A DNA stretch of 64,000 bases from Anaerohalosphaeraceae bacterium. Its GTDB lineage: Bacteria > Planctomycetota > Phycisphaerae > Sedimentisphaerales > Anaerohalosphaeraceae. The stretch spans positions 128,001 through 192,000 of the forward strand of contig CAXXSL010000001.1 in NCBI GenBank assembly GCA_963675525.2. The letters are read 5' to 3'. The notes under the pieces are model-generated. The model saw only the letters and a program-made list of their open reading frames with translations, did no database searches and was not told the DNA's origin. Shown here piece by piece: positions 1 through 64,000 of this stretch; the first letter of the stretch is position 1; every line of letters starts with the position of its first letter. Both the position numbers and the translations under genes were made by a program.

Positions 1-1272
1 TGAGAAGTTATATTCCACGGCTGAAAGGGTAATTGTTTCAAAGTAAAATTGGTCATTCTGGAAATCAATGCCCTGAGTCCAGGTTTTCAGAGTGATCCAC
101 TGTGACCCGTCCCAGAAATCGAGCCTGAAGTTCTCGCTTGTATTATCCATTGAGACGGGCATATACCAGAAATCGATTTTAATTTCCGAATACCCCGATG
201 CGTCGACAGCGTTGGTTAGATGGAATGACGATTCAGTGCCATGACCGTCTTGTATATTCGCCGTATTATTTCCCTGATGGGCAAAGTCTGTACCTGTATA
301 AAATGAACAGTCTTCGCCGCCGGGAGTATAATTGCCCCATCCTGACTCGAAATCGTCATACGCCAATGAGGTCCATTGAGGAAGGTCATTGACGGTGATT
401 GATACGCGCTGGAAGGCCACTCCACCGTTTCCATCAAGAACAACAAAGAGCAGCAGATATGTTTGGGCTTGCTGGTCTGTCGGTGTCCAGGTGAATGTTT
501 GATCGGTAAAGTCCGCTCCGGACGGCAATCTCAGGGCACGGTAGGTTAATGGGTCTCCGTCGGAATCGGTAGCTGAAACCGTAAAGCTTAGTGTTTCTGT
601 TTCAGTGACGGTCTGATCAGGGATGAAATCCAGTACAGGGGCACTGTTTGGATTGCCGACCACAAAGTGTAATGCCACAGGGGCGGTTGCGTTTGTGACA
701 GACTGAATGGTTAAATTCAGGCTGATTGCGCCGACTGATACGCCATCACAATCCAGTCCAAAACCAAAGGAACGTCCGGTTCCGGCATAATCCAACAGGG
801 TCAGCAGGGATGAACTGAATTTGATGATTGTGTTGTCAGCCAGTGTGATGACAGGGGGGGTATCGAAAACATTCCAGACCCATGACCGGGTGTCATTAAC
901 TTGATTTAGGTCTATTATGATGTCTCGGGGTGTGGTGCTAAGTTCAGAAACCCCAATCTCATACAGCAATGCCCCGTATCCGTCAAAATAATTACCTAGC
1001 TGTGAATCCGCTATCTCTTCCAGATCGAGATTCGGATTATCAAGGAGTTGTATAAAGAGTCCCATCTCCGGATCGTTGTGCATGAGACTGACATTATGCA
1101 GCGTCAGGACGGCGCTTGTAATAATGCTGCCGTGAGGAATTGGAAGTGAATTGTTTGAAATCCCCCATGTACAGGCGTTTTCGTCGTTAATGAGTTGTGC
1201 GCAAGCAGAAGGCGCTGCCACTTGCATGGCAACGCACGCTGCCAATATCAATATCCAACAATCTTTTTTCAT
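1..1272 (-). CDS. Secreted multidomain protein (signal peptide, Ig/cadherin-like domain, jelly-roll-like domain); runs off the left window edge
   Basis: Not in the ORF track because there is no stop in the window. Read by hand from ATG at 1272 (MKKDCWILILAACVAMQVAAPSACAQ). The same frame gives NSAPVLDFIPDQTVTETETLSFTVSATDSDGDPLTY...FTWTPTDQQAQTY (Ig-like) and YDDFESGWGNY...FRLDFWDGSQW, open to base 1. Confidence 0.8.
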   Translation of the reverse strand, partial: MKKDCWILILAACVAMQVAAPSACAQLINDENACTWGISNNSLPIPHGSIITSAVLTLHNVSLMHNDPEMGLFIQLLDNPNLDLEEIADSQLGNYFDGYGALLYEIGVSELSTTPRDIIIDLNQVNDTRSWVWNVFDTPPVITLADNTIIKFSSSLLTLLDYAGTGRSFGFGLDCDGVSVGAISLNLTIQSVTNATAPVALHFVVGNPNSAPVLDFIPDQTVTETETLSFTVSATDSDGDPLTYRALRLPSGADFTDQTFTWTPTDQQAQTYLLLFVVLDGNGGVAFQRVSITVNDLPQWTSLAYDDFESGWGNYTPGGEDCSFYTGTDFAHQGNNTANIQDGHGTESSFHLTNAVDASGYSEIKIDFWYMPVSMDNTSENFRLDFWDGSQWITLKTWTQGIDFQNDQFYFETITLSAVEYNFS

Positions 1273-1578
1273 CACTCTCTCTGTCTTCTTGTGTTAATCC
1301 ATTAATAAGCTATATTCTGGCTCTCATACCTGACGCGAGAAAAAGCATTCGTTAGAAGTAATTGATAGCGAATCATTCCTAAGAAGACATCCTAGCACAC
1401 GATATCTTGATAACTGTTTGTTCGTCTGATTCCATCCGGCGAAAACAGAAATTTGATAGTTTCCAGCCTGCCCATAAAATGGGGTCCAGGTAACTAGTTT
1501 TTCCATTTCTCCATCAAATGACGGCACCAAGGTGGCAAATTCTGTGACTGATATTTATAGGGAATGACATTGATTGAT

Positions 1579-4500
1579 CTAGATCTCTGACGACGATCGT
1601 AAGTCGTTTTGCATCTCTTTTATTTCCAGTGTGTTAGACAGGGTCGTTATTTCTTGAGCGGAAAGAGCCCGGTTGTAAATCTGGACGTCATCCACGAAGC
1701 CGTTAAATCCCAAATCTAGTGAACGATATGCATCCGCTCCCACGTTGGCGATATCTGCGGTCGCCGCAAGGGCGGTCAGTCCGGAGAATGTTCCTGAGAT
1801 CTTTTGTTCGCCTTCGAGATAAACGGCGTATTCTGTTCCGTTCCAGGTCAGGGCGACATGCTGCATCACACCGGATTCAAGAGTATCTGTGGCAAGTTGG
1901 TTGGCATCGCCAACTTCAACGCCCAGACGCCCATCCGCTGTATAGAGGAGAATTCTATTGTTGCCGGCAGGGCTATGTCCAAATAGGACCTGATGGCCGA
2001 CCGTTGTTTCTGGTTGCACCCAAAGGGCAACTGTGCCCGCCTCGGCCTGCATGGAATCACAACTGATCTGTACAGCCTGATTAGTGCCGTTGAATAGCAG
2101 CCAACCTTCTCGACCATCTTTGTATGAATCACCCCATTCGGGAGCCGCAATGACGCTTGCATCTTGACTATAACCAGAGCGGTCTTTAACGAGAGTCTTA
2201 TCGAAATTAGGGTATGATTGATCTGTGATATTCAATGAGTTAATCAACCCATAATCTCTACCAAGTTCAGTAAGACTTGAAATTTCCTCGCTTGTCAGAG
2301 CTCTGTTATAAATTCTCATGGAATCGATTTCACCATCAAAAGCACGCTGCATATCATAGTAGCGAATGCCGATTACAAGCGGACTTGATTCAGAATCAAC
2401 AGGGTTCTCTGAATAAGCCGTTTGTCCTGAAAGAATTCCATTGATATAAAAACTTACTTGTCCGGTGTTTTCGTCATATGTGACAGCGACATGCTGCCAT
2501 TGATTCAATAGAAGAATATTTGGATTGGAGAAAGCCAGACTTCCCCCATAAACCGTATATCCAAGATTATTGTTTGCGGCATTAACAAAAAACGTAAATC
2601 CCGTATTCGATGTCCCTTTGTCGATAATTCTGCCGTAACCTGCTTGGCCGAAACTTTGAGGCGAAATCCATGCAGAAAGCGTCAAATCCCCTGTAAGATT
2701 CAATGTTGAATCGTTGCTGCAAGTGATGTAATCATTAGTTCCATCTAATAGTATAGTACCTTGATTCCATTGGGGATGGTTAACAAGGGTCGCCGTATTT
2801 GCTCCACCAGAGTGGTCAACTGAGATCTCCCCGTAATTTTCATTAAATCGCCAATCCCCAATAAGACCTGTTGTGACATCACTCGAAGAGTTCTGTGGAG
2901 GTTGCACGTCTTGTTCAACGGTAACAGTAACTGTAGCGGAGGAGGTTCCACCGTTGCCATCTGATACGGTATAGGCAAATGAATCCATGCCGATGTAACC
3001 CACTGTGGGGATATAGTTGATCTTGGTATTGCTGTCAATTCTTGTTGCCGTACCATGACTTGGTACAGTGACACTTGCAATAGTTAAGTTATCCCCGTCA
3101 GAGTCACTATCATTTGACAATACCGTCAAAGAATTGGCGGTACTATTGTTTTCGATACTGAAGGAGTCATTCGCGGCGATTGGGACACGGTTTTCAGTTG
3201 AGCCGGGATTATATTCATATGCACCTATTGAAGGTGTTGTGTTCCAGCGATTTCCGTTCTTGTCTTTTGTGAAATCAAAACTGGGAAATAGCGATGTTAC
3301 GCCTATTGATGCTAAGTCGGAGATGACTGAAATCCCTGAACCAATGGCTGGACTGCCTAACTTTAATTGCCAGTTTCTTGCTGTGGTAAGCACTGGATTT
3401 ACAAAAATATCTTCATTTGAGAGATTTGTGCCGTCAATATCTCCAACCTCCTTCGTGCCCGCAAGATAAAGGTTATGAGATTGGGTCAGGTTGCCGCCAA
3501 CAACAATGGCGTCACCGTATGTGATATTATTTCTTATATAACCGTCGCCGGATGTTAAAAACCTCAAAGCAGTGTCACCCTGAGGTGACGCCGAAGAAAT
3601 AATTGTGTTATTAACAACAACGTGATAATCAGTGCCTGTTGACCAGTGTGTCATTACATAGTATGAACCACCGATCAAGACATTGTTTGCGACGACCAGT
3701 TTTTGCTGATTGTGGAAAGTTAAAGCGTAGTTATTTGCAAACTCTACGATATTGTTTGCAACGAGAACGCTTTTATTGGAGCCCGCATCGCCGTATATTG
3801 CGATTCCGTTTCCGTGAACACTTGCAGGTTCCGAAATATTATTTCCAATAACTTGATAGTTATCACCGCCGGAGGCATAAACACAAGTTCCCACTGTTCG
3901 ACTGATTGTGCAATTTTGTACAGTTGTGTCATTGGCTCCCAATAAATTAAAACCAAAATAATCATAATTTCTTACGGTGCAATTATCAATAACAAGGTCA
4001 TATATCCCATATGAATATATGGCGCTGCTTGCGCTATTTGCACCAGCGCTATTTTCAAAAACGCAATCTTTGATAAGATACCCGCCAGATTCACGTCCGG
4101 CGTATTGCACATCTCCATTAAGGTGGATGCCGCCTCTATACCCACGAATTTTGAAGCCTTCAATATGGATATTTTCTCTGAAGCCACCTGTCGCTCCACC
4201 TTTCCACTTAATAAAAAAGGCCTCGCCTCTGGTTCCTGCATACCCTATATTTCCGTTCAGCAAATTATTAATGTCTATTGGCCAGTAATAGATTGTAATA
4301 TTACCATTACTGTCCATAACTTTGGTGTGGTAGTACTCCCCAGGTTGTGTAACAAGGTGGGGATGGTTATTAATTGAATAAGCATCACTTTGGCCTGTTG
4401 CACCGTTTGGAAGAACAGGCGAAACATATAAACGATGGGTGTCGGGGTCAAACTCGGTAATTGAGACTGTGCCGATCTTATTTCCGCCGGAAAGATGTCT

Positions 4501-5184
4501 TCGGGTTAACCATGAGCCGTTCCAGTATGAGCTTAATTGCTCATTGCTTAGACCGTTTATCCAAGGATACCAATAAGAATTTGAATTGGTCCTGTCAAGA
4601 TTAGTTGAATCTTGAATGTAAGTGTCAACTCCGTATGATTCAGGCAAAAGAGGTTCCAGTTCGCTTATTTTAATTATAAAATTATCTGTTTGCTGGGGCC
4701 ATCTACCTATTTTTGCTAATTCACCATTTTCGAAAAGCACGACTCTCGAAAAACCTGGTTCTCGTAATTTATCAAAATCATTGAATACCTTAATATCTGT
4801 TTTGTAAATTGAAGTTGCTTGTGGATGAGTGACTCCGTTAACCGTAAGACCGGGTTCATCAGGAGCACATTGAGTCCACTGGGTTAAGGAAACTGTTCCA
4901 TCTAAAACTGGCATTTCATTAGGATATGCTTTTATTGTAATCGGGTTGTCTTTGGTTCCATTAACGGTGATGATTACTTCTTCGGGATATGTTCCCCCTC
5001 TGACAAGTAACGTGTCGCCAGGTAAAAGAAATGATTGGCCTTTTTGAATTGTCTTCCATGGGCTAATGATTGAACCGTTACCGGTCATGTCATTACCGGT
5101 TGTCGCAACATAATATGTTGCTGCCTCAAGTGTAAAACCTATGAGACTCAGAAAAGCAATAATCAAAAACCTTTTAATACTCAT
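1579..5184 (-). CDS. Secreted right-handed beta-helix (pectate-lyase-like) protein with a cadherin/Big_9-like domain and two LamG domains; C-terminus probably cut short by frameshifts
   Basis: Signal peptide; YYVATTGND...PWKTIQKG...PGDTLLVRGGTY start; beta-helix repeats; PIAANDS...VLSNDSDSDGD...DSFAYTVSDG; two LamG motifs (WQHVAVTY...FDGEIDSMRIYNRALT; FNGFVDDVQIYNRALS). Confidence 0.8.
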   Translation of the reverse strand: MSIKRFLIIAFLSLIGFTLEAATYYVATTGNDMTGNGSIISPWKTIQKGQSFLLPGDTLLVRGGTYPEEVIITVNGTKDNPITIKAYPNEMPVLDGTVSLTQWTQCAPDEPGLTVNGVTHPQATSIYKTDIKVFNDFDKLREPGFSRVVLFENGELAKIGRWPQQTDNFIIKISELEPLLPESYGVDTYIQDSTNLDRTNSNSYWYPWINGLSNEQLSSYWNGSWLTRRHLSGGNKIGTVSITEFDPDTHRLYVSPVLPNGATGQSDAYSINNHPHLVTQPGEYYHTKVMDSNGNITIYYWPIDINNLLNGNIGYAGTRGEAFFIKWKGGATGGFRENIHIEGFKIRGYRGGIHLNGDVQYAGRESGGYLIKDCVFENSAGANSASSAIYSYGIYDLVIDNCTVRNYDYFGFNLLGANDTTVQNCTISRTVGTCVYASGGDNYQVIGNNISEPASVHGNGIAIYGDAGSNKSVLVANNIVEFANNYALTFHNQQKLVVANNVLIGGSYYVMTHWSTGTDYHVVVNNTIISSASPQGDTALRFLTSGDGYIRNNITYGDAIVVGGNLTQSHNLYLAGTKEVGDIDGTNLSNEDIFVNPVLTTARNWQLKLGSPAIGSGISVISDLASIGVTSLFPSFDFTKDKNGNRWNTTPSIGAYEYNPGSTENRVPIAANDSFSIENNSTANSLTVLSNDSDSDGDNLTIASVTVPSHGTATRIDSNTKINYIPTVGYIGMDSFAYTVSDGNGGTSSATVTVTVEQDVQPPQNSSSDVTTGLIGDWRFNENYGEISVDHSGGANTATLVNHPQWNQGTILLDGTNDYITCSNDSTLNLTGDLTLSAWISPQSFGQAGYGRIIDKGTSNTGFTFFVNAANNNLGYTVYGGSLAFSNPNILLLNQWQHVAVTYDENTGQVSFYINGILSGQTAYSENPVDSESSPLVIGIRYYDMQRAFDGEIDSMRIYNRALTSEEISSLTELGRDYGLINSLNITDQSYPNFDKTLVKDRSGYSQDASVIAAPEWGDSYKDGREGWLLFNGTNQAVQISCDSMQAEAGTVALWVQPETTVGHQVLFGHSPAGNNRILLYTADGRLGVEVGDANQLATDTLESGVMQHVALTWNGTEYAVYLEGEQKISGTFSGLTALAATADIANVGADAYRSLDLGFNGFVDDVQIYNRALSAQEITTLSNTLEIKEMQNDLRSSSEI

Positions 5185-5758
5185 TGAATTAACTCCATTT
5201 TAATTACATACTTTGCCGTATTTCACGGAATCCATTTGCTAATCGTATGTTTTTGACAAGAATCTTTAGTCAACCCACATAAAAATATAAAAAACAAAAA
5301 CGTAACACGCGAGGAATTATTGTAAATTCCTGAGTTTTTAGTGTTAACATCATTATTTTATTAGAGTTATGGTTATTGGAACAGGCCGATGGATTTGATT
5401 GGGAAACAACCTTGAAGACCCCCGGCTTATTCAAAACAAAACAAACAGAACTCGGTCCAGATTTCAAAAACGATAAAAGTCGCCTAGTCCGATAAAACTG
5501 AGTGGTTTTGTTAAGCGATAAAATAAAACGAGCAGAAATAAATAATAATGGCTTAATATATAAATAATTATTATAACCGCTCAGAACAACAATATAGTGA
5601 TTTCCCCTCGCTGATAGTTCCATAATACCAAGCCATTCTCCTTTTTCAATGGAGAAAATAATTAATTTCATTATTTTTTTTGGGTGTGGAAGCAAGATTT
5701 TTTATAAATTCTCTTTTTATTTCAGAGTTCAAAAAACCGATAATAGCCTTAGAAATCA

Positions 5759-5786
5759 TTGACTGTCATGAAGGTAATGATACAAT
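5759..5786 (+). promoter_or_regulatory. Candidate sigma70-type promoter for the polysaccharide locus
   Basis: TTGACT-N16-TACAAT with a TGn extension, in the AT-rich divergent intergenic region about 145 bp upstream of the first gene. Confidence 0.4.
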
Positions 5787-5931
5787 GTAACAGATAAATT
5801 GTATAGAGAGAGTCAATATATTTGGTTGTTTTGGGCTCTGTAATGTATATTTACATCGCTCAAGGGGACGGAGTCTGCTTGGTGACAGTGAAAAACAAAA
5901 AACTCAAATATAATTGTGGTTTCTAAAAGCT

Positions 5932-6342
5932 ATGGCTGATAATAAACCCATAATCATAGATTTACCCAAGATTGAGGATCCTCGGGGTAATCTTTCATTT
6001 ATTGAAGAAGAAAGCCACGTTCCATTCAAGGTGGCTCGGGCATACTGGATTTATGATGTTCCAGGCGGGCAGGTTCGAGGCGAACATGCTTTTAAGGAGC
6101 AGCAGGAGTTTATTGTCGCCTTGTCAGGCAGTTTTGATGTCGTGATCGATGACGGCCAGGCCCAAGAGAGGTTTCATCTGAATCGTTCTTATTTCGGGCT
6201 TTATATTCCTCCGGGATATTGGCGGAAAATGGACAACTTCTCAACCAATTCACTGGCTGTCGTTTTGAGTTCCACACATTATGAAGAAAAGGATTATATC
6301 CGCGATTATGAACAGTTTCTTCAGTACAGAAAACAGATCTAA
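5932..6342 (+). CDS. FdtA/QdtA-family cupin (dTDP-4-keto-6-deoxyhexose 3,4-ketoisomerase)
   Basis: DPRGNLSFIE, RAYWIYDVPGGQVRGEHA, LVLSS-like stretch, DYIRDY. Start moved to ATG 5932. Confidence 0.85.
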   Translation: MADNKPIIIDLPKIEDPRGNLSFIEEESHVPFKVARAYWIYDVPGGQVRGEHAFKEQQEFIVALSGSFDVVIDDGQAQERFHLNRSYFGLYIPPGYWRKMDNFSTNSLAVVLSSTHYEEKDYIRDYEQFLQYRKQI

Positions 6343-6751
6343 TACGATCTACGATTGTGTTGTATTACCCTTAAGCAAAATATATAACAGGGCGGGAAAT
6401 CTTACGGTTATTGAGGGTGGGATCAATGTGCCTTTTTCGATTCGTCGTATTTATTATTTGTACGATATTCCCGGCGGAGAGACTCGGGGAGGGCATGCTC
6501 ATCACAAATTATATCAGCTTATTATTGCTGCCGGCGGCAGTTTTGATGTGTTGCTTGATGATGGTGTCAACCAGAAGGTTGTGACATTGAACCGCCCGAA
6601 CTATGGTCTGTTGGTGGTTCCCGGAATATGGAGGGAGTTGCTGGAGTTCTCGTCGGGGTCGGTTTGTTTGGTTTTGGCGTCTGAAAAATATGACGAAACG
6701 GATTATATCAGGGATTATGCTAAATTCAAGGAATTCAAATGCAAGGCGTGA
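6308..6751 (+). CDS. Second FdtA/QdtA-family cupin
   Basis: RAGNLTVIE, RIYYLYDIPGGETRGGHAH, CLVLASEKYDETDYIRDY. Start uncertain; overlaps the previous gene. Confidence 0.8.
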   Translation: MNSFFSTENRSNTIYDCVVLPLSKIYNRAGNLTVIEGGINVPFSIRRIYYLYDIPGGETRGGHAHHKLYQLIIAAGGSFDVLLDDGVNQKVVTLNRPNYGLLVVPGIWRELLEFSSGSVCLVLASEKYDETDYIRDYAKFKEFKCKA

Positions 6752-8073
6752 TGATTCACCCAACGGCTGAAGTGCAGACAAAGCATATAGGCGAAGGATC
6801 CTGTGTGTGGCAGTATTGTGTGGTTTTAGAAGGCGCCAGGATCGGGAAGAAGTGTAACCTCAATTGCCATGTGTTTGTTGAAAATGATGTTGTATTGGGT
6901 AATAATGTGACCATTAAGTCAGGTGTGCAGTTATGGGATGGATTACGAATAGAAGATGATGTGTTTGTGGGGCCGAATGTAACATTCACAAATGACTTAA
7001 GACCTCGCTCTGGCAGACATTTACAGAGATATTTGCAAACAACACTTAAAAAGGGTGCAAGCATTGGAGCCAAATCAGTAATTGTTGGCAGCAAGACAAT
7101 TGGTCGTTATGCAATGGTTGGCGCAGGAAGTGTTGTAACACATGATATTCCCGACAATACTTTATGGTACGGTAATCCCGCAAGATTCAAAGGATATATA
7201 TGTACATGCGGAAATAAGCTGGATGATGAACAATGGTGTGAGAGATGCAAGAAGAAACTGGATATAGATAGAACGTTAACCATTTCCAGTCAAGTGCAGG
7301 GATTAGCCGTTTCAGATCGAAGAATGGATATTCTTGGCAGGATATCCAAAAAAAGCACGATCTATGAAAATGTCAAACTCGGGAAAGATGTTACAATTTG
7401 TGACGATGCTGTTATTTACAGCAATGTTGAGATTGGAGACGGTTCCTTTATTGGGCAGGGCTGTATTATTGGAGAGCCCCTTGCTGAATTTTATAGCAAT
7501 CGAACAGGTTACGAAAACCCAGCGCTTATAATAGGTAAAAATTCTATTATTCGCAGCCATAGTATACTATATGCGGGTTCAACGATAGGGGAATTTTTTC
7601 ATACAGGTCACAAGGTTGCGATTCGCGAAGGAAGCCAATTCGGGAAAAACTGTTCCGTTGGAACTTATAGCGATATCCAAGGGCATGTCAAGGTAGGGGA
7701 TTATTGTCGTTTTCATAGCAGTGTGCATATCAGTCAGCATACTTTGATTGGAAGTTATGTATTCATTTTCCCGAATGCTGTTTTGACGAATGATCCGCAC
7801 CCGCCTTCGACTTGCATCAAGGGTCCTATCCTGGAGGATTATTGTATTATCAGTGCCGGCGCAATTTTGATGCCTGGTATTACCATCGGAAAGGACAGTA
7901 TTGTCGGAGCAAACTCTCTTGCCAGTAAAGATGTTCCACCTGAATCAGTGGTTATGGGGGTACCGGCTCGTCGAATCTGCTCAATCCATGACATCAAATG
8001 CCAGAATGGATGTGTCGAGAAGCCTTACCCGTGGCGGGATCATTTTTCACGAGGTATGCCTTGGGGGACGTGA
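6739..8073 (+). CDS. Double left-handed beta-helix sugar N-acyltransferase (WxcM/FdtC-like N-half fused to QdtC-like C-half)
   Basis: Hexapeptide repeats in both halves; FVGPNVTFTND and YGNPAR in half 1; CTCG...CERC linker; HTGHKVAIRE, VLTNDPHPPS and YPWRDHFSRGMPW in half 2. Confidence 0.8.
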   Translation: MQGVMIHPTAEVQTKHIGEGSCVWQYCVVLEGARIGKKCNLNCHVFVENDVVLGNNVTIKSGVQLWDGLRIEDDVFVGPNVTFTNDLRPRSGRHLQRYLQTTLKKGASIGAKSVIVGSKTIGRYAMVGAGSVVTHDIPDNTLWYGNPARFKGYICTCGNKLDDEQWCERCKKKLDIDRTLTISSQVQGLAVSDRRMDILGRISKKSTIYENVKLGKDVTICDDAVIYSNVEIGDGSFIGQGCIIGEPLAEFYSNRTGYENPALIIGKNSIIRSHSILYAGSTIGEFFHTGHKVAIREGSQFGKNCSVGTYSDIQGHVKVGDYCRFHSSVHISQHTLIGSYVFIFPNAVLTNDPHPPSTCIKGPILEDYCIISAGAILMPGITIGKDSIVGANSLASKDVPPESVVMGVPARRICSIHDIKCQNGCVEKPYPWRDHFSRGMPWGT

Positions 8074-8114
8074 TTATTGATCGTTAAGCAGGGATTTATC
8101 AGGAGTAAGAAGAC

Positions 8115-9242
8115 TTGTCTTGTACAATTAATTTTCTTGATTTATTAAAGATTAACAAAAGCTATGAGCCGCAATTAAGTAAAGCTGTCCAGCGTGTCAT
8201 TCATTCCGGATGGTATTTGCAGGGCAGTGAGCTTGAGGCTTTCGAAAATGAATATGCCCGTTATATTGGCACCCGATATTGTATCGGTTTGGCAAATGGC
8301 TTGGATGCCTTGCGGCTGATTTTAAAGGCCTATATCGAAATGGGAGTGATGGCCGAAGGTGACGAAGTCATTGTCCCGGCCAACACCTACATTGCCAGCA
8401 TTCTGGCGATTACCGACAACCGGCTTAAACCGGTTTTAGTTGAGCCGGATATTCATACATATAATATCGACCAATCTTTGATTGAAGAAAAGATTACAGA
8501 TCGTACAAGGGCAATTATGGTCGTTCATCTATACGGGCGGAATGCGATGTGCCCGGAGATTCAGAAACTGGCTGAAAAATATAATCTGAAGTTGATCGAA
8601 GACAATGCTCAGGCCCAGGGGTGTTATTGCGACCATAGAAAAACGGGATCATTGGGACATGCCGCTGGGAATAGTTTTTATCCGGGCAAGAACCTGGGGG
8701 CACTTGGTGATGCCGGTGCTGTTACAACGGATGATGAAAAACTGGCAGAAGTCGTGAGAGCCTTAGGAAATTACGGTTCTTCAAAAAAATATGTGAATGA
8801 TTATCAGGGGTTGAATTCCCGGCTCGATGAGATCCAGGCTGCAGTGCTGCGAGTTAAGTTGACCAGATTAGACGAGGATAATCAAAAACGGCGGAATATA
8901 GCAGCTTTTTACAAACAACAGATCAAACATTCGGAGATGATTCTTCCGCAGACGGGGCAGGATTGGAACTCTGTCCGGGAAGACAATAATCATGTTTGGC
9001 ATTTATTTGTCTTGCGGCATAAACAACGTGATATACTGCAGGACTATTTGAAAGAAAACGGGGTTCAAACGCTGATTCATTATCCGATTGCCCCACACAA
9101 GCAAAAAGCTTATCGGGGTTGGAATCACATGACCTTTCCGGTGACCGAACAAATTCACAAAGAAGTCCTTAGCTTGCCGATCAGTCCGGTATTGACAGTT
9201 GATGAAGCGAGCAGGGTCTCTGAGCTCATTAATATGTTTTAG
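8115..9242 (+). CDS. DegT/DnrJ/EryC1/StrS PLP aminotransferase (FdtB/QdtB-like)
   Basis: [50 protein letters not shown]. Confidence 0.9.
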
Positions 9243-9279
9243 GGTGGATGAGTGACATGCGATTATATGGGAGCATTTC

Positions 9280-9723
9280 ATGATTATTGATCATGTGGGG
9301 ATTGCGGTAAGGTCTCTAACGGAGGGAATAGAGCATTGGAAAAAAGTTTTTGGCTACGAGCAAGCCACTGAGATTGTGGTTAATACGAGACAAAAGGTTA
9401 AAGTCGTCTTCCTGGAGAAAAAGGATTCTTTGACCATTAAATTGATAGAGCCGCTTGATGAAACATCTCCAGTGTTTGAATTTGCCAAAAAAGGGGGTGG
9501 GTTGCATCACTTGTGTTTTAAATGTGATGACATGAAATATGAGCTTGAACAGTTAAAAGCGATGGGGCTTAGGACTTTAGCTGCTCCCCAACCGGGAGAG
9601 GCTTTTGAGAATGAAAATATTGCTTTTGTTTACGCCAAACAAGGCCTGAATATCGAACTTATTGATACCGACAAAAAGGCCAAGCGACTGAATATAGACT
9701 CATTTCCTGATACAAACGTATAA
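9280..9723 (+). CDS. VOC-family protein (methylmalonyl-CoA epimerase-like)
   Basis: IDHVGIAV, LIEPL, GGGLHHLCF, IELI motifs. Confidence 0.8.
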   Translation: MIIDHVGIAVRSLTEGIEHWKKVFGYEQATEIVVNTRQKVKVVFLEKKDSLTIKLIEPLDETSPVFEFAKKGGGLHHLCFKCDDMKYELEQLKAMGLRTLAAPQPGEAFENENIAFVYAKQGLNIELIDTDKKAKRLNIDSFPDTNV

Positions 9724-9877
9724 TCAAAAAATGTGTCAAGGATGAAGAGGGCAATGTTTTTCTGTCATTGAAGGAGCCTATCAATAAATTTTATGTCTTC
9801 CGATAAAGCGCGGGATTAAAAAACATGTGAACCGGTCGGTTAATACTTTTAAATGCAATAATTGATATTATTTTTAT

Positions 9878-11374
9878 ATGGATACAACAGAGAAAAGTTC
9901 GCACAAACAAATTTTAAAGGCTACGGGCATTGTTGGCGGCGCCCAGGTGATTTCAATTCTCATACGAATGCTGCGCAACAAGGTGATTGCTGTTTTGATG
10001 GGGCCTGCGGGGTACGGAATTCACGCCTTGTATCAACGGACATTGGATCTTATCCGCAGCGCAACTGGATTTGGAATTCAATATAGTGCTGTCCGTGATA
10101 TTGCCGAGGCGGCTGGCACTGATGACCATACTCGAATTTCCCGGACGGTCCTGATACTTCGCAGGTGGGTTTGGTTTACGGGGTTATTAGGATTGGTCCT
10201 GACAGCAGTTTTCAGTAAACCAATAAGTCTACGCACTTTTGGAGATGAAAAACATACATGGGGCATATTAGGTCTTTCTGTGATTTTGCTATTAGAAGCG
10301 ATCACAGGGGGAAATCTAGCATTTCTGCAAGGCTTGCGTCGCATCAGCTCAATGGCGAAAGCAAATGTTTTAGGTGTTTTAGCAGGTTTTATTATTTCTG
10401 TACCATTGTATTGGTTTTTTGGTTTTAAAGGTATTGTTCCGGCACTATTAGTTGCAAGCGCTGTCAATCTCCTTCTTTCCTGGCTTTATACTCGGAAAAT
10501 CCCTGTCGAACATGTGCCGCTAACCCTTAAAGAAACATGTATAGGTGGATTGAGCATGGTGCGGTTGGGTTTTTTTTTAGTAATTACCGGGTTTGCAACA
10601 ACTGCGGCAATGTACTTAGTTATGATTTTTGTCACAAAAAAGTCAGGCATTAAAGATGTAGGCCAATATCAGGCTGCTTGGACTCTTAGCCTGACCTATG
10701 TGGGCCTGGTCCTGCAAGCAATGGGGGCCGATTACTTTCCAAGATTAAGTGCCGTTAATCATGATAATACCCAGGTTATTAAGCTTGTTAACGAGCAGAC
10801 GGAAATAGCGTTGCTTATAGCGGGGCCTTTAGTTGTAGGAATGTTATCTTTTGTTGCCCCAGTTGTCTATTTATTATATTCGACCGAGTTCGACAAAGCA
10901 ATTAATATACTACATTGGCAGTTGGCTGGATCATTATTAAAGGTTTTGTCATGGCCCATGGCCTTTATTCTGCTATCTAAAAAGAAAGGGATTTTGTTTT
11001 TGGTCACAGAGCTTAGTTGGAATATTATTTTTGTGACCTTGGTTTATTTTGGTTGGGAATATGTTGGGCTTGAGATAACCGGCGTGTCATTTTTCATTTC
11101 ATTTGTGCTTTACAATCTTATACTTTTATTAATAACTCGAAAGTTGTGTCAATTTAGATGGGGGAACCGAAACATCAAATTCATCCTTGTTTTTGGTGTA
11201 TTTACATTTGTGGCATTTCTTAATAGTAGGTATGTACTCGGCATGAAAGGTTACTTTGCGGGAGGAATCCTGTCACTTTGTGTTGTGGTATATTCATTTT
11301 TCGAGCTTCATAAAATCGTTGATTTGAAAGAAATATATAAAAAGTTTTTAAATAAACTTCCGGGAAGAAATTGA
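9878..11374 (+). CDS. wzx: Wzx-type polysaccharide flippase
   Basis: 498 aa, about 12-14 hydrophobic segments, ILKATGIVGGAQV, VGQYQAAW, DYFPRLSAVN; sits inside the glycosyltransferase cluster. Confidence 0.85.
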   Translation: MDTTEKSSHKQILKATGIVGGAQVISILIRMLRNKVIAVLMGPAGYGIHALYQRTLDLIRSATGFGIQYSAVRDIAEAAGTDDHTRISRTVLILRRWVWFTGLLGLVLTAVFSKPISLRTFGDEKHTWGILGLSVILLLEAITGGNLAFLQGLRRISSMAKANVLGVLAGFIISVPLYWFFGFKGIVPALLVASAVNLLLSWLYTRKIPVEHVPLTLKETCIGGLSMVRLGFFLVITGFATTAAMYLVMIFVTKKSGIKDVGQYQAAWTLSLTYVGLVLQAMGADYFPRLSAVNHDNTQVIKLVNEQTEIALLIAGPLVVGMLSFVAPVVYLLYSTEFDKAINILHWQLAGSLLKVLSWPMAFILLSKKKGILFLVTELSWNIIFVTLVYFGWEYVGLEITGVSFFISFVLYNLILLLITRKLCQFRWGNRNIKFILVFGVFTFVAFLNSRYVLGMKGYFAGGILSLCVVVYSFFELHKIVDLKEIYKKFLNKLPGRN

Positions 11375-11447
11375 TTTCGAGCGGCTTTGTCAATTGTGGT
11401 TTGTGTGTTTTTGCGGGGATGACAAAGTCTTGTTTAGAGAGGACGGG

Positions 11448-12419
11448 ATGGGCATGATCAAAGAACAACCCCTTGTCAGTTTTTTTGTGATTTCGTATAA
11501 ACAGGAGGAATTTATCCGGGATGCGATACAAGGCGCCTTTGCTCAGACATATGAGCCGCTTGAAATTATTCTGTCGGATGATTGTTCGCCGGATCGCACA
11601 TTTGAAATCATCAAGGAAGAGACCGAATCTTATTCCGGCCCGCATCGGATTATTCTTAACCAGAATGAAAGCAATCAAGGCATCGCAGGGAATCTGAATC
11701 GAGCCTTAGAATTAGCCAAAGGGCAATTTATAATAGCTTCTGCGGGCGATGATATTTCCTTGCCGGAAAGAACTGCGGAGATTGTGAAGCGTTTGCAGGA
11801 AACGGAATCTCCTGTCGACATGGTCTGCTCTTATTGCGAAGAGATCGATGAGACAGGGAAGCCAATAGGACAGATTCAAAAAGATGTTCTTTTTCTGCCG
11901 GACACCAATGAACCGGTGCGTAAATGGGCATGCGGGGCGACAGGGGCCTGTTTGGGCTACAACCGGAAACTATATGACAAATTTGGGCCACTTGATATAC
12001 GTGTCATTGCTGAAGATTGGGTTCTTCCTTTTAGAGCATGGGTAGAGTCGGGGATTGCCCTTGTTGATAAACCACTTGTTAAACATCGTGTCCATGGCAG
12101 ATGTCTTTCTGTAATTTACCAGGATATCAATGCCGAGCGAACGCCCGAATCAAGACATTTGTTGCGGCGAAAAACAACCGGCAGCACTCTGGCACGAGCA
12201 AAAGATTGGCTCCATGTCTGGCAGATTTCAGGTGATGACAAAGATGGTCACATTGGAAAGCAGATGAAAGAATGGATTCGATTGCTGGAAATTGAATGGC
12301 GAGCTTATGATCTTAATCGTCTGCAGGCATTAAAATCAGCAATAAAAGCGATGCATTACAGTGGCGGATTTAAGGTTGCACTCAGGATTTTCTATCGTTT
12401 AGTGCTTCGCAGACAATAA
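11448..12419 (+). CDS. GT2 glycosyltransferase
   Basis: PLVSFFVISYKQE, EIILSDDCSPDRT, AGDDISLPER, AEDW. Start at ATG 11448 after GAGAGG. Confidence 0.85.
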   Translation: MGMIKEQPLVSFFVISYKQEEFIRDAIQGAFAQTYEPLEIILSDDCSPDRTFEIIKEETESYSGPHRIILNQNESNQGIAGNLNRALELAKGQFIIASAGDDISLPERTAEIVKRLQETESPVDMVCSYCEEIDETGKPIGQIQKDVLFLPDTNEPVRKWACGATGACLGYNRKLYDKFGPLDIRVIAEDWVLPFRAWVESGIALVDKPLVKHRVHGRCLSVIYQDINAERTPESRHLLRRKTTGSTLARAKDWLHVWQISGDDKDGHIGKQMKEWIRLLEIEWRAYDLNRLQALKSAIKAMHYSGGFKVALRIFYRLVLRRQ

Positions 12420-12436
12420 ATTTTGAATAAAACGAT

Positions 12437-13783
12437 ATGGTAGAAGAAGTTTACATTATAGGAGATACTGCTTATGCCGGGCATACGACAGTTCACCCAC
12501 TGGCTATATGTACAGTAATAGTTTTGGGTATTTCTGTTTTGTTCTTGCCAAGGCGTTGGTCTGTTTTCCCGATTCTGTTTATGACGTGTTTTATTTCATC
12601 GGCGCAACGAATTGTTATAGCCGGGATGGACTTCGATTTTCTGCGGATTATGGTTCTCTTTGGTGTTATGCGATTGCTTTTACGCAAGGAATATATTGGT
12701 TTTGTATGGAAATCACTGGACTCTATGGTAGCCCTTTGGGTTGCTTCTTCTGTTTTTTTCTTTATTCTTCGTGAAGGTACATTTGGCGCCGTCATAAATC
12801 GCCTTGGCTTTGCATTCGATGTATTTGGCATGTATTTTCTTTTTCGGTGCCTGATCAGAAGTTGGATAGATATCGATAGAATTATCTTGAGTGTTATTTT
12901 GATAAGTATTCCAGTGATGATTTTTTTTTTACTTGAACACGGATCTGGTCGCAATCTGTTTTCGATTTTCGGTGGTGTCCCGGAAATCACTGAGATTCGA
13001 GGAGAGCGTCTTCGCTGTCAAGGTGCATTCTCTCACCCGATTCTGGCAGGTTGTTTCTGGGCCTTACTGATGCCGCTTATTGCGGCTTATTGGTGGAAAT
13101 CTGCCAGAGACAGAATGATTGCCGTGATAGGAATTATAGCTTCATGTATTGTTGTTATCTGCAGTGCGTCTAGCACCCCGGTAATGGGGGTCTTGTCGGC
13201 CGTCATTGGAGGATGCTTTTTTTTTCTCCGAAAATACATGCGGTTCGTTTGCATGGGAGTTATTTTGACTCTGATAGCCTTGCACCTTGTAATGAATGGG
13301 CCCGTCTGGGGTTTGATTGCCCGGATCCATTCAGTTGGAGGATCGACGGGTTGGCACCGCTACAATCTTATCAATCAGGCTATAATAAATATCAATGATT
13401 GGTGGTTTAGCGGTTGTTCGGGTTATACTGTAGCATCATGGGGGATTCATGCTGGTGACGTAACTAATCAATATGTGTTGGAAGGTGTTAAAGGTGGACT
13501 TATCACAATGGTTTTATTTATTGCGGTGATCCTGACAGCGTTTCGTGATGTTGGTCGTTTGTGCCGGTTCCAGTCCAATCATACTTATCAACTTGCATTG
13601 TCTTGGGCACTTGGAGTTATCCTTTTTGTTCATTGTTCAAATTTTATAGGTGTGTCCTATTTTGGTCAAATTTGGATATTATGGTATTTATTGCTCGGGA
13701 TGATTGGCAGTATGTCATGTAAAAAAGTTAAAAATATAAGATCAAAAATTACATATTCAAAGTTAGTAAATAGATCTTATTAA
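12437..13783 (+). CDS. Wzy polymerase / O-antigen-ligase-like membrane protein
   Basis: Multi-TM protein with RLRCQGAFSHPILAG and DVTNQY loops; located between glycosyltransferases. Confidence 0.7.
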   Translation: MVEEVYIIGDTAYAGHTTVHPLAICTVIVLGISVLFLPRRWSVFPILFMTCFISSAQRIVIAGMDFDFLRIMVLFGVMRLLLRKEYIGFVWKSLDSMVALWVASSVFFFILREGTFGAVINRLGFAFDVFGMYFLFRCLIRSWIDIDRIILSVILISIPVMIFFLLEHGSGRNLFSIFGGVPEITEIRGERLRCQGAFSHPILAGCFWALLMPLIAAYWWKSARDRMIAVIGIIASCIVVICSASSTPVMGVLSAVIGGCFFFLRKYMRFVCMGVILTLIALHLVMNGPVWGLIARIHSVGGSTGWHRYNLINQAIININDWWFSGCSGYTVASWGIHAGDVTNQYVLEGVKGGLITMVLFIAVILTAFRDVGRLCRFQSNHTYQLALSWALGVILFVHCSNFIGVSYFGQIWILWYLLLGMIGSMSCKKVKNIRSKITYSKLVNRSY

Positions 13784-13909
13784 AAGCCTACAGTGGTGAT
13801 ATTTAAAGTTAATGCCAAAAACTGCCCATACGGTTTAAATACAACTTTATTGCATTAAAATATTTTGATAGTTTTAGGTCGTAATGATTTAAAGATTGGA
13901 GTTTGAGAG

Positions 13910-14884
13910 TTGGCGTTTTCAGATCAATACTTGCTGGTAAAAGGCTCAGGGGGCATGGGCAATAGGATGTTGTGTGCTGTCAGCGGCATTCTTTATGGAG
14001 AGATTTCAAAACGGAAAGTTATTATTGACTGGTCAGACAAGGCTTATTCGGTGGATGGAACCAATGTATTTGGGTCATATTTTAATTGTCCTGGTGTTTA
14101 TGGACTGGAGAGTCTTCCGGATACCGATGATATATCGCCTGAGATATGGAGGGGACGCTTAGATAAATCCATGGGCTGGATGTTAGAAAATTATGACCGG
14201 GACAAAGTAAGCAGTATTTTTATTCATAATAAATACTCTATTAATGTCAAACAGCTTAATCATCATCAGAGGATAGCCGTATTTTGGTATTATACTCATC
14301 GTATTCCAGCCATTATACCACATTTACATGGTACACAGTATGCTAAAATGGGCATCAAGGGCTTATTGAGAAAAGTATTGAATGACACGATGGCTCTCAA
14401 TGATGAGATTTTTCAAAAAGTCTACGACTTCCAATTAGAACACTTCAAGAAGGCTGTTGTTGGATTACATATTCGCCAGACAGATCGTCAAGTATCTCTA
14501 GAGAAATACCTAAAACCTTTGAGGGGAATCTTAAGAAGAAAACCACATGCTCGGATATTTTTAGCGACCGACAATAAAAAAATAGAGGCATATTTAGAGG
14601 ATGAATACCACGATAGGGTGTTAAAGACTGTCAAATGGCAACCTAATGAGAATGAAACAATGCATATGAATTCCAGTTGTCCTGATAGATTTCAAAATGG
14701 CATCGAAGCCTTGGTAGATATGTATTTGTTATCGAGGTGTAATTATCTTATATATCCGGGATGTTCAACATTCTCATGGATATCCTCGATTTTATCACAG
14801 GCGGAGTCTGAGCATATCATAGATATTCAACGATATAATTTGCTGGTTCGGTTCAAACGATGGCTGAGGCATTTCGTAGCCTGA
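13910..14884 (+). CDS. NodZ-like (GT23-type) fucosyltransferase
   Basis: GGMGNRML, VGLHIRQTD, IFLATD, ALVDMYLLSRCNYLI...STFS motifs. Confidence 0.75.
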   Translation: MAFSDQYLLVKGSGGMGNRMLCAVSGILYGEISKRKVIIDWSDKAYSVDGTNVFGSYFNCPGVYGLESLPDTDDISPEIWRGRLDKSMGWMLENYDRDKVSSIFIHNKYSINVKQLNHHQRIAVFWYYTHRIPAIIPHLHGTQYAKMGIKGLLRKVLNDTMALNDEIFQKVYDFQLEHFKKAVVGLHIRQTDRQVSLEKYLKPLRGILRRKPHARIFLATDNKKIEAYLEDEYHDRVLKTVKWQPNENETMHMNSSCPDRFQNGIEALVDMYLLSRCNYLIYPGCSTFSWISSILSQAESEHIIDIQRYNLLVRFKRWLRHFVA

Positions 14885-14907
14885 ATGATTTCAATAAATG
14901 GGCTTAT

Positions 14908-15894
14908 ATGATTTTAGATAAAAATAATTCAAATCCTTATCGACTTGATGTGTCGATTATAATAGTTAATTGGAATACGCGGGATATTTTACGGGATTGT
15001 CTATGTTCGATTTTCGAACAGATCCGAAATATAAGTTTTGAAGTTATCGTTATTGACAATGCATCTTCAGATGGTTCTGTAGAGATGGTTAAGCAGGAAT
15101 TCCATAAGGTCAAATTGATTGAAAACAGGGAAAATCGTGGCTTTGCCGCAGCCAATAATCAAGGGATAAAGATTGCCGATGGACGTTATATACTTTGTTT
15201 GAACAGTGATACAATTGTGCTGGATGGAGCAATCCAAAAAACGATGAATTTCGCGGACAAGCACACAGATACTGCTGTAATTGGTTGCAAAGTGCTAAAT
15301 CCGGATATGACTCTTCAACCGACCTGCTTTATGTTCCCCTCACTGCTGAATTTGTTTTTATCGGCAACTTTCCTTTCTAATCTATTTTCAAGCTCTCGTT
15401 TTTGGGGTCGAGAACGAATGGGTTGGTGGAACCGTGATAAGGTACTTGAAGTGGAGGTGGTTACCGGGTGTTTTATGTTGGTGCGGCACAAAGCACTTGA
15501 AGCGGTTGGATTAATGGATGAAAGTTTCTATATGTATGCCGAAGAAACCGACTGGTGTTTTAGGTTCTCAAAATCAGGATGGAAAAATCTTTTCTATCCG
15601 AATGCTCAAATCATCCATTTGGGTGGTCAGAGTAGCAAGAAAGTCCGCCAAGAGATGATTTTACAGACACGAGCAGGGATTTTGTATTTTATTAAGAAGC
15701 ATTATTCGTATCTGGAATATATATTGTGTTGCTTCTTGTTTTCGTTACATGCTTTGTTTCGATTGCCTTTTTGGGGTAGCAAAGTTTTATTTGGTCCTGA
15801 CAAGTTATTTGCATTGACTACTTTTAAGGCCTATTTAAAGGGTGTTATTAAGCCTTTTGGTGGGTGGCACTCTTTGTCCTCTAAAAAAGAATGA
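14908..15894 (+). CDS. GT2 glycosyltransferase (rhamnosyltransferase-like subfamily)
   Basis: VSIIIVNWNT, VIDNASSDGS, NRGFAAANNQG, LNSDT, GCFML, YAEETDWC. Confidence 0.9.
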   Translation: MILDKNNSNPYRLDVSIIIVNWNTRDILRDCLCSIFEQIRNISFEVIVIDNASSDGSVEMVKQEFHKVKLIENRENRGFAAANNQGIKIADGRYILCLNSDTIVLDGAIQKTMNFADKHTDTAVIGCKVLNPDMTLQPTCFMFPSLLNLFLSATFLSNLFSSSRFWGRERMGWWNRDKVLEVEVVTGCFMLVRHKALEAVGLMDESFYMYAEETDWCFRFSKSGWKNLFYPNAQIIHLGGQSSKKVRQEMILQTRAGILYFIKKHYSYLEYILCCFLFSLHALFRLPFWGSKVLFGPDKLFALTTFKAYLKGVIKPFGGWHSLSSKKE

Positions 15895-15990
15895 TTCGTT
15901 TTGAAATTTGTTTATTGCAGTGTTCAAATTATAAAGACAGATTAAATGGTCTGTAACCTACACTTGGGCATTGGTGGAAAAAGGTTATAA

Positions 15991-17310
15991 ATGAAAACGG
16001 CATTAACCGGCCTAACAACGTATATTGTTAAAAGATGCATTGGTCCTTTCAGGTACAGGCGGCTATGGCTGAAAAAGACACAAAGATATTCTTCGGGGCA
16101 ACTTGAAGCAATTCAACTGAAACTACTTCAGGAGTTAATCAAATACGCTTACAAGAATGTTCCTTATTATCGTCAACTTATGGGCGATCGAGCTATTGAG
16201 CCGGCGGATATTCAAGCAATTGAGGATATCCAGAAATTTCCTATATTGACAAAAAAGGATCTATTAAAAGCGGGGTGTTCAATTGTTTCGAAGCGAGTCC
16301 CGAAAATTTTCTTGCGTAAAGCTTACACAGGAGGAACTACTGGAACGCCAGTTATTTTACACAGAAATTTATTTTCAATTGGTAATGAACATGCATTTGT
16401 TCGACGGCAATTCGAGTGGGCAGATATCAAAACGCATGATCGGGTCGCCTATTTAACAGGCCGGGTTATTATCCCTCCTGACCAAACAGAAGGTAATCTA
16501 TATGTCTATGACCCAATAATGAAGGAGCTGATTCTTTCAACCTACCATTTATCAGAAAAATCGGCGAAGCAGTATATTAATACAATGAAAAGATATAATG
16601 TTGAGGCGATTACCGGATACCCTTCAGCAGTGTCTTTTCTGGCTCGAATTTGTTTGGATTCAGAGGAAACTTTTTCGCTCAAGGCTGCTTTAACGACATC
16701 TGAAACCTTAACAAATTCAATGCGTGACCTGATCTCTCGAGCTTTTAGCTGCCCTGTATATGATTATTATGGAAGCGCTGAACGTGTTTGCTATATTTTT
16801 ACGTGTGAAAAAGGAGGTTATCATATTCAACCGGAATATGGATATACGGAATTGATTCCCGTAGACAATACAGGATTGTGCAAAGTTGTTTCAACAGGAT
16901 TTTGGAACAAGTCGATGCCTTTTATTAGATACGACACCGGCGATACGGTTGTAAAATCGAATAATAAATGCTCATGCGGTCGCAATTTCCCCATGATTGA
17001 GGAAATCAAAGGAAGGGTTGCTGATACAATTAAAACGCCTTCTGGACGTGAGTTTGGAGCAGCAATTTTGACACATCTTCTTTATGGTACCGATCATATA
17101 TTTGAAAGTCAGATCCTGCAAGATCGAATAGATCATGTATTTATTGACTATGTACCAAGTGAGTTATTCAACCAACGGGATTACGATGCGTTTGTTGATT
17201 TGATCAAACATCATTTGCCCAGTGAGTTAAAAGTTGATTTTCGTCGCACTGAAAGCATTCCAAGGACGTCGAGTGGAAAGGTACGACCTGTGGTATCAAT
17301 GATACAATGA
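15991..17310 (+). CDS. CapK / phenylacetate-CoA-ligase-like adenylate-forming enzyme
   Basis: YKNVPYY, PILTKKDL, TGGTTGTP, YGSAE, MPFIRYDTGD, GRVAD, IPRTSSGK. Confidence 0.85.
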   Translation: MKTALTGLTTYIVKRCIGPFRYRRLWLKKTQRYSSGQLEAIQLKLLQELIKYAYKNVPYYRQLMGDRAIEPADIQAIEDIQKFPILTKKDLLKAGCSIVSKRVPKIFLRKAYTGGTTGTPVILHRNLFSIGNEHAFVRRQFEWADIKTHDRVAYLTGRVIIPPDQTEGNLYVYDPIMKELILSTYHLSEKSAKQYINTMKRYNVEAITGYPSAVSFLARICLDSEETFSLKAALTTSETLTNSMRDLISRAFSCPVYDYYGSAERVCYIFTCEKGGYHIQPEYGYTELIPVDNTGLCKVVSTGFWNKSMPFIRYDTGDTVVKSNNKCSCGRNFPMIEEIKGRVADTIKTPSGREFGAAILTHLLYGTDHIFESQILQDRIDHVFIDYVPSELFNQRDYDAFVDLIKHHLPSELKVDFRRTESIPRTSSGKVRPVVSMIQ

Positions 17311-17341
17311 AAGCAAGAAACCGAATAAGAAAGATTAAGCA

Positions 17342-18241
17342 GTGAAATATGTAATTGTTACCCCTGCCTTTAACGAAGAAAAATATATTAGTGAGACAAT
17401 TGACAGTGTACTTTCGCAAACCATTCTTCCGCTCTTATGGACTATAGTCGATGACGGCTCAACTGATCAAACTGCTGATATCATAAAGCGTTATGCTGCA
17501 CAGTATCATTGGATTCGTTATGTTAATAGAACAAAGGATTCTCGTCAAAGTTATTATGCAAGCAATGTGTTTGCAATCCGAGAAGGCATTAAATACCTGC
17601 AGAGCATAGACTATGATTATATTGCTGTTCTGGATGCAGACATTTCGTTGCCCGCGGATTATTATCAGAAGATAGAAGAGATCTTTTCTCATGAACCCCA
17701 GCTTGGAATTACTTCTGGAAACTGTGCTGATCTGATCGATGGAAAACTCAAAAAACATTTATATGACCGTCGTTCTTGTGCAAAAGCGATTATGGTCTTC
17801 CGCAAGCAGTGCTTTGATCAGATTGGGGGGTTTGTCCCGATGATATACGGGGGGGAGGATACCTGTGCGTGTTTTCAGGCGAGAATGCATGGCTGGAAGA
17901 CGTGGGCATTTCATGAATTACTGGTGTCGCATAACAAGCCTCTTGGAACGGGGCCGTCAAATAATATGCTTAAAATTCGCTTTCGTCAGGGAATTTGTGA
18001 TTGGGGATTGGCAGCGAATCCGCTGTTTATGACGATAAAGTGCCTTCGGCGGTGTTTTAAGGAATCGCCATTTATTGTAAGTGGAATTGCTCGATTCGCG
18101 GGCTTTGTCTATGCGCATTTTAAGGGAGAAAAGCGGCAGATTCCAAATGACCTTGTAAAATATATTCGAAAAGAACAACTTAAGCGTGTTTTTAAGGGCA
18201 ATAAAATTCCCGCCGAACATCAGGTTTCTATATCATTATGA
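17342..18241 (+). CDS. GT2 glycosyltransferase
   Basis: YVIVTPAFNEE, IVDDGSTDQT, VLDADI, GGEDT. Confidence 0.85.
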   Translation: MKYVIVTPAFNEEKYISETIDSVLSQTILPLLWTIVDDGSTDQTADIIKRYAAQYHWIRYVNRTKDSRQSYYASNVFAIREGIKYLQSIDYDYIAVLDADISLPADYYQKIEEIFSHEPQLGITSGNCADLIDGKLKKHLYDRRSCAKAIMVFRKQCFDQIGGFVPMIYGGEDTCACFQARMHGWKTWAFHELLVSHNKPLGTGPSNNMLKIRFRQGICDWGLAANPLFMTIKCLRRCFKESPFIVSGIARFAGFVYAHFKGEKRQIPNDLVKYIRKEQLKRVFKGNKIPAEHQVSISL

Positions 18242-18687
18242 AAATATGTATTGTTGCATCCGCTGGAGGACACCTTAACCAACTACTGTTATTGCAGCCG
18301 ATTTGGGAAGGGCATGATGTCGTTTGCGTCTCTACCGGCCAGATGGTTCGCAAGAAACTGGAGGCAATTGGGCAAACGTATATTGTTGGCGAGTGCAACC
18401 GGGAACATCCCATTAAGACATTTAGTGTGATGTGGAAATGTTTAAGGATTATTGTGCATGAAAAGCCGAATGTGGTGATCAGTACTGGGGCAGCGGCGGG
18501 ATTTTTGATGTGTTTTTGGGGCAAGCTGTTTGGTGCGAAAGTGATCTGGCTGGACAGTATTGCGAATGCACGGAAACTGTCGATGAGCGGACGGATGATA
18601 CGTCCCTTTGCTAACTTTATTCTCAGCCAGTGGCCGGAGGTCGCGGCAAAGTATCCTGAGGTCGAATACGCAGGAGAGGTGATATGA
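18238..18687 (+). CDS. PssD/CpsF/Alg14-like glycosyltransferase subunit
   Basis: ASAGGHL, KPNVVISTGA, LSMSGR, SQWPE; overlaps the partner gene. Confidence 0.85.
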   Translation: MKICIVASAGGHLNQLLLLQPIWEGHDVVCVSTGQMVRKKLEAIGQTYIVGECNREHPIKTFSVMWKCLRIIVHEKPNVVISTGAAAGFLMCFWGKLFGAKVIWLDSIANARKLSMSGRMIRPFANFILSQWPEVAAKYPEVEYAGEVI

Positions 18688-19181
18688 TTTTTTTAACCAT
18701 CGGCACACTGTTTGAGTTTGAGCGGCTCGTTCAGGCTGTCGATAAGATTGCCGAAACAGAATTAATTCAGGAAGATATTTTTGCTCAAATTGGTCCCACC
18801 TCCTATAAGCCTCGGAATATGGAATATGTAGACTATCTGAATAAAATTGACTTTGAAGAGAAAATAAGAGTCTGTACGGCGATGATCAGTCATGCCGGTA
18901 TGGGCAGTATCAGTATGGCCCTGGACCATCAAAAACCCTTATTAGTGTTGCCGCGATTAAAAAAATATGGTGAACACGTCAACGATCATCAGTTGGATTC
19001 GGCTCAGAAATTTGAGCAATTGGGTCATATACTTGCAGTTTACGATACAGATGAGTTGGCAAATAAGGTTAGGCAGCTTAAAACCTTTGTTCCTAAACCT
19101 CGCATACCAAACCGGCAGGGAGTGGTGGACTGTATCAGTGAATACATATCATCTATATCCAAAAAGCTGGTACCGAAATAA
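18684..19181 (+). CDS. PssE/CpsG/Alg13-like (GT28 C-terminal) glycosyltransferase subunit
   Basis: MIFLTIGT..FERL, AQIG, ISHAGMGSI, PRLKKYGEHVNDHQ. Confidence 0.85.
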   Translation: MIFLTIGTLFEFERLVQAVDKIAETELIQEDIFAQIGPTSYKPRNMEYVDYLNKIDFEEKIRVCTAMISHAGMGSISMALDHQKPLLVLPRLKKYGEHVNDHQLDSAQKFEQLGHILAVYDTDELANKVRQLKTFVPKPRIPNRQGVVDCISEYISSISKKLVPK

Positions 19182-19624
19182 CCTTTTCGGCCTGAGTCTA
19201 TTTGAATGCCCATGAAACATCCCCTTGGCCGAAGGTGGTCATTAAGCCGCACTCTGCCTATGATGATCCCTGGGAAATGTTCAACCTTGATCTAAGTGAG
19301 CATGGCACCTGTCCACGTTTCATTGTCACCGATGGTATTGCCGGGGGACAGCTTGCAATAGCCTATGATAACACCATTACACTGAATCTGAGTCAGTGGT
19401 ATCATGTTGTGGGTACCTATGACGGCAGTACAATCGTTCTTTATCTGGACGGCCAGTTGATCGATTCAAATCCTGCTTCAATTCCAATCGGTCAGAATAT
19501 GGTGCCGGTGACTATCTGCAGACGTCAGGAAAAAAACAGCTTCAACGGGTTGATTGATGAAGTTCGTATTTACAATCTTGCTCTGAATGAGACAGAGGTA
19601 CAGAGTCTATATCAAAATCCCTGA
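19175..19624 (+). pseudogene. Orphan LamG-domain remnant
   Basis: The frame upstream of ORF 19202 reads EITFSA*VYLN, with TGA at 19193-19195 where W is expected. It continues WYHVVGTYDG...FNGLIDEVRIYNLAL. No N-terminus or signal peptide. Confidence 0.7.
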
Positions 19625-19770
19625 GGAATGATGCTCCAGCATGGTGTAAATGCTGGTTTTATTCTTAATCAAGGAAGGAGACCGTTTTTTCTTGATTTAA
19701 CCCTGTCCATCGGGTACAATTGTAATTCAAAAATTAGAAAGCAAACCCACGGTTTTTGGAGTATGGGGAG

Positions 19771-20709
19771 ATGAAAAATATTAATAATTTCAGCTTCACA
19801 AAAATCAACAAAGGACTCCTGGTTTTCATTACGATAATAATAGCTCAAACAGTACACGCCTCTGTTGTGGGCGAGGTAATAAAAAAGACAGTAAACCCAT
19901 TTCCAGATTATTTTGGCTTCGGTCTGGCAAATGACGGTGAATATTTATATGTCGGGGGTGCTTCTGACGGTACAATACATGTGCTGGAACCGGATGATTT
20001 GTCTGTTGTCCGGACAATATCTACTCCGGCCCCCTATATATTGGGCATAGAATATTACAATGGTTCCTTGTACGTATCTGACTCAAAACGCATTTATCAA
20101 GTTGATACTTTAACCAATAACGTGACCTCTTTTTTTGACGCACCCAATGATTCGGTCGTCGGTCTTTCGGTCGGACCCGACGGCAGGCTTTATGCTATGG
20201 ACGGGTATGAGGGCAGTTCCTGGTCCAAATCGTATATCTATTCATTTAACATCACTGATAACACATTGAATGACACCTTTGAAATCGGCACCTTGAACCA
20301 AGACCTTGAAATTGACTATAGTGGAGGAAATGATATTATAGAATTCATTGGTGGTTATTTAGTAACAGATGATGATCTTTCGCCCTCTGATTTATCTGTT
20401 TATTCGTTACATGGCAATACATATATAAAAGAGGCTGATTTCCCCATTGAGACGATAAATGGAGATTGGCGAGGATCGACAATAATCGAGGAGACCTTAT
20501 ATTTATGGGGTCAAAATACAGGTTCTGGATATGAGAACGCTTTATTTGAAATACAAATCATCCCGGAACCCTCAACGTTATGTCTCCTTGGATTTGCTGC
20601 CGGAGTTATGCGAATCAAAAGGAGTTTTTCAAGAGGTATGCTTAAGAAATGTTCCAAACCGATAAGCAAAAATATGTGCTATGGATCGGCAGAAAGACAC
20701 TACATTTAA
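19771..20709 (+). CDS. PEP-CTERM surface protein with beta-propeller-like repeats
   Basis: Signal peptide, then repeats such as GLANDGEYLYV and GIEYYNGSLYVSD; C-terminal IPEPSTLCLLGFAAGVMRIKR sorting signal. Confidence 0.8.
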   Translation: MKNINNFSFTKINKGLLVFITIIIAQTVHASVVGEVIKKTVNPFPDYFGFGLANDGEYLYVGGASDGTIHVLEPDDLSVVRTISTPAPYILGIEYYNGSLYVSDSKRIYQVDTLTNNVTSFFDAPNDSVVGLSVGPDGRLYAMDGYEGSSWSKSYIYSFNITDNTLNDTFEIGTLNQDLEIDYSGGNDIIEFIGGYLVTDDDLSPSDLSVYSLHGNTYIKEADFPIETINGDWRGSTIIEETLYLWGQNTGSGYENALFEIQIIPEPSTLCLLGFAAGVMRIKRSFSRGMLKKCSKPISKNMCYGSAERHYI

Positions 20710-22871
20710 TAATTAATATCAAGCGTCAGTTATTGAGATTTATTTACCCAATAATTGGCTTGGCGGCTTTAATATGGTTCTTGATTCGTGTCATTCCCAA
20801 ACCGAGCAGAGCAACATATCCGTGCCAGCGTGCCGCGTTTCCGATTGCTTCTAGTTTCGTGATTTACTTGATGGGTTTACTGGGTGCGGTTGCGATTTTT
20901 CGTCGGGCACAGCATCGCATCAAACAGGCACGCTACGTTTTGGCCGCCGCGTGTATGGTGGTTGGATTGGCCGTGATCTTTTTTACCATGAGCTATCATT
21001 CTGAGACAGTTATAGGGGGAGAGTTTGTGCCGACTGATCTACCGAATTCACCGATTGGACAAGGCAAGGGGATCTTTCCGGGGCGGGTGGTGTGGGTTCA
21101 TGATCCGAACGCAACTTCCTGGGATGGTGTTAGCAACTACTGGTGGGATGACGATCATACGGATTCTGCGACGATCGAATCAATGATGACAAAAGCTGTT
21201 TGTTGGTTAACCCAGCAACCGGAAGAAACAAGTGCCTGGGACTCACTTTTTAGGCAGTATAACACGACACACGGCAAAGGGGATGTAGGCTATTCCGCTG
21301 GTGAAAGAATTGTTATTAAGCCCAACCACAATAACCAACTGTCCCATGACAATAGAGGCAACTCCGTTCCCGACACCCCTCCGGCCGTATATGTGGCCTT
21401 ACTGAAACAACTGGTTTACAAGGCCGGGATAGACCCCAATTATATTACCATATCTGAATCGTCGCGTTATATTGATGACAAGACTTACAATGCTTGTTTT
21501 GCGTTATTTCCCGAAATACGATATGAGGAAACAAATTATTATCTGCCTGAAAACAATCCCGGTACAAATGGTCGGCTGAAGGCCGAACCGGTTCCGAATA
21601 TGGTCGCATGGTCAAGCGTTAATCCGAATACCGGTCAATCGATAGCCAATTATCCACTTGCCAAGACATTTGTGGAAGCGGACTATGTCATCAATCTCGC
21701 CAGGATGCAGGGTCACGGTTTTGCCGGAGCAACACTTAGTGCCAAGAATTGGTATGGATGTTTCTGTCTCAGTCCTGAGTATGACGGCACCTTGCACAGT
21801 GGCAATGTTCTTCATGATCTTGTATCTTCGCCGCAATACGACAGGTATAGTCCATTAGTGGACTTGGCGGGTCATGAATGCCTGGGAGGCAAGACCATAC
21901 TCTATATATTGGACGGACTATGGGGTTTTGAGATTAATTATACGGGCTATCCGACTCAATTCACAAATGTTCCATTTAACGGAGATTACCCGTCGAGTAT
22001 ATTTGTGTCGCAGGATCCGGTGGCGATTGATTCTGTTGGGCTGGATTTTCTGACGTCACAATTTGATCTTAAAGATGTGCCGATCGATAGCTATCTTCAC
22101 GAAGCGGCGTTAGCGGATAATCCTACTTCTGGGGTCTTTTATGACCCTGAAGGGGACGGAACCTGTCTGGAAAGTCTGGGTGTGCATGAACACTGGAACA
22201 ATCCTGCAGATAAGCAGTATTCCCGCAATTTGGATACGGGAAGTGGGATTGAGTTAATCTATGTAAGCCCAACATCTCCTCCGGTTCCTGATCTGTTTGG
22301 GGATCTGGACAAAGACGGATGTGTCGGTATTCTGGATTTTGTCAAATTATCTTCTGCATGGGGTTCAAATCCATCGACCGGAAATTGGGATTCTGATTGT
22401 GATATTGCTCCAATTGGCGGAGACCAGTGTATCGACGTGAAGGATTTTGCGGTCATCAGTAATCAGTGGAACACAGTAACAACTTATGCACTGAAGGCCG
22501 ATTTTAATTTTGATCACAAGGTTTTCACGGATGATTTATATCAATTGCTGAGCCGGTGGCTGACAAATTCAGAACAACCAGGCTGGGTACCACGTTACGA
22601 TGTATTCCCCAATAACGGCGATGGGGTGATAAATAACAAGGATTTTTCATTCTTCAGCAAATACTGGTTGGATGGAGTCGAATTTATCCCGGCCGATTTG
22701 AATCGAGATTTAAGTGTGGACATTGCTGATTTTATTGTATTTATAGAAGCATGGCTTTCTGAGCAGGGGAATACGAATTGGAATGAAAAATGCGATTTTT
22801 GGCCTGTGGATGGCGATGGGCAGATTGATTTTAAGGATTTTTCGGTTTTAGCCCAAGAGTGGATAGAATAG
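20649..22871 (+). CDS. DUF362-like protein with N-terminal TM segments and C-terminal dockerin-like repeats
   Basis: WFLIRVIPKPSRATYPCQ, PGRVVWVHDP, IVIKPN, ADYVINLA...GATLSAKNWYG, SQDPVAIDSV; six repeats like GDLDKDGCVGILDF and ADLNRDLSVDIADF. Start uncertain. Confidence 0.7.
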   Translation: MFQTDKQKYVLWIGRKTLHLIINIKRQLLRFIYPIIGLAALIWFLIRVIPKPSRATYPCQRAAFPIASSFVIYLMGLLGAVAIFRRAQHRIKQARYVLAAACMVVGLAVIFFTMSYHSETVIGGEFVPTDLPNSPIGQGKGIFPGRVVWVHDPNATSWDGVSNYWWDDDHTDSATIESMMTKAVCWLTQQPEETSAWDSLFRQYNTTHGKGDVGYSAGERIVIKPNHNNQLSHDNRGNSVPDTPPAVYVALLKQLVYKAGIDPNYITISESSRYIDDKTYNACFALFPEIRYEETNYYLPENNPGTNGRLKAEPVPNMVAWSSVNPNTGQSIANYPLAKTFVEADYVINLARMQGHGFAGATLSAKNWYGCFCLSPEYDGTLHSGNVLHDLVSSPQYDRYSPLVDLAGHECLGGKTILYILDGLWGFEINYTGYPTQFTNVPFNGDYPSSIFVSQDPVAIDSVGLDFLTSQFDLKDVPIDSYLHEAALADNPTSGVFYDPEGDGTCLESLGVHEHWNNPADKQYSRNLDTGSGIELIYVSPTSPPVPDLFGDLDKDGCVGILDFVKLSSAWGSNPSTGNWDSDCDIAPIGGDQCIDVKDFAVISNQWNTVTTYALKADFNFDHKVFTDDLYQLLSRWLTNSEQPGWVPRYDVFPNNGDGVINNKDFSFFSKYWLDGVEFIPADLNRDLSVDIADFIVFIEAWLSEQGNTNWNEKCDFWPVDGDGQIDFKDFSVLAQEWIE

Positions 22872-23194
22872 ATATACACAAAACACGGTAAAGTATGTCT
22901 CGTCTTTGACCTTTGAGGTCTCAAAGACCGTTTTAACAAACAAACCCATTTTTCCTCAATGTTGGTTGTTGCCGACGGGCTTGTTGCCTGTAATGGTCTC
23001 CAAAGAATTGTTTCTGCCTGAAATAGAGCAGGCGAATTGAGCTGAGAATTGGCTTTTAGATAGCACTGAGAAAAGTTATAATCTGAAAATTCAACTTTAT
23101 ATCCGAGTGCGTGGATTGAAAAATAAACAGGCTGAATTTCTTATTGTTGTCTCAACAACGGCTTAATTAAAAATGTAGTATTAGGGAATTATTC

Positions 23195-24163
23195 ATGAAT
23201 ATCTTAATCACAGGCGGCGCAGGGTTTATCGGTTCACATTTGGCCGAGCGGTGTCTTCAGGACGGTCACAGGGTCACGGTGATTGATGATTTAAGTACGG
23301 GGTCCATGGAGAATATTGTTTCCATAAAGGATCACACCAAGTTTGAATTTGTCTATGATACAGTTCGCAATGAAAGCACGATGTATTTGCTGGTCGAAAA
23401 GTGTGATATGATTTTTCACCTGGCCGCCGCGGTAGGAGTACAGTTAATTGTGGATCGGCCGGTCCATACGATCGAGACGAATATTCACGGGACAGAGGTG
23501 GTTTTGTCCGTTGCGAATAAATTCCGTAAAAAAGTGCTGATCGCCTCCACCAGTGAAGTCTACGGCAAAAGCGAGATGGTTCCTTTCCACGAAGACGATG
23601 ATACGGTACTGGGCAGCACGCGTTTCAGCCGGTGGTCTTATGCCTGCAGTAAAGCAATTGATGAGTTCCTGAGTCTTGCCTATCATCAGCAATACGGCTT
23701 GCCAACGATCATTGTTCGGCTTTTTAATACGGTAGGGCCGCGACAAACAGGACGGTATGGCATGGTGATCCCCCGGTTTGTGGAGCGAGCTATGCGAAAC
23801 GAACCCATTCAGATATATGGAGACGGCAGGCAAAGCCGTTGTTTCTGTTGTGTTTATGATGTGGTGGATGGATTGGTGAATCTTATGGACTGTCCTCGGG
23901 CCGCCGGGAAGGTCTTCAATGTGGGCTCGGAAGAAGAGATTTCGATGGAGTTACTGGCAGATAAAATCATTCAAATGACCGCCAGTCAAAGCACCAAAGA
24001 ATATCTGTCTTACGAAGAGGCTTATGGCAAGCCGTTTGATGATATGCGAAAGCGTGTCCCATCACTGGAAAGAATTCAACAAACCGTCGGCTATTCGCCG
24101 AAGTATTCACTTGAGCAAACACTCGAATTGATTATTCAGGACATTAAAAGGCGATTGTCTTAA
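23195..24163 (+). CDS. NAD-dependent NDP-sugar epimerase/dehydratase (extended SDR)
   Basis: ITGGAGFIGSHL, STSEVYGK, YACSK, RLFNTVGPRQ. Confidence 0.9.
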   Translation: MNILITGGAGFIGSHLAERCLQDGHRVTVIDDLSTGSMENIVSIKDHTKFEFVYDTVRNESTMYLLVEKCDMIFHLAAAVGVQLIVDRPVHTIETNIHGTEVVLSVANKFRKKVLIASTSEVYGKSEMVPFHEDDDTVLGSTRFSRWSYACSKAIDEFLSLAYHQQYGLPTIIVRLFNTVGPRQTGRYGMVIPRFVERAMRNEPIQIYGDGRQSRCFCCVYDVVDGLVNLMDCPRAAGKVFNVGSEEEISMELLADKIIQMTASQSTKEYLSYEEAYGKPFDDMRKRVPSLERIQQTVGYSPKYSLEQTLELIIQDIKRRLS

Positions 24164-24181
24164 GGGACGAACTGTTATCTA

Positions 24182-26188
24182 ATGGCTGACGTTTCCAACA
24201 ACATTGATTATATGAAGGCAGTGATACTCGTCGGGAGCCATGATTTTGGGCGGTGCCCGGTAGCTTCTCGAACGAATCGAGTCCTTTGGCCCGTTTTTGG
24301 AAAGCCGGCATTGCAGGTCCTTCTGGAACAGTTGGCCCGGCAGGGGATCATACGTATTGTCATAAGCTGTGAAAATCATTCTGACATCATTCAGAAATCC
24401 ATCCAATTGCCGAAAGAATTGAATGTCTCATTTCGAGAAGAAACTCTGCCTCGGGGGCCCGCCGGGTGCATTCGAAATGCAGCCGAGCCGGAAGATGAAC
24501 TTCTTTTAGTTCTTTCGGCAAGTATGCTTTATTTGCCCCCGATTGAAGAACTCCTTGATAAGCACCGTCGAACACAGGCGGATATGACGGTTTTTCTGGA
24601 TTCTCAAGAGAATAACAATAAACAATTCCAGCCGGAAGACTCCCAGATTTATCTGTGTGAACGGACTGTTTTATCCTGTATTCCGGAAACCGGTTTTTTT
24701 GATATTAAGGAAGGATTTATTCCTGCCGCCGTAAAAGAGGGATTGCGAATATGCGCTGCTCACTTACGATCCGGATCCGGACATTACCGGAACTGGGCGG
24801 AATACGCAACTCAGCTTAAAAAACAGTGCTTTAGTCAAACACAAAGAGAAATTTTCTTATCCGATTTTTCTTGTTGGTCTGATAGACCGGATGTTCTTAT
24901 CGGCTCGAATGTCCGGATTTCTGAAAAAGCGGAAATTTTCGGTCCTGTTGTCATCGGAGATGATTCAATCATTATGGATGATGTTATGATTTTTGGTCCT
25001 TGCGTTATTGGTCGAGACGCATGCCTCGGACCGGAAAGCATTATCGAAGAAAGTGTTTTGTGGGACCGGGTGACGACAGGGCGGCGATCCAGAATTCGAT
25101 ATTGTTTAGTTGATTATAATATGGCGGTTTCGGATGGTTGTGAAAGATCCAATCAATTAGTTCCTTTTTCCGGATCGAAGATTCAAAAAACATTTAATGC
25201 ATGGAAACGAAAAAAAACACAAAAGACAGTTCAGATTAAGAGTTGCGGTTCCAATGAAGCAGATGCAGAATCCCTGACTTTGGGTATGTTTTTTCAGAGT
25301 AAAACGGAAAAACTTATCGGACTGTTGTTTGCATTATTAATGCTTGGAATATTAATTATCTCATATTGGGAGCCGACGATCAAATCCTTGGCGAAGGTTT
25401 GGCTGGGGAGCGATGAATATTCCAGCGGTCTCTTGGTCCCCATTGTGGCGGTTTATATTCTTTGGTTAAGAAGAAAGACGTTTGGGCATATTATAATTAT
25501 CCCGTCTCTGTGGGCTTTTTTGTTGCTCTTGACAGCTCAAGGAATTCGCTTTTTCGGGCTCTATTATCGGTTCGAATCGGCGGAGCGATTGTCTTTTGTG
25601 CTTTCGATCGGCGCTGTTGTAATCTTGCTTTTGGGCGGACAATTTTTCAAAAAACTATTGCCGATATTTTTGTTCTTATTTCTGATGCTCCCACTGCCAA
25701 ATCGTGTGGAAACCTATATTACGGCACCGTTACAGGTGTGGGCGACGGTTTCTTCTGTTTTTTGCCTGGAAACGCTTGGGTTTTCGGTTATCCGTGAGGG
25801 CAATATTATCAATATTAATGGAACGTTAGTGGCTGTTGCGGAAGCCTGTAATGGATTACGCATGTTAACAGCCTTTGTTGTGGTCACGGCATTGGTAGCG
25901 CTTACAATTAAAAGGAAATGGACAGAGAAGGTCTTGATAGTGATGTCTTGTATTCCTATCGCCTTGATTTGTAATACATTAAGATTGACCGTTACGGCAA
26001 TTGCTTTTACAAAACTGGACACGGAAAGATGGGAAAAGATCTTCCATGATTTCGGGGGTTTTGCCATGATGCCGGTGGCCTTGGCCATTACGATTTTCGA
26101 GCTTTGGGTGTTATCCAATGTGTTGATTAATCCGAAAAATAAACAAGAACAAGTCGTTTATCGTAAAGATAACAATTATTCAAAATAA
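24182..26188 (+). CDS. Exosortase fused to an N-terminal degenerate nucleotidyltransferase-like and beta-helix module
   Basis: C-terminal multi-TM domain with EYSSGLLVP, FLMLPLP, VAEACNGLRML (Cys), CNTLRL (Arg) and FHDFGG (His). The N-terminus has KAVILVG...WPVFGKP, ETLPRGPAGCIR and hexapeptide repeats. Confidence 0.85.
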   Translation: MADVSNNIDYMKAVILVGSHDFGRCPVASRTNRVLWPVFGKPALQVLLEQLARQGIIRIVISCENHSDIIQKSIQLPKELNVSFREETLPRGPAGCIRNAAEPEDELLLVLSASMLYLPPIEELLDKHRRTQADMTVFLDSQENNNKQFQPEDSQIYLCERTVLSCIPETGFFDIKEGFIPAAVKEGLRICAAHLRSGSGHYRNWAEYATQLKKQCFSQTQREIFLSDFSCWSDRPDVLIGSNVRISEKAEIFGPVVIGDDSIIMDDVMIFGPCVIGRDACLGPESIIEESVLWDRVTTGRRSRIRYCLVDYNMAVSDGCERSNQLVPFSGSKIQKTFNAWKRKKTQKTVQIKSCGSNEADAESLTLGMFFQSKTEKLIGLLFALLMLGILIISYWEPTIKSLAKVWLGSDEYSSGLLVPIVAVYILWLRRKTFGHIIIIPSLWAFLLLLTAQGIRFFGLYYRFESAERLSFVLSIGAVVILLLGGQFFKKLLPIFLFLFLMLPLPNRVETYITAPLQVWATVSSVFCLETLGFSVIREGNIININGTLVAVAEACNGLRMLTAFVVVTALVALTIKRKWTEKVLIVMSCIPIALICNTLRLTVTAIAFTKLDTERWEKIFHDFGGFAMMPVALAITIFELWVLSNVLINPKNKQEQVVYRKDNNYSK

Positions 26189-26201
26189 TAAGGATTGCTA
26201 C

Positions 26202-28448
26202 ATGGAGGAATTTGAAAAAAATCAAAATCTGCCGGTGCTCTCAGAGGTTGTTGAGTATGATATGCCGAATCAAGAGCCCGAGACCAATCCTATGGAGTTA
26301 TTGGGGGCTGTTTTGCGGCGATGGTATGTGGTACTACTGGTGTTATTGATTGTTTCCGGTGCCGGCATTTCTGCGGTCTATTTCCTGATGACTAAAAAGT
26401 ATGAGAGTAGCGGGATGATTCGAGTTTCTACTGTTGATACGCCCATCATGTATGAAATCGAAGGACGGTTGCCGCCATATGATACTTTTAAAAATACACA
26501 AGCGACCTTGATAGGACAGGATTTCGTTCTGAATCGTGCTGCCGATGAATTAAAAGATAGAAATTTAAACTTTTTTGAATCGAGACAGGATATTTTCTTA
26601 ACGCTGAAGAAAATGGTAGTTGATAAAGCGATTGAAATTATTCCGGACCGACAAAGTGAATTTATTCACATTCGAATGGAAACGGAATTTCCGCGAGATG
26701 CTGAGCAGGTGATTGATGCGATCATTCGCGGATACATGAGCATTGTTTTTTCCGAGGAAACCAAGGGAGACGATGCGAGATTGACCGCCCTGGAGAAGAG
26801 AAAGAAGATTCTGGAAGACCAGATGGAGCAGCAACGCCTCAAGATCCGTCAGCGTGCCCAAGAGTATGGGACTGAAGAGTTAACCTCTCGGCAGGAAATG
26901 ATGCTGGATCAGGTGGCGACGCTTCAGCAGGAACTGATCGCTATCAGCATTCGACGGATCATGCTGGAAACACAGGTCGAAATGAAGCAGAATCAAGTCG
27001 ATTCTGAGCTGACGGTTGGTGATTTAACCCGGCAGCGACAGGAACTTGTTGAAAGAGACCCGATTGTGCAATCTTTACAAGGTGATGTGAGTCGGTATGA
27101 GGAATTGGTCCGCGAAGGCCAGGCAACGATGCAGGAGAGCAATCCGGAATTAAAACGCCGGGTCGAGATTCTCGAAGATTTAAGACGTCAACTGGAAAAA
27201 CGAAGAAACGAAATTGCATCGGATGTTGAAGGGCGGTTAGCGAAAGAAATTGCCGGTTCACGTAAGGGCGAGTTAAATATGTTAGAGGGAGAATTGAAGC
27301 AGACAATTGCTTACGAAGAACGCCTTCGAAACAAACTCGAGAAAATTGATGCTGATACAATCGGCCTTGGCCGTAAGCAATTCGAAATTGACGATTATTC
27401 CGAACAGCTTGATCAGATCAGGCAGGTTTACAATGATGTCAGTCGACGCATTGAAGAATTGAACACGGAACGATCCCGTCAGCCGCGGATTTCCGTGGGG
27501 TCGTATGCCGGAAGCATTGAAGCAAAAGGCAAACGCAGAAAGATGGCGATGGCTTCAATTTTCGGCGGACTGGCTTTGGGTGTCTTTTTAGCGATTGTGA
27601 TCGATAAACTTGATAAAAGCCTGAAAGGACCGGCTGAGATGGTAAAGCGAATTGGCGTTCGAATTATCGGGACAACCACTTCGCCGCACGATGTCGATAA
27701 AGAGTTGCTTCCTCAGCAACTGATGGATGATTACCAGACAATTTGTACAAACATCGGTTTTCTGGATGATTCAGGAAAAACCAAAACAATTGTGGTGACC
27801 AGTCCCGGGATGGCGGATGGGAAAACGACGTTTTCAATTAACCTGGCGACGAGTTATGTCAAATCGGGATTTAAAACACTTTTGATTGATGGTGATCTTC
27901 GCAAGCCTGATGTCGCCAGAACTCTTAAAATACCGGCTGAGTACCAGCGGGGCCTTCAGGATTATTTATTCGGAGCCGACCTTCAGAAAGCTTTATACAA
28001 ACTTGATTCGATGGATTTCTATGTGTTAGCCGCCGATCATCGTAATTCGTCAGATGCACTTAAAATACTTGCACATCCGCAACTGATTCGTTGCATTCAG
28101 CAACTTCAGAATCATTTCGATAAGATTATCATTGATACGCCGCCTGTACTGGCATTTTCTGACGCGCTTGTTTTGGCACGTATATCGGATGGGGTGGTGC
28201 TGACCAGCTTTGTGGACCATACCTCCAAAGTGGAAATGCGTGAAGCGGTTGATCGACTGAATGAGGTTAATGCACGCATTCTGGGAACGGTCGTCAATAA
28301 TGTCAAGGTGTCTCATAGTTATCGACGCTATGGGTATGGGTATGGGTACGATTACGGAAAAGCATCACGTAAGAAGCAGTCCCAGCGAAGAAAAAGAAAC
28401 TCGGAATCGCTGTTGATTTCGGGAGATATTAATAACACAGGTGATTAG
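26202..28448 (+). CDS. wzc: Wzc-like polysaccharide co-polymerase / BY tyrosine kinase
   Basis: Two TMs around a coiled-coil region; Walker A SPGMADGKTT, A' LLIDGDLRKP, B IIIDTPP; Tyr cluster YRRYGYGYGYDYG. Confidence 0.85.
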   Translation: MEEFEKNQNLPVLSEVVEYDMPNQEPETNPMELLGAVLRRWYVVLLVLLIVSGAGISAVYFLMTKKYESSGMIRVSTVDTPIMYEIEGRLPPYDTFKNTQATLIGQDFVLNRAADELKDRNLNFFESRQDIFLTLKKMVVDKAIEIIPDRQSEFIHIRMETEFPRDAEQVIDAIIRGYMSIVFSEETKGDDARLTALEKRKKILEDQMEQQRLKIRQRAQEYGTEELTSRQEMMLDQVATLQQELIAISIRRIMLETQVEMKQNQVDSELTVGDLTRQRQELVERDPIVQSLQGDVSRYEELVREGQATMQESNPELKRRVEILEDLRRQLEKRRNEIASDVEGRLAKEIAGSRKGELNMLEGELKQTIAYEERLRNKLEKIDADTIGLGRKQFEIDDYSEQLDQIRQVYNDVSRRIEELNTERSRQPRISVGSYAGSIEAKGKRRKMAMASIFGGLALGVFLAIVIDKLDKSLKGPAEMVKRIGVRIIGTTTSPHDVDKELLPQQLMDDYQTICTNIGFLDDSGKTKTIVVTSPGMADGKTTFSINLATSYVKSGFKTLLIDGDLRKPDVARTLKIPAEYQRGLQDYLFGADLQKALYKLDSMDFYVLAADHRNSSDALKILAHPQLIRCIQQLQNHFDKIIIDTPPVLAFSDALVLARISDGVVLTSFVDHTSKVEMREAVDRLNEVNARILGTVVNNVKVSHSYRRYGYGYGYDYGKASRKKQSQRRKRNSESLLISGDINNTGD

Positions 28449-28475
28449 CCACAGAAGGTTCCCTAGGATAATTTC

Positions 28476-30077
28476 ATGAGGATACTGTTTTTTCCGGAAG
28501 AAGAAGACTTATTGCAGCAGGTTTGTCTGTCCCGGCCTTTCGGGGCGATGTTTATCAATCAGCTTAACCAAAAACTTTTTGTTGGCGGCAGAGATCTTCA
28601 TATTCTACTTCCTGAGCGATGGATGCGGGAAAATCCTCAACTCAAAACGCTCCACCCTTTAAGTTATCAGGAACCGTCTTGGAAAGTGCCCGATTCTTTT
28701 TACGGCTCAGTTCCTGATGAGATTTGTTTTTTGAATGGCCGATTCTTTTTCACAACAGATGAAGCCCACTTAAACGAAACGCTTAGAGGGTGCTCTTGGG
28801 ATATTGCATCAGTTCAGATATGTGCTGATTTGAAAAGCTCCAAAGAGATATTCAAGCTAACCCCTCAAAATCAGGTTGTAGGATTCCGCCGCTTTTACAG
28901 TTCTTCGATTGAGCCGATTGACGCGCCGGATTATTGGCCTCCCTTACTTATCTTGAAAAAAAGCGTTTTTCAAAAGCTTTGTATAAATGGCGGCTTCCCC
29001 ACCGATTTCCAAAGATTAAAACAGGAAATCAGCCGAATGCAATTGAATACCGTAAATTTGCGAGTGGGAGGGGAGATAACTTCTTTTGATGAGCAGTATG
29101 CGTTGTTAGACAGCATGGAAGGGTTTCAGGATAATATTCCGAATCGAAAACAAGCGGCTCTGGCAGCCTCAGGATGTAGAGTAATAGAGCCGGTTTTCAT
29201 TGGAAAGGATGTGATCATTGAATCGGGTACCCGGCTGATCGGCCCGGTGGTGTTATCTGACGGTGTTCATGTTAAGGCCGGATCGGTTGTTCGACGGTCG
29301 ATTCTCGGAGAAGGCATAACGGTTGAACAAAACGGGTTTGTTAATAATCAAGTGTGTTTGAATAGGACGCAAGCCGGATCACTGCTGCCGGCAAATAACA
29401 CGTTTGTACGCGTCGGAGAATTTTCTTTTCCAAAGTACGAATATCGAAGATGGCCGTTCTTTTCATATGCTCGGCTGGGCAAAAGGATTTTTGATATTAT
29501 CGCATCGCTATTGGTTCTGATTTTGCTGGTGCCGGTTTTTCCTTTGGTCATCGTGATGATTAAATTGACCTCACCCGGACCCATTTTTTATAAGGCTCGG
29601 CGTCAGGGGCTGTGGGGTAAAGAATTCGGCTGTATGAAATTTCGCACAATGGTTCAGCAGGCGGATGCAATGCAGGAACGACTTCGAGTTGTCAACCAGG
29701 TGGACGGTCCGCAGTTTAAAATTAAAAACGATCCTCGGATTTCAGGAGCCGGAAAATTTTTACGGGACACCTGTATTGACGAGCTTCCTCAGTTTATTAA
29801 TGTGCTCCTTGGACAAATGAGCATTGTGGGCCCCCGCCCTTCTCCGGAGAATGAAAATGATTCCTGTCCCACATGGCGGGATGCTCGACTGTCGGTCCGG
29901 CCGGGAATTACAGGACTTTGGCAGGTTTTACGGACTCGGCAGGCCGGGGAGGACTTTCAGGAATGGGTTTTTTATGACACCCAATATGTAAGAAATTTGT
30001 CATTTGGAAAAGATCTTTGGATTTGCGCAAAAACGGCCCACATGCTGATTAATACGTTTTTAAAGCAGTTTGGATAA
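28476..30077 (+). CDS. Priming phosphoglycosyltransferase (bacterial sugar transferase) with a degenerate NTase-like/beta-helix N-terminus
   Basis: KRIFD, KFRTM, DPRI, IDELPQFINVLLGQMSIVGPRP, RPGITGLWQV; hexapeptide repeats PVFIGKDVIIESGTRLIGPVVLSDGVHV upstream. Confidence 0.85.
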   Translation: MRILFFPEEEDLLQQVCLSRPFGAMFINQLNQKLFVGGRDLHILLPERWMRENPQLKTLHPLSYQEPSWKVPDSFYGSVPDEICFLNGRFFFTTDEAHLNETLRGCSWDIASVQICADLKSSKEIFKLTPQNQVVGFRRFYSSSIEPIDAPDYWPPLLILKKSVFQKLCINGGFPTDFQRLKQEISRMQLNTVNLRVGGEITSFDEQYALLDSMEGFQDNIPNRKQAALAASGCRVIEPVFIGKDVIIESGTRLIGPVVLSDGVHVKAGSVVRRSILGEGITVEQNGFVNNQVCLNRTQAGSLLPANNTFVRVGEFSFPKYEYRRWPFFSYARLGKRIFDIIASLLVLILLVPVFPLVIVMIKLTSPGPIFYKARRQGLWGKEFGCMKFRTMVQQADAMQERLRVVNQVDGPQFKIKNDPRISGAGKFLRDTCIDELPQFINVLLGQMSIVGPRPSPENENDSCPTWRDARLSVRPGITGLWQVLRTRQAGEDFQEWVFYDTQYVRNLSFGKDLWICAKTAHMLINTFLKQFG

Positions 30078-30199
30078 ATCAGTGAGGAGATTCAAATTAT
30101 TTGGATATTGCTGTTTTTTCGGAATCTCTCAAAAATTTTCTTGTCAGTGATGTTTTTCAGTGCTAATCTGCTCGCAATCAAGCTCTTTTGAATAAAAAT

Positions 30200-30410
30200 A
30201 GATTGAGTTTCAGGTTCGGACGAAACACGATAGTTTCGGCCGAATAACGAAATGGGAACACGGTGAAAATCCGTGACGGTCGCGCCGCTGTGTGTGTCCA
30301 TTGTGTTGATGTTTTAGCACAAATCTTTCCGGCATTGTCCCACTGTCCGATTTAAGGATGGGAAGGGGCCGGCAAAGTAGGATACGAGTCAGAAAACCTG
30401 CCTGAGGTTC
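30200..30410 (+). ncRNA. Cobalamin (B12) riboswitch
   Basis: TCAGGT (30210) pairs with CCTGA (30401); AATGGGAACACGGTGAAAATCCGTGACGGTCGCGCCGCTGTG core; CCACTG...GGGAAGG; B12-box-like GAGTCAGAAAACCTGCC. Confidence 0.9.
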
Positions 30411-30507
30411 AATATAGTTGTGATGCTCTCGCGATTGGAGTCATAGCGCAAGACCGAACTTCTCTGGTATCAGGGTTTCTTTCCGGGTTTGGTTTTTATG
30501 GATTTTT

Positions 30508-30545
30508 AAGCCGCTGTTTCTCGAATGAGAGCAGCGGCTTTTTTT
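30508..30545 (+). terminator. Intrinsic terminator, probable riboswitch expression platform
   Basis: AAGCCGCTGTTTCTC-GAAT-GAGAGCAGCGGCTT followed by a T run, between the aptamer and the first gene. Confidence 0.75.
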
Positions 30546-30776
30546 ATGTTATTTTTTTTAATCTGCGCAAGACAGATCAGAAAGGAGGCAGTTCAAAGAA
30601 AAACAAGAGATTTTTCCTCATTACGGGTTTGTATGTTATTTCCAATTCCAGTCCGGTGTAGGACTGGAAACCAAACCGGTAGATTGTCGCGGCAGGCAAG
30701 GGTCTGCCGCCAGCCGCGGCGTTCTGCCAAAACGAGAAATTGAATAATTTTGAAGTTGAAGGCTTCGGAGAGCAAG

Positions 30777-31745
30777 ATGATGAAAAATGTTGTTACTGTA
30801 TTAGTCATGATTTTTGTGATAACAAGTGTGGCAAACGCGGCAAATTCGGCAAGCATTGTTTCCGGTTCACTGGTACAGGGGGATGTGGCCGCCGCAATGG
30901 AAAAAGGCAACGCCGCGTACCAGGGCGGTTATGGCGAGGAGACAAGTAATTTGAGCGATTGGAATTTTGATACGGGTGAATTTCCCTGGAGTCCCGGCAC
31001 CTATGGGGCGATCTCCACAACAAATAGCAATTTGAACGCTTATAGCGACGGTTGGGGCAGCTACGGAACAGCCACTGATACTGTCATTGGATTTGGCAAT
31101 GGCGGTTCCGTGACGCTTCAACTTGACAATGTAATATATGGTGTTGACGGCGAAAAAGAGTTCGGTTTGTTCACCGCCCAAATGCTGGACGCCTACGGTT
31201 CGGCTGGTAGTTTCTGGAACGGCAATATGGAAGCAGCTATTCTGGTCAGCCAAAACGGATCTGATTGGGTAACGTTGGACGGGACAAATGTTGCTCAGGA
31301 TTACACAGCCAGCAGCCATTATCTCAATACGCCGACCGTGGGATACAACTACGAGACCCTTGCAACAGCATGGGCTTACGGCACGGGCGCGACAATGGCA
31401 CAACTGAATGCGTTATCCGTTGCGGATTACACAACTCCAATGATTGATGACGATCTTTTTAATGGCAGCGGTGATAATGATGCTCGAGCCGCAATGGCTT
31501 TGGATTCGACGACAGCCGGTTATGATTCCGTTTTCGGCACCTCCGGCGGCGGGAACTGGTTTGATATTTCCTTCTGCGGTCTTGGCAGTGTTGAATATAT
31601 TCAATTAAATGGTATTAATTGTACTCCCGGTAAGGGAATCCGCCTTGATGCTGTTTTTACCACAGATGCTGCAGTGGTTCCTGAACCGGCGACAATGTTC
31701 CTGCTTGGATTGGGAAGTTTACTCGTTAGAACAAGAAGAAAATAA
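30777..31745 (+). CDS. PEP-CTERM surface protein under the B12 riboswitch (candidate corrinoid-binding protein)
   Basis: GGAG then ATG 30777; signal peptide; GFGNGGSVTLQLD, VSQNGSDW, GGGNWFDIS; C-terminal VPEPATMFLLGLGSLLVRTRRK. Confidence 0.85.
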   Translation: MMKNVVTVLVMIFVITSVANAANSASIVSGSLVQGDVAAAMEKGNAAYQGGYGEETSNLSDWNFDTGEFPWSPGTYGAISTTNSNLNAYSDGWGSYGTATDTVIGFGNGGSVTLQLDNVIYGVDGEKEFGLFTAQMLDAYGSAGSFWNGNMEAAILVSQNGSDWVTLDGTNVAQDYTASSHYLNTPTVGYNYETLATAWAYGTGATMAQLNALSVADYTTPMIDDDLFNGSGDNDARAAMALDSTTAGYDSVFGTSGGGNWFDISFCGLGSVEYIQLNGINCTPGKGIRLDAVFTTDAAVVPEPATMFLLGLGSLLVRTRRK

Positions 31746-31761
31746 GGATACAAAAAACAGT

Positions 31762-31798
31762 GAACAGAGGCTGCTTTCTAAGCTGCCTCTGTTCTTTT
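31762..31798 (+). terminator. Intra-operon hairpin / partial terminator
   Basis: GAACAGAGGC...GCCTCTGTTC followed by TTTT, right after the PEP-CTERM gene. Confidence 0.6.
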
Positions 31799-31819
31799 AG
31801 TTTTTGTTAGGTTGCGATA

Positions 31820-33370
31820 ATGTTTATGAAGTCGGCATTCTGGTTGCTGTTTCAGGTTTTAATTCTTGGCTCGTCTCTTTTTGCTGATCCGGGCGATTGG
31901 ACCCACTACGGGCACACGTCCAACCGAATTTCAATCGCGGTTGACGGTCCTGATACAATTGACCCTTCGACATTAGAGTGGCTTGCCTGGGAGGATCTTT
32001 CGTCGCCGGGATATTATCTTGATTTCATCGGTCTCAGCAGTCCGGTTGTTTATGACGGCAAGGTGTATGTATATGCAAAATATTATGATGAAAACGACAT
32101 TTACACAAACAACCAGATCGTCTGTTTCGATAGCGAAACCGGACAAGGCCTCTGGTATACTCCGATTGACAAGCGGATAGAGGTGCTGGGTTCGTTTTCC
32201 AGTCCCTGTGTGGACACGAAAAACGATACGGTGATTATCGGGTCCGGGTATAAAGTTTTTGCGATGGATGCGGATACGGGCGATCTTGTCTGGTCGGCTC
32301 AGTTGCAAAAGACCATCGTAAATGCCTCTGTTTGTTTGGCACTGGATATTGCTCCGGCTCGGGCGTTTATTACCGATTATGACGGAGGCGGCAGTCAAGG
32401 CCGGATTTATTGTATCAATCTTGATCCCAATGAGCCGACGGCCAATCCATACAATCCGGGGGATATTGTTTGGAGCGACGTTCTTGGCGGGACAAGCGGA
32501 AACTCGCCTGCCTATCAAGACGGCGTTGTTTATGTTGCAAGTATTACAGACCCTAATCATTGCTGGTCCTCAGGAAACCCAAATCCGACAGGGACAGTTT
32601 CTGCCTATGACGCGACAGCCGAACCCAATCCAAACAGATTATGGAGAACGACCGATTCACGTTTTGAGGGGTTTTTCGGAGGGGTTTGTGTGACGAAGGA
32701 GGGCTTTCTCTACGCGGCAAATTATGATTTTGGTTTTGAAGAAAACAACTCAGCATTGTGTAAGATAGGTTGCAGCGATGGTCGCGTGATATGGGAAACT
32801 CAGACGGAAAAAACAAAAAGCATGCCGATTGTTGTTGGTGATATGATCTATATTTGCGGCGGACTTGACGGCTATGGTTCAAGACCGAAACTTCAAGCTT
32901 TTCTAGATTTTGGCGATTCCGTACAATTGGTGTGGGAAACACCGTCTTCGTTTGCTGTCGGCGGATGGACGCATCAGCCCGTGTACGCGAATGACAAATT
33001 GTATATAGGCAAAACAGGTTCCGGCGGCTACGATTTTGGGCCCTGTACAGACCTTTATATTTTAGACACAAGATTGACGCCGCTGGATGCCGGATTTATT
33101 GTCGGCCATTATGTCGGTTGCGGCACCAGTCCCGCCGTGACCCATGACAGTCTCTATACAATCGGTTTTGATGGATTGCATAAATTTTTCCAACCTCTTG
33201 CTCTTAGCGATGTCAATCGTAGCGGAGGGGTTGATATTGTTGATTTACAGAGCTTTGCTATGGATTGGTTGTTTGATGGACCGGTTGGAGTCAAAAGGAC
33301 GGATTTTGATCTGGATGGAAATGTGAATCTTTCAGATTATGTTTTTCTGGCAAAGGAGTGGCTTCAATAA
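31820..33370 (+). CDS. Secreted PQQ-like beta-propeller protein with C-terminal dockerin-like repeats
   Basis: Signal peptide, DWTHYG, repeated SSPVVYDGKVY / CFDSETGQGLW / AMDADTGDLVW blades; SDVNRSGGVDIVDL..FAMDWL and TDFDLDGNVNLSDYVFLAKEWL. Confidence 0.8.
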   Translation: MFMKSAFWLLFQVLILGSSLFADPGDWTHYGHTSNRISIAVDGPDTIDPSTLEWLAWEDLSSPGYYLDFIGLSSPVVYDGKVYVYAKYYDENDIYTNNQIVCFDSETGQGLWYTPIDKRIEVLGSFSSPCVDTKNDTVIIGSGYKVFAMDADTGDLVWSAQLQKTIVNASVCLALDIAPARAFITDYDGGGSQGRIYCINLDPNEPTANPYNPGDIVWSDVLGGTSGNSPAYQDGVVYVASITDPNHCWSSGNPNPTGTVSAYDATAEPNPNRLWRTTDSRFEGFFGGVCVTKEGFLYAANYDFGFEENNSALCKIGCSDGRVIWETQTEKTKSMPIVVGDMIYICGGLDGYGSRPKLQAFLDFGDSVQLVWETPSSFAVGGWTHQPVYANDKLYIGKTGSGGYDFGPCTDLYILDTRLTPLDAGFIVGHYVGCGTSPAVTHDSLYTIGFDGLHKFFQPLALSDVNRSGGVDIVDLQSFAMDWLFDGPVGVKRTDFDLDGNVNLSDYVFLAKEWLQ

Positions 33371-33396
33371 TTTTATCCCGGAGGGATATTCTGAAA

Positions 33397-34248
33397 ATGA
33401 GGAAAAAGATAAAGCATATACGAAGTGGATTTTCGCTGATGGAGCTACTTACAGTAATTTCTGTTATTGCTGTATTGATGGCTGTTTTGACTCCCTGTCT
33501 GGCAAGAGCAAAAAAACAAGCCAGTGCGGTTCTGTGCCTGAGTAACACCCATCAGCTTGGCATTGCGTTTTTGTGTTATGGATTAGACGATGACGATTAT
33601 GCGATGCCAAATTATGATCCGGCGACCAATACCTACTGGTGGGGCCAACTCGATACCTCCGGCATCGATCATACCAAGGGGTATGTCTGGCCCTATCTTC
33701 AAAGCGGTCTTAAGAAAAAAAGCGTTTTTGAATGTCCATCGCAAAAATTCGGTACTTATAGACTTCAAGGAAAGCCGCCGACATCACCGGAAAGCCCGAA
33801 TTGGATTACCAGTACCTATGGTTATAATGGATATTATTTATGTCCCCCCCGGAGTCCCTGGATGAATATTCGTCACCGACCGTGGAAAAAATTAGCTGAT
33901 GTTCCGTGTCCGGATCGGTTGATCGTTTTTGGTGATGCAATGTTAGACTGGGATATTTCTCCTGCTGCTTCTGATTTATCCAATACCGCTATGATCGATC
34001 CGCCATATATATTGAACGCCAGCGGGTCATCCTGGGTTGAGAATACATCTCCAACAACTTCTTTTAGGCACAATGAAAAAGCAAATATTCTTTTTGTTGA
34101 CGGGCATTGTGAAGGAATGGATATTAATGGAGGTACATACACGTCACCGGATGTCTTTATCGGATCCATTAAGGATGAGAATGCGCCTCACTATGTTCCG
34201 GATTGGGATTCCTGGGTAACGGCCGGTAATGGCAGAAGAAGGAAATAA
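33397..34248 (+). CDS. Prepilin-type N-terminal cleavage/methylation protein with H-X9-DG domain (DUF1559-like)
   Basis: GGAGGG then ATG 33397; SG^FSLMELLTVISVIAVLMAVLTPCLARAK...CLSN..QLG; FECPS; YGYN; RHNEKANILFVDGH. Confidence 0.9.
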   Translation: MRKKIKHIRSGFSLMELLTVISVIAVLMAVLTPCLARAKKQASAVLCLSNTHQLGIAFLCYGLDDDDYAMPNYDPATNTYWWGQLDTSGIDHTKGYVWPYLQSGLKKKSVFECPSQKFGTYRLQGKPPTSPESPNWITSTYGYNGYYLCPPRSPWMNIRHRPWKKLADVPCPDRLIVFGDAMLDWDISPAASDLSNTAMIDPPYILNASGSSWVENTSPTTSFRHNEKANILFVDGHCEGMDINGGTYTSPDVFIGSIKDENAPHYVPDWDSWVTAGNGRRRK

Positions 34249-34287
34249 ATATTGAAATTTCCTGCTTCGTCGGTTATATTTTGCCGC

Positions 34288-35052
34288 ATGGAGAATCAAG
34301 GGCTTTGTCACAGTTTGATATCGTATTTATCCTCGCATCTTTCAAAGGCATCCCATTTATTCTGGCCGGGGCGATGTCTTGTCTGTCAAAACAATATCAA
34401 TCCGGACGATGAGGGACTCTGTGTAGATTGCTGGCAAAATTTATCCAAATCGGTCGCGTCCGATTACTGTCGCAGTTGCGGCAGGGAGGTCAGCGCCTTT
34501 GGAATCGTCAACGGCCGGTGCGGATTTTGCCAGGATAAACATTTCCATTACGACGGTATTGTGCGGGCAGGTTTATATGAAACCACGTTTCGCTCGCTCA
34601 TTCTGGCGTTCAAATTCAGCGAAAAAACAGAGCTTTTGGCTCGGCTTGCAGCCATGCTGAAACAGACCGTTACCGCTGGCGGATTTTACGATGAAATTGA
34701 AATGGTCGTTCCGGTACCCCTGCACTGGCGGCGGAAACTTTGGCGGGGCTATAATCAGTCATATTTGCTGGCAAAACAGATCAAACTGAAAGATAAAGCC
34801 GTTTCGACGGATCTTGTCCGTATCCGTAACACGCAGCAGCAATGGGATTTAACGCCGCCCCAACGCCGCCGCAATGTCAAAGGGGCGTTTGCCGTGCGAA
34901 AGGGACATCCCTTTATCGGTAAAACAATTCTTCTGGTTGATGATATTTCCACCAGCGGCGCAACATTGAACGAGTGTGCTAAAATGCTTAAAGCCGCGGG
35001 GGCGAAGAAAGTCTATACCGCTGTTCTGGCGACGGCTTTTCATGATGATTGA
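34288..35052 (+). CDS. comF: ComF-family protein (double zinc ribbon plus PRTase)
   Basis: Four CxxC motifs; VPVPLHWRR..RGYNQS; RRNVKGAF; LLVDDISTSGATL. Confidence 0.85.
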   Translation: MENQGLCHSLISYLSSHLSKASHLFWPGRCLVCQNNINPDDEGLCVDCWQNLSKSVASDYCRSCGREVSAFGIVNGRCGFCQDKHFHYDGIVRAGLYETTFRSLILAFKFSEKTELLARLAAMLKQTVTAGGFYDEIEMVVPVPLHWRRKLWRGYNQSYLLAKQIKLKDKAVSTDLVRIRNTQQQWDLTPPQRRRNVKGAFAVRKGHPFIGKTILLVDDISTSGATLNECAKMLKAAGAKKVYTAVLATAFHDD

Positions 35053-35246
35053 GATTCAAATTTATATCCGATTTCACGGATCGTATGAATAAAACTGCGG
35101 TCTATTGGGTTTGATTGGGTTCGCGTGGCGCTATTGAAAACGGGGGTGTTGCGTCCGTTGGGGGGGTTGGATGCAGTCTATTGCATTTCTGTCGAGGGGG
35201 GTACTTGGGGGGTCAAATTGGGTTCGTTTTTTTGGGGTTGGCGGGG

Positions 35247-36134
35247 TCAAAAAAGGGGATTTTTTATTTTGTCAAAGCTAAATCGGCGATTCCGGGCTGG
35301 AAACGCCTTGCGCGAGTAGGGGGTACTTGGGGCCGAAATTGGCTTTGGATTGGGTTCGATTGGGTTCGATATTTGGTCGTTAGTCGCTGGTGAATCGTCG
35401 TTAGTGTCGTTAGTGTTGTTGAGAAACGCATTCATAGCGATTTCGTTAAGTTTGAAAATGGCTTCGTTTCGTTTTTTTTGTGTTTGTGCAGCGGGGGGGA
35501 TCGCTTCGTTGGTTTTGCGGACGGCCTGGATTTTACGGAGTTCGAGAATTGCCTTATACAGTCTGCGTTCGATCTGGCCCTGATAACGCAAAAGCCGTTC
35601 GAGGATGTTCGATTCCCTGAAATCTTCTATCGCAATACAGCCCAGTACGGTATTCGTGGGCGCATCTACGTTGGGGGACAGAAGGGCGGCGAGTTTGTCG
35701 ACGGCGGCGCTGAATTTTTTCGGCCGGTTTGTATGGAGAGCCGCATTCATGGTGTCGGAAAGATCACGCAGTTGGGACGGACGGATGCGGTGCTGCTGTT
35801 GGGCGTCGATACGGGCGACGACATCGCCTTTATTGCTGAGTACGTTCAATACGCCGGACTCCATCCATTCAGCGCGTTTGATGCGCCAGGTGAGGGCGAT
35901 GATGCGTTCGGCGAGCATCTGTTCGACGGGGCCGGCCGGAGCGAGGTCGATGAGCATTTTGGCGCTGAGGGTGTTGAATTCGGTGCGGTCCTCGTTGTCG
36001 ATGATGACATGGTTGGCGGTGAGGCCGTGAGTGGCGGCGTTTCGGGCGGCGATGAGCTTGCCAGCGGGGGTTTTTGGGCCGGTTGATTTTTTGGCGTTTT
36101 TGCGGTTTGCTTCGATCTGGGCGGGTGTTGCCAT
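35247..36134 (-). CDS. Conserved hypothetical protein of the ANRxNAxKSTGPxT...NAxxHGL family
   Basis: GAAGGAG SD before ATG 36134; MATPAQIEANRKNAKKSTGPKTPAGK..NAATHGL; EQMLAERI...WRIKRA; LLRYQGQIERRLYKA; low-complexity tail. Confidence 0.75.
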   Translation of the reverse strand: MATPAQIEANRKNAKKSTGPKTPAGKLIAARNAATHGLTANHVIIDNEDRTEFNTLSAKMLIDLAPAGPVEQMLAERIIALTWRIKRAEWMESGVLNVLSNKGDVVARIDAQQQHRIRPSQLRDLSDTMNAALHTNRPKKFSAAVDKLAALLSPNVDAPTNTVLGCIAIEDFRESNILERLLRYQGQIERRLYKAILELRKIQAVRKTNEAIPPAAQTQKKRNEAIFKLNEIAMNAFLNNTNDTNDDSPATNDQISNPIEPNPKPISAPSTPYSRKAFPARNRRFSFDKIKNPLF

Positions 36135-36247
36135 AATGACTCCTTCGTCATAAGTTCCAATTTCCAAACTCTAAATTCCAAAAAGTGGGCGGGGGTGGAA
36201 TTTCCTTCTTTTTGCTCTCATTATGAGGATGGTATTAAATTTTGTGT

Positions 36248-36275
36248 ATTTTAGCATAAATTAGATGTTTGTCAA
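36248..36275 (-). promoter_or_regulatory. Near-consensus sigma70 promoter for the 36134 gene
   Basis: Minus strand reads TTGACA-N16-TAAAAT with a TGn extension. Confidence 0.5.
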
Positions 36276-36682
36276 ACATGAATTTTGATTTTATCAAAAT
36301 TAAATTCCACGTTCCAGACTCTAAATTCCAAGCAAATATGGCTGGTTTTTGGGTTTTAACCACTGAAGACGCGGAATGACACTGAAAAAGAGGGTTTAAT
36401 CATAAAGGACAAGTTTTTGGGGAATTTTGTTGTTATGGGTATTGTTGGTCGGTAGAATTTAGTTCAAGGACACATGAATACAAGAACACAGGAACTCAAG
36501 AATAGTGGAGCCGCCGGAGGCGGTGGTTTTTGATTGCAACTTTGAGGTGCTTCATCGGTTTTTTACGCGAAACAGGGTAGAGGGAAATCAGCCGGACTGC
36601 GGCTGTTTGAATAGAAGGTTTATCAATGTTGGCGGGCGTCGGGTTTGATAATAGAAAATGGCGGAAGGGATGTCAAAAAAGG

Positions 36683-36696
36683 TGTCTGACCCCTTT
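36683..36696. repeat. REP-like motif, left inverted copy flanking the TPR gene
   Basis: TGTCTGACCCCTTT; matches the reverse complement of 38343-38356 at 13 of 14 positions. Confidence 0.55.
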
Positions 36697-36850
36697 AATT
36701 TATCTCAGACCCAGCGCAAGAAGCACAATATAAAAATTGTACCAAAGAAGCCGACAAAGATCTGGCAGAATGTGCAAAAGGGATAAACGTTTGCTTTTTA
36801 AGTGATTTCGAAAAAGCAATAAAACGAGCATTAATCGAATTGGTTTTCGG

Positions 36851-38326
36851 ATGGGACAAATGAAAAAAATAATTGATACCGGCGATGCTTTCCTGTTTGT
36901 AATATTTATGCTACTTTGCGTCCTAATTTCAGAATGCAAAGCGGAAGCAAAAAATAATTATGCAGAATCCTCAATGTATCTATGCATGAGCCTTAATAGA
37001 TTTTCTGATATTAAAGATCAAGATATTCGGCAAGAAACACTAAAATACATTATTAATTTTTATATACAACATAATCGTTTTTCTGAAGCTATGGATCTTG
37101 AAAATCAGATAATCTCAGCCGATGATAAAGTTCAGATTTATTCTGATATTGCAATTCAATTGCACCTCAATCATGATGAAGTTGAAGCAAGAAAATACCT
37201 TAAATATGCTCAGGATATATCAACGGCATCTCTTCCGTCAATAGAGACTATCTCCGAGAAACTCAAAAAACATCTAAATACTAACGATAAGAGGAATCAT
37301 GAAGTAATTAGTCAAGCGCAATCATGGGCTTTTAGTAGAAATTCTCGCGCAAATTACCTTCTCGCAAAAACACACGCTATACTGGGAAATATTCAGGAAG
37401 CACTTGAGATTATTGCTTTGATGAGACAGGATTCGAGCGAAGAACAATGGGATGATTTTGCATCCATATCTGTTGTGTCCAGGCAGGTTACGCAATCTGG
37501 TTTATCGGAAGCTTTAAAAACAACTCAGGCAATCTCAGCGAATGACCTTCGAGATAGGGCGTACCTTGAGATTATAAAACAACTTATATCCAGCGAACAG
37601 ATTGACAAAGTCGACCAAATATTAAATGAAATAAAAAGTACTTATAAGCGAGAACAGGCAATAAGCTCACTATCAGTCTATTATTTTGCTCAAGGAAAAA
37701 ATTCCTGGACAGAAGAATATCTCAATAGAATTTCTACAAAAGAAGGAAAATTGTATGTTTATTCAGCTTTAGCTGCAATATCTAAGGAAGTTGGAAATTT
37801 GGAGTTAGGAAAGGAATATCTAAAAAAAGCGATAGAAATAAATAATGGTCATATATTCGAAGAAAGAAAAGACGTTGAAGCATTAAAAAAAGAATTATTA
37901 TCTGTGAAAGAGCCTAATGAGGGGCTTAAGATACTGGAAGAGATTAGTGGTTTACTGGAGAGCAGAGCATTAGATAGTAAAAAGAGCGAGTTGTATTTGG
38001 AATTTATACAATCACTGCTTGTTTATGATCTTGCAGAGGAAGCTTATAAAAATGCCTTAAAATTATCTAATCCTAATTATAAAGACGATGCCTTGATAGA
38101 GATATCTTTGTATTATGTTAAAACAGAAAAAGACAGTAGTGCCTTAGAATGTCTAAGGCACTTGTCCAATGATTATAAATTACGAGATGCTTACTATTCA
38201 ATAGGAAAGCTGATTTGCGATCTTAAAATTTGGGACAGGATTGATTTTTGGCATAAAACAGCAATTTGCAGGGGTAACGAATGTCTTTTATATTTAGGGA
38301 TTGCTAATGCCTTAGAGGTGAATTAA
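36851..38326 (+). CDS. AT-rich hypothetical exported protein with TPR-like helical repeats
   Basis: 491 aa ORF, N-terminal hydrophobic stretch, repeats such as EALKTTQAISANDLRDRAYLEI and EAYKNALKLSNPNYKDDALIEI. Confidence 0.65.
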   Translation: MGQMKKIIDTGDAFLFVIFMLLCVLISECKAEAKNNYAESSMYLCMSLNRFSDIKDQDIRQETLKYIINFYIQHNRFSEAMDLENQIISADDKVQIYSDIAIQLHLNHDEVEARKYLKYAQDISTASLPSIETISEKLKKHLNTNDKRNHEVISQAQSWAFSRNSRANYLLAKTHAILGNIQEALEIIALMRQDSSEEQWDDFASISVVSRQVTQSGLSEALKTTQAISANDLRDRAYLEIIKQLISSEQIDKVDQILNEIKSTYKREQAISSLSVYYFAQGKNSWTEEYLNRISTKEGKLYVYSALAAISKEVGNLELGKEYLKKAIEINNGHIFEERKDVEALKKELLSVKEPNEGLKILEEISGLLESRALDSKKSELYLEFIQSLLVYDLAEEAYKNALKLSNPNYKDDALIEISLYYVKTEKDSSALECLRHLSNDYKLRDAYYSIGKLICDLKIWDRIDFWHKTAICRGNECLLYLGIANALEVN

Positions 38327-38342
38327 AAACCTACGAGAACGA

Positions 38343-38356
38343 AACGGGGTCAGACA
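38343..38356. repeat. REP-like motif, right inverted copy, abutting an IS end
   Basis: AACGGGGTCAGACA, immediately followed by the IS remnant. Confidence 0.55.
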
Positions 38357-38582
38357 TGCTCTGTAGAAAAGCTCTTTGACAAGTAGGATGATAGCGATGT
38401 TGTGGGTTAGTGTAAGGAGCATCATTTCGCGACACTGCGACCAATATTTTCTGGCCTGCAAGGCCGAGCCGAAGTTTCGTTTGATCATGCTGAAGACGGT
38501 TTCGACCTGCCATCGCTGGCCGTAGTTTTCTTTGTCAAAATCGGTTCGCATTTCCCTGCGGTATGTTGTTTTCGGCAGTGGG
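38357..38582 (-). mobile_element. Truncated IS4/IS5-type DDE transposase remnant (C-terminus plus probable right end)
   Basis: YGQRWQVETVFSMIKRNFGSAL.ARKYWSQCREMMLLTLTHNI, the Y-(2)-R-(3)-E-(6)-K signature; 5' part missing. Confidence 0.75.
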
Positions 38583-38610
38583 AAAATATTATTAAGGGCG
38601 TGGAAATTTA

Positions 38611-39327
38611 ATGGCACCGAGAACCAATCATATAGACCAAGACTTCAATGATCTACTAGACTTCCTTGCAACTAATAAGTTAGTAAAAGCCACATTTATA
38701 AAAGAACAAAAAGCCCTAGTAAGAAAAACACATCAATATGTATATTCTTTAATGTGGTGGAAGTTTCAAATCAATCCTAAAGAATACCATAAAAAAGTAT
38801 TTCTCCACGAGATGGCTTCTGATTCTATCCAGATAATACCCCAATCCCTAATGGGCTATTTCAAGACATCAAGCTTGTTAATAAGAGGGGTTGTAGAGTG
38901 TTTATTGAAGCATATCTATTATTCAGATCATCCAGTTGAATACGAACTATTGCAATTGAACGATAGTAATTATACACCCGTTCGTCAAATGTTTGACTAT
39001 TTATACAAACACCCCCTTTTTATTGCTACGGAAGAAAAATTTGATGCTATTAATAGATTGAAAGTGTTGTATGGTGATTTATCTAGTACTGTGCATGGTG
39101 TAAAAATAAAAAACTTACAAATGAAAACAGGACTAGCTAGCATTAGGCCCGAAAAAAATATATTAGTTGACATTGTAGCTTTACTTAAAAAATGCATAGA
39201 ATCCATTAATTTTATTTTGATAATATATCACAGAAACTATTTCAACAAACTTCATCTTCATGACAGAGAAGTCCTACTTCGCGCCCTACCTAAAAAAGCT
39301 AAACAGATAATATCGGGAGCAATATAA
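38611..39327 (+). CDS. Hypothetical protein, HEPN-like helical domain
   Basis: LLIRGVVECLLK and LYGDLSSTVHG patterns resemble HEPN-type families; AT-rich. Confidence 0.5.
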   Translation: MAPRTNHIDQDFNDLLDFLATNKLVKATFIKEQKALVRKTHQYVYSLMWWKFQINPKEYHKKVFLHEMASDSIQIIPQSLMGYFKTSSLLIRGVVECLLKHIYYSDHPVEYELLQLNDSNYTPVRQMFDYLYKHPLFIATEEKFDAINRLKVLYGDLSSTVHGVKIKNLQMKTGLASIRPEKNILVDIVALLKKCIESINFILIIYHRNYFNKLHLHDREVLLRALPKKAKQIISGAI

Positions 39328-39430
39328 TAAAGCAGGATAAAATAAAGGGGATTTAGGGGGCGGACAAGTCAATTTATTATTGACGAATGACGTTTAATTC
39401 TTGATTTTGAAGTAAAAAGGAGAGGAACAG

Positions 39431-40387
39431 TTGATTAGATTGGTTCATTATTCATTTCGGTTTGCTGAGCAAGTTTTAAACAGCCGGCTTTCTATTAAAA
39501 GGGAAATCGAAGAAATTCTTCAGAATTCAAGTATTAAACCTAAAGAACTTTCGCGTCCCCGTTTTAACGAAATTCTTGATGAGTTGTTTCAAGCTCATGG
39601 CTGGGAGAGTCAGCCGCAGGTTTTTCCAGAGCCTAAAGATCCTTCTGCCAAGATGGATTTTCTTAAAGATCGAGTGGGTGTTGAAGTGGCTTTTGGTCAC
39701 TCCTCCTTTATGGGGATAGATCTGTTAAAATTTCAAGTATCCTCCTATTCGGCACTTGATCAAATCGATAACAAAAGAAAAATTATTTCGGAGCGTTGCA
39801 AGGAACCTTTTGAAAATCTGGCTTATACGAAGGAAGTTATTGATGGGCTTTACACACTCATTGCCGGGGCAATCGGAGAAAGTGCTGTTGTAAAAGCTCT
39901 CCAACAACTATCAGATGATTTTTACCTATATAATGATTTTTCATTAAATTTTGATCCGCCCATATATAACAAGAATGATGATGACAGAATATTCAGCATT
40001 CAAATAGATCATCTACTTGTTTGCCGATCTGGGGTGTTCCTTCTCGAAACAAAAAATTGGAGCAGGCGATCAATAGAAAACTTTGACCTGAGGTCACCAG
40101 TCAAGCAGATTTTAAGAACTAACTATGCGTTATTTGTATTGCTAAATAGCGATTCAAAATTTAACGGTATCGAGCTTGAACATCATCATTGGGGTTCCAA
40201 GAAAATACCAATACGAAATGTTATTGTTATGACCAATGAAAAACCTAAAGAAGAATTCAAACATGTAAAAGTTTTGTCTCTAAGCGAGTTGAATGGTTAC
40301 ATTCAATATTTTGAGGAATTGTTTAGTGATAAAGAAGTTGAAAGCATCTTCGAATACTTAAAAAATAGAATGAATAAAAATCCATAA
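39431..40387 (+). CDS. Chimeric nuclease-like ORF: BglII/BstYI-like N-part joined to a NERD-domain C-part
   Basis: FQAHGW...MDFLKDRVGVEVAFGH..DLLKF (aa about 50-102), then GAIGESAV..L...QIDHLLVCRSGVFLLETKNWS. Confidence 0.65.
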   Translation: MIRLVHYSFRFAEQVLNSRLSIKREIEEILQNSSIKPKELSRPRFNEILDELFQAHGWESQPQVFPEPKDPSAKMDFLKDRVGVEVAFGHSSFMGIDLLKFQVSSYSALDQIDNKRKIISERCKEPFENLAYTKEVIDGLYTLIAGAIGESAVVKALQQLSDDFYLYNDFSLNFDPPIYNKNDDDRIFSIQIDHLLVCRSGVFLLETKNWSRRSIENFDLRSPVKQILRTNYALFVLLNSDSKFNGIELEHHHWGSKKIPIRNVIVMTNEKPKEEFKHVKVLSLSELNGYIQYFEELFSDKEVESIFEYLKNRMNKNP

Positions 40388-40416
40388 GGAAATTGATTCT
40401 TAAAGTAACGTGATTG

Positions 40417-40638
40417 TTCGACCCCGCTGGGGTCGGTGGGTGTGGGGTGTGATTGCTTTCCCCGGGTTTCGCCCGGGGCTATTATTGTTTAAGCCCGTTG
40501 GGCTTATGGGATTTTTTGATATTTATGTCGCCCGCTGCGCGGACTCACAGAGGGGGATTGCGATTTTCATCCACGCCCTGACGGGCGAGGCTACAACATG
40601 ACGTCTGCTGCGCAGACTTTGGATTGACGATTGACGAA
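40417..40638 (+). repeat. About 220 bp palindrome-rich direct repeat, copy A
   Basis: Near-identical to 41059-41282; contains hairpins CGACCCC-GCT-GGGGTCG and CCCCGGG-TTTCG-CCCGGGG. Confidence 0.9.
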
Positions 40639-41058
40639 CACGGACGATCATGGACAGAATGGACGGGGTGGATGTTTCGATTTTCTATTGATAATTGAAT
40701 AATGGGGGAGTTTTATTCTTCCGCCGCAATACTACGGGTGAAAACCCGTAGATGAAGTTAGCCGCCTCTGGCGGGCGGGCGAAGCCCGAAAAGGCAAATA
40801 CTATGGGTGTTAACCCATAGAAATTTATTCGACCCCCCATTCGGCTACGCTCAGGGCAGGCTTTAGGGTCGGTGGGTGTGGGGTGTTAGTATTGTCATGT
40901 TATATTGCCCTTACAGGGCGTGATGTGGTTATGGGGGCCACGGTCCCAGGGCGTTGCCCTGGGCTAAGTTATTCTGCACCTTCGGTGCGTTTTTTGAAGT
41001 TACCGGTCCCCTCTCCCTTTCGATTTTCTATTGATTATTGAATAATGGGGGAGTTTTC

Positions 41059-41282
41059 TTCGACCCCGTTGGGGTCGGTGGGTGTGGGGTGTGATTGCTT
41101 TCCCCGGGTTTCGCCCGGGGCTATTATTATTAAAGCCCTTCGGGCTTATGGAATTTTTCTGATATTTATGTCGCCCGCTGCGCGGGCTCACAGAGGGGGG
41201 ATTGCGATTTTCATCCACGCCCTGACGGGCGAGGCTACAACATGACGTCTGCTGCGCAGACTTTGGATTGACGATGGACGAA
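41059..41282 (+). repeat. About 220 bp palindrome-rich direct repeat, copy B
   Basis: Near-identical to 40417-40638. The ORF track shows duplicated spurious peptides ending GIAIFIHALTGEATT. Confidence 0.9.
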
Positions 41283-41445
41283 TGACGATGGACGAATTAT
41301 GATTGACGATTGACGATTGAGGAAGGAATAAAAGGGAGAAAGGGGGAGGATTGTCGAGTGAAGATGGACGATTGAGGAATGACGATTGACGAAGGAATAA
41401 AAGGGAGAAAGGGGGAGGATTGTCGAATGACGAATGACGAAGGGT
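41265..41445 (+). repeat. Heptamer-like tandem repeats (TGACGAT/TGACGAA) with a duplicated purine-rich block
   Basis: gattgacgat tgacgattga...; GAAGGAATAAAAGGGAGAAAGGGGGGAGGATTGTCGA at about 41322 and 41391. Confidence 0.75.
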
Positions 41446-41462
41446 GACAATTTTCAATTTCG

Positions 41463-41489
41463 CTGGATACCCGCCTTCGCGGGTATGAC
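41463..41489. repeat. REP-type palindrome (GTCATACCCGCGAAGGCGGGTATCCAG on the minus strand)
   Basis: Stem ATACCCGC-CTTC-GCGGGTAT; matches a widespread REP consensus as I recall it. Confidence 0.7.
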
Positions 41490-41511
41490 ATGAGGCAGTG
41501 GAGATGACAAT

Positions 41512-41538
41512 AAAAAAGCCCGGTTGTTTAAACCGGGC
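41512..41538 (-). terminator. rplU terminator
   Basis: GCCCGGTT-TAAAC-AACCGGGC followed by TTTTTT on the minus strand. Confidence 0.75.
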
Positions 41539-41569
41539 CTGGAGCTGACTGGGTATTGATAAAACGATA

Positions 41570-41899
41570 TTATGCTTCGATATCGTCGATGATCACCTGC
41601 AGGTACTTCTGGCGATGGCCTATACGTCGACTGCTGTTTTTACGACGACGAAAGTGCATGGGGTACAGTTTCGGACCCTTTTCTACGGCTTCATCGGCGG
41701 TGACTTTGAAGCTGGCAACCACCTTGGCGCCATCCAGATAGGGGGTTCCCACCTGAATTTTTTTGCCGTCACTGACAAACATGACCTTGTCCAGCACGAT
41801 GCTCTTTGCATCAGCCGGAGCATCGGTCAGTTCGATGTTAATGACGTCGCCTTTGGCAACCTTATATTGCTTACCGCCTTGTTCGATTACTGCGTACAT
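41570..41899 (-). CDS. rplU: 50S ribosomal protein L21
   Basis: GAGGAG then ATG 41899; MYAVIEQGGKQYKV..GD, VGTPYLDGAKV, RRRKNSSRRIGHRQKY. Confidence 0.95.
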   Translation of the reverse strand: MYAVIEQGGKQYKVAKGDVINIELTDAPADAKSIVLDKVMFVSDGKKIQVGTPYLDGAKVVASFKVTADEAVEKGPKLYPMHFRRRKNSSRRIGHRQKYLQVIIDDIEA

Positions 41900-42174
41900 G
41901 TAATAACTCCTCGCGGGACAAAGATTTATAATCGCGTTTTCTACACTTAATACAGAATGAAGTATTCTATGGATTTGAAGGGTGTTTGTAAAGTAAAAAT
42001 TGCAAAGTATCAATAAATCGATAAGTCGTTTAAATAAATAGAGTTACGGCTAAAGGGGCCAGTGCTTCCCAACGGGATTTAGGCAAATCTCTATTTTTTT
42101 TTGAGCCCTCTTGCATGTTTAGCCCCTGAAGGCTATGATTTGGGCAACTTTAACCCCGCAAGGAGAAATGCGAT

Positions 42175-43029
42175 ATGGACGTTGCGATGATCAACGATGA
42201 AATGCTCCCAATGAGCGAACTGTCTGCCCCGTATCTGGATCGCGGCATCTTTTTCGGCGATGGAGTTTATGAAGTTATCCGAAGCTATGATGGCCGGATT
42301 TTCGCCCTGGATGAGCACCTGGCCCGGTTCCGGCGTTCATTGCATGAGGTCCAAATAGACGACCCGTCTATTGAGACGGTTCGCGGGAAGATCTTAGAAG
42401 CCTTTGAAACAGCCGGGTACGCCAATGCCAGGATCTATTTTCATGTCACCCGCGGTTCTGAAGAACGCAACCACCTTCCGAGTCAGGGCTTACAGCCAAA
42501 CTTTTTTCTGACAATTGATCAACTGCATGATAATCCCGAAGCCAAACAAAAGGGGATCGCCGTCAGTACCCAACCGGACTGGCGATGGAAGCGATGCGAC
42601 ATTAAGTCGCTGAATTTACTGCCGAATGTGCTTGCGCGGATCGCCGCTGAAAAGCAGGGCGCATCCGAAGCGATTCTTGTAGGTGATGACGGAACAATTA
42701 CCGAGGGGGCGGGTTCGGCGTTTTTTGCGATTGATACCAAAGAACATGCGGTTATTACCCGCCCGCTGGGCCGTGAAATTCTGCCGTCGATTACCCGTGA
42801 AAAAGTGCTGTCAGTGTTGCCGAAAAAGCGGGTCTGAAAACACTCGAGCGGATTCTGACTCCCCGGCAGGCCGCCGATTGTGACGAACTTTTTCTTGCCG
42901 TAACGACCAAAGACGTCGTTCCGGTTACTCGTTTCGACGGCCAGATAGTCGGCAGCGGGCAGTGCGGACTCGCTCACGCAAAAGCTGGTCGAAGAATTCA
43001 AGGAATTTGTACGAAATAAAGCCCCGTGA
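42175..43029 (+). CDS. Class IV PLP aminotransferase (D-amino-acid aminotransferase-like), with frameshifts near 42811-42820 and about 42970
   Basis: DRGIFFGDGVYEVIR, HVTRG, RCDIKSLNLLPNVL, ITEG, ILPSITR. The C-terminus ELFLAVTTKDVVPVTRFDGQIVGSG and LTQKLVEEFKEFV lies in other frames, ending TGA 43029. Confidence 0.8.
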
Positions 43030-43133
43030 TTTTCGATTGTTGATTTGAGATTTGACAGGCTTCAAACGGCCGATTAGAATAATGCTGATCATAAACAATT
43101 AGGAAACGAACGGCTGAAACGAAAGGGATAATT

Positions 43134-43460
43134 ATGGCTGGTAATGTAATTGAACTGACCGATGCGACATTCGAATCAACCATCAGCGGCACAGGGCCGA
43201 CACTTGTGGATTTCTGGGCCCCGTGGTGCGGTCCCTGCAAGATGCTGACGCCGGTGATTGAAGAAATCGCCGATGAATATCACGGCAAGGCGACTATCTG
43301 CAAGATGAATACTGATGACCATCGCGATGCGGCTATCGAATACGCCATCAGTGCCATCCCGACGATTATCCTTTTCAACGGCGGAGAGGTGGTCAAAAAA
43401 TGGGTTGGTTTGACAACCAAGCAGGATATGACGGATGCGATCGACGAATTGGTTGGCTAA
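43134..43460 (+). CDS. trxA: Thioredoxin
   Basis: LVDFWAPWCGPCK, IPTIILF; 108 aa. Confidence 0.95.
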   Translation: MAGNVIELTDATFESTISGTGPTLVDFWAPWCGPCKMLTPVIEEIADEYHGKATICKMNTDDHRDAAIEYAISAIPTIILFNGGEVVKKWVGLTTKQDMTDAIDELVG

Positions 43461-43543
43461 TCTGACGCGTAATTTTGCGTAAAAAAGAGAAATTTTGGTG
43501 CTATAGCCTTGTAATAAAATGAGTTTTTTGTTATAAGTGAAGA

Positions 43544-43620
43544 AAGCTCCTTCTGCCGCCTGTGGAAGCCCAGGAAAGCGCACGCTTTTCACAACGGGTC
43601 TGCAGGCGGTCTTTTTTTTT
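43544..43620 (+). ncRNA. Candidate small RNA or long hairpin terminator
   Basis: Promoter-like TTGTAA-N17-TATAAG (43509-43537), long hairpin CCGCCTG...CAGGCGG, T9 tail. Confidence 0.35.
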
Positions 43621-43731
43621 CAATTTTCAGCGTTCTGGCATATTTTCTTGTCCCCAAATGGGGTAGTGGTATAATAACTGCACGGATTGAGGGCACTGTA
43701 TTCGGAAGACTGAATCTAAAAAGGGTTGATT

Positions 43732-44124
43732 ATGGATGAAAACTCTCATGAAAAGCCTCGAACGTTGATTGTCGAAGATGACCCCGGACACCAGCGGCTT
43801 ATAGAACTTTATCTGAAACGGGCAGGCTGTGTTTGCGATTTTGCCTTTGATGGAAAATCAGGACTGGAAAAAGCGAAGACGGAAGATTATGATATCATTT
43901 TTATGGATTTGAATATTCCCGAGATGGATGGTTTCATGGTCGCGACGCTCTTACGGGAGCAGGGCAATCAAACTCCCATGGTTGCAGTAACAGCGCTTGA
44001 GATTGAGGGGGTTAAACGAAAAGCCCAAATGGTAGGTTACAATGACTTTTTGGCGAAACCTTTTGCGCAATCCGCTATAGTTGCATTACTGGAAAAATAT
44101 TTCCCGGGTCATGTCCAACGTTGA
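43732..44124 (+). CDS. Single-domain response regulator (receiver)
   Basis: LIVEDD, DIIFMDLNIPEMDG, VAVTA, FLAKPF. Own promoter-like TTGTCC-N16-TATAAT at 43648-43675. Confidence 0.9.
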   Translation: MDENSHEKPRTLIVEDDPGHQRLIELYLKRAGCVCDFAFDGKSGLEKAKTEDYDIIFMDLNIPEMDGFMVATLLREQGNQTPMVAVTALEIEGVKRKAQMVGYNDFLAKPFAQSAIVALLEKYFPGHVQR

Positions 44125-44270
44125 CAGACGCACAACTCCGGGTGTGCGAAGATGTCGGCCGCATTTTTTCTACTGAGAAATAACCGTATCACCGGATCGC
44201 GTTGCAATAAATTTACTCAAAAAGGCGAAAATGACGATAAAGAGATTGTTTTTACGATTTACTGTGATTA

Positions 44271-45893
44271 ATGGAGAAAATAAAAAACCCGATGTTTAAA
44301 GGATTTCGACAGATCGCTTTTTTGACGGTAATCAGCCGGGTTTTCGGAATGGTTCGGGATATGGCATTCTCGTACTTTTTCGGCCTGAGCGGAATGATGG
44401 ATATTTGGGCGATTGCTTTCATGATCCCCAACTTGTCTCGGCGTATTTTCGGTGAGGGCGCTGCCTCATCTTCATTGATTCCTGTTTACAGCGAAGCACT
44501 GAAAAAAGAGAAAGCGTATTCCGTCGATCTGGCCCGGACAGTAGTGACGGTTGTCTTTGTAATACTGGCGGCGGTCGTTATTGCCGGCGAAATAGGCATC
44601 TGGGTTTACTGTAAACACTATGACCCGATTCCGAACACCCGTCGGATGCTATTGTTGGTAGCGATTATGCTGCCGTATATGTGCCTGATTTGCACGGTAG
44701 CAATTCTGGCCGGACTGCTCAATTCTCACCGGCACTTTGCGATGCCCGCAGCGGCACCCATCATGCTTAATCTCATTATCATCAGCATTCTCTGTATCAG
44801 TGGTTGGGGCTTTAAGATAATCCCCGAAAAACAGGTTTTTGTGCTTGCTGTCGGAGTGCTTTTTGCGGGGGGGGTTCAACTTCTGATGCAGATTGTGCCG
44901 TTGACAAGGCACGGGGTTATTTTGCGACCGGCCTGGTATGTCCAAACCGAGGCCTTCAAAAAAATCATGTATCTGATGGGGCCCATGATCCTGGGGTTAA
45001 CTGTAACGCAGTTGAATACGCTTGCCGATGGGGTTATTGCCAAGTGGCTCTCGGCCTCCGACCAAAAAGGCGAAACCTTGATGTGGCTTGGCAGAGAAGT
45101 GGCGTATCCGGCACGTCAGGGGGCTGTTGCCAGCCTGTATTTTGCACAGCGGTTGTATCAATTCCCCTTGGGAGTACTGGGGATTTCACTGGCAACGGCA
45201 ATCTTCCCTATACTGAGTGCCGCCGCAGCGGATAAAGATGAAAAATTGCTTCGCCAAACGATTCAGCGAGGATTTGCCGCGGCTATTTTTATTGCGATGC
45301 CTGCGACAATCGGACTCTTGCTTGTTTCACGTCCCTTGACAGCCGTTCTTTATCAGCATGGTCAATTTGGTCGCGAGGACACGCTGCAAGTGCAGATGGT
45401 GTTAATTTTTTACTCGCTCGGCCTGTGCGGATATTTTCTTCAGCAACTGGTAACACGGGCGTTTTATTCGATGAAAGATTCCAAATGGCCGGCACGTACC
45501 GCGATGATTGCTGTTGCAGTCAATATTGTGTTAAACCTGACACTGATCTGGCCGTTGGGCGTCAGTGGGTTGGCGTTATCCACCGCGATTTGCTCCTATT
45601 TACAGGTTCTCATTTTACTGGTCCTTTTGAGTCGTAAATTCAAGTTCACTATCTCGAAGAACGTGCTGTCTTTATCGGCGAAAACGATTATTGCAACGGC
45701 ACTAATGGCAGGAGCCGGGTGGGTTACCCTAAAGCTTATGCCCGAACAGACGTCCCATAAGACAGGCGACCTTATACAGGTTGTCACGTTGGTAGCTGTG
45801 TGTTCCGGGGTATACATTGTCGTATCACACAGGTTAGGTAATCCGATGCTGTCATTGCTGTTTAAAGCACGAAAAAACCCGAAAATCACTTAA
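44271..45893 (+). CDS. murJ: Lipid II flippase MurJ (MviN)
   Basis: SRVFGMVRD, AFMIPNLSRRIFGEGA, AQRLYQFPLGVLG, RAFYSMKDSKWP. Confidence 0.92.
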   Translation: MEKIKNPMFKGFRQIAFLTVISRVFGMVRDMAFSYFFGLSGMMDIWAIAFMIPNLSRRIFGEGAASSSLIPVYSEALKKEKAYSVDLARTVVTVVFVILAAVVIAGEIGIWVYCKHYDPIPNTRRMLLLVAIMLPYMCLICTVAILAGLLNSHRHFAMPAAAPIMLNLIIISILCISGWGFKIIPEKQVFVLAVGVLFAGGVQLLMQIVPLTRHGVILRPAWYVQTEAFKKIMYLMGPMILGLTVTQLNTLADGVIAKWLSASDQKGETLMWLGREVAYPARQGAVASLYFAQRLYQFPLGVLGISLATAIFPILSAAAADKDEKLLRQTIQRGFAAAIFIAMPATIGLLLVSRPLTAVLYQHGQFGREDTLQVQMVLIFYSLGLCGYFLQQLVTRAFYSMKDSKWPARTAMIAVAVNIVLNLTLIWPLGVSGLALSTAICSYLQVLILLVLLSRKFKFTISKNVLSLSAKTIIATALMAGAGWVTLKLMPEQTSHKTGDLIQVVTLVAVCSGVYIVVSHRLGNPMLSLLFKARKNPKIT

Positions 45894-46008
45894 AAACACT
45901 CTGTATACAGCCGATGAACTCTTTTGCCGGGAGTATTTGACGGATAATGACCCTCTGGATATAATACCGGCAAGAATACGGATTTATAGTTATGTGGGCA
46001 AATCATAA

Positions 46009-48372
46009 ATGTTTGGAGAACGAATGATCAGCCAGAGCAGCTTTAGACTTGCAATTATCAGTATATTTATATCTTTCTTTTCAGGAACGGTACTTTCTGA
46101 GGCACTTGAACCGGAAGCATTGTTTTCCCAGAATACGGCAGAGATCTTTATTCAGCAGGCACGCCAGGTTTATCGCCATGACCCGTTGGACCCTCAGGGG
46201 ATTGAGTATGCGATGACCTTTCTGGAGGCCGCATTGGCTTTGGATGAAGGGTCTGCTTCTGTACCCGAACAAATCCTGAAGATCGCTGCTTGCGGAGGTT
46301 ATTGCAATAGAGATTATTCCAATCGCCTATTATGGGCGATGGATCGCCATGTCGATAAGCAAGCCGATCTGGAACTTTTGACGGGGGCCGTTCGTTCTTT
46401 GCTGGAACAGCAAAATTCGCGTTTGGATCGTGAAGTGCTTTTGGAAGGGCTGTTGAAAAAGTATGCTCCGAAAAATGAAACATTTGGTTCTGATCTGGCG
46501 ACACAATTGGGACTCCTGGCCGCAGAGAAGGCGGACATGCAAAGCGCGATGGATGATCTGGCGTATGCCTACCAGTTGAATCGTTATAATCGACTGGCTT
46601 TTATTAAGCTGCAGGAGTTATCCGCTGGTCAGGAACTTTCGGTAACCCCCGAGGTTTATCTGCTGCAATTACGGTCGGCATTGGATGTCAGCCCTTATAA
46701 CATGGATCACATTCTGGCCTATGCCCAAACACTTACCCGGATGCAGATGTACGATGCGGCAGGACGAGCGTATGAATATGCCGCCCAGTTGTATCAGTTT
46801 TCATTTCCTGAGCGACCTCTGGACGAATCGATTTTGCTGCCTTGGCTATTATGCTGTTATCAGGCCCCCCGCCAGGAAACCAAGTGTATAGAGATTGCCG
46901 AAAAGTACCGTGACCCGGCGCGGTTTGACCTAATGCTCGAAGCGGTTTCAGGGAAGGCCTCGGTGAAACTCGGACAGGTTGAAAAAGGCAAAGAGATTCT
47001 GGATACCACTGGAAAGAAGGCCGAAAAGCTGCTTTCGGCAAAGGGCTTGATGAAGCCGATTTACCCGGAGCAACTGGCATGGTTTTACAGTTTTGTTCTG
47101 GAACGCCCGGACAAGGCACTGGCATGGGCCAATCAAGCCTATAAAGAAGCCCCACAACGTCAAGGTGTTCAGGAAATATTTGCTTATACCCTGTCTCAAA
47201 GCGATCAATTGGAGTTGGCAAAGGAGTATGCCGAATCATTACAGAATTCAAGCCAGGTTGCATCATTGACGATGGGGTTGGCATTGCTCGCCGAACAGAA
47301 CCAGCTGTCGCGGGCGCTGGAATTGCTCAGATCCGCTGTGGCGATGCAGCCGGAATCTTTTGCTGCTGAGAAAGCACTTTGGTTATTGAAAAATCAAAAC
47401 TCGGATTACATTCTGCCGATATCTGTAACCACTGCTCAGGCGGAGCTGAAAAAGGTTTACGAAGGCCATCTTGTTCCGGAGTTTGTCCTGCCACAAAAAC
47501 GGTTTTCAGGGAAACTGGTATTTAATGGGTCCGAATTTTTCTATGGCAATGATCTTTCTCCGAGGTTGATCATTGAAAACATCGGGACGGATCCTTTAAT
47601 GATCGGTCCGGGGAGCCTCATTGAAGGAAGACTAAGAGTCGATGTGTCTTTGAAGGGGGATTTGAATGTTGAAATTCCTGATCTTCTTTCCATGAAGTTT
47701 CGTCCTTCTCGTCCGGTATTGCCCGGCGAACATCTTTCTGTGTCCCTGCCGCTGGATATCGGAAAACTCAATAAATTATTGCTAACCTATCCTCAAGCGA
47801 ATGTGGAGATACTTTTTTCGGTTTATCTCGATCCGGTCTTGGATGAAAATGGCCGGGTTGAAAATGCGTTGAAGGGAACCGAACCCATTCGAGGTCGAAT
47901 TCAACGAGATGGTGTTGTTTTGACTCGGGATTACCTGATGCAGCGACTGGAATCGCTTTCCAATGGGCAGCAGGGGCAGCAGATTCGTGCAGTCAAACTG
48001 TTTGCCGGGTTGTTGGCTGAACAAAAGGTTTTTGAGATCAGCCATGCCGATTTCCAACATGTCAAAGTACCACAGGAGTTACTGCAGGACGCAGTACGCC
48101 GTGCTCTTAAGGATGAAAGTTGGAAAATTCGAATTCAGGCTCTTGAATGTCTTGCTTCTCTGTCTATGCCGCTTGATTCCCAATTGATAGAGGATATTTC
48201 ACAGAACCTGAACCATGAAAAATGGCCCGTTCGATTGATAGCTATGTATTTGTTAGCCAATATGCAGCCCCAGACGTTCCAGAATGTCCTTGATTGGACC
48301 GCGCAACATGATCCTTATCCTATCAACCGACGTATGGCCGTTGCTCTGGGGGCGAAAGAGTCAAAACCCTGA
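46009..48372 (+). CDS. Exported hypothetical protein with TPR-like repeats and C-terminal HEAT-like repeats
   Basis: Signal-like N-terminus; helical repeats; LKDESWKIRIQAL and LNHEKWPVRLIAM. Confidence 0.65.
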   Translation: MFGERMISQSSFRLAIISIFISFFSGTVLSEALEPEALFSQNTAEIFIQQARQVYRHDPLDPQGIEYAMTFLEAALALDEGSASVPEQILKIAACGGYCNRDYSNRLLWAMDRHVDKQADLELLTGAVRSLLEQQNSRLDREVLLEGLLKKYAPKNETFGSDLATQLGLLAAEKADMQSAMDDLAYAYQLNRYNRLAFIKLQELSAGQELSVTPEVYLLQLRSALDVSPYNMDHILAYAQTLTRMQMYDAAGRAYEYAAQLYQFSFPERPLDESILLPWLLCCYQAPRQETKCIEIAEKYRDPARFDLMLEAVSGKASVKLGQVEKGKEILDTTGKKAEKLLSAKGLMKPIYPEQLAWFYSFVLERPDKALAWANQAYKEAPQRQGVQEIFAYTLSQSDQLELAKEYAESLQNSSQVASLTMGLALLAEQNQLSRALELLRSAVAMQPESFAAEKALWLLKNQNSDYILPISVTTAQAELKKVYEGHLVPEFVLPQKRFSGKLVFNGSEFFYGNDLSPRLIIENIGTDPLMIGPGSLIEGRLRVDVSLKGDLNVEIPDLLSMKFRPSRPVLPGEHLSVSLPLDIGKLNKLLLTYPQANVEILFSVYLDPVLDENGRVENALKGTEPIRGRIQRDGVVLTRDYLMQRLESLSNGQQGQQIRAVKLFAGLLAEQKVFEISHADFQHVKVPQELLQDAVRRALKDESWKIRIQALECLASLSMPLDSQLIEDISQNLNHEKWPVRLIAMYLLANMQPQTFQNVLDWTAQHDPYPINRRMAVALGAKESKP

Positions 48373-48538
48373 TTTTCCTTAAACGTATATAGGTTTTATT
48401 CAATTTTTCGGTCTTAAAACGCGTTTTTTTATATTTTTCTAAAAAAAGTATTTGTATTCAATCCCAAATTTTTGTAAACTTCCCAACCTGTTTAGAGAGT
48501 TATAGAAGAGAAATAAAACCGTTTGAAAGGATGTGACA

Positions 48539-48712
48539 ATGCCGGCAAAAGTAAATGCAGATACATGCACAGGTTGTGGTGCTTGCGTGGATTCTTGTCC
48601 CAGTGAAGCAATTGAAATGCAGGATGGCAAAGCCGTTATTGATCCTGATAAGTGTGTTGATTGCGGTGTATGTGTGGACGAGTGTCCCGTTGAAGCGATC
48701 AGCATGGAGTAA
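48539..48712 (+). CDS. 2x[4Fe-4S] ferredoxin (57 aa, below the ORF-track cutoff)
   Basis: [57 protein letters not shown]; two CxxCxxCxxxCP motifs; GAAAGGA SD. Confidence 0.95.
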
Positions 48713-48728
48713 GACATTTAGCAGTAGG

Positions 48729-48803
48729 GGTCCCATCGTCTAGTCGGGCCTAGGACACCGGGTTTTCAACCCGGCAACAGGGGTTCGAATCCCCTTGGGA
48801 CTA
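48729..48803 (+). tRNA. tRNA-Glu(TTC)
   Basis: Acceptor GGTCCCA/TGGGACT, anticodon arm CCGGG-TTTTCAA-CCCGG, T-arm AGGGG-TTCGAAT-CCCCT; CCA not encoded. Confidence 0.95.
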
Positions 48804-48806
48804 TCG

Positions 48807-48840
48807 GGTGCGAATCGTTAAGATTCGCACCTTTTTTTTT
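48807..48840 (+). terminator. Intrinsic terminator after ferredoxin-tRNA-Glu
   Basis: GGTGCGAATC-GTTAA-GATTCGCACC followed by T9. Confidence 0.9.
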
Positions 48841-48993
48841 ACGCTCGTAAATTAATGCATTCAATAGTACTGTATCATCCCCCTGGTTCTATATTATCGC
48901 GCGGAATATAGCTCGTCAAAAACATGAATTGTGTTTGACGGAGATTTTGTATATAATAACAGACACAGAAAAATTATCTTTTGATACTTCTGC

Positions 48994-50136
48994 ATGGAAA
49001 TAATTATGACCCGGCCGTTCACATTACTCATTAAGCCGGCAGGTCCGGACTGTAACATTGCGTGTGAGTACTGCTTTTATTCGTGTAAGAGCGAGCTATT
49101 CGGAGTCGGTCCGCACCGAATGAGCGATGAGATTCAAGAGCATCTGATTAAAAGCTATCTTGAATGCTGCTTTGAGCAGAGCAGTTTTGCCTTTCAAGGT
49201 GGTGAACCAACCTTGATGGGGTTGGATTTTTACAAACGGCTGGTGGAATTACAAACCCGGTATGCCAAACCCGGTCAGGGGGTGACCAATGCACTGCAAA
49301 CCAACGGCATTCTTCTGGACGACCAGTGGGGGAAATTCCTCGCCGAATATAAATTCCTGACGGGTATCAGCCTGGATGGCCCGAAAGAATATCATGACGT
49401 TTATCGCAAAGACCGTGCCGGCAGCGGTACATTTGATCGCGTCATGGCGGGAATTGAGGTCTGCCGGCGGAATAATGCAGAATATAATGTCCTTGTTCTG
49501 CTCAATAACATCAACGTTCAGCATCCGAATGAATTGTTCGATTTTTTCATTGGGCTGGGGATTCAGTATCTCCAGTTTGTCCCTTGTGTGGAGAAGGCCG
49601 AAAAGGACTCGCAAAAAGCCGCTCCGCACAGCATCAAGCCCGAAGAATACGGAAACTTTATGATCCGCATCTTTGACCGATGGCTGGACTACGACATACG
49701 AAAACTTAGTGTGCGTCTGTTCGACAGTATACTTAGTTACCTGCTGGGTAATCCGCATACCGAATGTACCTTTGGCCGATGGTGTGCGGATTATATTGTG
49801 ATTGAACACAACGGCGACGCGTTCTGCTGTGATTTTTACGTAACCGGTGATACCCGTTTGGGCAATATCATGGAAACGCCGATTGGCCGGTTGGGGGGTG
49901 ATGAAATAAAACGTGCCTTTAACCGAAAAAAGATGGACATCAACAATAAATGTCTCGTTTGCCGATTCCTCGATATCTGCCGAGGAGGGTGCCCGAAAGA
50001 CCGCGCCATGCTGACTGGTACACACACAGCGCCCAGCTATTTCTGTGAGGGCTATAAGATGTTTTTTGCATATGCACTGCCTCGATTAAAAACTATCGCA
50101 CACGATATTCAGACAGGCAAATATTATAGAGTCTAA
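48994..50136 (+). CDS. Anaerobic sulfatase maturase (radical SAM/SPASM, AslB/anSME family)
   Basis: LIKPAGPDCNIACEYCFY, FQGGEPTLMG, NALQTNG, GISLDGP; SPASM cysteines (CTFGRWC...CCDF; CLVCRFLDICRGGCPK...YFC). Confidence 0.9.
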   Translation: MEIIMTRPFTLLIKPAGPDCNIACEYCFYSCKSELFGVGPHRMSDEIQEHLIKSYLECCFEQSSFAFQGGEPTLMGLDFYKRLVELQTRYAKPGQGVTNALQTNGILLDDQWGKFLAEYKFLTGISLDGPKEYHDVYRKDRAGSGTFDRVMAGIEVCRRNNAEYNVLVLLNNINVQHPNELFDFFIGLGIQYLQFVPCVEKAEKDSQKAAPHSIKPEEYGNFMIRIFDRWLDYDIRKLSVRLFDSILSYLLGNPHTECTFGRWCADYIVIEHNGDAFCCDFYVTGDTRLGNIMETPIGRLGGDEIKRAFNRKKMDINNKCLVCRFLDICRGGCPKDRAMLTGTHTAPSYFCEGYKMFFAYALPRLKTIAHDIQTGKYYRV

Positions 50137-50392
50137 CGTTCAGATCGGTCGACAAGCGATGCTTGAAAATATGCTTAATCAGTAGATATAGATTTTGGTG
50201 GTTGTCACCTGTGCTCTTATCATTATACGCTCAAAATCAAGAATAGCCAAAGTGTTAAACTGGATGGAAATCTATCCAATGTTTATTTCAACTCAAACGA
50301 CTATGATCTTGTGTCCAATTCGTGTCACTTCTACTTGTTAATCACCCGCTTATTTATGCCATCGAAAGGGGGGAAGGCCCGTCTGTTTACAC

Positions 50393-53300
50393 TTACCATC
50401 CCGGTGTCGGATCGGCCGCTGTCCAGTTAACCGGATCATTGGTATAATTATTATTCGCCTGATCCGGGCGCAGATGGGTCAGGCTTTTGCCATTGCCGTC
50501 AGCCGGCTGGGTCCATTCGCCTTCGTCGTCATAATTGACACGGTCTTCGCGGATATAGTAGCGGCTTTGTTCGAACTCTTGGTCGCCGGGCATGGCTAAC
50601 TGAAGTTTTTCGCCTCCATTATCCAGGCTGCCGCCGGTCCATTCCATGATCACCGTTCCGGCCGGAACTCCCGAATACTTCGCACTAAAAGCCACAAGGT
50701 TCTTTACCAGAAGAATTCGCTGTCCAGCATCTAATTCCATGTCGACCGGAAATTCGAATGCAATGCCATCGCTGAATTTCCAGGGGATCCATTCCTCAAT
50801 ATGTACTGTGGGGCTGGAATAGGTACTGACAAAGCCGGCCGTGCGTACGGGTTGGGAACTGATATTCATCAACTCAAGGTACTCATAATCCTGATCACCT
50901 TGAACCGGTCCGGGATTATACATGATCTCACTGATGATAACAGGACCGACTTTGGGATAAGCATTGGCCGTACCCTTGGTCTGCGTACTCATGGGTACGA
51001 AATTCCAACCGCCGGTGCTTTTCTGGAAACGCCCGAACGATACGTTGGTTTGGGCCGCATCAAATTCTTCTTTTGTAAAGTAACCGGTCAGGTCTTCGCC
51101 TAGAGCAGACTGCAGGTAGAGTGTTTCCCCTCCCTCACTCAAGGCAAACGGAATTCGACAACCGGGATCTGAGTCATTATTGAACTGGCTTTCTTCGATC
51201 ACATAATAGGGGCTTGCCGGAGTCAGAACCACACCGGCAGGAATCTGATACTTCTTGCGGTCTGCATCCAATCCGAAGGTATCAGAGATAAACCACCCGC
51301 CGATGGAAATGTTCTCATTTGTCGTATTATGTAGCTCTATCCAGTCGGGCAGTCCTGCATGAGAATGCGACAGCACTTCATTGATCACAACAGCACCGGG
51401 CAAGGGAAGCTGTTCCAGAGGCGTCTCATTCCGTCCAGGGGTTCCGCCTCGGATCGCGCTGGGACGCCAGAGTTCTTTTTGCCCCCAGGATACATCCTGA
51501 GCTAAAAGAGAAATTTCATCCGGCGTTAATGCCCGGTCATAAATCCGTACATCGTCAATCGAGCCCTGGAAATAACGAGGGAAGTTTGCGGCAAAATAAA
51601 CGCCGATTTGCACATCTTCGGTCAATCCTGTATTGATCGGCTCATCCACAAAAGAACTGATCGTTTCAAGCTGGCCGTCAACATATAATTGAGCTTCCAA
51701 AATATCCGGACTGCCGTCGTTGGCGAGGACAACCGTGACATGGTGCCATGTATTGTCATTGATCAACGTGGAGCCGATGATGTTACCTCCCTGCACCTCG
51801 GCACGAAGCTGACCTCCGTCATGAACACGGATCACCCAGCGTCCACCATTATATTCTTGCCCCCAAGTCAGAATCTCTCCTGAGACCGAAGACGTTTTGA
51901 CCCAGGCGCTGCAGCTTCGGCTGGCACCACCAGAGATGCCTTTATAACCGGGAATTTCAACGTAATCATCTTGGCCATCAAAGTATAATGCCTTATATTC
52001 ACGCCCCAGAACACGTTCCGTATTCTGCATATTATGGATGATGCCGTGATGACTGCCGGGAGTACTATCCAGAACGGTTGTGCCATCATCTTCATTGAAA
52101 CTCCAGCAGGCAGCCAGATTCGTTTGCGGCAATGCTGTTTTTTCATAAAGAGGGTCAACAACCGTTAACGAGAAACCATCCCCGTCAGTGATATCATACC
52201 AGTCATCTTCAAAGTCAAGTGTTTGAATTTTATTGCCTGCCGAATTACGTAGTTTTAATGTTTCTCCGGAATCGTCCAGAGCACCCTCGTATTGGCCTGC
52301 GACAGGCAAGCCGGAACCATATTTACTTTCAAACACAGATGGGTTGCGAACAAGTAAAAGATAATTTGCCGGTTGAAGAACCACATCACCAAAGGTGTAA
52401 TCGATGCCCTCTGTAAAACTCACCCCGTTGAGGTTAATCGGTTCCGCCCCAACATTAGCCAGTTCAATAAACTCATCATTCGGGTCAGCGTTAGGATGGT
52501 ACAGCAGTTCAGAAATACGCAGGTATTCATCGACATGACCGATAATGATATTGGCCTGCCGCAATGCGCTCCAGGTACTTCCGTTCAATGTTCTGGCCTT
52601 CACAGTTATGCTTTTTTGTAATGAAATCGGAGTTGTATACTTCTGTGCTGCCGGTGAAATACCGACTCCCGAGCCACTGTATCCGGCCTGCAGTATGGGG
52701 GATATGATAAAATCCGTACTGGTTGTACCGATATTTAATCCGTGAATCGCCAAAATATTGTCGCCGGGCTGAAGAGCTGTAAGATAATCATTAATCGGAA
52801 TAACCACCAAATCGTAGTTTTCATGGCTGGATGAGGCAGATGAGTTCCATTCGGGTGTACCATTGAAACCCTGGCGGCACACTTCAATTCCATTGATATA
52901 AGCAACAAAGCCATCATCATAACGAATCGACAGGGTTAGATAATTCCAATTTACCATTTCCGCAGGGTCAACGGTAAAGGGTATTCGAATATAGGCGGTC
53001 GTACGATGGCTATACATTTCATCATCGACATCATAACTGATATAAGCTTTATTTCCCACCGCATCTTTTTCGTATCCGACACCGCCGGTTTTCGAGTTAT
53101 CGACGGGCAGACCGTCATTCCATAAGGAATCATTGAAATCCGTCTTCGACCGCCAGTTTGTACCGATATCGGCGGTCGGAATTAAGGCCCGCTTCGGGGC
53201 ATTTTCGGCTACCAGTGTCACCTCTGATACCCGCTCTAAAAGAGACAGGCGTGGATCTGTCCCGTCCAAGGTAAAATAGATATCGCCATTCTGCCCGGAG

Positions 53301-56300
53301 GCATTCTGAAAGGCCAGAAGGCTGTTTTCAAGTTCAGAATCTGTTTTGTCAACCTTCTGACCATTCAGAAAGATATCAGGGCCTTTGAAGGTGAAGAGTC
53401 CCTGGCTGATACATTGATCAAAGAAGATCGATTCACGGCCCGGGATGTAGGTGTAAGGAATATATTGATTGATATTGGGAATAACGCCGTCAACTTCGTC
53501 GGCCAGTTGCCAGAAAAGAGTGTCCATGAATTCTTTTCTCATAACACTGTCAGATTCCAGAAAATGTTTCTGGAGCCGGTCCGAAAATAACATCCGGAAA
53601 TCTTCATTGATTTTCAATGCCCGATAGAGTCTGGATAAGTAGCTGGATTCGCTGTTCAGGGTGCCAAAACGATCCCGATAAAGGTCATTATCCATACAGC
53701 CTTCGGCATCCCAAACAAAAAATCGCCATTTTCGATCCGTTGAACGTTCCGCCGTTGCAGTCCAGTTGTTTTGAGGCCAGTCCCAGTTGCCGCCCCAACA
53801 CTGTACGATAAGATAATCCACAAAGCCTTCAAGATCAAGCTGCTTGACCACCTCATGATAATAAACAGGATCTGCCAGATCATTCGTTTGAGCATAATTA
53901 ATAAACGCATTAAACGCCGTCATGTCACCATCAGTTGCTTCCAGAATGTTTTCCGGCTGGACCCAGCCGACAACATCCCACTCGCTTTTGCTGTCGTAGT
54001 ATTTCTGACAAAACTCTTCATCAATGCGTTCACAAAGATTGTAATATCCTTTATAGCTGCCGTTAACGAATAAATTGACAAATGTTCCTAGGCTTGCCTC
54101 ATGCCCCATATAATAATGCAGGCGACGGATCATTTCATCTCTGACAAAAGGATTCGTCTGATCGTTGTGGCCGGCACGCAGCACAATCGTATCCATTTTG
54201 TCGACATCAGGGAACTGCTCCAGAACAGGATGGCGGAAGAAACTGTCCCCGTAAACGCTTCGAAAATACAATCGAAAACTGTATTTACTCGAACCGGACC
54301 AGATACCGCTGGTGGGCAGTGTATATCGCGGACGCATCCATGCACTGCCATGTACCCGAATGCCGCAATCCTCCTGGAAATCGACGCTTAAGGGAGCATT
54401 GATATATTCCATTGAGACCGGTCGTTCATAATCTTTGCCGTGCCCTAATACGTTGTTGTAATCGGTCGAGCTGACCTTATACCAAACACCGTCCCCACCC
54501 CATGCACCTCCGACGATAGCCATGATTCCGTTTGGATTAAAAAAGGTCTGAGTCGGACTGCCGGAAAGACAAACAGCGGGCAACCCCTTCATTGTATTGT
54601 CTGCATTTAAGAGATAGGTCTTGGTCTTGATCACGCTGGTTTCATAGCCGGGTTTAAATGCGGCAGCTCGAACGCACAGACTTGACGTACCTGATGTCGG
54701 GACCGTTACGCTGATGGGAGAGATATAAGTGTTTCCGTTTGACAGGGTTGGGTCGGTTCCATTCAATGTAAACTGAATTACGGCATCTTCGGTTTCCGAG
54801 GCCAAGGTCAGTGAAAAGGAACTGCTGTAATAGCCTCGTTCATGACTGAAATCAGGTGCATCGACAAAACCCAGAAAAGACTCACGATTAAAATTTCCGG
54901 GAGTCGGTAATGAAAAATAATATTCCCCCGCATCTATCGTTCCGTATGAAATATTTTCTTCCTGTTCAGGAAAGCCGAAGACCCCGGAACTTGGATTCTG
55001 AACAGAATCATACGCGTGTTCTGTTGTCCCGCCGGGCCTCCCCAAAGCAAGGTATTCGCCGGAAGCCGACAATTTAAAGTTTGTATGCAGGTAGCCTTGA
55101 GGATCAACATATGGATAATTATCCGGGAAGTCGTCCTGTTTTTTCCCCGAAGCGAAAACAAGTAGAAAACTGCGCCCTTGAATGATTGTATTTTGGGGAA
55201 ATCTCCATTGAAACGGTTCGCCGGCGTCATCGCTGAGTGACCAATCGGCCAAGTCGACAGGAAAATCCGTTTGGTTATACAATTCAATCCAATCCGAGGA
55301 GTCGCCGTTTCCATCCAGAATCTGCCCCTCTTCCGTGACCGGCGGGTCATCCGAGTCATTCGATGCCAGAAATTCATTGATGATGATCTCGGGTTCTTCT
55401 GAATGCCATTCATAGGACAGAGATGCATAATCTTTGATATTAACGAGATTATCCGCATTCATATCGGGGTTGTGATAAAATGCTGAGCCGGACTGATAAA
55501 GTCGCAATGAATCTTCTGGCGTGAATGCCCGATCGTAAATCCGCACATCATCGATCAGGCCCTGGAAGTAACGGGGACCGCCGGCGGCTAAATACGCTCC
55601 GATTTTGACATCTTCAACCGAACCGCTATTAATCGGCTCATCCACAAAGGAACTGATTGTTTCAAGCTGACCATCAACATATAAATGAGCTTCCGCAATA
55701 TCGGGGTTGCCGTCATCGACGATCACAACGGTGACATGATGCCATTCATTCTCATTGATCAGCGTGGAGCCGATGATGTTACCTCCCTGGACTTCGGCTC
55801 GGAGTTGGCCTCCTTCATTCACACGAATAACCCAGCGCCCGCCATCATATTCCTGGCCCCACGTTAGGATCTCACGGGAAACCGAAGCGGTTTTGATCCA
55901 GGCACTGCAGGTTCGGCTGGCACCACCGGAGATGCCTTTATAACCGGAAATTTCAACGTAATCATCTTGACCGTCAAAAAAAAGAGCACCCTGCCTATAT
56001 CCTTCAGAAGGCATCCATTGGGGGTCGCCGTACAATAAGCCGTCATAACCATTGATATCTTCAACCGCCGTCTCGCCTGTGAATTCGTCGAGTCTCCATC
56101 TGGCTACCAAATCAGGGTCTACAGGAAGTTCTGAAGAAAGCCAATAATCGGCGAAAATAAGCAGATCAGACATGTCAACGATACAGTTGCCTGAAAGGTC
56201 GGGAAGAGGACAATCTGATACCGCAATCATCGATAAACAGGCGATAAAACAGCATATGATGACACTGCCAACACAAGACTTCTTTTTATCAGGCATTTTC

Positions 56301-56308
56301 AATTCCAC
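50393..56308 (-). CDS. Giant secreted protein: dockerin-like repeats, two LamG domains, lamin-tail domains, FN3-associated domain, CotH kinase domain
   Basis: DLSGNCIVDMSDL, LamG (FQGLIDDVRIYDRA twice), IIINEFLASN...DWIELYN, YERPVSMEY..CGIRVHG, LFVNGSYKGYYNLCERID, NWDWPQNNW, WRFFVWDAE, ISELLYHP. Confidence 0.85.
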   Translation of the reverse strand: MELKMPDKKKSCVGSVIICCFIACLSMIAVSDCPLPDLSGNCIVDMSDLLIFADYWLSSELPVDPDLVARWRLDEFTGETAVEDINGYDGLLYGDPQWMPSEGYRQGALFFDGQDDYVEISGYKGISGGASRTCSAWIKTASVSREILTWGQEYDGGRWVIRVNEGGQLRAEVQGGNIIGSTLINENEWHHVTVVIVDDGNPDIAEAHLYVDGQLETISSFVDEPINSGSVEDVKIGAYLAAGGPRYFQGLIDDVRIYDRAFTPEDSLRLYQSGSAFYHNPDMNADNLVNIKDYASLSYEWHSEEPEIIINEFLASNDSDDPPVTEEGQILDGNGDSSDWIELYNQTDFPVDLADWSLSDDAGEPFQWRFPQNTIIQGRSFLLVFASGKKQDDFPDNYPYVDPQGYLHTNFKLSASGEYLALGRPGGTTEHAYDSVQNPSSGVFGFPEQEENISYGTIDAGEYYFSLPTPGNFNRESFLGFVDAPDFSHERGYYSSSFSLTLASETEDAVIQFTLNGTDPTLSNGNTYISPISVTVPTSGTSSLCVRAAAFKPGYETSVIKTKTYLLNADNTMKGLPAVCLSGSPTQTFFNPNGIMAIVGGAWGGDGVWYKVSSTDYNNVLGHGKDYERPVSMEYINAPLSVDFQEDCGIRVHGSAWMRPRYTLPTSGIWSGSSKYSFRLYFRSVYGDSFFRHPVLEQFPDVDKMDTIVLRAGHNDQTNPFVRDEMIRRLHYYMGHEASLGTFVNLFVNGSYKGYYNLCERIDEEFCQKYYDSKSEWDVVGWVQPENILEATDGDMTAFNAFINYAQTNDLADPVYYHEVVKQLDLEGFVDYLIVQCWGGNWDWPQNNWTATAERSTDRKWRFFVWDAEGCMDNDLYRDRFGTLNSESSYLSRLYRALKINEDFRMLFSDRLQKHFLESDSVMRKEFMDTLFWQLADEVDGVIPNINQYIPYTYIPGRESIFFDQCISQGLFTFKGPDIFLNGQKVDKTDSELENSLLAFQNASGQNGDIYFTLDGTDPRLSLLERVSEVTLVAENAPKRALIPTADIGTNWRSKTDFNDSLWNDGLPVDNSKTGGVGYEKDAVGNKAYISYDVDDEMYSHRTTAYIRIPFTVDPAEMVNWNYLTLSIRYDDGFVAYINGIEVCRQGFNGTPEWNSSASSSHENYDLVVIPINDYLTALQPGDNILAIHGLNIGTTSTDFIISPILQAGYSGSGVGISPAAQKYTTPISLQKSITVKARTLNGSTWSALRQANIIIGHVDEYLRISELLYHPNADPNDEFIELANVGAEPINLNGVSFTEGIDYTFGDVVLQPANYLLLVRNPSVFESKYGSGLPVAGQYEGALDDSGETLKLRNSAGNKIQTLDFEDDWYDITDGDGFSLTVVDPLYEKTALPQTNLAACWSFNEDDGTTVLDSTPGSHHGIIHNMQNTERVLGREYKALYFDGQDDYVEIPGYKGISGGASRSCSAWVKTSSVSGEILTWGQEYNGGRWVIRVHDGGQLRAEVQGGNIIGSTLINDNTWHHVTVVLANDGSPDILEAQLYVDGQLETISSFVDEPINTGLTEDVQIGVYFAANFPRYFQGSIDDVRIYDRALTPDEISLLAQDVSWGQKELWRPSAIRGGTPGRNETPLEQLPLPGAVVINEVLSHSHAGLPDWIELHNTTNENISIGGWFISDTFGLDADRKKYQIPAGVVLTPASPYYVIEESQFNNDSDPGCRIPFALSEGGETLYLQSALGEDLTGYFTKEEFDAAQTNVSFGRFQKSTGGWNFVPMSTQTKGTANAYPKVGPVIISEIMYNPGPVQGDQDYEYLELMNISSQPVRTAGFVSTYSSPTVHIEEWIPWKFSDGIAFEFPVDMELDAGQRILLVKNLVAFSAKYSGVPAGTVIMEWTGGSLDNGGEKLQLAMPGDQEFEQSRYYIREDRVNYDDEGEWTQPADGNGKSLTHLRPDQANNNYTNDPVNWTAADPTPGW

Positions 56309-56683
56309 CCCAACTCAAATGATTTCAACGCAAGATTGAAAAGTATTATCAGCAATCCGGTGTTCCCTGATCTAACGCCTATAAGTACAAAATATCCATG
56401 CCTCCACCCGAGCACTGTAAGTTTACAAAAATCAGCATGAAAAGTCAAGTATTCCCTTTTTTAGACGGATGTTATGGGACATTTTTCGACAACAAATTTC
56501 AGTCCAAATCCGAATGCTGTTCTTCGCTTCGCTGCTCCCGCAAGGGACTCTTTACGGCGGAACGGTAATTTCCTGGAAAGAGGTAATCCCATTTGAGTGT
56601 ATGAAGGCTCCTCTTTCTAGCTTTTTCCGAGCTATTCGGCTTCGGGTTGTAATCCCGTTGTAGTTGATTTCCTACATTGACCA

Positions 56684-57559
56684 TCAACCCTTTACTCTGC
56701 TTTTATAGCTGCGCGGGGACTGGCCTACGATCTTGGAGAAGAGGCGGGAGAAATAGTAGGGGTCTTTGTAGCCCAGGATATAGCTGATCTCTTTGATACG
56801 CATGCCTGTCAGATCCAGGTATTGACATGCTTTTTGAATCCGAAGGCGGTTATGGTAGTCGATGGGCGAGTAGCCGGTTTTCTTCTTGAATTCCGCAACA
56901 AAATGCGGCACGGAGTAATTGACGTGTTTTGCCAGCTGCTTTAACGACAGCGTCGTGGATAGTTTCTCCCGCATCAACGCGATCGCTTCATCAAGGCGGC
57001 TGGGGATATTTTTCTCATCCTTTGGCTCAAATGAATGCGGGTAGATGAACGAGCTGAGCAGATACCACAATGCCAGATTCGTAAATCGAATATGTTCCTG
57101 CGAATACCCCTTGTCGAGGGTATTATAAAGCTGCTCAAAAAGATTGACGCGATGCTGCGAAAACAGAATCGTTGCCGCGGGATAATTTTGTGCGCGATAA
57201 ACCTGCCAAAATTGTCGGGCAAAGCTTCCGGAGAAGTGAAACCAGTAAATCGTCCATGCGTTCTGGGCTCTTGCCCCGTAACTGTGATGTCGACCAGCGG
57301 GTAGAATGAAGTATTGATTTGCACGGACGGGTTGTTTTTTGTCCAGTTCATACCAGCCACTACCGGAAACACAATAGATCAGGATGTACTGGGGAAAAGA
57401 AAAAAGCCGTTCTACGTAATGGAAACGAGCATTTGGGAAAAATCCGATATCGGTCAGATAAAGATTCTCGGTCAACGGCGAAGAAGCGGTTTCATCAACC
57501 ACTTTTTGTGGCAAAACCAGCATTTTTTGGCCCGTAAAGCCTTCACGAATGCGCCGCAT
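56684..57559 (-). CDS. AraC-family transcriptional regulator
   Basis: Cupin N-domain (YLTDIGFFPNA..HYVER, WTIYWFHF) and HTH C-domain (FKKKTGYSPIDY, LGYKDPYYFSRLF). Confidence 0.92.
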   Translation of the reverse strand: MRRIREGFTGQKMLVLPQKVVDETASSPLTENLYLTDIGFFPNARFHYVERLFSFPQYILIYCVSGSGWYELDKKQPVRANQYFILPAGRHHSYGARAQNAWTIYWFHFSGSFARQFWQVYRAQNYPAATILFSQHRVNLFEQLYNTLDKGYSQEHIRFTNLALWYLLSSFIYPHSFEPKDEKNIPSRLDEAIALMREKLSTTLSLKQLAKHVNYSVPHFVAEFKKKTGYSPIDYHNRLRIQKACQYLDLTGMRIKEISYILGYKDPYYFSRLFSKIVGQSPRSYKSRVKG

Positions 57560-57580
57560 GTCATGTCCTATAACACTAAA

Positions 57581-57645
57581 TCATAATATTGTCCATTATA
57601 TTCATTAAGTTGTCCATTGTCAATATGTTTTTTATTACTTATGAT
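57581..57645 (+). promoter_or_regulatory. Candidate AraC direct-repeat operator overlapping the -35 of the divergent promoter
   Basis: TCATAATATTGTCCATT (57581) and TCATTAAGTTGTCCATT (57602), 21 bp apart; TTGTCA-N17-TATGAT at 57617-57645. Confidence 0.65.
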
Positions 57646-57731
57646 GTCTATCTGAAAAAAATGAAATGAAATTGGGAAGTGACGGCACCAAGGGAGGCAG
57701 TTGACTTTTACATATTAAAGAAAGATATCAT

Positions 57732-58995
57732 ATGAATTCACGTCAGCGCTTGCAGATGGTCCTTGAACACAAAAGTCCGGACCGATTGTGTGTGGATTTC
57801 GGCGCGGGAGGACAGACCGGCATAGGCTGCTGTGCCGTGCATCGACTTCGCGAGGCCGTGTTGGGCAAGAGCGACTACAAGGTTAAAGTCAGCGAACCTT
57901 ACCAGATGCTCGGTGAGATTGATGAGGAATTGCGGAAGGCCCTGGAACTGGATGTCGTGGGTGTCCATCCGCCCTGTGATATGTTTGGTGTACGTCAAGA
58001 GAGATGGAAGCCCTTTACACTGCCTGTTGACGGCACCGAAGTACTTGTGCCGGGCAATTTCAATTACACCAAAAACAGCAACGGTGATCTGCTGATGTAC
58101 CCCGAGGGAGATACGTCGGTTCCACCCTGTGCCAAAATGCCCAAGGATAGCTATTTTTGGGATGCGATCAACCGCCAGCAGCCGATCAATGAAAGCAAAC
58201 TTGATCCGGCGGATAATTGCGAAGAATTTGGGGGTATGTCCGATGTAGATGTGGAGTACTTTAAAAGCAACGTCGACAGGTATTACGAGAATACGGATGC
58301 GGGAATCTACCTGACGTTTCCGGGAATCGCGTTTGGAGATATCGCACTCGTGCCGGCAACATGGATGAAACATACCAAAGGCATTCGGGATGTGGAGGAA
58401 TGGTATATTTCGACGGCTATGCGTCGGGATTACGTGTATCAAGTATTTGAAAAACAATGTGAAATCGGCCTGGAAAACATCGAAAAGCTGGCCCCGGTTT
58501 TAGGCGATAAGGTGCAGGTTGTCTTTGTCAGCGGCACGGATTTCGGCACACAGCGGGGGCCGTTTATTTCCCCGCAAGCTTATCGGGATTTGTATAAACC
58601 ATTTCAGAAAGCCATCAATGATAAGATTCATGAGCTAACCAACTGGAAAATCTTTATTCATTCCTGTGGTGGGATCTATCCGTTGATCCCGGATATGATC
58701 GAAGCAGGATTTGATATTTTAAATCCGGTTCAATGTTCCGCTGAGGGCATGGACCCGATGCGACTCAAAAAGGAATTTGGCGATCAACTGGTCTTCTGGG
58801 GGGGGGGGGGTGGACACTCAAAAAACACTCCCCTTTGGTACTGCCGAAGAGGTTTATAAAGAAGTCAGCGAGCGGATCGAAATTTTCAGCGCCCATAGCG
58901 GTTTTGTTTTTAACAGTATTCACAATATCCAGAGCAATGTTCCGGTGGAAAATATCCTGGCCATGTTCAAAGCGATTAGTAAAGCTCGTTCGTGA
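57732..58995 (+). CDS. UroD/MtaA-CmuA-family (methylcobamide methyltransferase-like) protein, interrupted by a +1 frameshift in a G13 tract
   Basis: MNSRQR..LEHKSPDRL..DFG, GTDFGTQRG, FIHSCG, GFDILNPVQ, VFWGGG. The C-terminus VDTQKTLPFGT...GFVFNSIHNIQ..VPVENILAM is in another frame, ending at 58995. Confidence 0.8.
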
Positions 58996-59043
58996 TTCTT
59001 GGGCAGAGTATACTATCTTTAGCTACTCTTTTTAGGGAGATTT

Positions 59044-62000
59044 ATGATGAGATATTTTGTCTCAATTGTATTTGTTGCATTGCTTAGCTCATGTTTATTT
59101 GCTGCTGATGTCATTGACTTGTCCGGAACATGGAAACTTGCACTGGACCGCGAGGACGCAGGGCAACAGCAGAACTGGTTTGAGAAAACGCTGCCGGGAC
59201 AAAATGACGTCCAATTGCCCGGTTCGATCCAGGAGCAGGGATACGGTGACCGTCCGGGGCTTAAAACGCCTTGGACCGGCGATCTCAAACACGATGAATG
59301 GGAGGAACCGAGGTACGCACCCTATCGGACTGCTGATAATTTTAAGATGCCGTTCTGGCTTCAGCCGGACAAGTATTACAAGGGTGCTGTATGGTATCAA
59401 AAAACCGTTAAGATCCCGTCTTCGTGGAAGGACAAACACATTACACTGACACTGGAGCGGCCGCACTGGGAAACCCGCGTTTGGGTTGATTCAATGGCTG
59501 CCGGTTCAGCTAATTATCTTTCCGTGGCGCATACGTACGATCTGAGCGATCTCCTGACGCCCGGCGAGCATACGCTGACGATTCGTGTTGACAATCGTGT
59601 GATCATTAACGTCGGCCCCAATTCACACAGTATTTCCGATCATACGCAGTCCAATTGGAACGGGATTGTTGGTAAAATCGAGTTGCATGCCGAAGATGCT
59701 GCTTGGATCGCGGATGTTCAGATTTATCCCGATCTGGATAACAAGGCCCTCAAGGTTATCACACAAGTGGCCAGTTGTTCTGATAAAAAACAGATCTGTC
59801 AACTTGTTCACGAGGTTGCTTATGACGACAGGAAGGTGACCATCCATAAAACGACCGGCATTCAACTGACATCTGCGAGCACGGTCCATGAATGTGTGAT
59901 CCCCTTTACAAAGCCCATCCAAGCATGGGATGAGTTCAACCCAAATCTCTATTCACTGAAAACACAACTGAAAACCAAGTCCGATAGCAATGAGCATGAC
60001 ACCATATTTGGAATGCGTCAAATAACGACTGAAGGCAACCGCATCCTATTGAACGGTCGCCGGGTTTTTATGCGCGGGACGCTGGAATGCTGTATTTTTC
60101 CGAAGACAGGCTATCCCCCAACGGATGTCGATGCATGGAAACGAATTATCAATATCTGCAAAGCACATGGACTGAATCATATTCGTTTCCATTCGTGGTG
60201 CCCGCCGGAGGCGGCGTTTATCGCTGCGGATGAACTGGGCTTTTATTATCAGGTTGAATGTTCCTCGTGGGCCAATCAGGGAGCAAGCATTGGCAATGAA
60301 AAGCCCTTGGACGCATGGCTGTATGATGAAGCCGACGCAATTCTCAAAGCTTACGGAAACCATCCGTCCTTTTTGCTGTTTGCCTGTGGTAATGAACCTG
60401 CCGGTCCGGGAGGCGGAGGTGTTTATCTTGCAAAATGGGTTTCTCATTATCAACAAAAAGATCCCCGCCGGCTTGTAACCGGCGGGTCCGGCTGGCCGCT
60501 GATTGAAGAAAATGATTATCATGTAAGGTCCGAACCTCGTATTCAGCAATGGGGACAGGAACTGAAAAGTCGAATCAACAGCAAGCCACCGGAAACAATG
60601 ACAGACTATCGTGACTTCGTAAATCGTCACCCTGATCACCCGGTAATCTCCCATGAGATCGGCCAATGGTGTGTGTATCCGAATTTCGATGAAATCAAAA
60701 AGTACACAGGCGTTCTGAAAGCAAAAAACTTTGAAGTGTTCCGGGATTTTCTTGCACAGAAAGGCATGTTGGACCAGGCCCATGATTTTCTGATGGCATC
60801 GGGAAAATTACAAACGCTTTGCTATAAAGAAGATATTGAATCGGCCCTGCGGACTCCGGATTTCGGCGGGTTTCAGTTGCTCGATCTGCATGACTTCCCC
60901 GGCCAGGGAACGGCCCTTGTGGGTGTGCTGGATCCGTTCTGGGATTCCAAGCCCTATGTCGCTCCGGCCGAGTATAAGCGTTTTTGTGCCCCCATCGTGC
61001 CGCTGGTTCGCCTGTCTAAACGAATATTTACCTCATCTGATACGCTGTCAGCACAAATTGATGTCAGCCAGTTCGGACCAAGCGATTTGACGGATGTGAA
61101 CATCCGATGGTCGCTTCTGGACACGACAGGAAAGGCAGTCGAGCAAAGTGTTCTTTACAAAGACAAACTGTCCACGGGGGATTTATATACCATTGGCACC
61201 ATTACCGTCCCGCTTTCAGGTTTGCCAACGCCGGCCAGGTACTCACTTGAACTGGCGGTTGAAAACACAGATGCAGTTAATAATTGGGATATCTGGGTGT
61301 ATCCGGAAAGCGTTAATACGAAAATGTCGGAAGATATTACCCTTATGACAACTTTAGATGAAAGCACGGTTTCAAAATTAAATGAAGGCGGCAAAGTTCT
61401 TCTGGCTTTAAATCCGTCACAGGTCAACACCGACGTTAAACTCGGCTTCTCGTCGATTTTCTGGAACACGGCATGGACCAGCGGACAGGCACCGCATACG
61501 TTGGGCATCTTGTGCAATCCAAAGCATCCGGCTCTGGCCGAATTTCCAACTGAATACCACAGCAATTGGCAATGGTCCGAGCCGATCCAAAATGCGGCTG
61601 TGATGGAAATGGATCATCTGCCGACAGAACTGAAACCGATTGTTCAGGTTGTGCCGGACTGGTTTGATCCGAAAAAGCTCGGTTTGGTGTTCGAGGCTAA
61701 AGTCGGTTCCGGTTCGATGCTTGTGTGCAGTGTGGATATTCTAAACGATCTTGATAATCGGCCCGTGGCGAGACAATTAAAACATTCCTTGCTCAACTAT
61801 ATGCACTCCAAGGCATTTAAGCCCAAAAATGAACTGGATGTTAAATTACTTCAGTTACTGTTCCGCCAGCCTGCAATTCTCGAAAAACTAAATGGAAAGG
61901 TTATTCACACAGACTCCTTTGAACCGAGTTATGAAGGTTCGAATGTAATAGATCAGGACCCGAGGACCTTCTGGCATACGCAATGGTTAGATCAAAAACC

Positions 62001-62304
62001 ACCGTACCCCCATGAAATTCAAATTGAACTGGACAAGCCCGTTAATCTCAAAGGTTTAACTTATCTCCCTCGACAGGATGGAAATTCAAACGGTTGGATA
62101 AGAGAGTATACGGTCTATGTCAGCAATACACTCCAGGAGTGGGGCAATCCGGTTGCCCAGGGAATATTCCAAAAGGATGCTTCGCTGAAAACAATTCAAT
62201 TTGAAGAGTCAACGAAAGCCAGGTACATTCGTTTTGTAGCGATCAAAGTATTCGGAGACGATGTCTTTACTTCCATCGCAGAACTGGATTTGGTGATTGA
62301 ATAA
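59044..62304 (+). CDS. Secreted GH2-family glycoside hydrolase with C-terminal F5/8-type C (CBM32-like) domain
   Basis: Signal peptide; IDLSGTW, WNGIVGKIEL, WDEFNPNLY, FGMR, GLNHIRFHSWCPP, NHPSF...GNE, SHEIGQW; IDQDPRTFWHT...YLPRQ...ARYIRF. Confidence 0.85.
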   Translation: MMRYFVSIVFVALLSSCLFAADVIDLSGTWKLALDREDAGQQQNWFEKTLPGQNDVQLPGSIQEQGYGDRPGLKTPWTGDLKHDEWEEPRYAPYRTADNFKMPFWLQPDKYYKGAVWYQKTVKIPSSWKDKHITLTLERPHWETRVWVDSMAAGSANYLSVAHTYDLSDLLTPGEHTLTIRVDNRVIINVGPNSHSISDHTQSNWNGIVGKIELHAEDAAWIADVQIYPDLDNKALKVITQVASCSDKKQICQLVHEVAYDDRKVTIHKTTGIQLTSASTVHECVIPFTKPIQAWDEFNPNLYSLKTQLKTKSDSNEHDTIFGMRQITTEGNRILLNGRRVFMRGTLECCIFPKTGYPPTDVDAWKRIINICKAHGLNHIRFHSWCPPEAAFIAADELGFYYQVECSSWANQGASIGNEKPLDAWLYDEADAILKAYGNHPSFLLFACGNEPAGPGGGGVYLAKWVSHYQQKDPRRLVTGGSGWPLIEENDYHVRSEPRIQQWGQELKSRINSKPPETMTDYRDFVNRHPDHPVISHEIGQWCVYPNFDEIKKYTGVLKAKNFEVFRDFLAQKGMLDQAHDFLMASGKLQTLCYKEDIESALRTPDFGGFQLLDLHDFPGQGTALVGVLDPFWDSKPYVAPAEYKRFCAPIVPLVRLSKRIFTSSDTLSAQIDVSQFGPSDLTDVNIRWSLLDTTGKAVEQSVLYKDKLSTGDLYTIGTITVPLSGLPTPARYSLELAVENTDAVNNWDIWVYPESVNTKMSEDITLMTTLDESTVSKLNEGGKVLLALNPSQVNTDVKLGFSSIFWNTAWTSGQAPHTLGILCNPKHPALAEFPTEYHSNWQWSEPIQNAAVMEMDHLPTELKPIVQVVPDWFDPKKLGLVFEAKVGSGSMLVCSVDILNDLDNRPVARQLKHSLLNYMHSKAFKPKNELDVKLLQLLFRQPAILEKLNGKVIHTDSFEPSYEGSNVIDQDPRTFWHTQWLDQKPPYPHEIQIELDKPVNLKGLTYLPRQDGNSNGWIREYTVYVSNTLQEWGNPVAQGIFQKDASLKTIQFEESTKARYIRFVAIKVFGDDVFTSIAELDLVIE

Positions 62305-62332
62305 GATCGGAACAATTTAAAAGGAGTAACAA

Positions 62333-63940
62333 ATGGAACTGGGCGCGTTTGATGTCATCGTGTTTGTCAGTTTTTTTGCCGTGGTAATCGGGGTCAGTCT
62401 GTTTAAGAGCCGCAAGGAAAAGAGCAGTGAGGATTATTTTCTGGCCGGCCGTGGACTCACCTGGTGGCTTATTGGTATATCAATCGTTGCGGCAAACATC
62501 TCCACCGAACAATTTGTCGGGATGGCAGGCCAAGGCGCCGGAAGCGTGGGGTTGGCCGTCAGTAACTGGCAGCTTTTCGGCAGTGTGGGGATTGTTATTA
62601 TTGCATTCACATTGCTTCCGTTGTTCTTAAAAGCCGGCATCTACACCATGCCCGAATACCTGGAGTACCGTTATAATTCAACCGCACGCGGATTGATGGC
62701 TTTGATCACGGTTATCATCTATGTCGTGGTTCTGTTAACCGCGGTATTGTATTCCGGCGGATTAACCTTGCGAACGATCTTTGGTATGAAACTGGCTCAT
62801 GGTGTCTGGCTGATTGGTTTGATCGCTGCGACCTATACGGTCTGGGGCGGCTTGAAAGCGGTTGCATGGGCTGACCTGTTCCAGGGCCTTGGACTTCTTC
62901 TTGGCGGGATCATCACGTTTTTTCTTGCGCTGAAAGCCTGTGGCGGATGGGAAAGTTTTACCGAAACCAATGCAGACAAACTTCACATGATACTGCCTGC
63001 TGACCATGAAGGGTTGCCGTGGACAGGGGTTGTGTCCGGCATGGGGATCGTGCTTGTTTATTATTGCGGCCTGAACCAGTTTATCGTACAGCGCAACCTC
63101 GCAGCCAAAACACTGCGCGATGGACAGCTTGGTGTTATCTTTGCAGGGGCGTTGTGGATATTGGTTCCGTTTGCGATCGTTATGCCGGGGATTATGTCAT
63201 ATCAGCTTTACAGTGACCAGATGGCATCTCCCGATGAAGCGTTCCCGATGTTGATTCGCAATCTGGTTCCGGGAGGGTTGCGTGGCTTTATGTTTGCTGC
63301 GATCGCAGGAGCAGTGATCAGTTCTCTGGCATCAATGCTGAATTCGGCTTCAACGATATTTACGATGGATGTGTATAACCGCATGTTTCATCGCTATGCC
63401 AGGCAAAAACAACTATTGTTTTTGGGTCGAGTGATGACAATGGTTTTTGTCGTAATCGGCTGTTTGTTGGCTCCGATACTGGACGATCCAAAATATGGCG
63501 GCGTTTTTCAATTCATCCAGCAGTTTCAGGGCTATATCTGGCCGGGCGTTGTCGCGGCATTTCTGTTCGGCATCATCGTCAAAAGGGCCCCCGGTGCGGC
63601 AGGCGTTGCAGCATTGGTATCCGGCTCGATCATTTACGGGGTATTCCAATTCTCTCCACGTTTACTAAGCATATTAGTTAAAAATGCTCCGGGTGTTTCC
63701 GAATGGGCCATTTACGATTCACTACAAAAACTCACATCCTTGCATTTTCTGATCCAGGTGGGTCTGTCATTTGTGCTTGTCATTGCGATCATGGCGATGA
63801 TAACACGAATAAAACCACTTGCAGAACCCAAAAAATTGCCCGTTCGCGAAGACATTGAGATCAAAACCACCACCGAAGTAAAGATAGCAGGTGCATGTGT
63901 TATCGCCGCAGTTGTCGTGTTCTATATCATTTTCTGGTAA
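62333..63940 (+). CDS. Sodium:solute (sugar) symporter, SSS family
   Basis: DYFLAGRGLTWW, AANISTEQFVGMAG, YTMPEYLEYRY, GGLKAVAWAD, NQFIVQRNL, SSLASMLNS. Confidence 0.92.
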   Translation: MELGAFDVIVFVSFFAVVIGVSLFKSRKEKSSEDYFLAGRGLTWWLIGISIVAANISTEQFVGMAGQGAGSVGLAVSNWQLFGSVGIVIIAFTLLPLFLKAGIYTMPEYLEYRYNSTARGLMALITVIIYVVVLLTAVLYSGGLTLRTIFGMKLAHGVWLIGLIAATYTVWGGLKAVAWADLFQGLGLLLGGIITFFLALKACGGWESFTETNADKLHMILPADHEGLPWTGVVSGMGIVLVYYCGLNQFIVQRNLAAKTLRDGQLGVIFAGALWILVPFAIVMPGIMSYQLYSDQMASPDEAFPMLIRNLVPGGLRGFMFAAIAGAVISSLASMLNSASTIFTMDVYNRMFHRYARQKQLLFLGRVMTMVFVVIGCLLAPILDDPKYGGVFQFIQQFQGYIWPGVVAAFLFGIIVKRAPGAAGVAALVSGSIIYGVFQFSPRLLSILVKNAPGVSEWAIYDSLQKLTSLHFLIQVGLSFVLVIAIMAMITRIKPLAEPKKLPVREDIEIKTTTEVKIAGACVIAAVVVFYIIFW

Positions 63941-64000
63941 ACGGTACTCAAGGCATAAAATGTTTTATATCAAAAAATTTCTATTTATCACAACAACCTC

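Follow-up and report, generated by a model that had tools for sequence, protein, structure and literature searches.

The only cobalamin riboswitch of an Anaerohalosphaeraceae bacterium heads an operon of three genes, P1, P2 and P3, which is likely a corrinoid capture module that would be repressed by B12. The last gene encodes a prepilin-type protein, and the pairing of riboswitch and prepilin likely marks a B12 uptake route not described before; a literature search retrieved no description of such a cassette. The explanation we consider best, with roughly an even chance of being right, is a capture cassette whose pilin P3 would bring the corrinoid inside.

Riboswitch and operon structure

The window, the whole analysed stretch of 64,000 nucleotides, contains a cobalamin riboswitch aptamer at 30195..30419 (+). 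Rfam RF00174 matched it over the whole covariance model (1-189) with 82.6 bits (gathering score 31.5; E 7.8e-19), which bears out the riboswitch proposed in a sequence-only reading of this DNA, and revealed no second match anywhere else in the genome (G000; 4.12 Mb, 99.5% complete). The same genome has eight B12-binding-domain matches; CbiC is absent, as are homologues of the CobU, CobT, CobS, CbiB and MetE of its relatives. This gene content suggests that the organism likely depends on imported corrinoid and is likely a corrinoid auxotroph.

Sequence and RNA fold revealed an intrinsic terminator hairpin with a U run at 30508..30546 (+). In the fold of 30380-30560, a stem of 14-16 bp (about 30508-30541) is followed by UUUUUUU; a simple terminator scan did not call this hairpin. 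It is the predicted expression platform of the riboswitch and would act as an attenuator. P1, P2 and P3 lie 3' of the riboswitch in the same orientation with intergenic gaps of 74 and 26 nt, and the strong hairpin and this spacing agree with the terminator and three tightly spaced genes described earlier. All three products carry export signals, as had been claimed: signal peptides in P1 and P2 and a prepilin signal in P3. Pfam scans of the 43 ORFs of the window (E<=0.01 and E<=1e-5) detected no BtuB, BtuFCD, TonB or cob/cbi, in line with their reported absence.

A comF-family gene (34252..35052, +; DZR_2 and Pribosyltran domains; TIGR00201 107.5 bits, under the 233.55 cut-off) starts 3 nt after P3. 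It is a conserved neighbour of the cassette, although it follows it in only three of five loci of the same family; it is possibly co-transcribed with the cassette and probably lies outside the B12 function. In a genome of the same genus, a different cargo, again of binder and prepilin, is flanked by the same riboswitch leader and by a comF-family gene of 71% identity, so that comF forms the right-hand border of a swapped segment. The different cargo in the same slot argues for functional equivalence of the two cargoes. On the other side of the operon, an exosortase fused to nucleotidyl-transferase and LbH domains (24182..26188, +; PF09721 178.5 bits) is the predicted sorting enzyme of PEP-CTERM proteins and would act on P1.

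The surface proteins P1 and P2

P1 (30777..31745, +), single-copy in G000, comprises a signal peptide, a BtuH-like predicted B12-binding domain (B family) and a PEP-CTERM anchor (PF07589 26.6 bits, cut-off 20.7; TIGR02595 22.4 bits, cut-off 16). A B-family HMM made without P1 recovered it with 72.4 bits (E 2e-24) over residues 4-321. The structure model of P1 is of moderate confidence only (pLDDT 64.9). Comparison with 48,161 PDB chains, including the BtuG and BtuH proteins suggested earlier as references, gave residues 389-660 of 8blw_B as best match (Z 9.6, rmsd 3.4, 153 aligned), which is the B12-binding H domain of BtuG1, followed by residues 315-593 of 7biz_B (BtuH2; Z 8.8, rmsd 3.6, 148 aligned); these two chains alone reached Z >= 8. 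The B-family profile found no BtuH among the PDB sequences at E<=1. The modelled fold of P1 is predicted to resemble the BtuH B12-binding domain, and any of P1, P2 and P3 may bind B12.

P2 (31820..33370, +), also single-copy, consists of a signal peptide, a PQQ/BamB-like beta-propeller and a dockerin-like C-terminal tail. Of its earlier description as a propeller-dockerin protein, the propeller stood firm (PQQ_2, PF13360, 68.4 bits, cut-off 27.6), whereas the Dockerin_1 score of 19.7 remained under the cut-off of 22.9, and Pfam gave no BtuG-family match at E<=0.01. P2 has 252 homologues, the named ones from Sedimentisphaerales and Phycisphaerae, and some lie under riboswitches (L083-85, L092, L099, L122, L139).

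The prepilin P3

P3 (33397..34248, +) is a prepilin-type (G/FSLMELL) H-X9-DG pilin-like protein; its ORF can alternatively be read from a GTG at 33358. N_methyl (22.2 bits versus 21.2) and TIGR02532 (23.3 versus 16.3) detect its N-terminus. In common with type IV pilins and T2SS pseudopilins it has a class III signal peptide (Gly-1/Phe+1/Glu+5) and, in a model with pLDDT 86.4, an alpha-1 helix of about 50 residues (14-64) packed on a beta sheet. The beta-rich head of about 220 residues matched only pilins and pseudopilins, and these weakly: PilA4 (6xxd), EpsG (4lw9) and the minor pilins ComP (5hz7) and PilV (5v23) with Z 4.9, 4.2, 3.9 and 3.7. Among known structures no known ligand-binding fold was matched. 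ComP itself is a pilin whose ligand, DNA, is an imported substrate. In contrast to these four proteins, the P3 head is about twice as large and has its own set of conserved residues (Cys47, Trp82, Cys113-Pro114, Tyr-x-Tyr-Asn144, Asp180 and Arg224-His225-x9-Asp235-Gly).

P3 resembles the H-X9-DG / DUF1559 prepilin family of PVC bacteria (TIGR04294, PF07596): it reaches the TIGR04294 cut-off (19.1 bits, cut-off 19), its relatives match PF07596 weakly, and the Atlas clusters nearest to it are of N_methyl/DUF1559 type and come from Planctomycetota. The available part of PMC10632474 describes the function of this family as a whole as unknown. Unlike the family at large, P3 belongs to clades that are linked to riboswitches. 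G000 encodes 29 prepilin paralogues in 4.1 Mb, P3 among them. When prepilins linked to riboswitches in other genomes were used to build an HMM, P3 was the top scorer of G000 (193 versus 132 bits). Riboswitch-linked prepilins form two clades (97 and 95 SH-aLRT) which span two phyla and from which the 27 other G000 paralogues are all absent; P3 is placed in one of them with 97% support.

Distribution of the riboswitch-prepilin pairing

The synteny of riboswitch and H-X9-DG gene was surveyed with home-made prepilin and receptor HMMs over about 5.5-6 kb downstream of each riboswitch, on the riboswitch strand, and is kept beyond G000. In the class survey, 55 of 71 riboswitch loci, in 52 of 58 genomes, have a P3-type prepilin downstream of the riboswitch; so do 6 of 60 loci from other Planctomycetota, 13 of 28 from Verrucomicrobiota and 1 of 7 from three other PVC genomes. 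These counts overstate independence because the loci are related to one another. With 29 paralogues in 4.1 Mb, roughly 1-2% of loci would carry a prepilin by chance.

In the class survey the prepilin is usually preceded by BtuH-like or DUF4465 (BtuJ) surface proteins. Over all 75 prepilin loci, 46 also encode a DUF4465 or BtuH-like B-family protein, and in 15 (e.g. L078, L080, L293-295) DUF4465 homologues with PEP-CTERM tails lie between riboswitch and prepilin. Jellyroll proteins of the DUF4465 family (PF14717, BtuJ family) bind B12 experimentally, and the non-Bacteroidota examples in the available text of PMC13398666 are D5EK51 of Coraliomargarita akajimensis and 'Pan' of the Phycisphaerae member Mucisphaera calidilacus. 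In that part of the paper the words pilin, prepilin, PEP-CTERM and dockerin are absent, and its neighbourhood analysis names ABC, TonB-barrel, plug and propeller families only. The window and G000 differ from DUF4465 systems in that no DUF4465 member was found in either, and a BtuH-like protein is present instead.

These binders bear on a reading without any uptake role, in which the operon would serve a B12-repressed surface or adhesion function, for instance to attach the cell to partners that produce B12, or would supply a substitute function independent of B12. Riboswitches of the class do control B12-independent isozymes (nrdAB plus metE in L107, L115 and L116), and PEP-CTERM and dockerin proteins are generic surface proteins; but the modelled BtuH-like fold of P1, the DUF4465 B12 binders, the btuFCD genes in four prepilin loci and the position of the operon under the sole riboswitch of a likely auxotroph make this reading very improbable.

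The btuFCD genes occur in L078, L243, L254 and L310, where the prepilin adjoins btuF-btuC-btuD, and a btuF-like gene in L317. P3 might therefore stay outside a fibre, with its N-terminal helix as an inner-membrane anchor, and serve in the periplasm as a binder or shuttle that passes corrinoid to BtuF and BtuCD; its head is large for a fibre subunit, and the Pfam identifier of DUF1559 is 'SBP_bac_10'. We consider this unlikely. Those operons already encode BtuF, as does G000, which leaves no obvious need for another periplasmic binder; fibre assembly makes use of a class III signal with Glu at +5 and of a long alpha-1 helix, both present in P3; and exclusivity with an outer-membrane receptor would be left unexplained.

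This exclusivity is evident at the level of operons. Among 166 riboswitch loci, 75 have a prepilin, 25 a TonB-dependent receptor and none has both; a co-regulated BtuB, which could have accounted for uptake, occurs in 0 of the 75 prepilin loci. The anticorrelation with btuB anticipated earlier holds within operons. One relative, G093, combines the cassette with a riboswitch-controlled TonB-dependent receptor in a second operon.

Transport machinery of the genome

Outside the window G000 contains eight TonB-dependent-receptor-like ORFs, one BtuFCD-like ABC transporter and two ExbD homologues; no TonB_C match was found in the genome. Any of these receptors or ExbD homologues might import B12 without riboswitch control, and because of the eight receptor-like genes the TonB independence of the cassette, which the sequence-only reading had proposed, is unproven. 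Part of that interpretation is supported, by the riboswitch, the synteny, the predicted BtuH-like fold of P1, the DUF4465 and btuFCD genes of relatives and the operon-level anticorrelation; B12 binding by the pilin and a pilus- or T2SS-like import are its more conjectural parts.

The receptors leave room for a second B12-capture reading, in which P3 is a cargo-specific pseudopilin whose role is likely limited to exporting or displaying the binders encoded with it, via a type II secretion system, and B12 would cross the outer membrane by an unregulated TonB-dependent receptor. T2SS pseudopilus tips contact substrates, and about 10 of the 29 paralogues of G000 share the arrangement of the cassette, in which a small PEP-CTERM protein and one or more dockerin-tailed proteins accompany the prepilin, as though every pilin were dedicated to the exported proteins beside it; G093 fits this reading as well. 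Against it, the prepilin stands under the riboswitch without a surface protein to export in L091, L135, L138, L236, L244, L281 and L311 and with btuFCD only in L243, L254 and L310, and its complete separation from receptors across the 166 riboswitch loci would be unexpected if both acted in series. Moreover, the receptors of G000 come no closer than 22-36% identity to those linked to riboswitches in relatives, and the similarity falls mostly in the plug region. We regard this reading as possible but doubtful.

Comparison with the Btu relay and proposed uptake route

The extracellular relay of Bacteroides thetaiotaomicron runs, in the available part of PMC13616437, from BtuJ, BtuH, BtuK and BtuG to BtuB and then to BtuFCD. 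The cassette shares with it a riboswitch-controlled locus, several surface-anchored proteins, a beta-propeller and, in the P1 model, a predicted BtuH / BtuG1 H-domain fold; cassettes of relatives add DUF4465 (BtuJ) and sometimes btuFCD. It differs in its anchors, which are PEP-CTERM and dockerin-like tails and not lipoprotein signals, in the H-X9-DG pilin-like gene that stands in place of BtuB, in a PQQ/BamB-type propeller that has no BtuG-family match in Pfam at E<=0.01, and in its hosts, which are PVC bacteria and not Bacteroidota.

In the preferred reading, with a pilin that imports corrinoid, scarce B12 would allow read-through of the operon. The exosortase encoded 4 kb upstream would sort P1, and P1 and P2 would capture corrinoids on the cell surface. 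Prepilin peptidase would cut P3, which would join one of the many T2SS/type-IV-pilus-like machines of G000 (the genome has 10 secretin and 19 T2SSE-type ATPase matches, plus a prepilin peptidase). P3 would then carry the corrinoid, or a loaded binder, through a secretin into the periplasm, and the unlinked BtuFCD-like transporter would finish import. If this is true, a pilin would take the part in these bacteria that the outer-membrane transporter BtuB plays in others.

A cobalamin riboswitch heads three genes for exported proteins

The covariance model RF00174 matched positions 30195-30419 of the window (+ strand) over its full length (model positions 1-189) with 82.6 bits against a gathering score of 31.5 (E 7.8e-19), which confirms the cobalamin riboswitch recognised in the sequence-only reading. 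It is the single RF00174 match in the window's own genome (G000; 4.12 Mb, 20 contigs, 99.5% complete). Sequence and RNA folding revealed a terminator hairpin of 14-16 bp followed by seven U at 30508-30541 on the same strand, which was missing from the list of a simple terminator scan. Riboswitch and downstream hairpin predict B12-dependent control of the three genes that follow. As described before, these encode exported proteins, are co-oriented (+) and closely spaced, with gaps of 74 and 26 nt: P1 (30777-31745) has a signal peptide and a PEP-CTERM tail; P2 (31820-33370) a signal peptide, a PQQ_2/BamB-like propeller and a dockerin-like tail; and P3 (33397-34248) the prepilin signal RSG|FSLMELL and an H-X9-DG motif. 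We refer to them as the B12 cassette. The reported absence of BtuB, BtuFCD, TonB and cob/cbi genes from the window was borne out by a Pfam scan of 43 window ORFs.

A comF-family gene starts 3 nt past the end of P3. We considered it as a link to a DNA-uptake-type pilus and set this aside; comF follows the cassette in only three of five loci from the same family (L073, L076, L077) and is therefore probably just a neighbouring gene. Directly upstream of the riboswitch lies an exopolysaccharide cluster with an exosortase (Exosortase_EpsH, 178.5 bits at 24182-26188), a Wzz/tyrosine kinase and a priming sugar transferase. It is the end of a long exopolysaccharide or glycan cluster (5914-30077, +) with FdtA-like isomerases, an aminotransferase, a flippase, several GT2 enzymes, Alg14/Alg13-like halves, a NodZ-like fucosyltransferase and a DUF362 protein with dockerin; its exosortase is fused to nucleotidyl-transferase and LbH domains, and the sugar transferase has an N-terminal LbH domain. 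Elsewhere the window contains an ORF combining a BglII-like restriction endonuclease domain with a NERD nuclease-related domain (39431-40387, +), a match to the Acido-Lenti-1 RNA (RF01687; 40945-40989, +; 42.2 bits, gathering score 37) and a tRNA gene (48729-48803, +; 62 bits). The window also encodes two surface proteins of giant size, one of 1201 aa (1579-5184, -) and one of 1971 aa (50393-56308, -), with Laminin_G_3, Big_9/cadherin-like and beta-helix domains, to which the 1971-aa protein adds lamin-tail (LTD) and CotH kinase domains.

P1 and P2 as candidate surface proteins

P1 carries an Ala-x-Ala type signal peptide and ends in VPEPATMFLLGLGSLLVRTRRK, which matches PF07589 and TIGR02595 and comprises a PEP motif, a TM helix and a basic tail. 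Whereas Bacteroides BtuH has a surface lipoprotein anchor, P1 has the PEP-CTERM tail instead and no lipobox Cys.

The P1 model, built on an alignment of 25 sequences, reached a pLDDT of 64.9 and a pTM of 0.66, with residues 25-100 poorly modelled. When it was compared with 48,161 PDB chains by VIA-align, the first rank was taken by residues 389-660 of 8blw_B, the BtuG1 lipoprotein in complex with BtuB1 (Z 9.6, rmsd 3.4 Å, 153 aligned residues, 18% identity), and the second by residues 315-593 of 7biz_B, the B12-binding lipoprotein BtuH2 (Z 8.8, rmsd 3.6 Å, 148 aligned, 16% identity). These were the sole chains with Z of at least 8; generic carbohydrate-binding jellyrolls came next with Z of at most 7.3. 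Both matched regions correspond to the BtuH B12-binding domain and its fused copy (PMC13616437). The suggested likeness to the Bacteroides BtuG, BtuH and BtuJ binders thus held in part: P1 matched the BtuH-type domain, and PF14717 (DUF4465, the BtuJ family) had no match in P1, P2 or P3 at E<=0.01. By its best structural matches, P1 is predicted to have a BtuH-type fold and to be a B12-binding domain, on a model whose pLDDT is low.

P1 belongs to a family of BtuH-like exported proteins, here called the B family; an HMM built without P1 recognised it over its full length (residues 4-321) with 72.4 bits (E 2e-24). A B-family profile detected no BtuH entry among PDB sequences at E<=1, and this profile and that of a family of small PEP-CTERM proteins gave chance-level matches only. 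An Atlas score of 0.90 and NCBIfam matches of 6 of 25 members (best E 9.7e-5) hint that the B family may be related to the LIC_13355 lipoprotein family. Homology of the B family to DUF4465, given 95% probability by hhalign, was not accepted: the 81 C-terminal columns aligned include the PEP-CTERM tail. An HMM of the relatives' DUF4465 proteins matched only signal peptides and tails in G000 (at most 33 bits), so that DUF4465 is absent from this genome.

P2 matched PQQ_2 (PF13360) and no other Pfam propeller family above cut-off at E<=0.01; the seven-bladed BtuG-family propeller is PF16819 (PMC13398666). Residues 463-512 scored 19.7 bits with dockerin type I (PF00404), below the Pfam gathering score of 22.9, and many P2 homologues carry precomputed PF00404. 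Its named homologues belong to Sedimentisphaerales and Phycisphaerae; one of them, from Anaerohalosphaera lusitana, is 52% identical.

P3 is a predicted pilin-type protein

The class III signal of P3, with G|F at the cleavage site and Glu at +5, scored 22.2 vs 21.2 for PF07963 and 23.3 vs 16.3 for TIGR02532, and the H-X9-DG model TIGR04294 matched with 19.1 (cut-off 19). PF07596 (DUF1559) did not match P3 itself at E<=0.01; relatives reached 17-37 bits. An alignment of 43 riboswitch-linked pilins showed invariant Glu16, Pro33, Cys47, Trp82, Cys113-Pro114, Asn144, Asp180, Arg224-His225 and Asp235, with the nearly invariant Gly236 completing the H-x9-DG motif. The model based on this alignment (pLDDT 86.4, pTM 0.85) combines an alpha-1 helix (residues 14-64) with a head of some 220 residues that is rich in beta structure. 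Foldseek detected nothing in the PDB at E<=0.001, only pilin helices appearing, and VIA-align found no chain with Z of at least 5 among the 48,161; the only chains reaching the head were PilA4 (Z 4.9), pseudopilin EpsG (4.2), a type IVb pilin (4.0), ComP (3.9) and PilV (3.7). A prepilin profile likewise matched only pilin N-terminal helices among PDB sequences. The Foldseek and VIA-align outcomes indicate that P3, as modelled, is a pilin-type protein; its head is enlarged and has no match among known ligand-binding folds.

The genome encodes matching machinery, with 10 matches to Secretin, 19 to T2SSE-type ATPases and a single prepilin peptidase (Peptidase_A24); the numbers of secretins and ATPases are unusually high. 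Signal, helix and genome machinery predict that P3 is a pilin or pseudopilin, and its incorporation into a fibre is likewise a prediction.

An HMM built from 56 riboswitch-linked prepilins of other genomes detected 29 full-length paralogues in G000 (over 85 bits), with P3 at 193 bits vs 132 for the next. A quick IQ-TREE tree was built from P3, 27 other paralogues, all of these from G000, and 51 riboswitch-linked sequences (six sequences lacking the prepilin regex were left out). In it, the riboswitch-linked prepilins formed two supported clades of 22 rows (SH-aLRT 97) and 30 rows including P3 (95), neither of which holds another G000 paralogue. P3 lies in a subclade of eight rows (97) whose members mostly accompany P2-type propellers. 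A search with the prepilin alignment relied on the generic N-terminal pattern alone and listed generic prepilins of PVC bacteria and Armatimonadota; it served for taxon labels and entry points to other phyla.

Prepilins follow cobalamin riboswitches in two phyla

We surveyed 61 genomes of the class, including G000; RF00174 matched in 59 of them, usually once per genome. For each of the 73 matches found outside G000, some 6 kb of downstream sequence was analysed, giving 71 loci from 58 genomes since two tandem pairs share a locus, and ORFs that lie on the riboswitch strand and reach 90 aa or more were classified with phmmer and HMMs. A P3-type prepilin follows the riboswitch in 55 of the 71 loci (52 of 58 genomes). 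Five of the 16 loci lacking one run into the end of a contig, in four cases after part of the cassette. Another is the propeller half of a divergent riboswitch pair (L099/L135) with the prepilin in the other half; three contain nrdAB and metE, three cobamide salvage genes (one of these, L079, also a TonB-dependent receptor), one a TonB-dependent receptor, and three are of other kinds.

The genes between riboswitch and prepilin encode exported proteins with PEP-CTERM or dockerin tails, among them DUF4465 proteins (PF14717 with 175-191 bits in L078 and L080), the B family of about 330 aa, the small PEP-CTERM proteins (A family), P2-type propellers and some unclassified groups. An earlier search of 401 genomes of the phylum had found only PEP-CTERM-tail matches for P1 and had suggested that it lacks conserved synteny; the riboswitch-centred survey overturned this and revealed P1 as a divergent member of a common family.

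Several arrangements vary the layout. Back-to-back divergent riboswitches split the cassette of L099/L135 (G418:C44) into propeller plus B family on one side and prepilin on the other; a second divergent pair is found at G416:C6 (L113/L132), and tandem riboswitches precede the cassette at G441:C121 and G407:C51. In three loci of a high-GC genus (g8; L083-L085), a GC-type dockerin (NF041540, best E 7.1e-9) forms the C-terminus of the B-family and propeller proteins, in place of the PEP-CTERM or type I dockerin tails.

Prepilins were found in 6 and TonB-dependent receptors in 14 of 60 riboswitch loci from other Planctomycetota, sampled from a longer list so that each genome gave one locus and each family about one. 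The 28 loci from Verrucomicrobiota (all 29 RF00174 matches over cut-off in 61 genomes; 13 sub-threshold matches were dropped) contained 13 prepilins and 8 receptors, and seven loci from a Kiritimatiellia MAG, a Lentisphaeria MAG and a MAG labelled Akkermansia one of each. The association of riboswitch and prepilin is thus conserved well beyond G000.

Across all 166 loci, 75 hold a prepilin, 25 a TonB-dependent receptor and none both, where about 11 co-occurrences are expected from the margins (hypergeometric P 5e-8 overall and 2e-3 outside the class, figures that overstate independence because the loci are related). The anticorrelation with btuB-type receptors that had been predicted is therefore seen at the level of operons. 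DUF4465 or B-family proteins occur in 46 of the 75 prepilin loci. The prepilin shares its operon with btuFCD in L078, L243, L254 and L310 and with a btuF-like gene in L317; the operon of G093 runs on into btuF, btuD and btuC.

The cassette is exchanged under the same riboswitch

A genome of the same genus (G222) shares window positions 29895-30721, from the 3' end of the sugar-transferase gene through riboswitch and leader, at 74% nucleotide identity, and comF (34275-35053) at 73% nucleotide and 71% protein identity. Nothing aligns between leader and comF: the 3.55 kb P1-P2-P3 segment of the window is replaced at this locus (L073) by an unrelated cargo of 2.5 kb, in which genes for a small PEP-CTERM protein and a B-family protein with a dockerin tail accompany that for a prepilin from the other clade. 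P2 and P3 have their closest relatives, at 39% identity, in distant members of the class. Since two different binder-plus-pilin sets occupy the same riboswitch, the swap suggests that they do the same job.

B12 economy of the genome

Eight matches to the B12-binding domain were detected in G000, six of them over cut-off. CbiC was not found in this genome, and searches with CobU, CobT, CobS, CbiB and MetE from the relatives' riboswitch loci revealed no homologue (blastp, E<=1e-8); the organism therefore likely needs imported, complete corrinoids, judging from its gene content.

One BtuF/BtuC/BtuD-like ABC transporter is encoded at C11:431150-433934, with the only Peripla_BP_2 match of the genome; its best NCBIfam matches are BtuF, BtuC and the corrinoid ATPase, all below equivalog cut-offs. 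Eight ORFs resemble TonB-dependent receptors, with at most 22-36% identity to the relatives' riboswitch-linked receptors, and none of the six scanned reached the BtuB cut-offs. PF03544 (TonB_C) had no match in the genome, which encodes two ExbD homologues. The TonB independence proposed in the sequence-only reading is possible and is not established, because of these receptor-like ORFs and ExbD homologues.

Discussion

The cassette is best read as a B12-repressed system for corrinoid scavenging, in which surface binders related to the Bacteroides relay work with a dedicated pilin. We consider the capture function very probable. That the pilin also replaces BtuB in crossing the outer membrane is a more tentative proposal, not far from an even call; it draws on the mutual exclusion of prepilins and TonB-dependent receptors within operons, on the prepilins that are directly linked to btuFCD and on the loci with a prepilin alone under the riboswitch. 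Such loci, having no neighbour to export, at the same time weaken the main rival explanation, that the pilin merely exports or displays its neighbour proteins.

This export or display role is favoured by the general pattern in which pilins of this type occur. About 10 of the 29 prepilin paralogues in G000 share the layout of a small PEP-CTERM protein, one or more dockerin-tailed proteins and a prepilin (tails identified by regex). In these cassettes a PEP-CTERM protein of 195-245 aa, one or two dockerin-tailed proteins of 460-780 aa and a prepilin lie on one strand; examples are C16:980372-984088, C19:156926-160594, C16:295542-299568, C11:533955-539827 and C1:212034-213623. Their layout is that of the B12 cassette and their proteins are unrelated to it. 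Given this shared layout, the single-copy state of P1 and P2 in G000 and the absence of DUF4465, the B12 cassette looks like one instance of a general module.

A broader view would make H-X9-DG/DUF1559 pilins the substrate-specific subunits of a PVC fibre-and-secretin import system, with each of the roughly 10 cassettes importing a different substrate. We regard this as rather unlikely. In PVC bacteria, such a system would correspond to TonB-dependent transporters and handle molecules that porins cannot admit because of their size; the cassettes of G000 would work much as polysaccharide utilisation loci do in Bacteroidota, and the B12-riboswitch cassette would be the sole case where the regulator reveals the ligand.

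B12 is too large for porins, and to our knowledge the TonB-dependent BtuB is the only known route for it across the outer membrane of diderms. Across two phyla, a riboswitch operon may carry a TonB-dependent receptor or it may carry a dedicated pilin-like protein alongside surface B12 binders, and none of the surveyed operons carries both. If the pilin does the receptor's job, this would be a new principle of nutrient import.

Published work covers the relay of Bacteroides and the DUF4465 family (PMC13616437, PMC13398666), and B12 binding was shown for DUF4465 proteins of Mucisphaera (Phycisphaerae) and Coraliomargarita (PMC13398666); the text of that paper mentions neither pilins nor PEP-CTERM. 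In openly accessible articles we found no report that connects prepilins or DUF1559 with cobalamin riboswitches or with the uptake of B12, and nothing relevant on cobalamin riboswitches with PEP-CTERM or on dockerin, PEP-CTERM or pseudopilin proteins of Phycisphaerae. The cassettes extend the Bacteroides B12 relay, with its BtuH- and BtuJ-type binders, to environmental PVC bacteria with different surface anchors.

Among the protein families of Planctomycetota whose function is unknown, DUF1559/H-X9-DG is one of the largest. One study reports 68 such paralogues in Planctopirus, two of them essential (PMC10632474). The B12 cassette would give this family its first ligand-linked, testable member.
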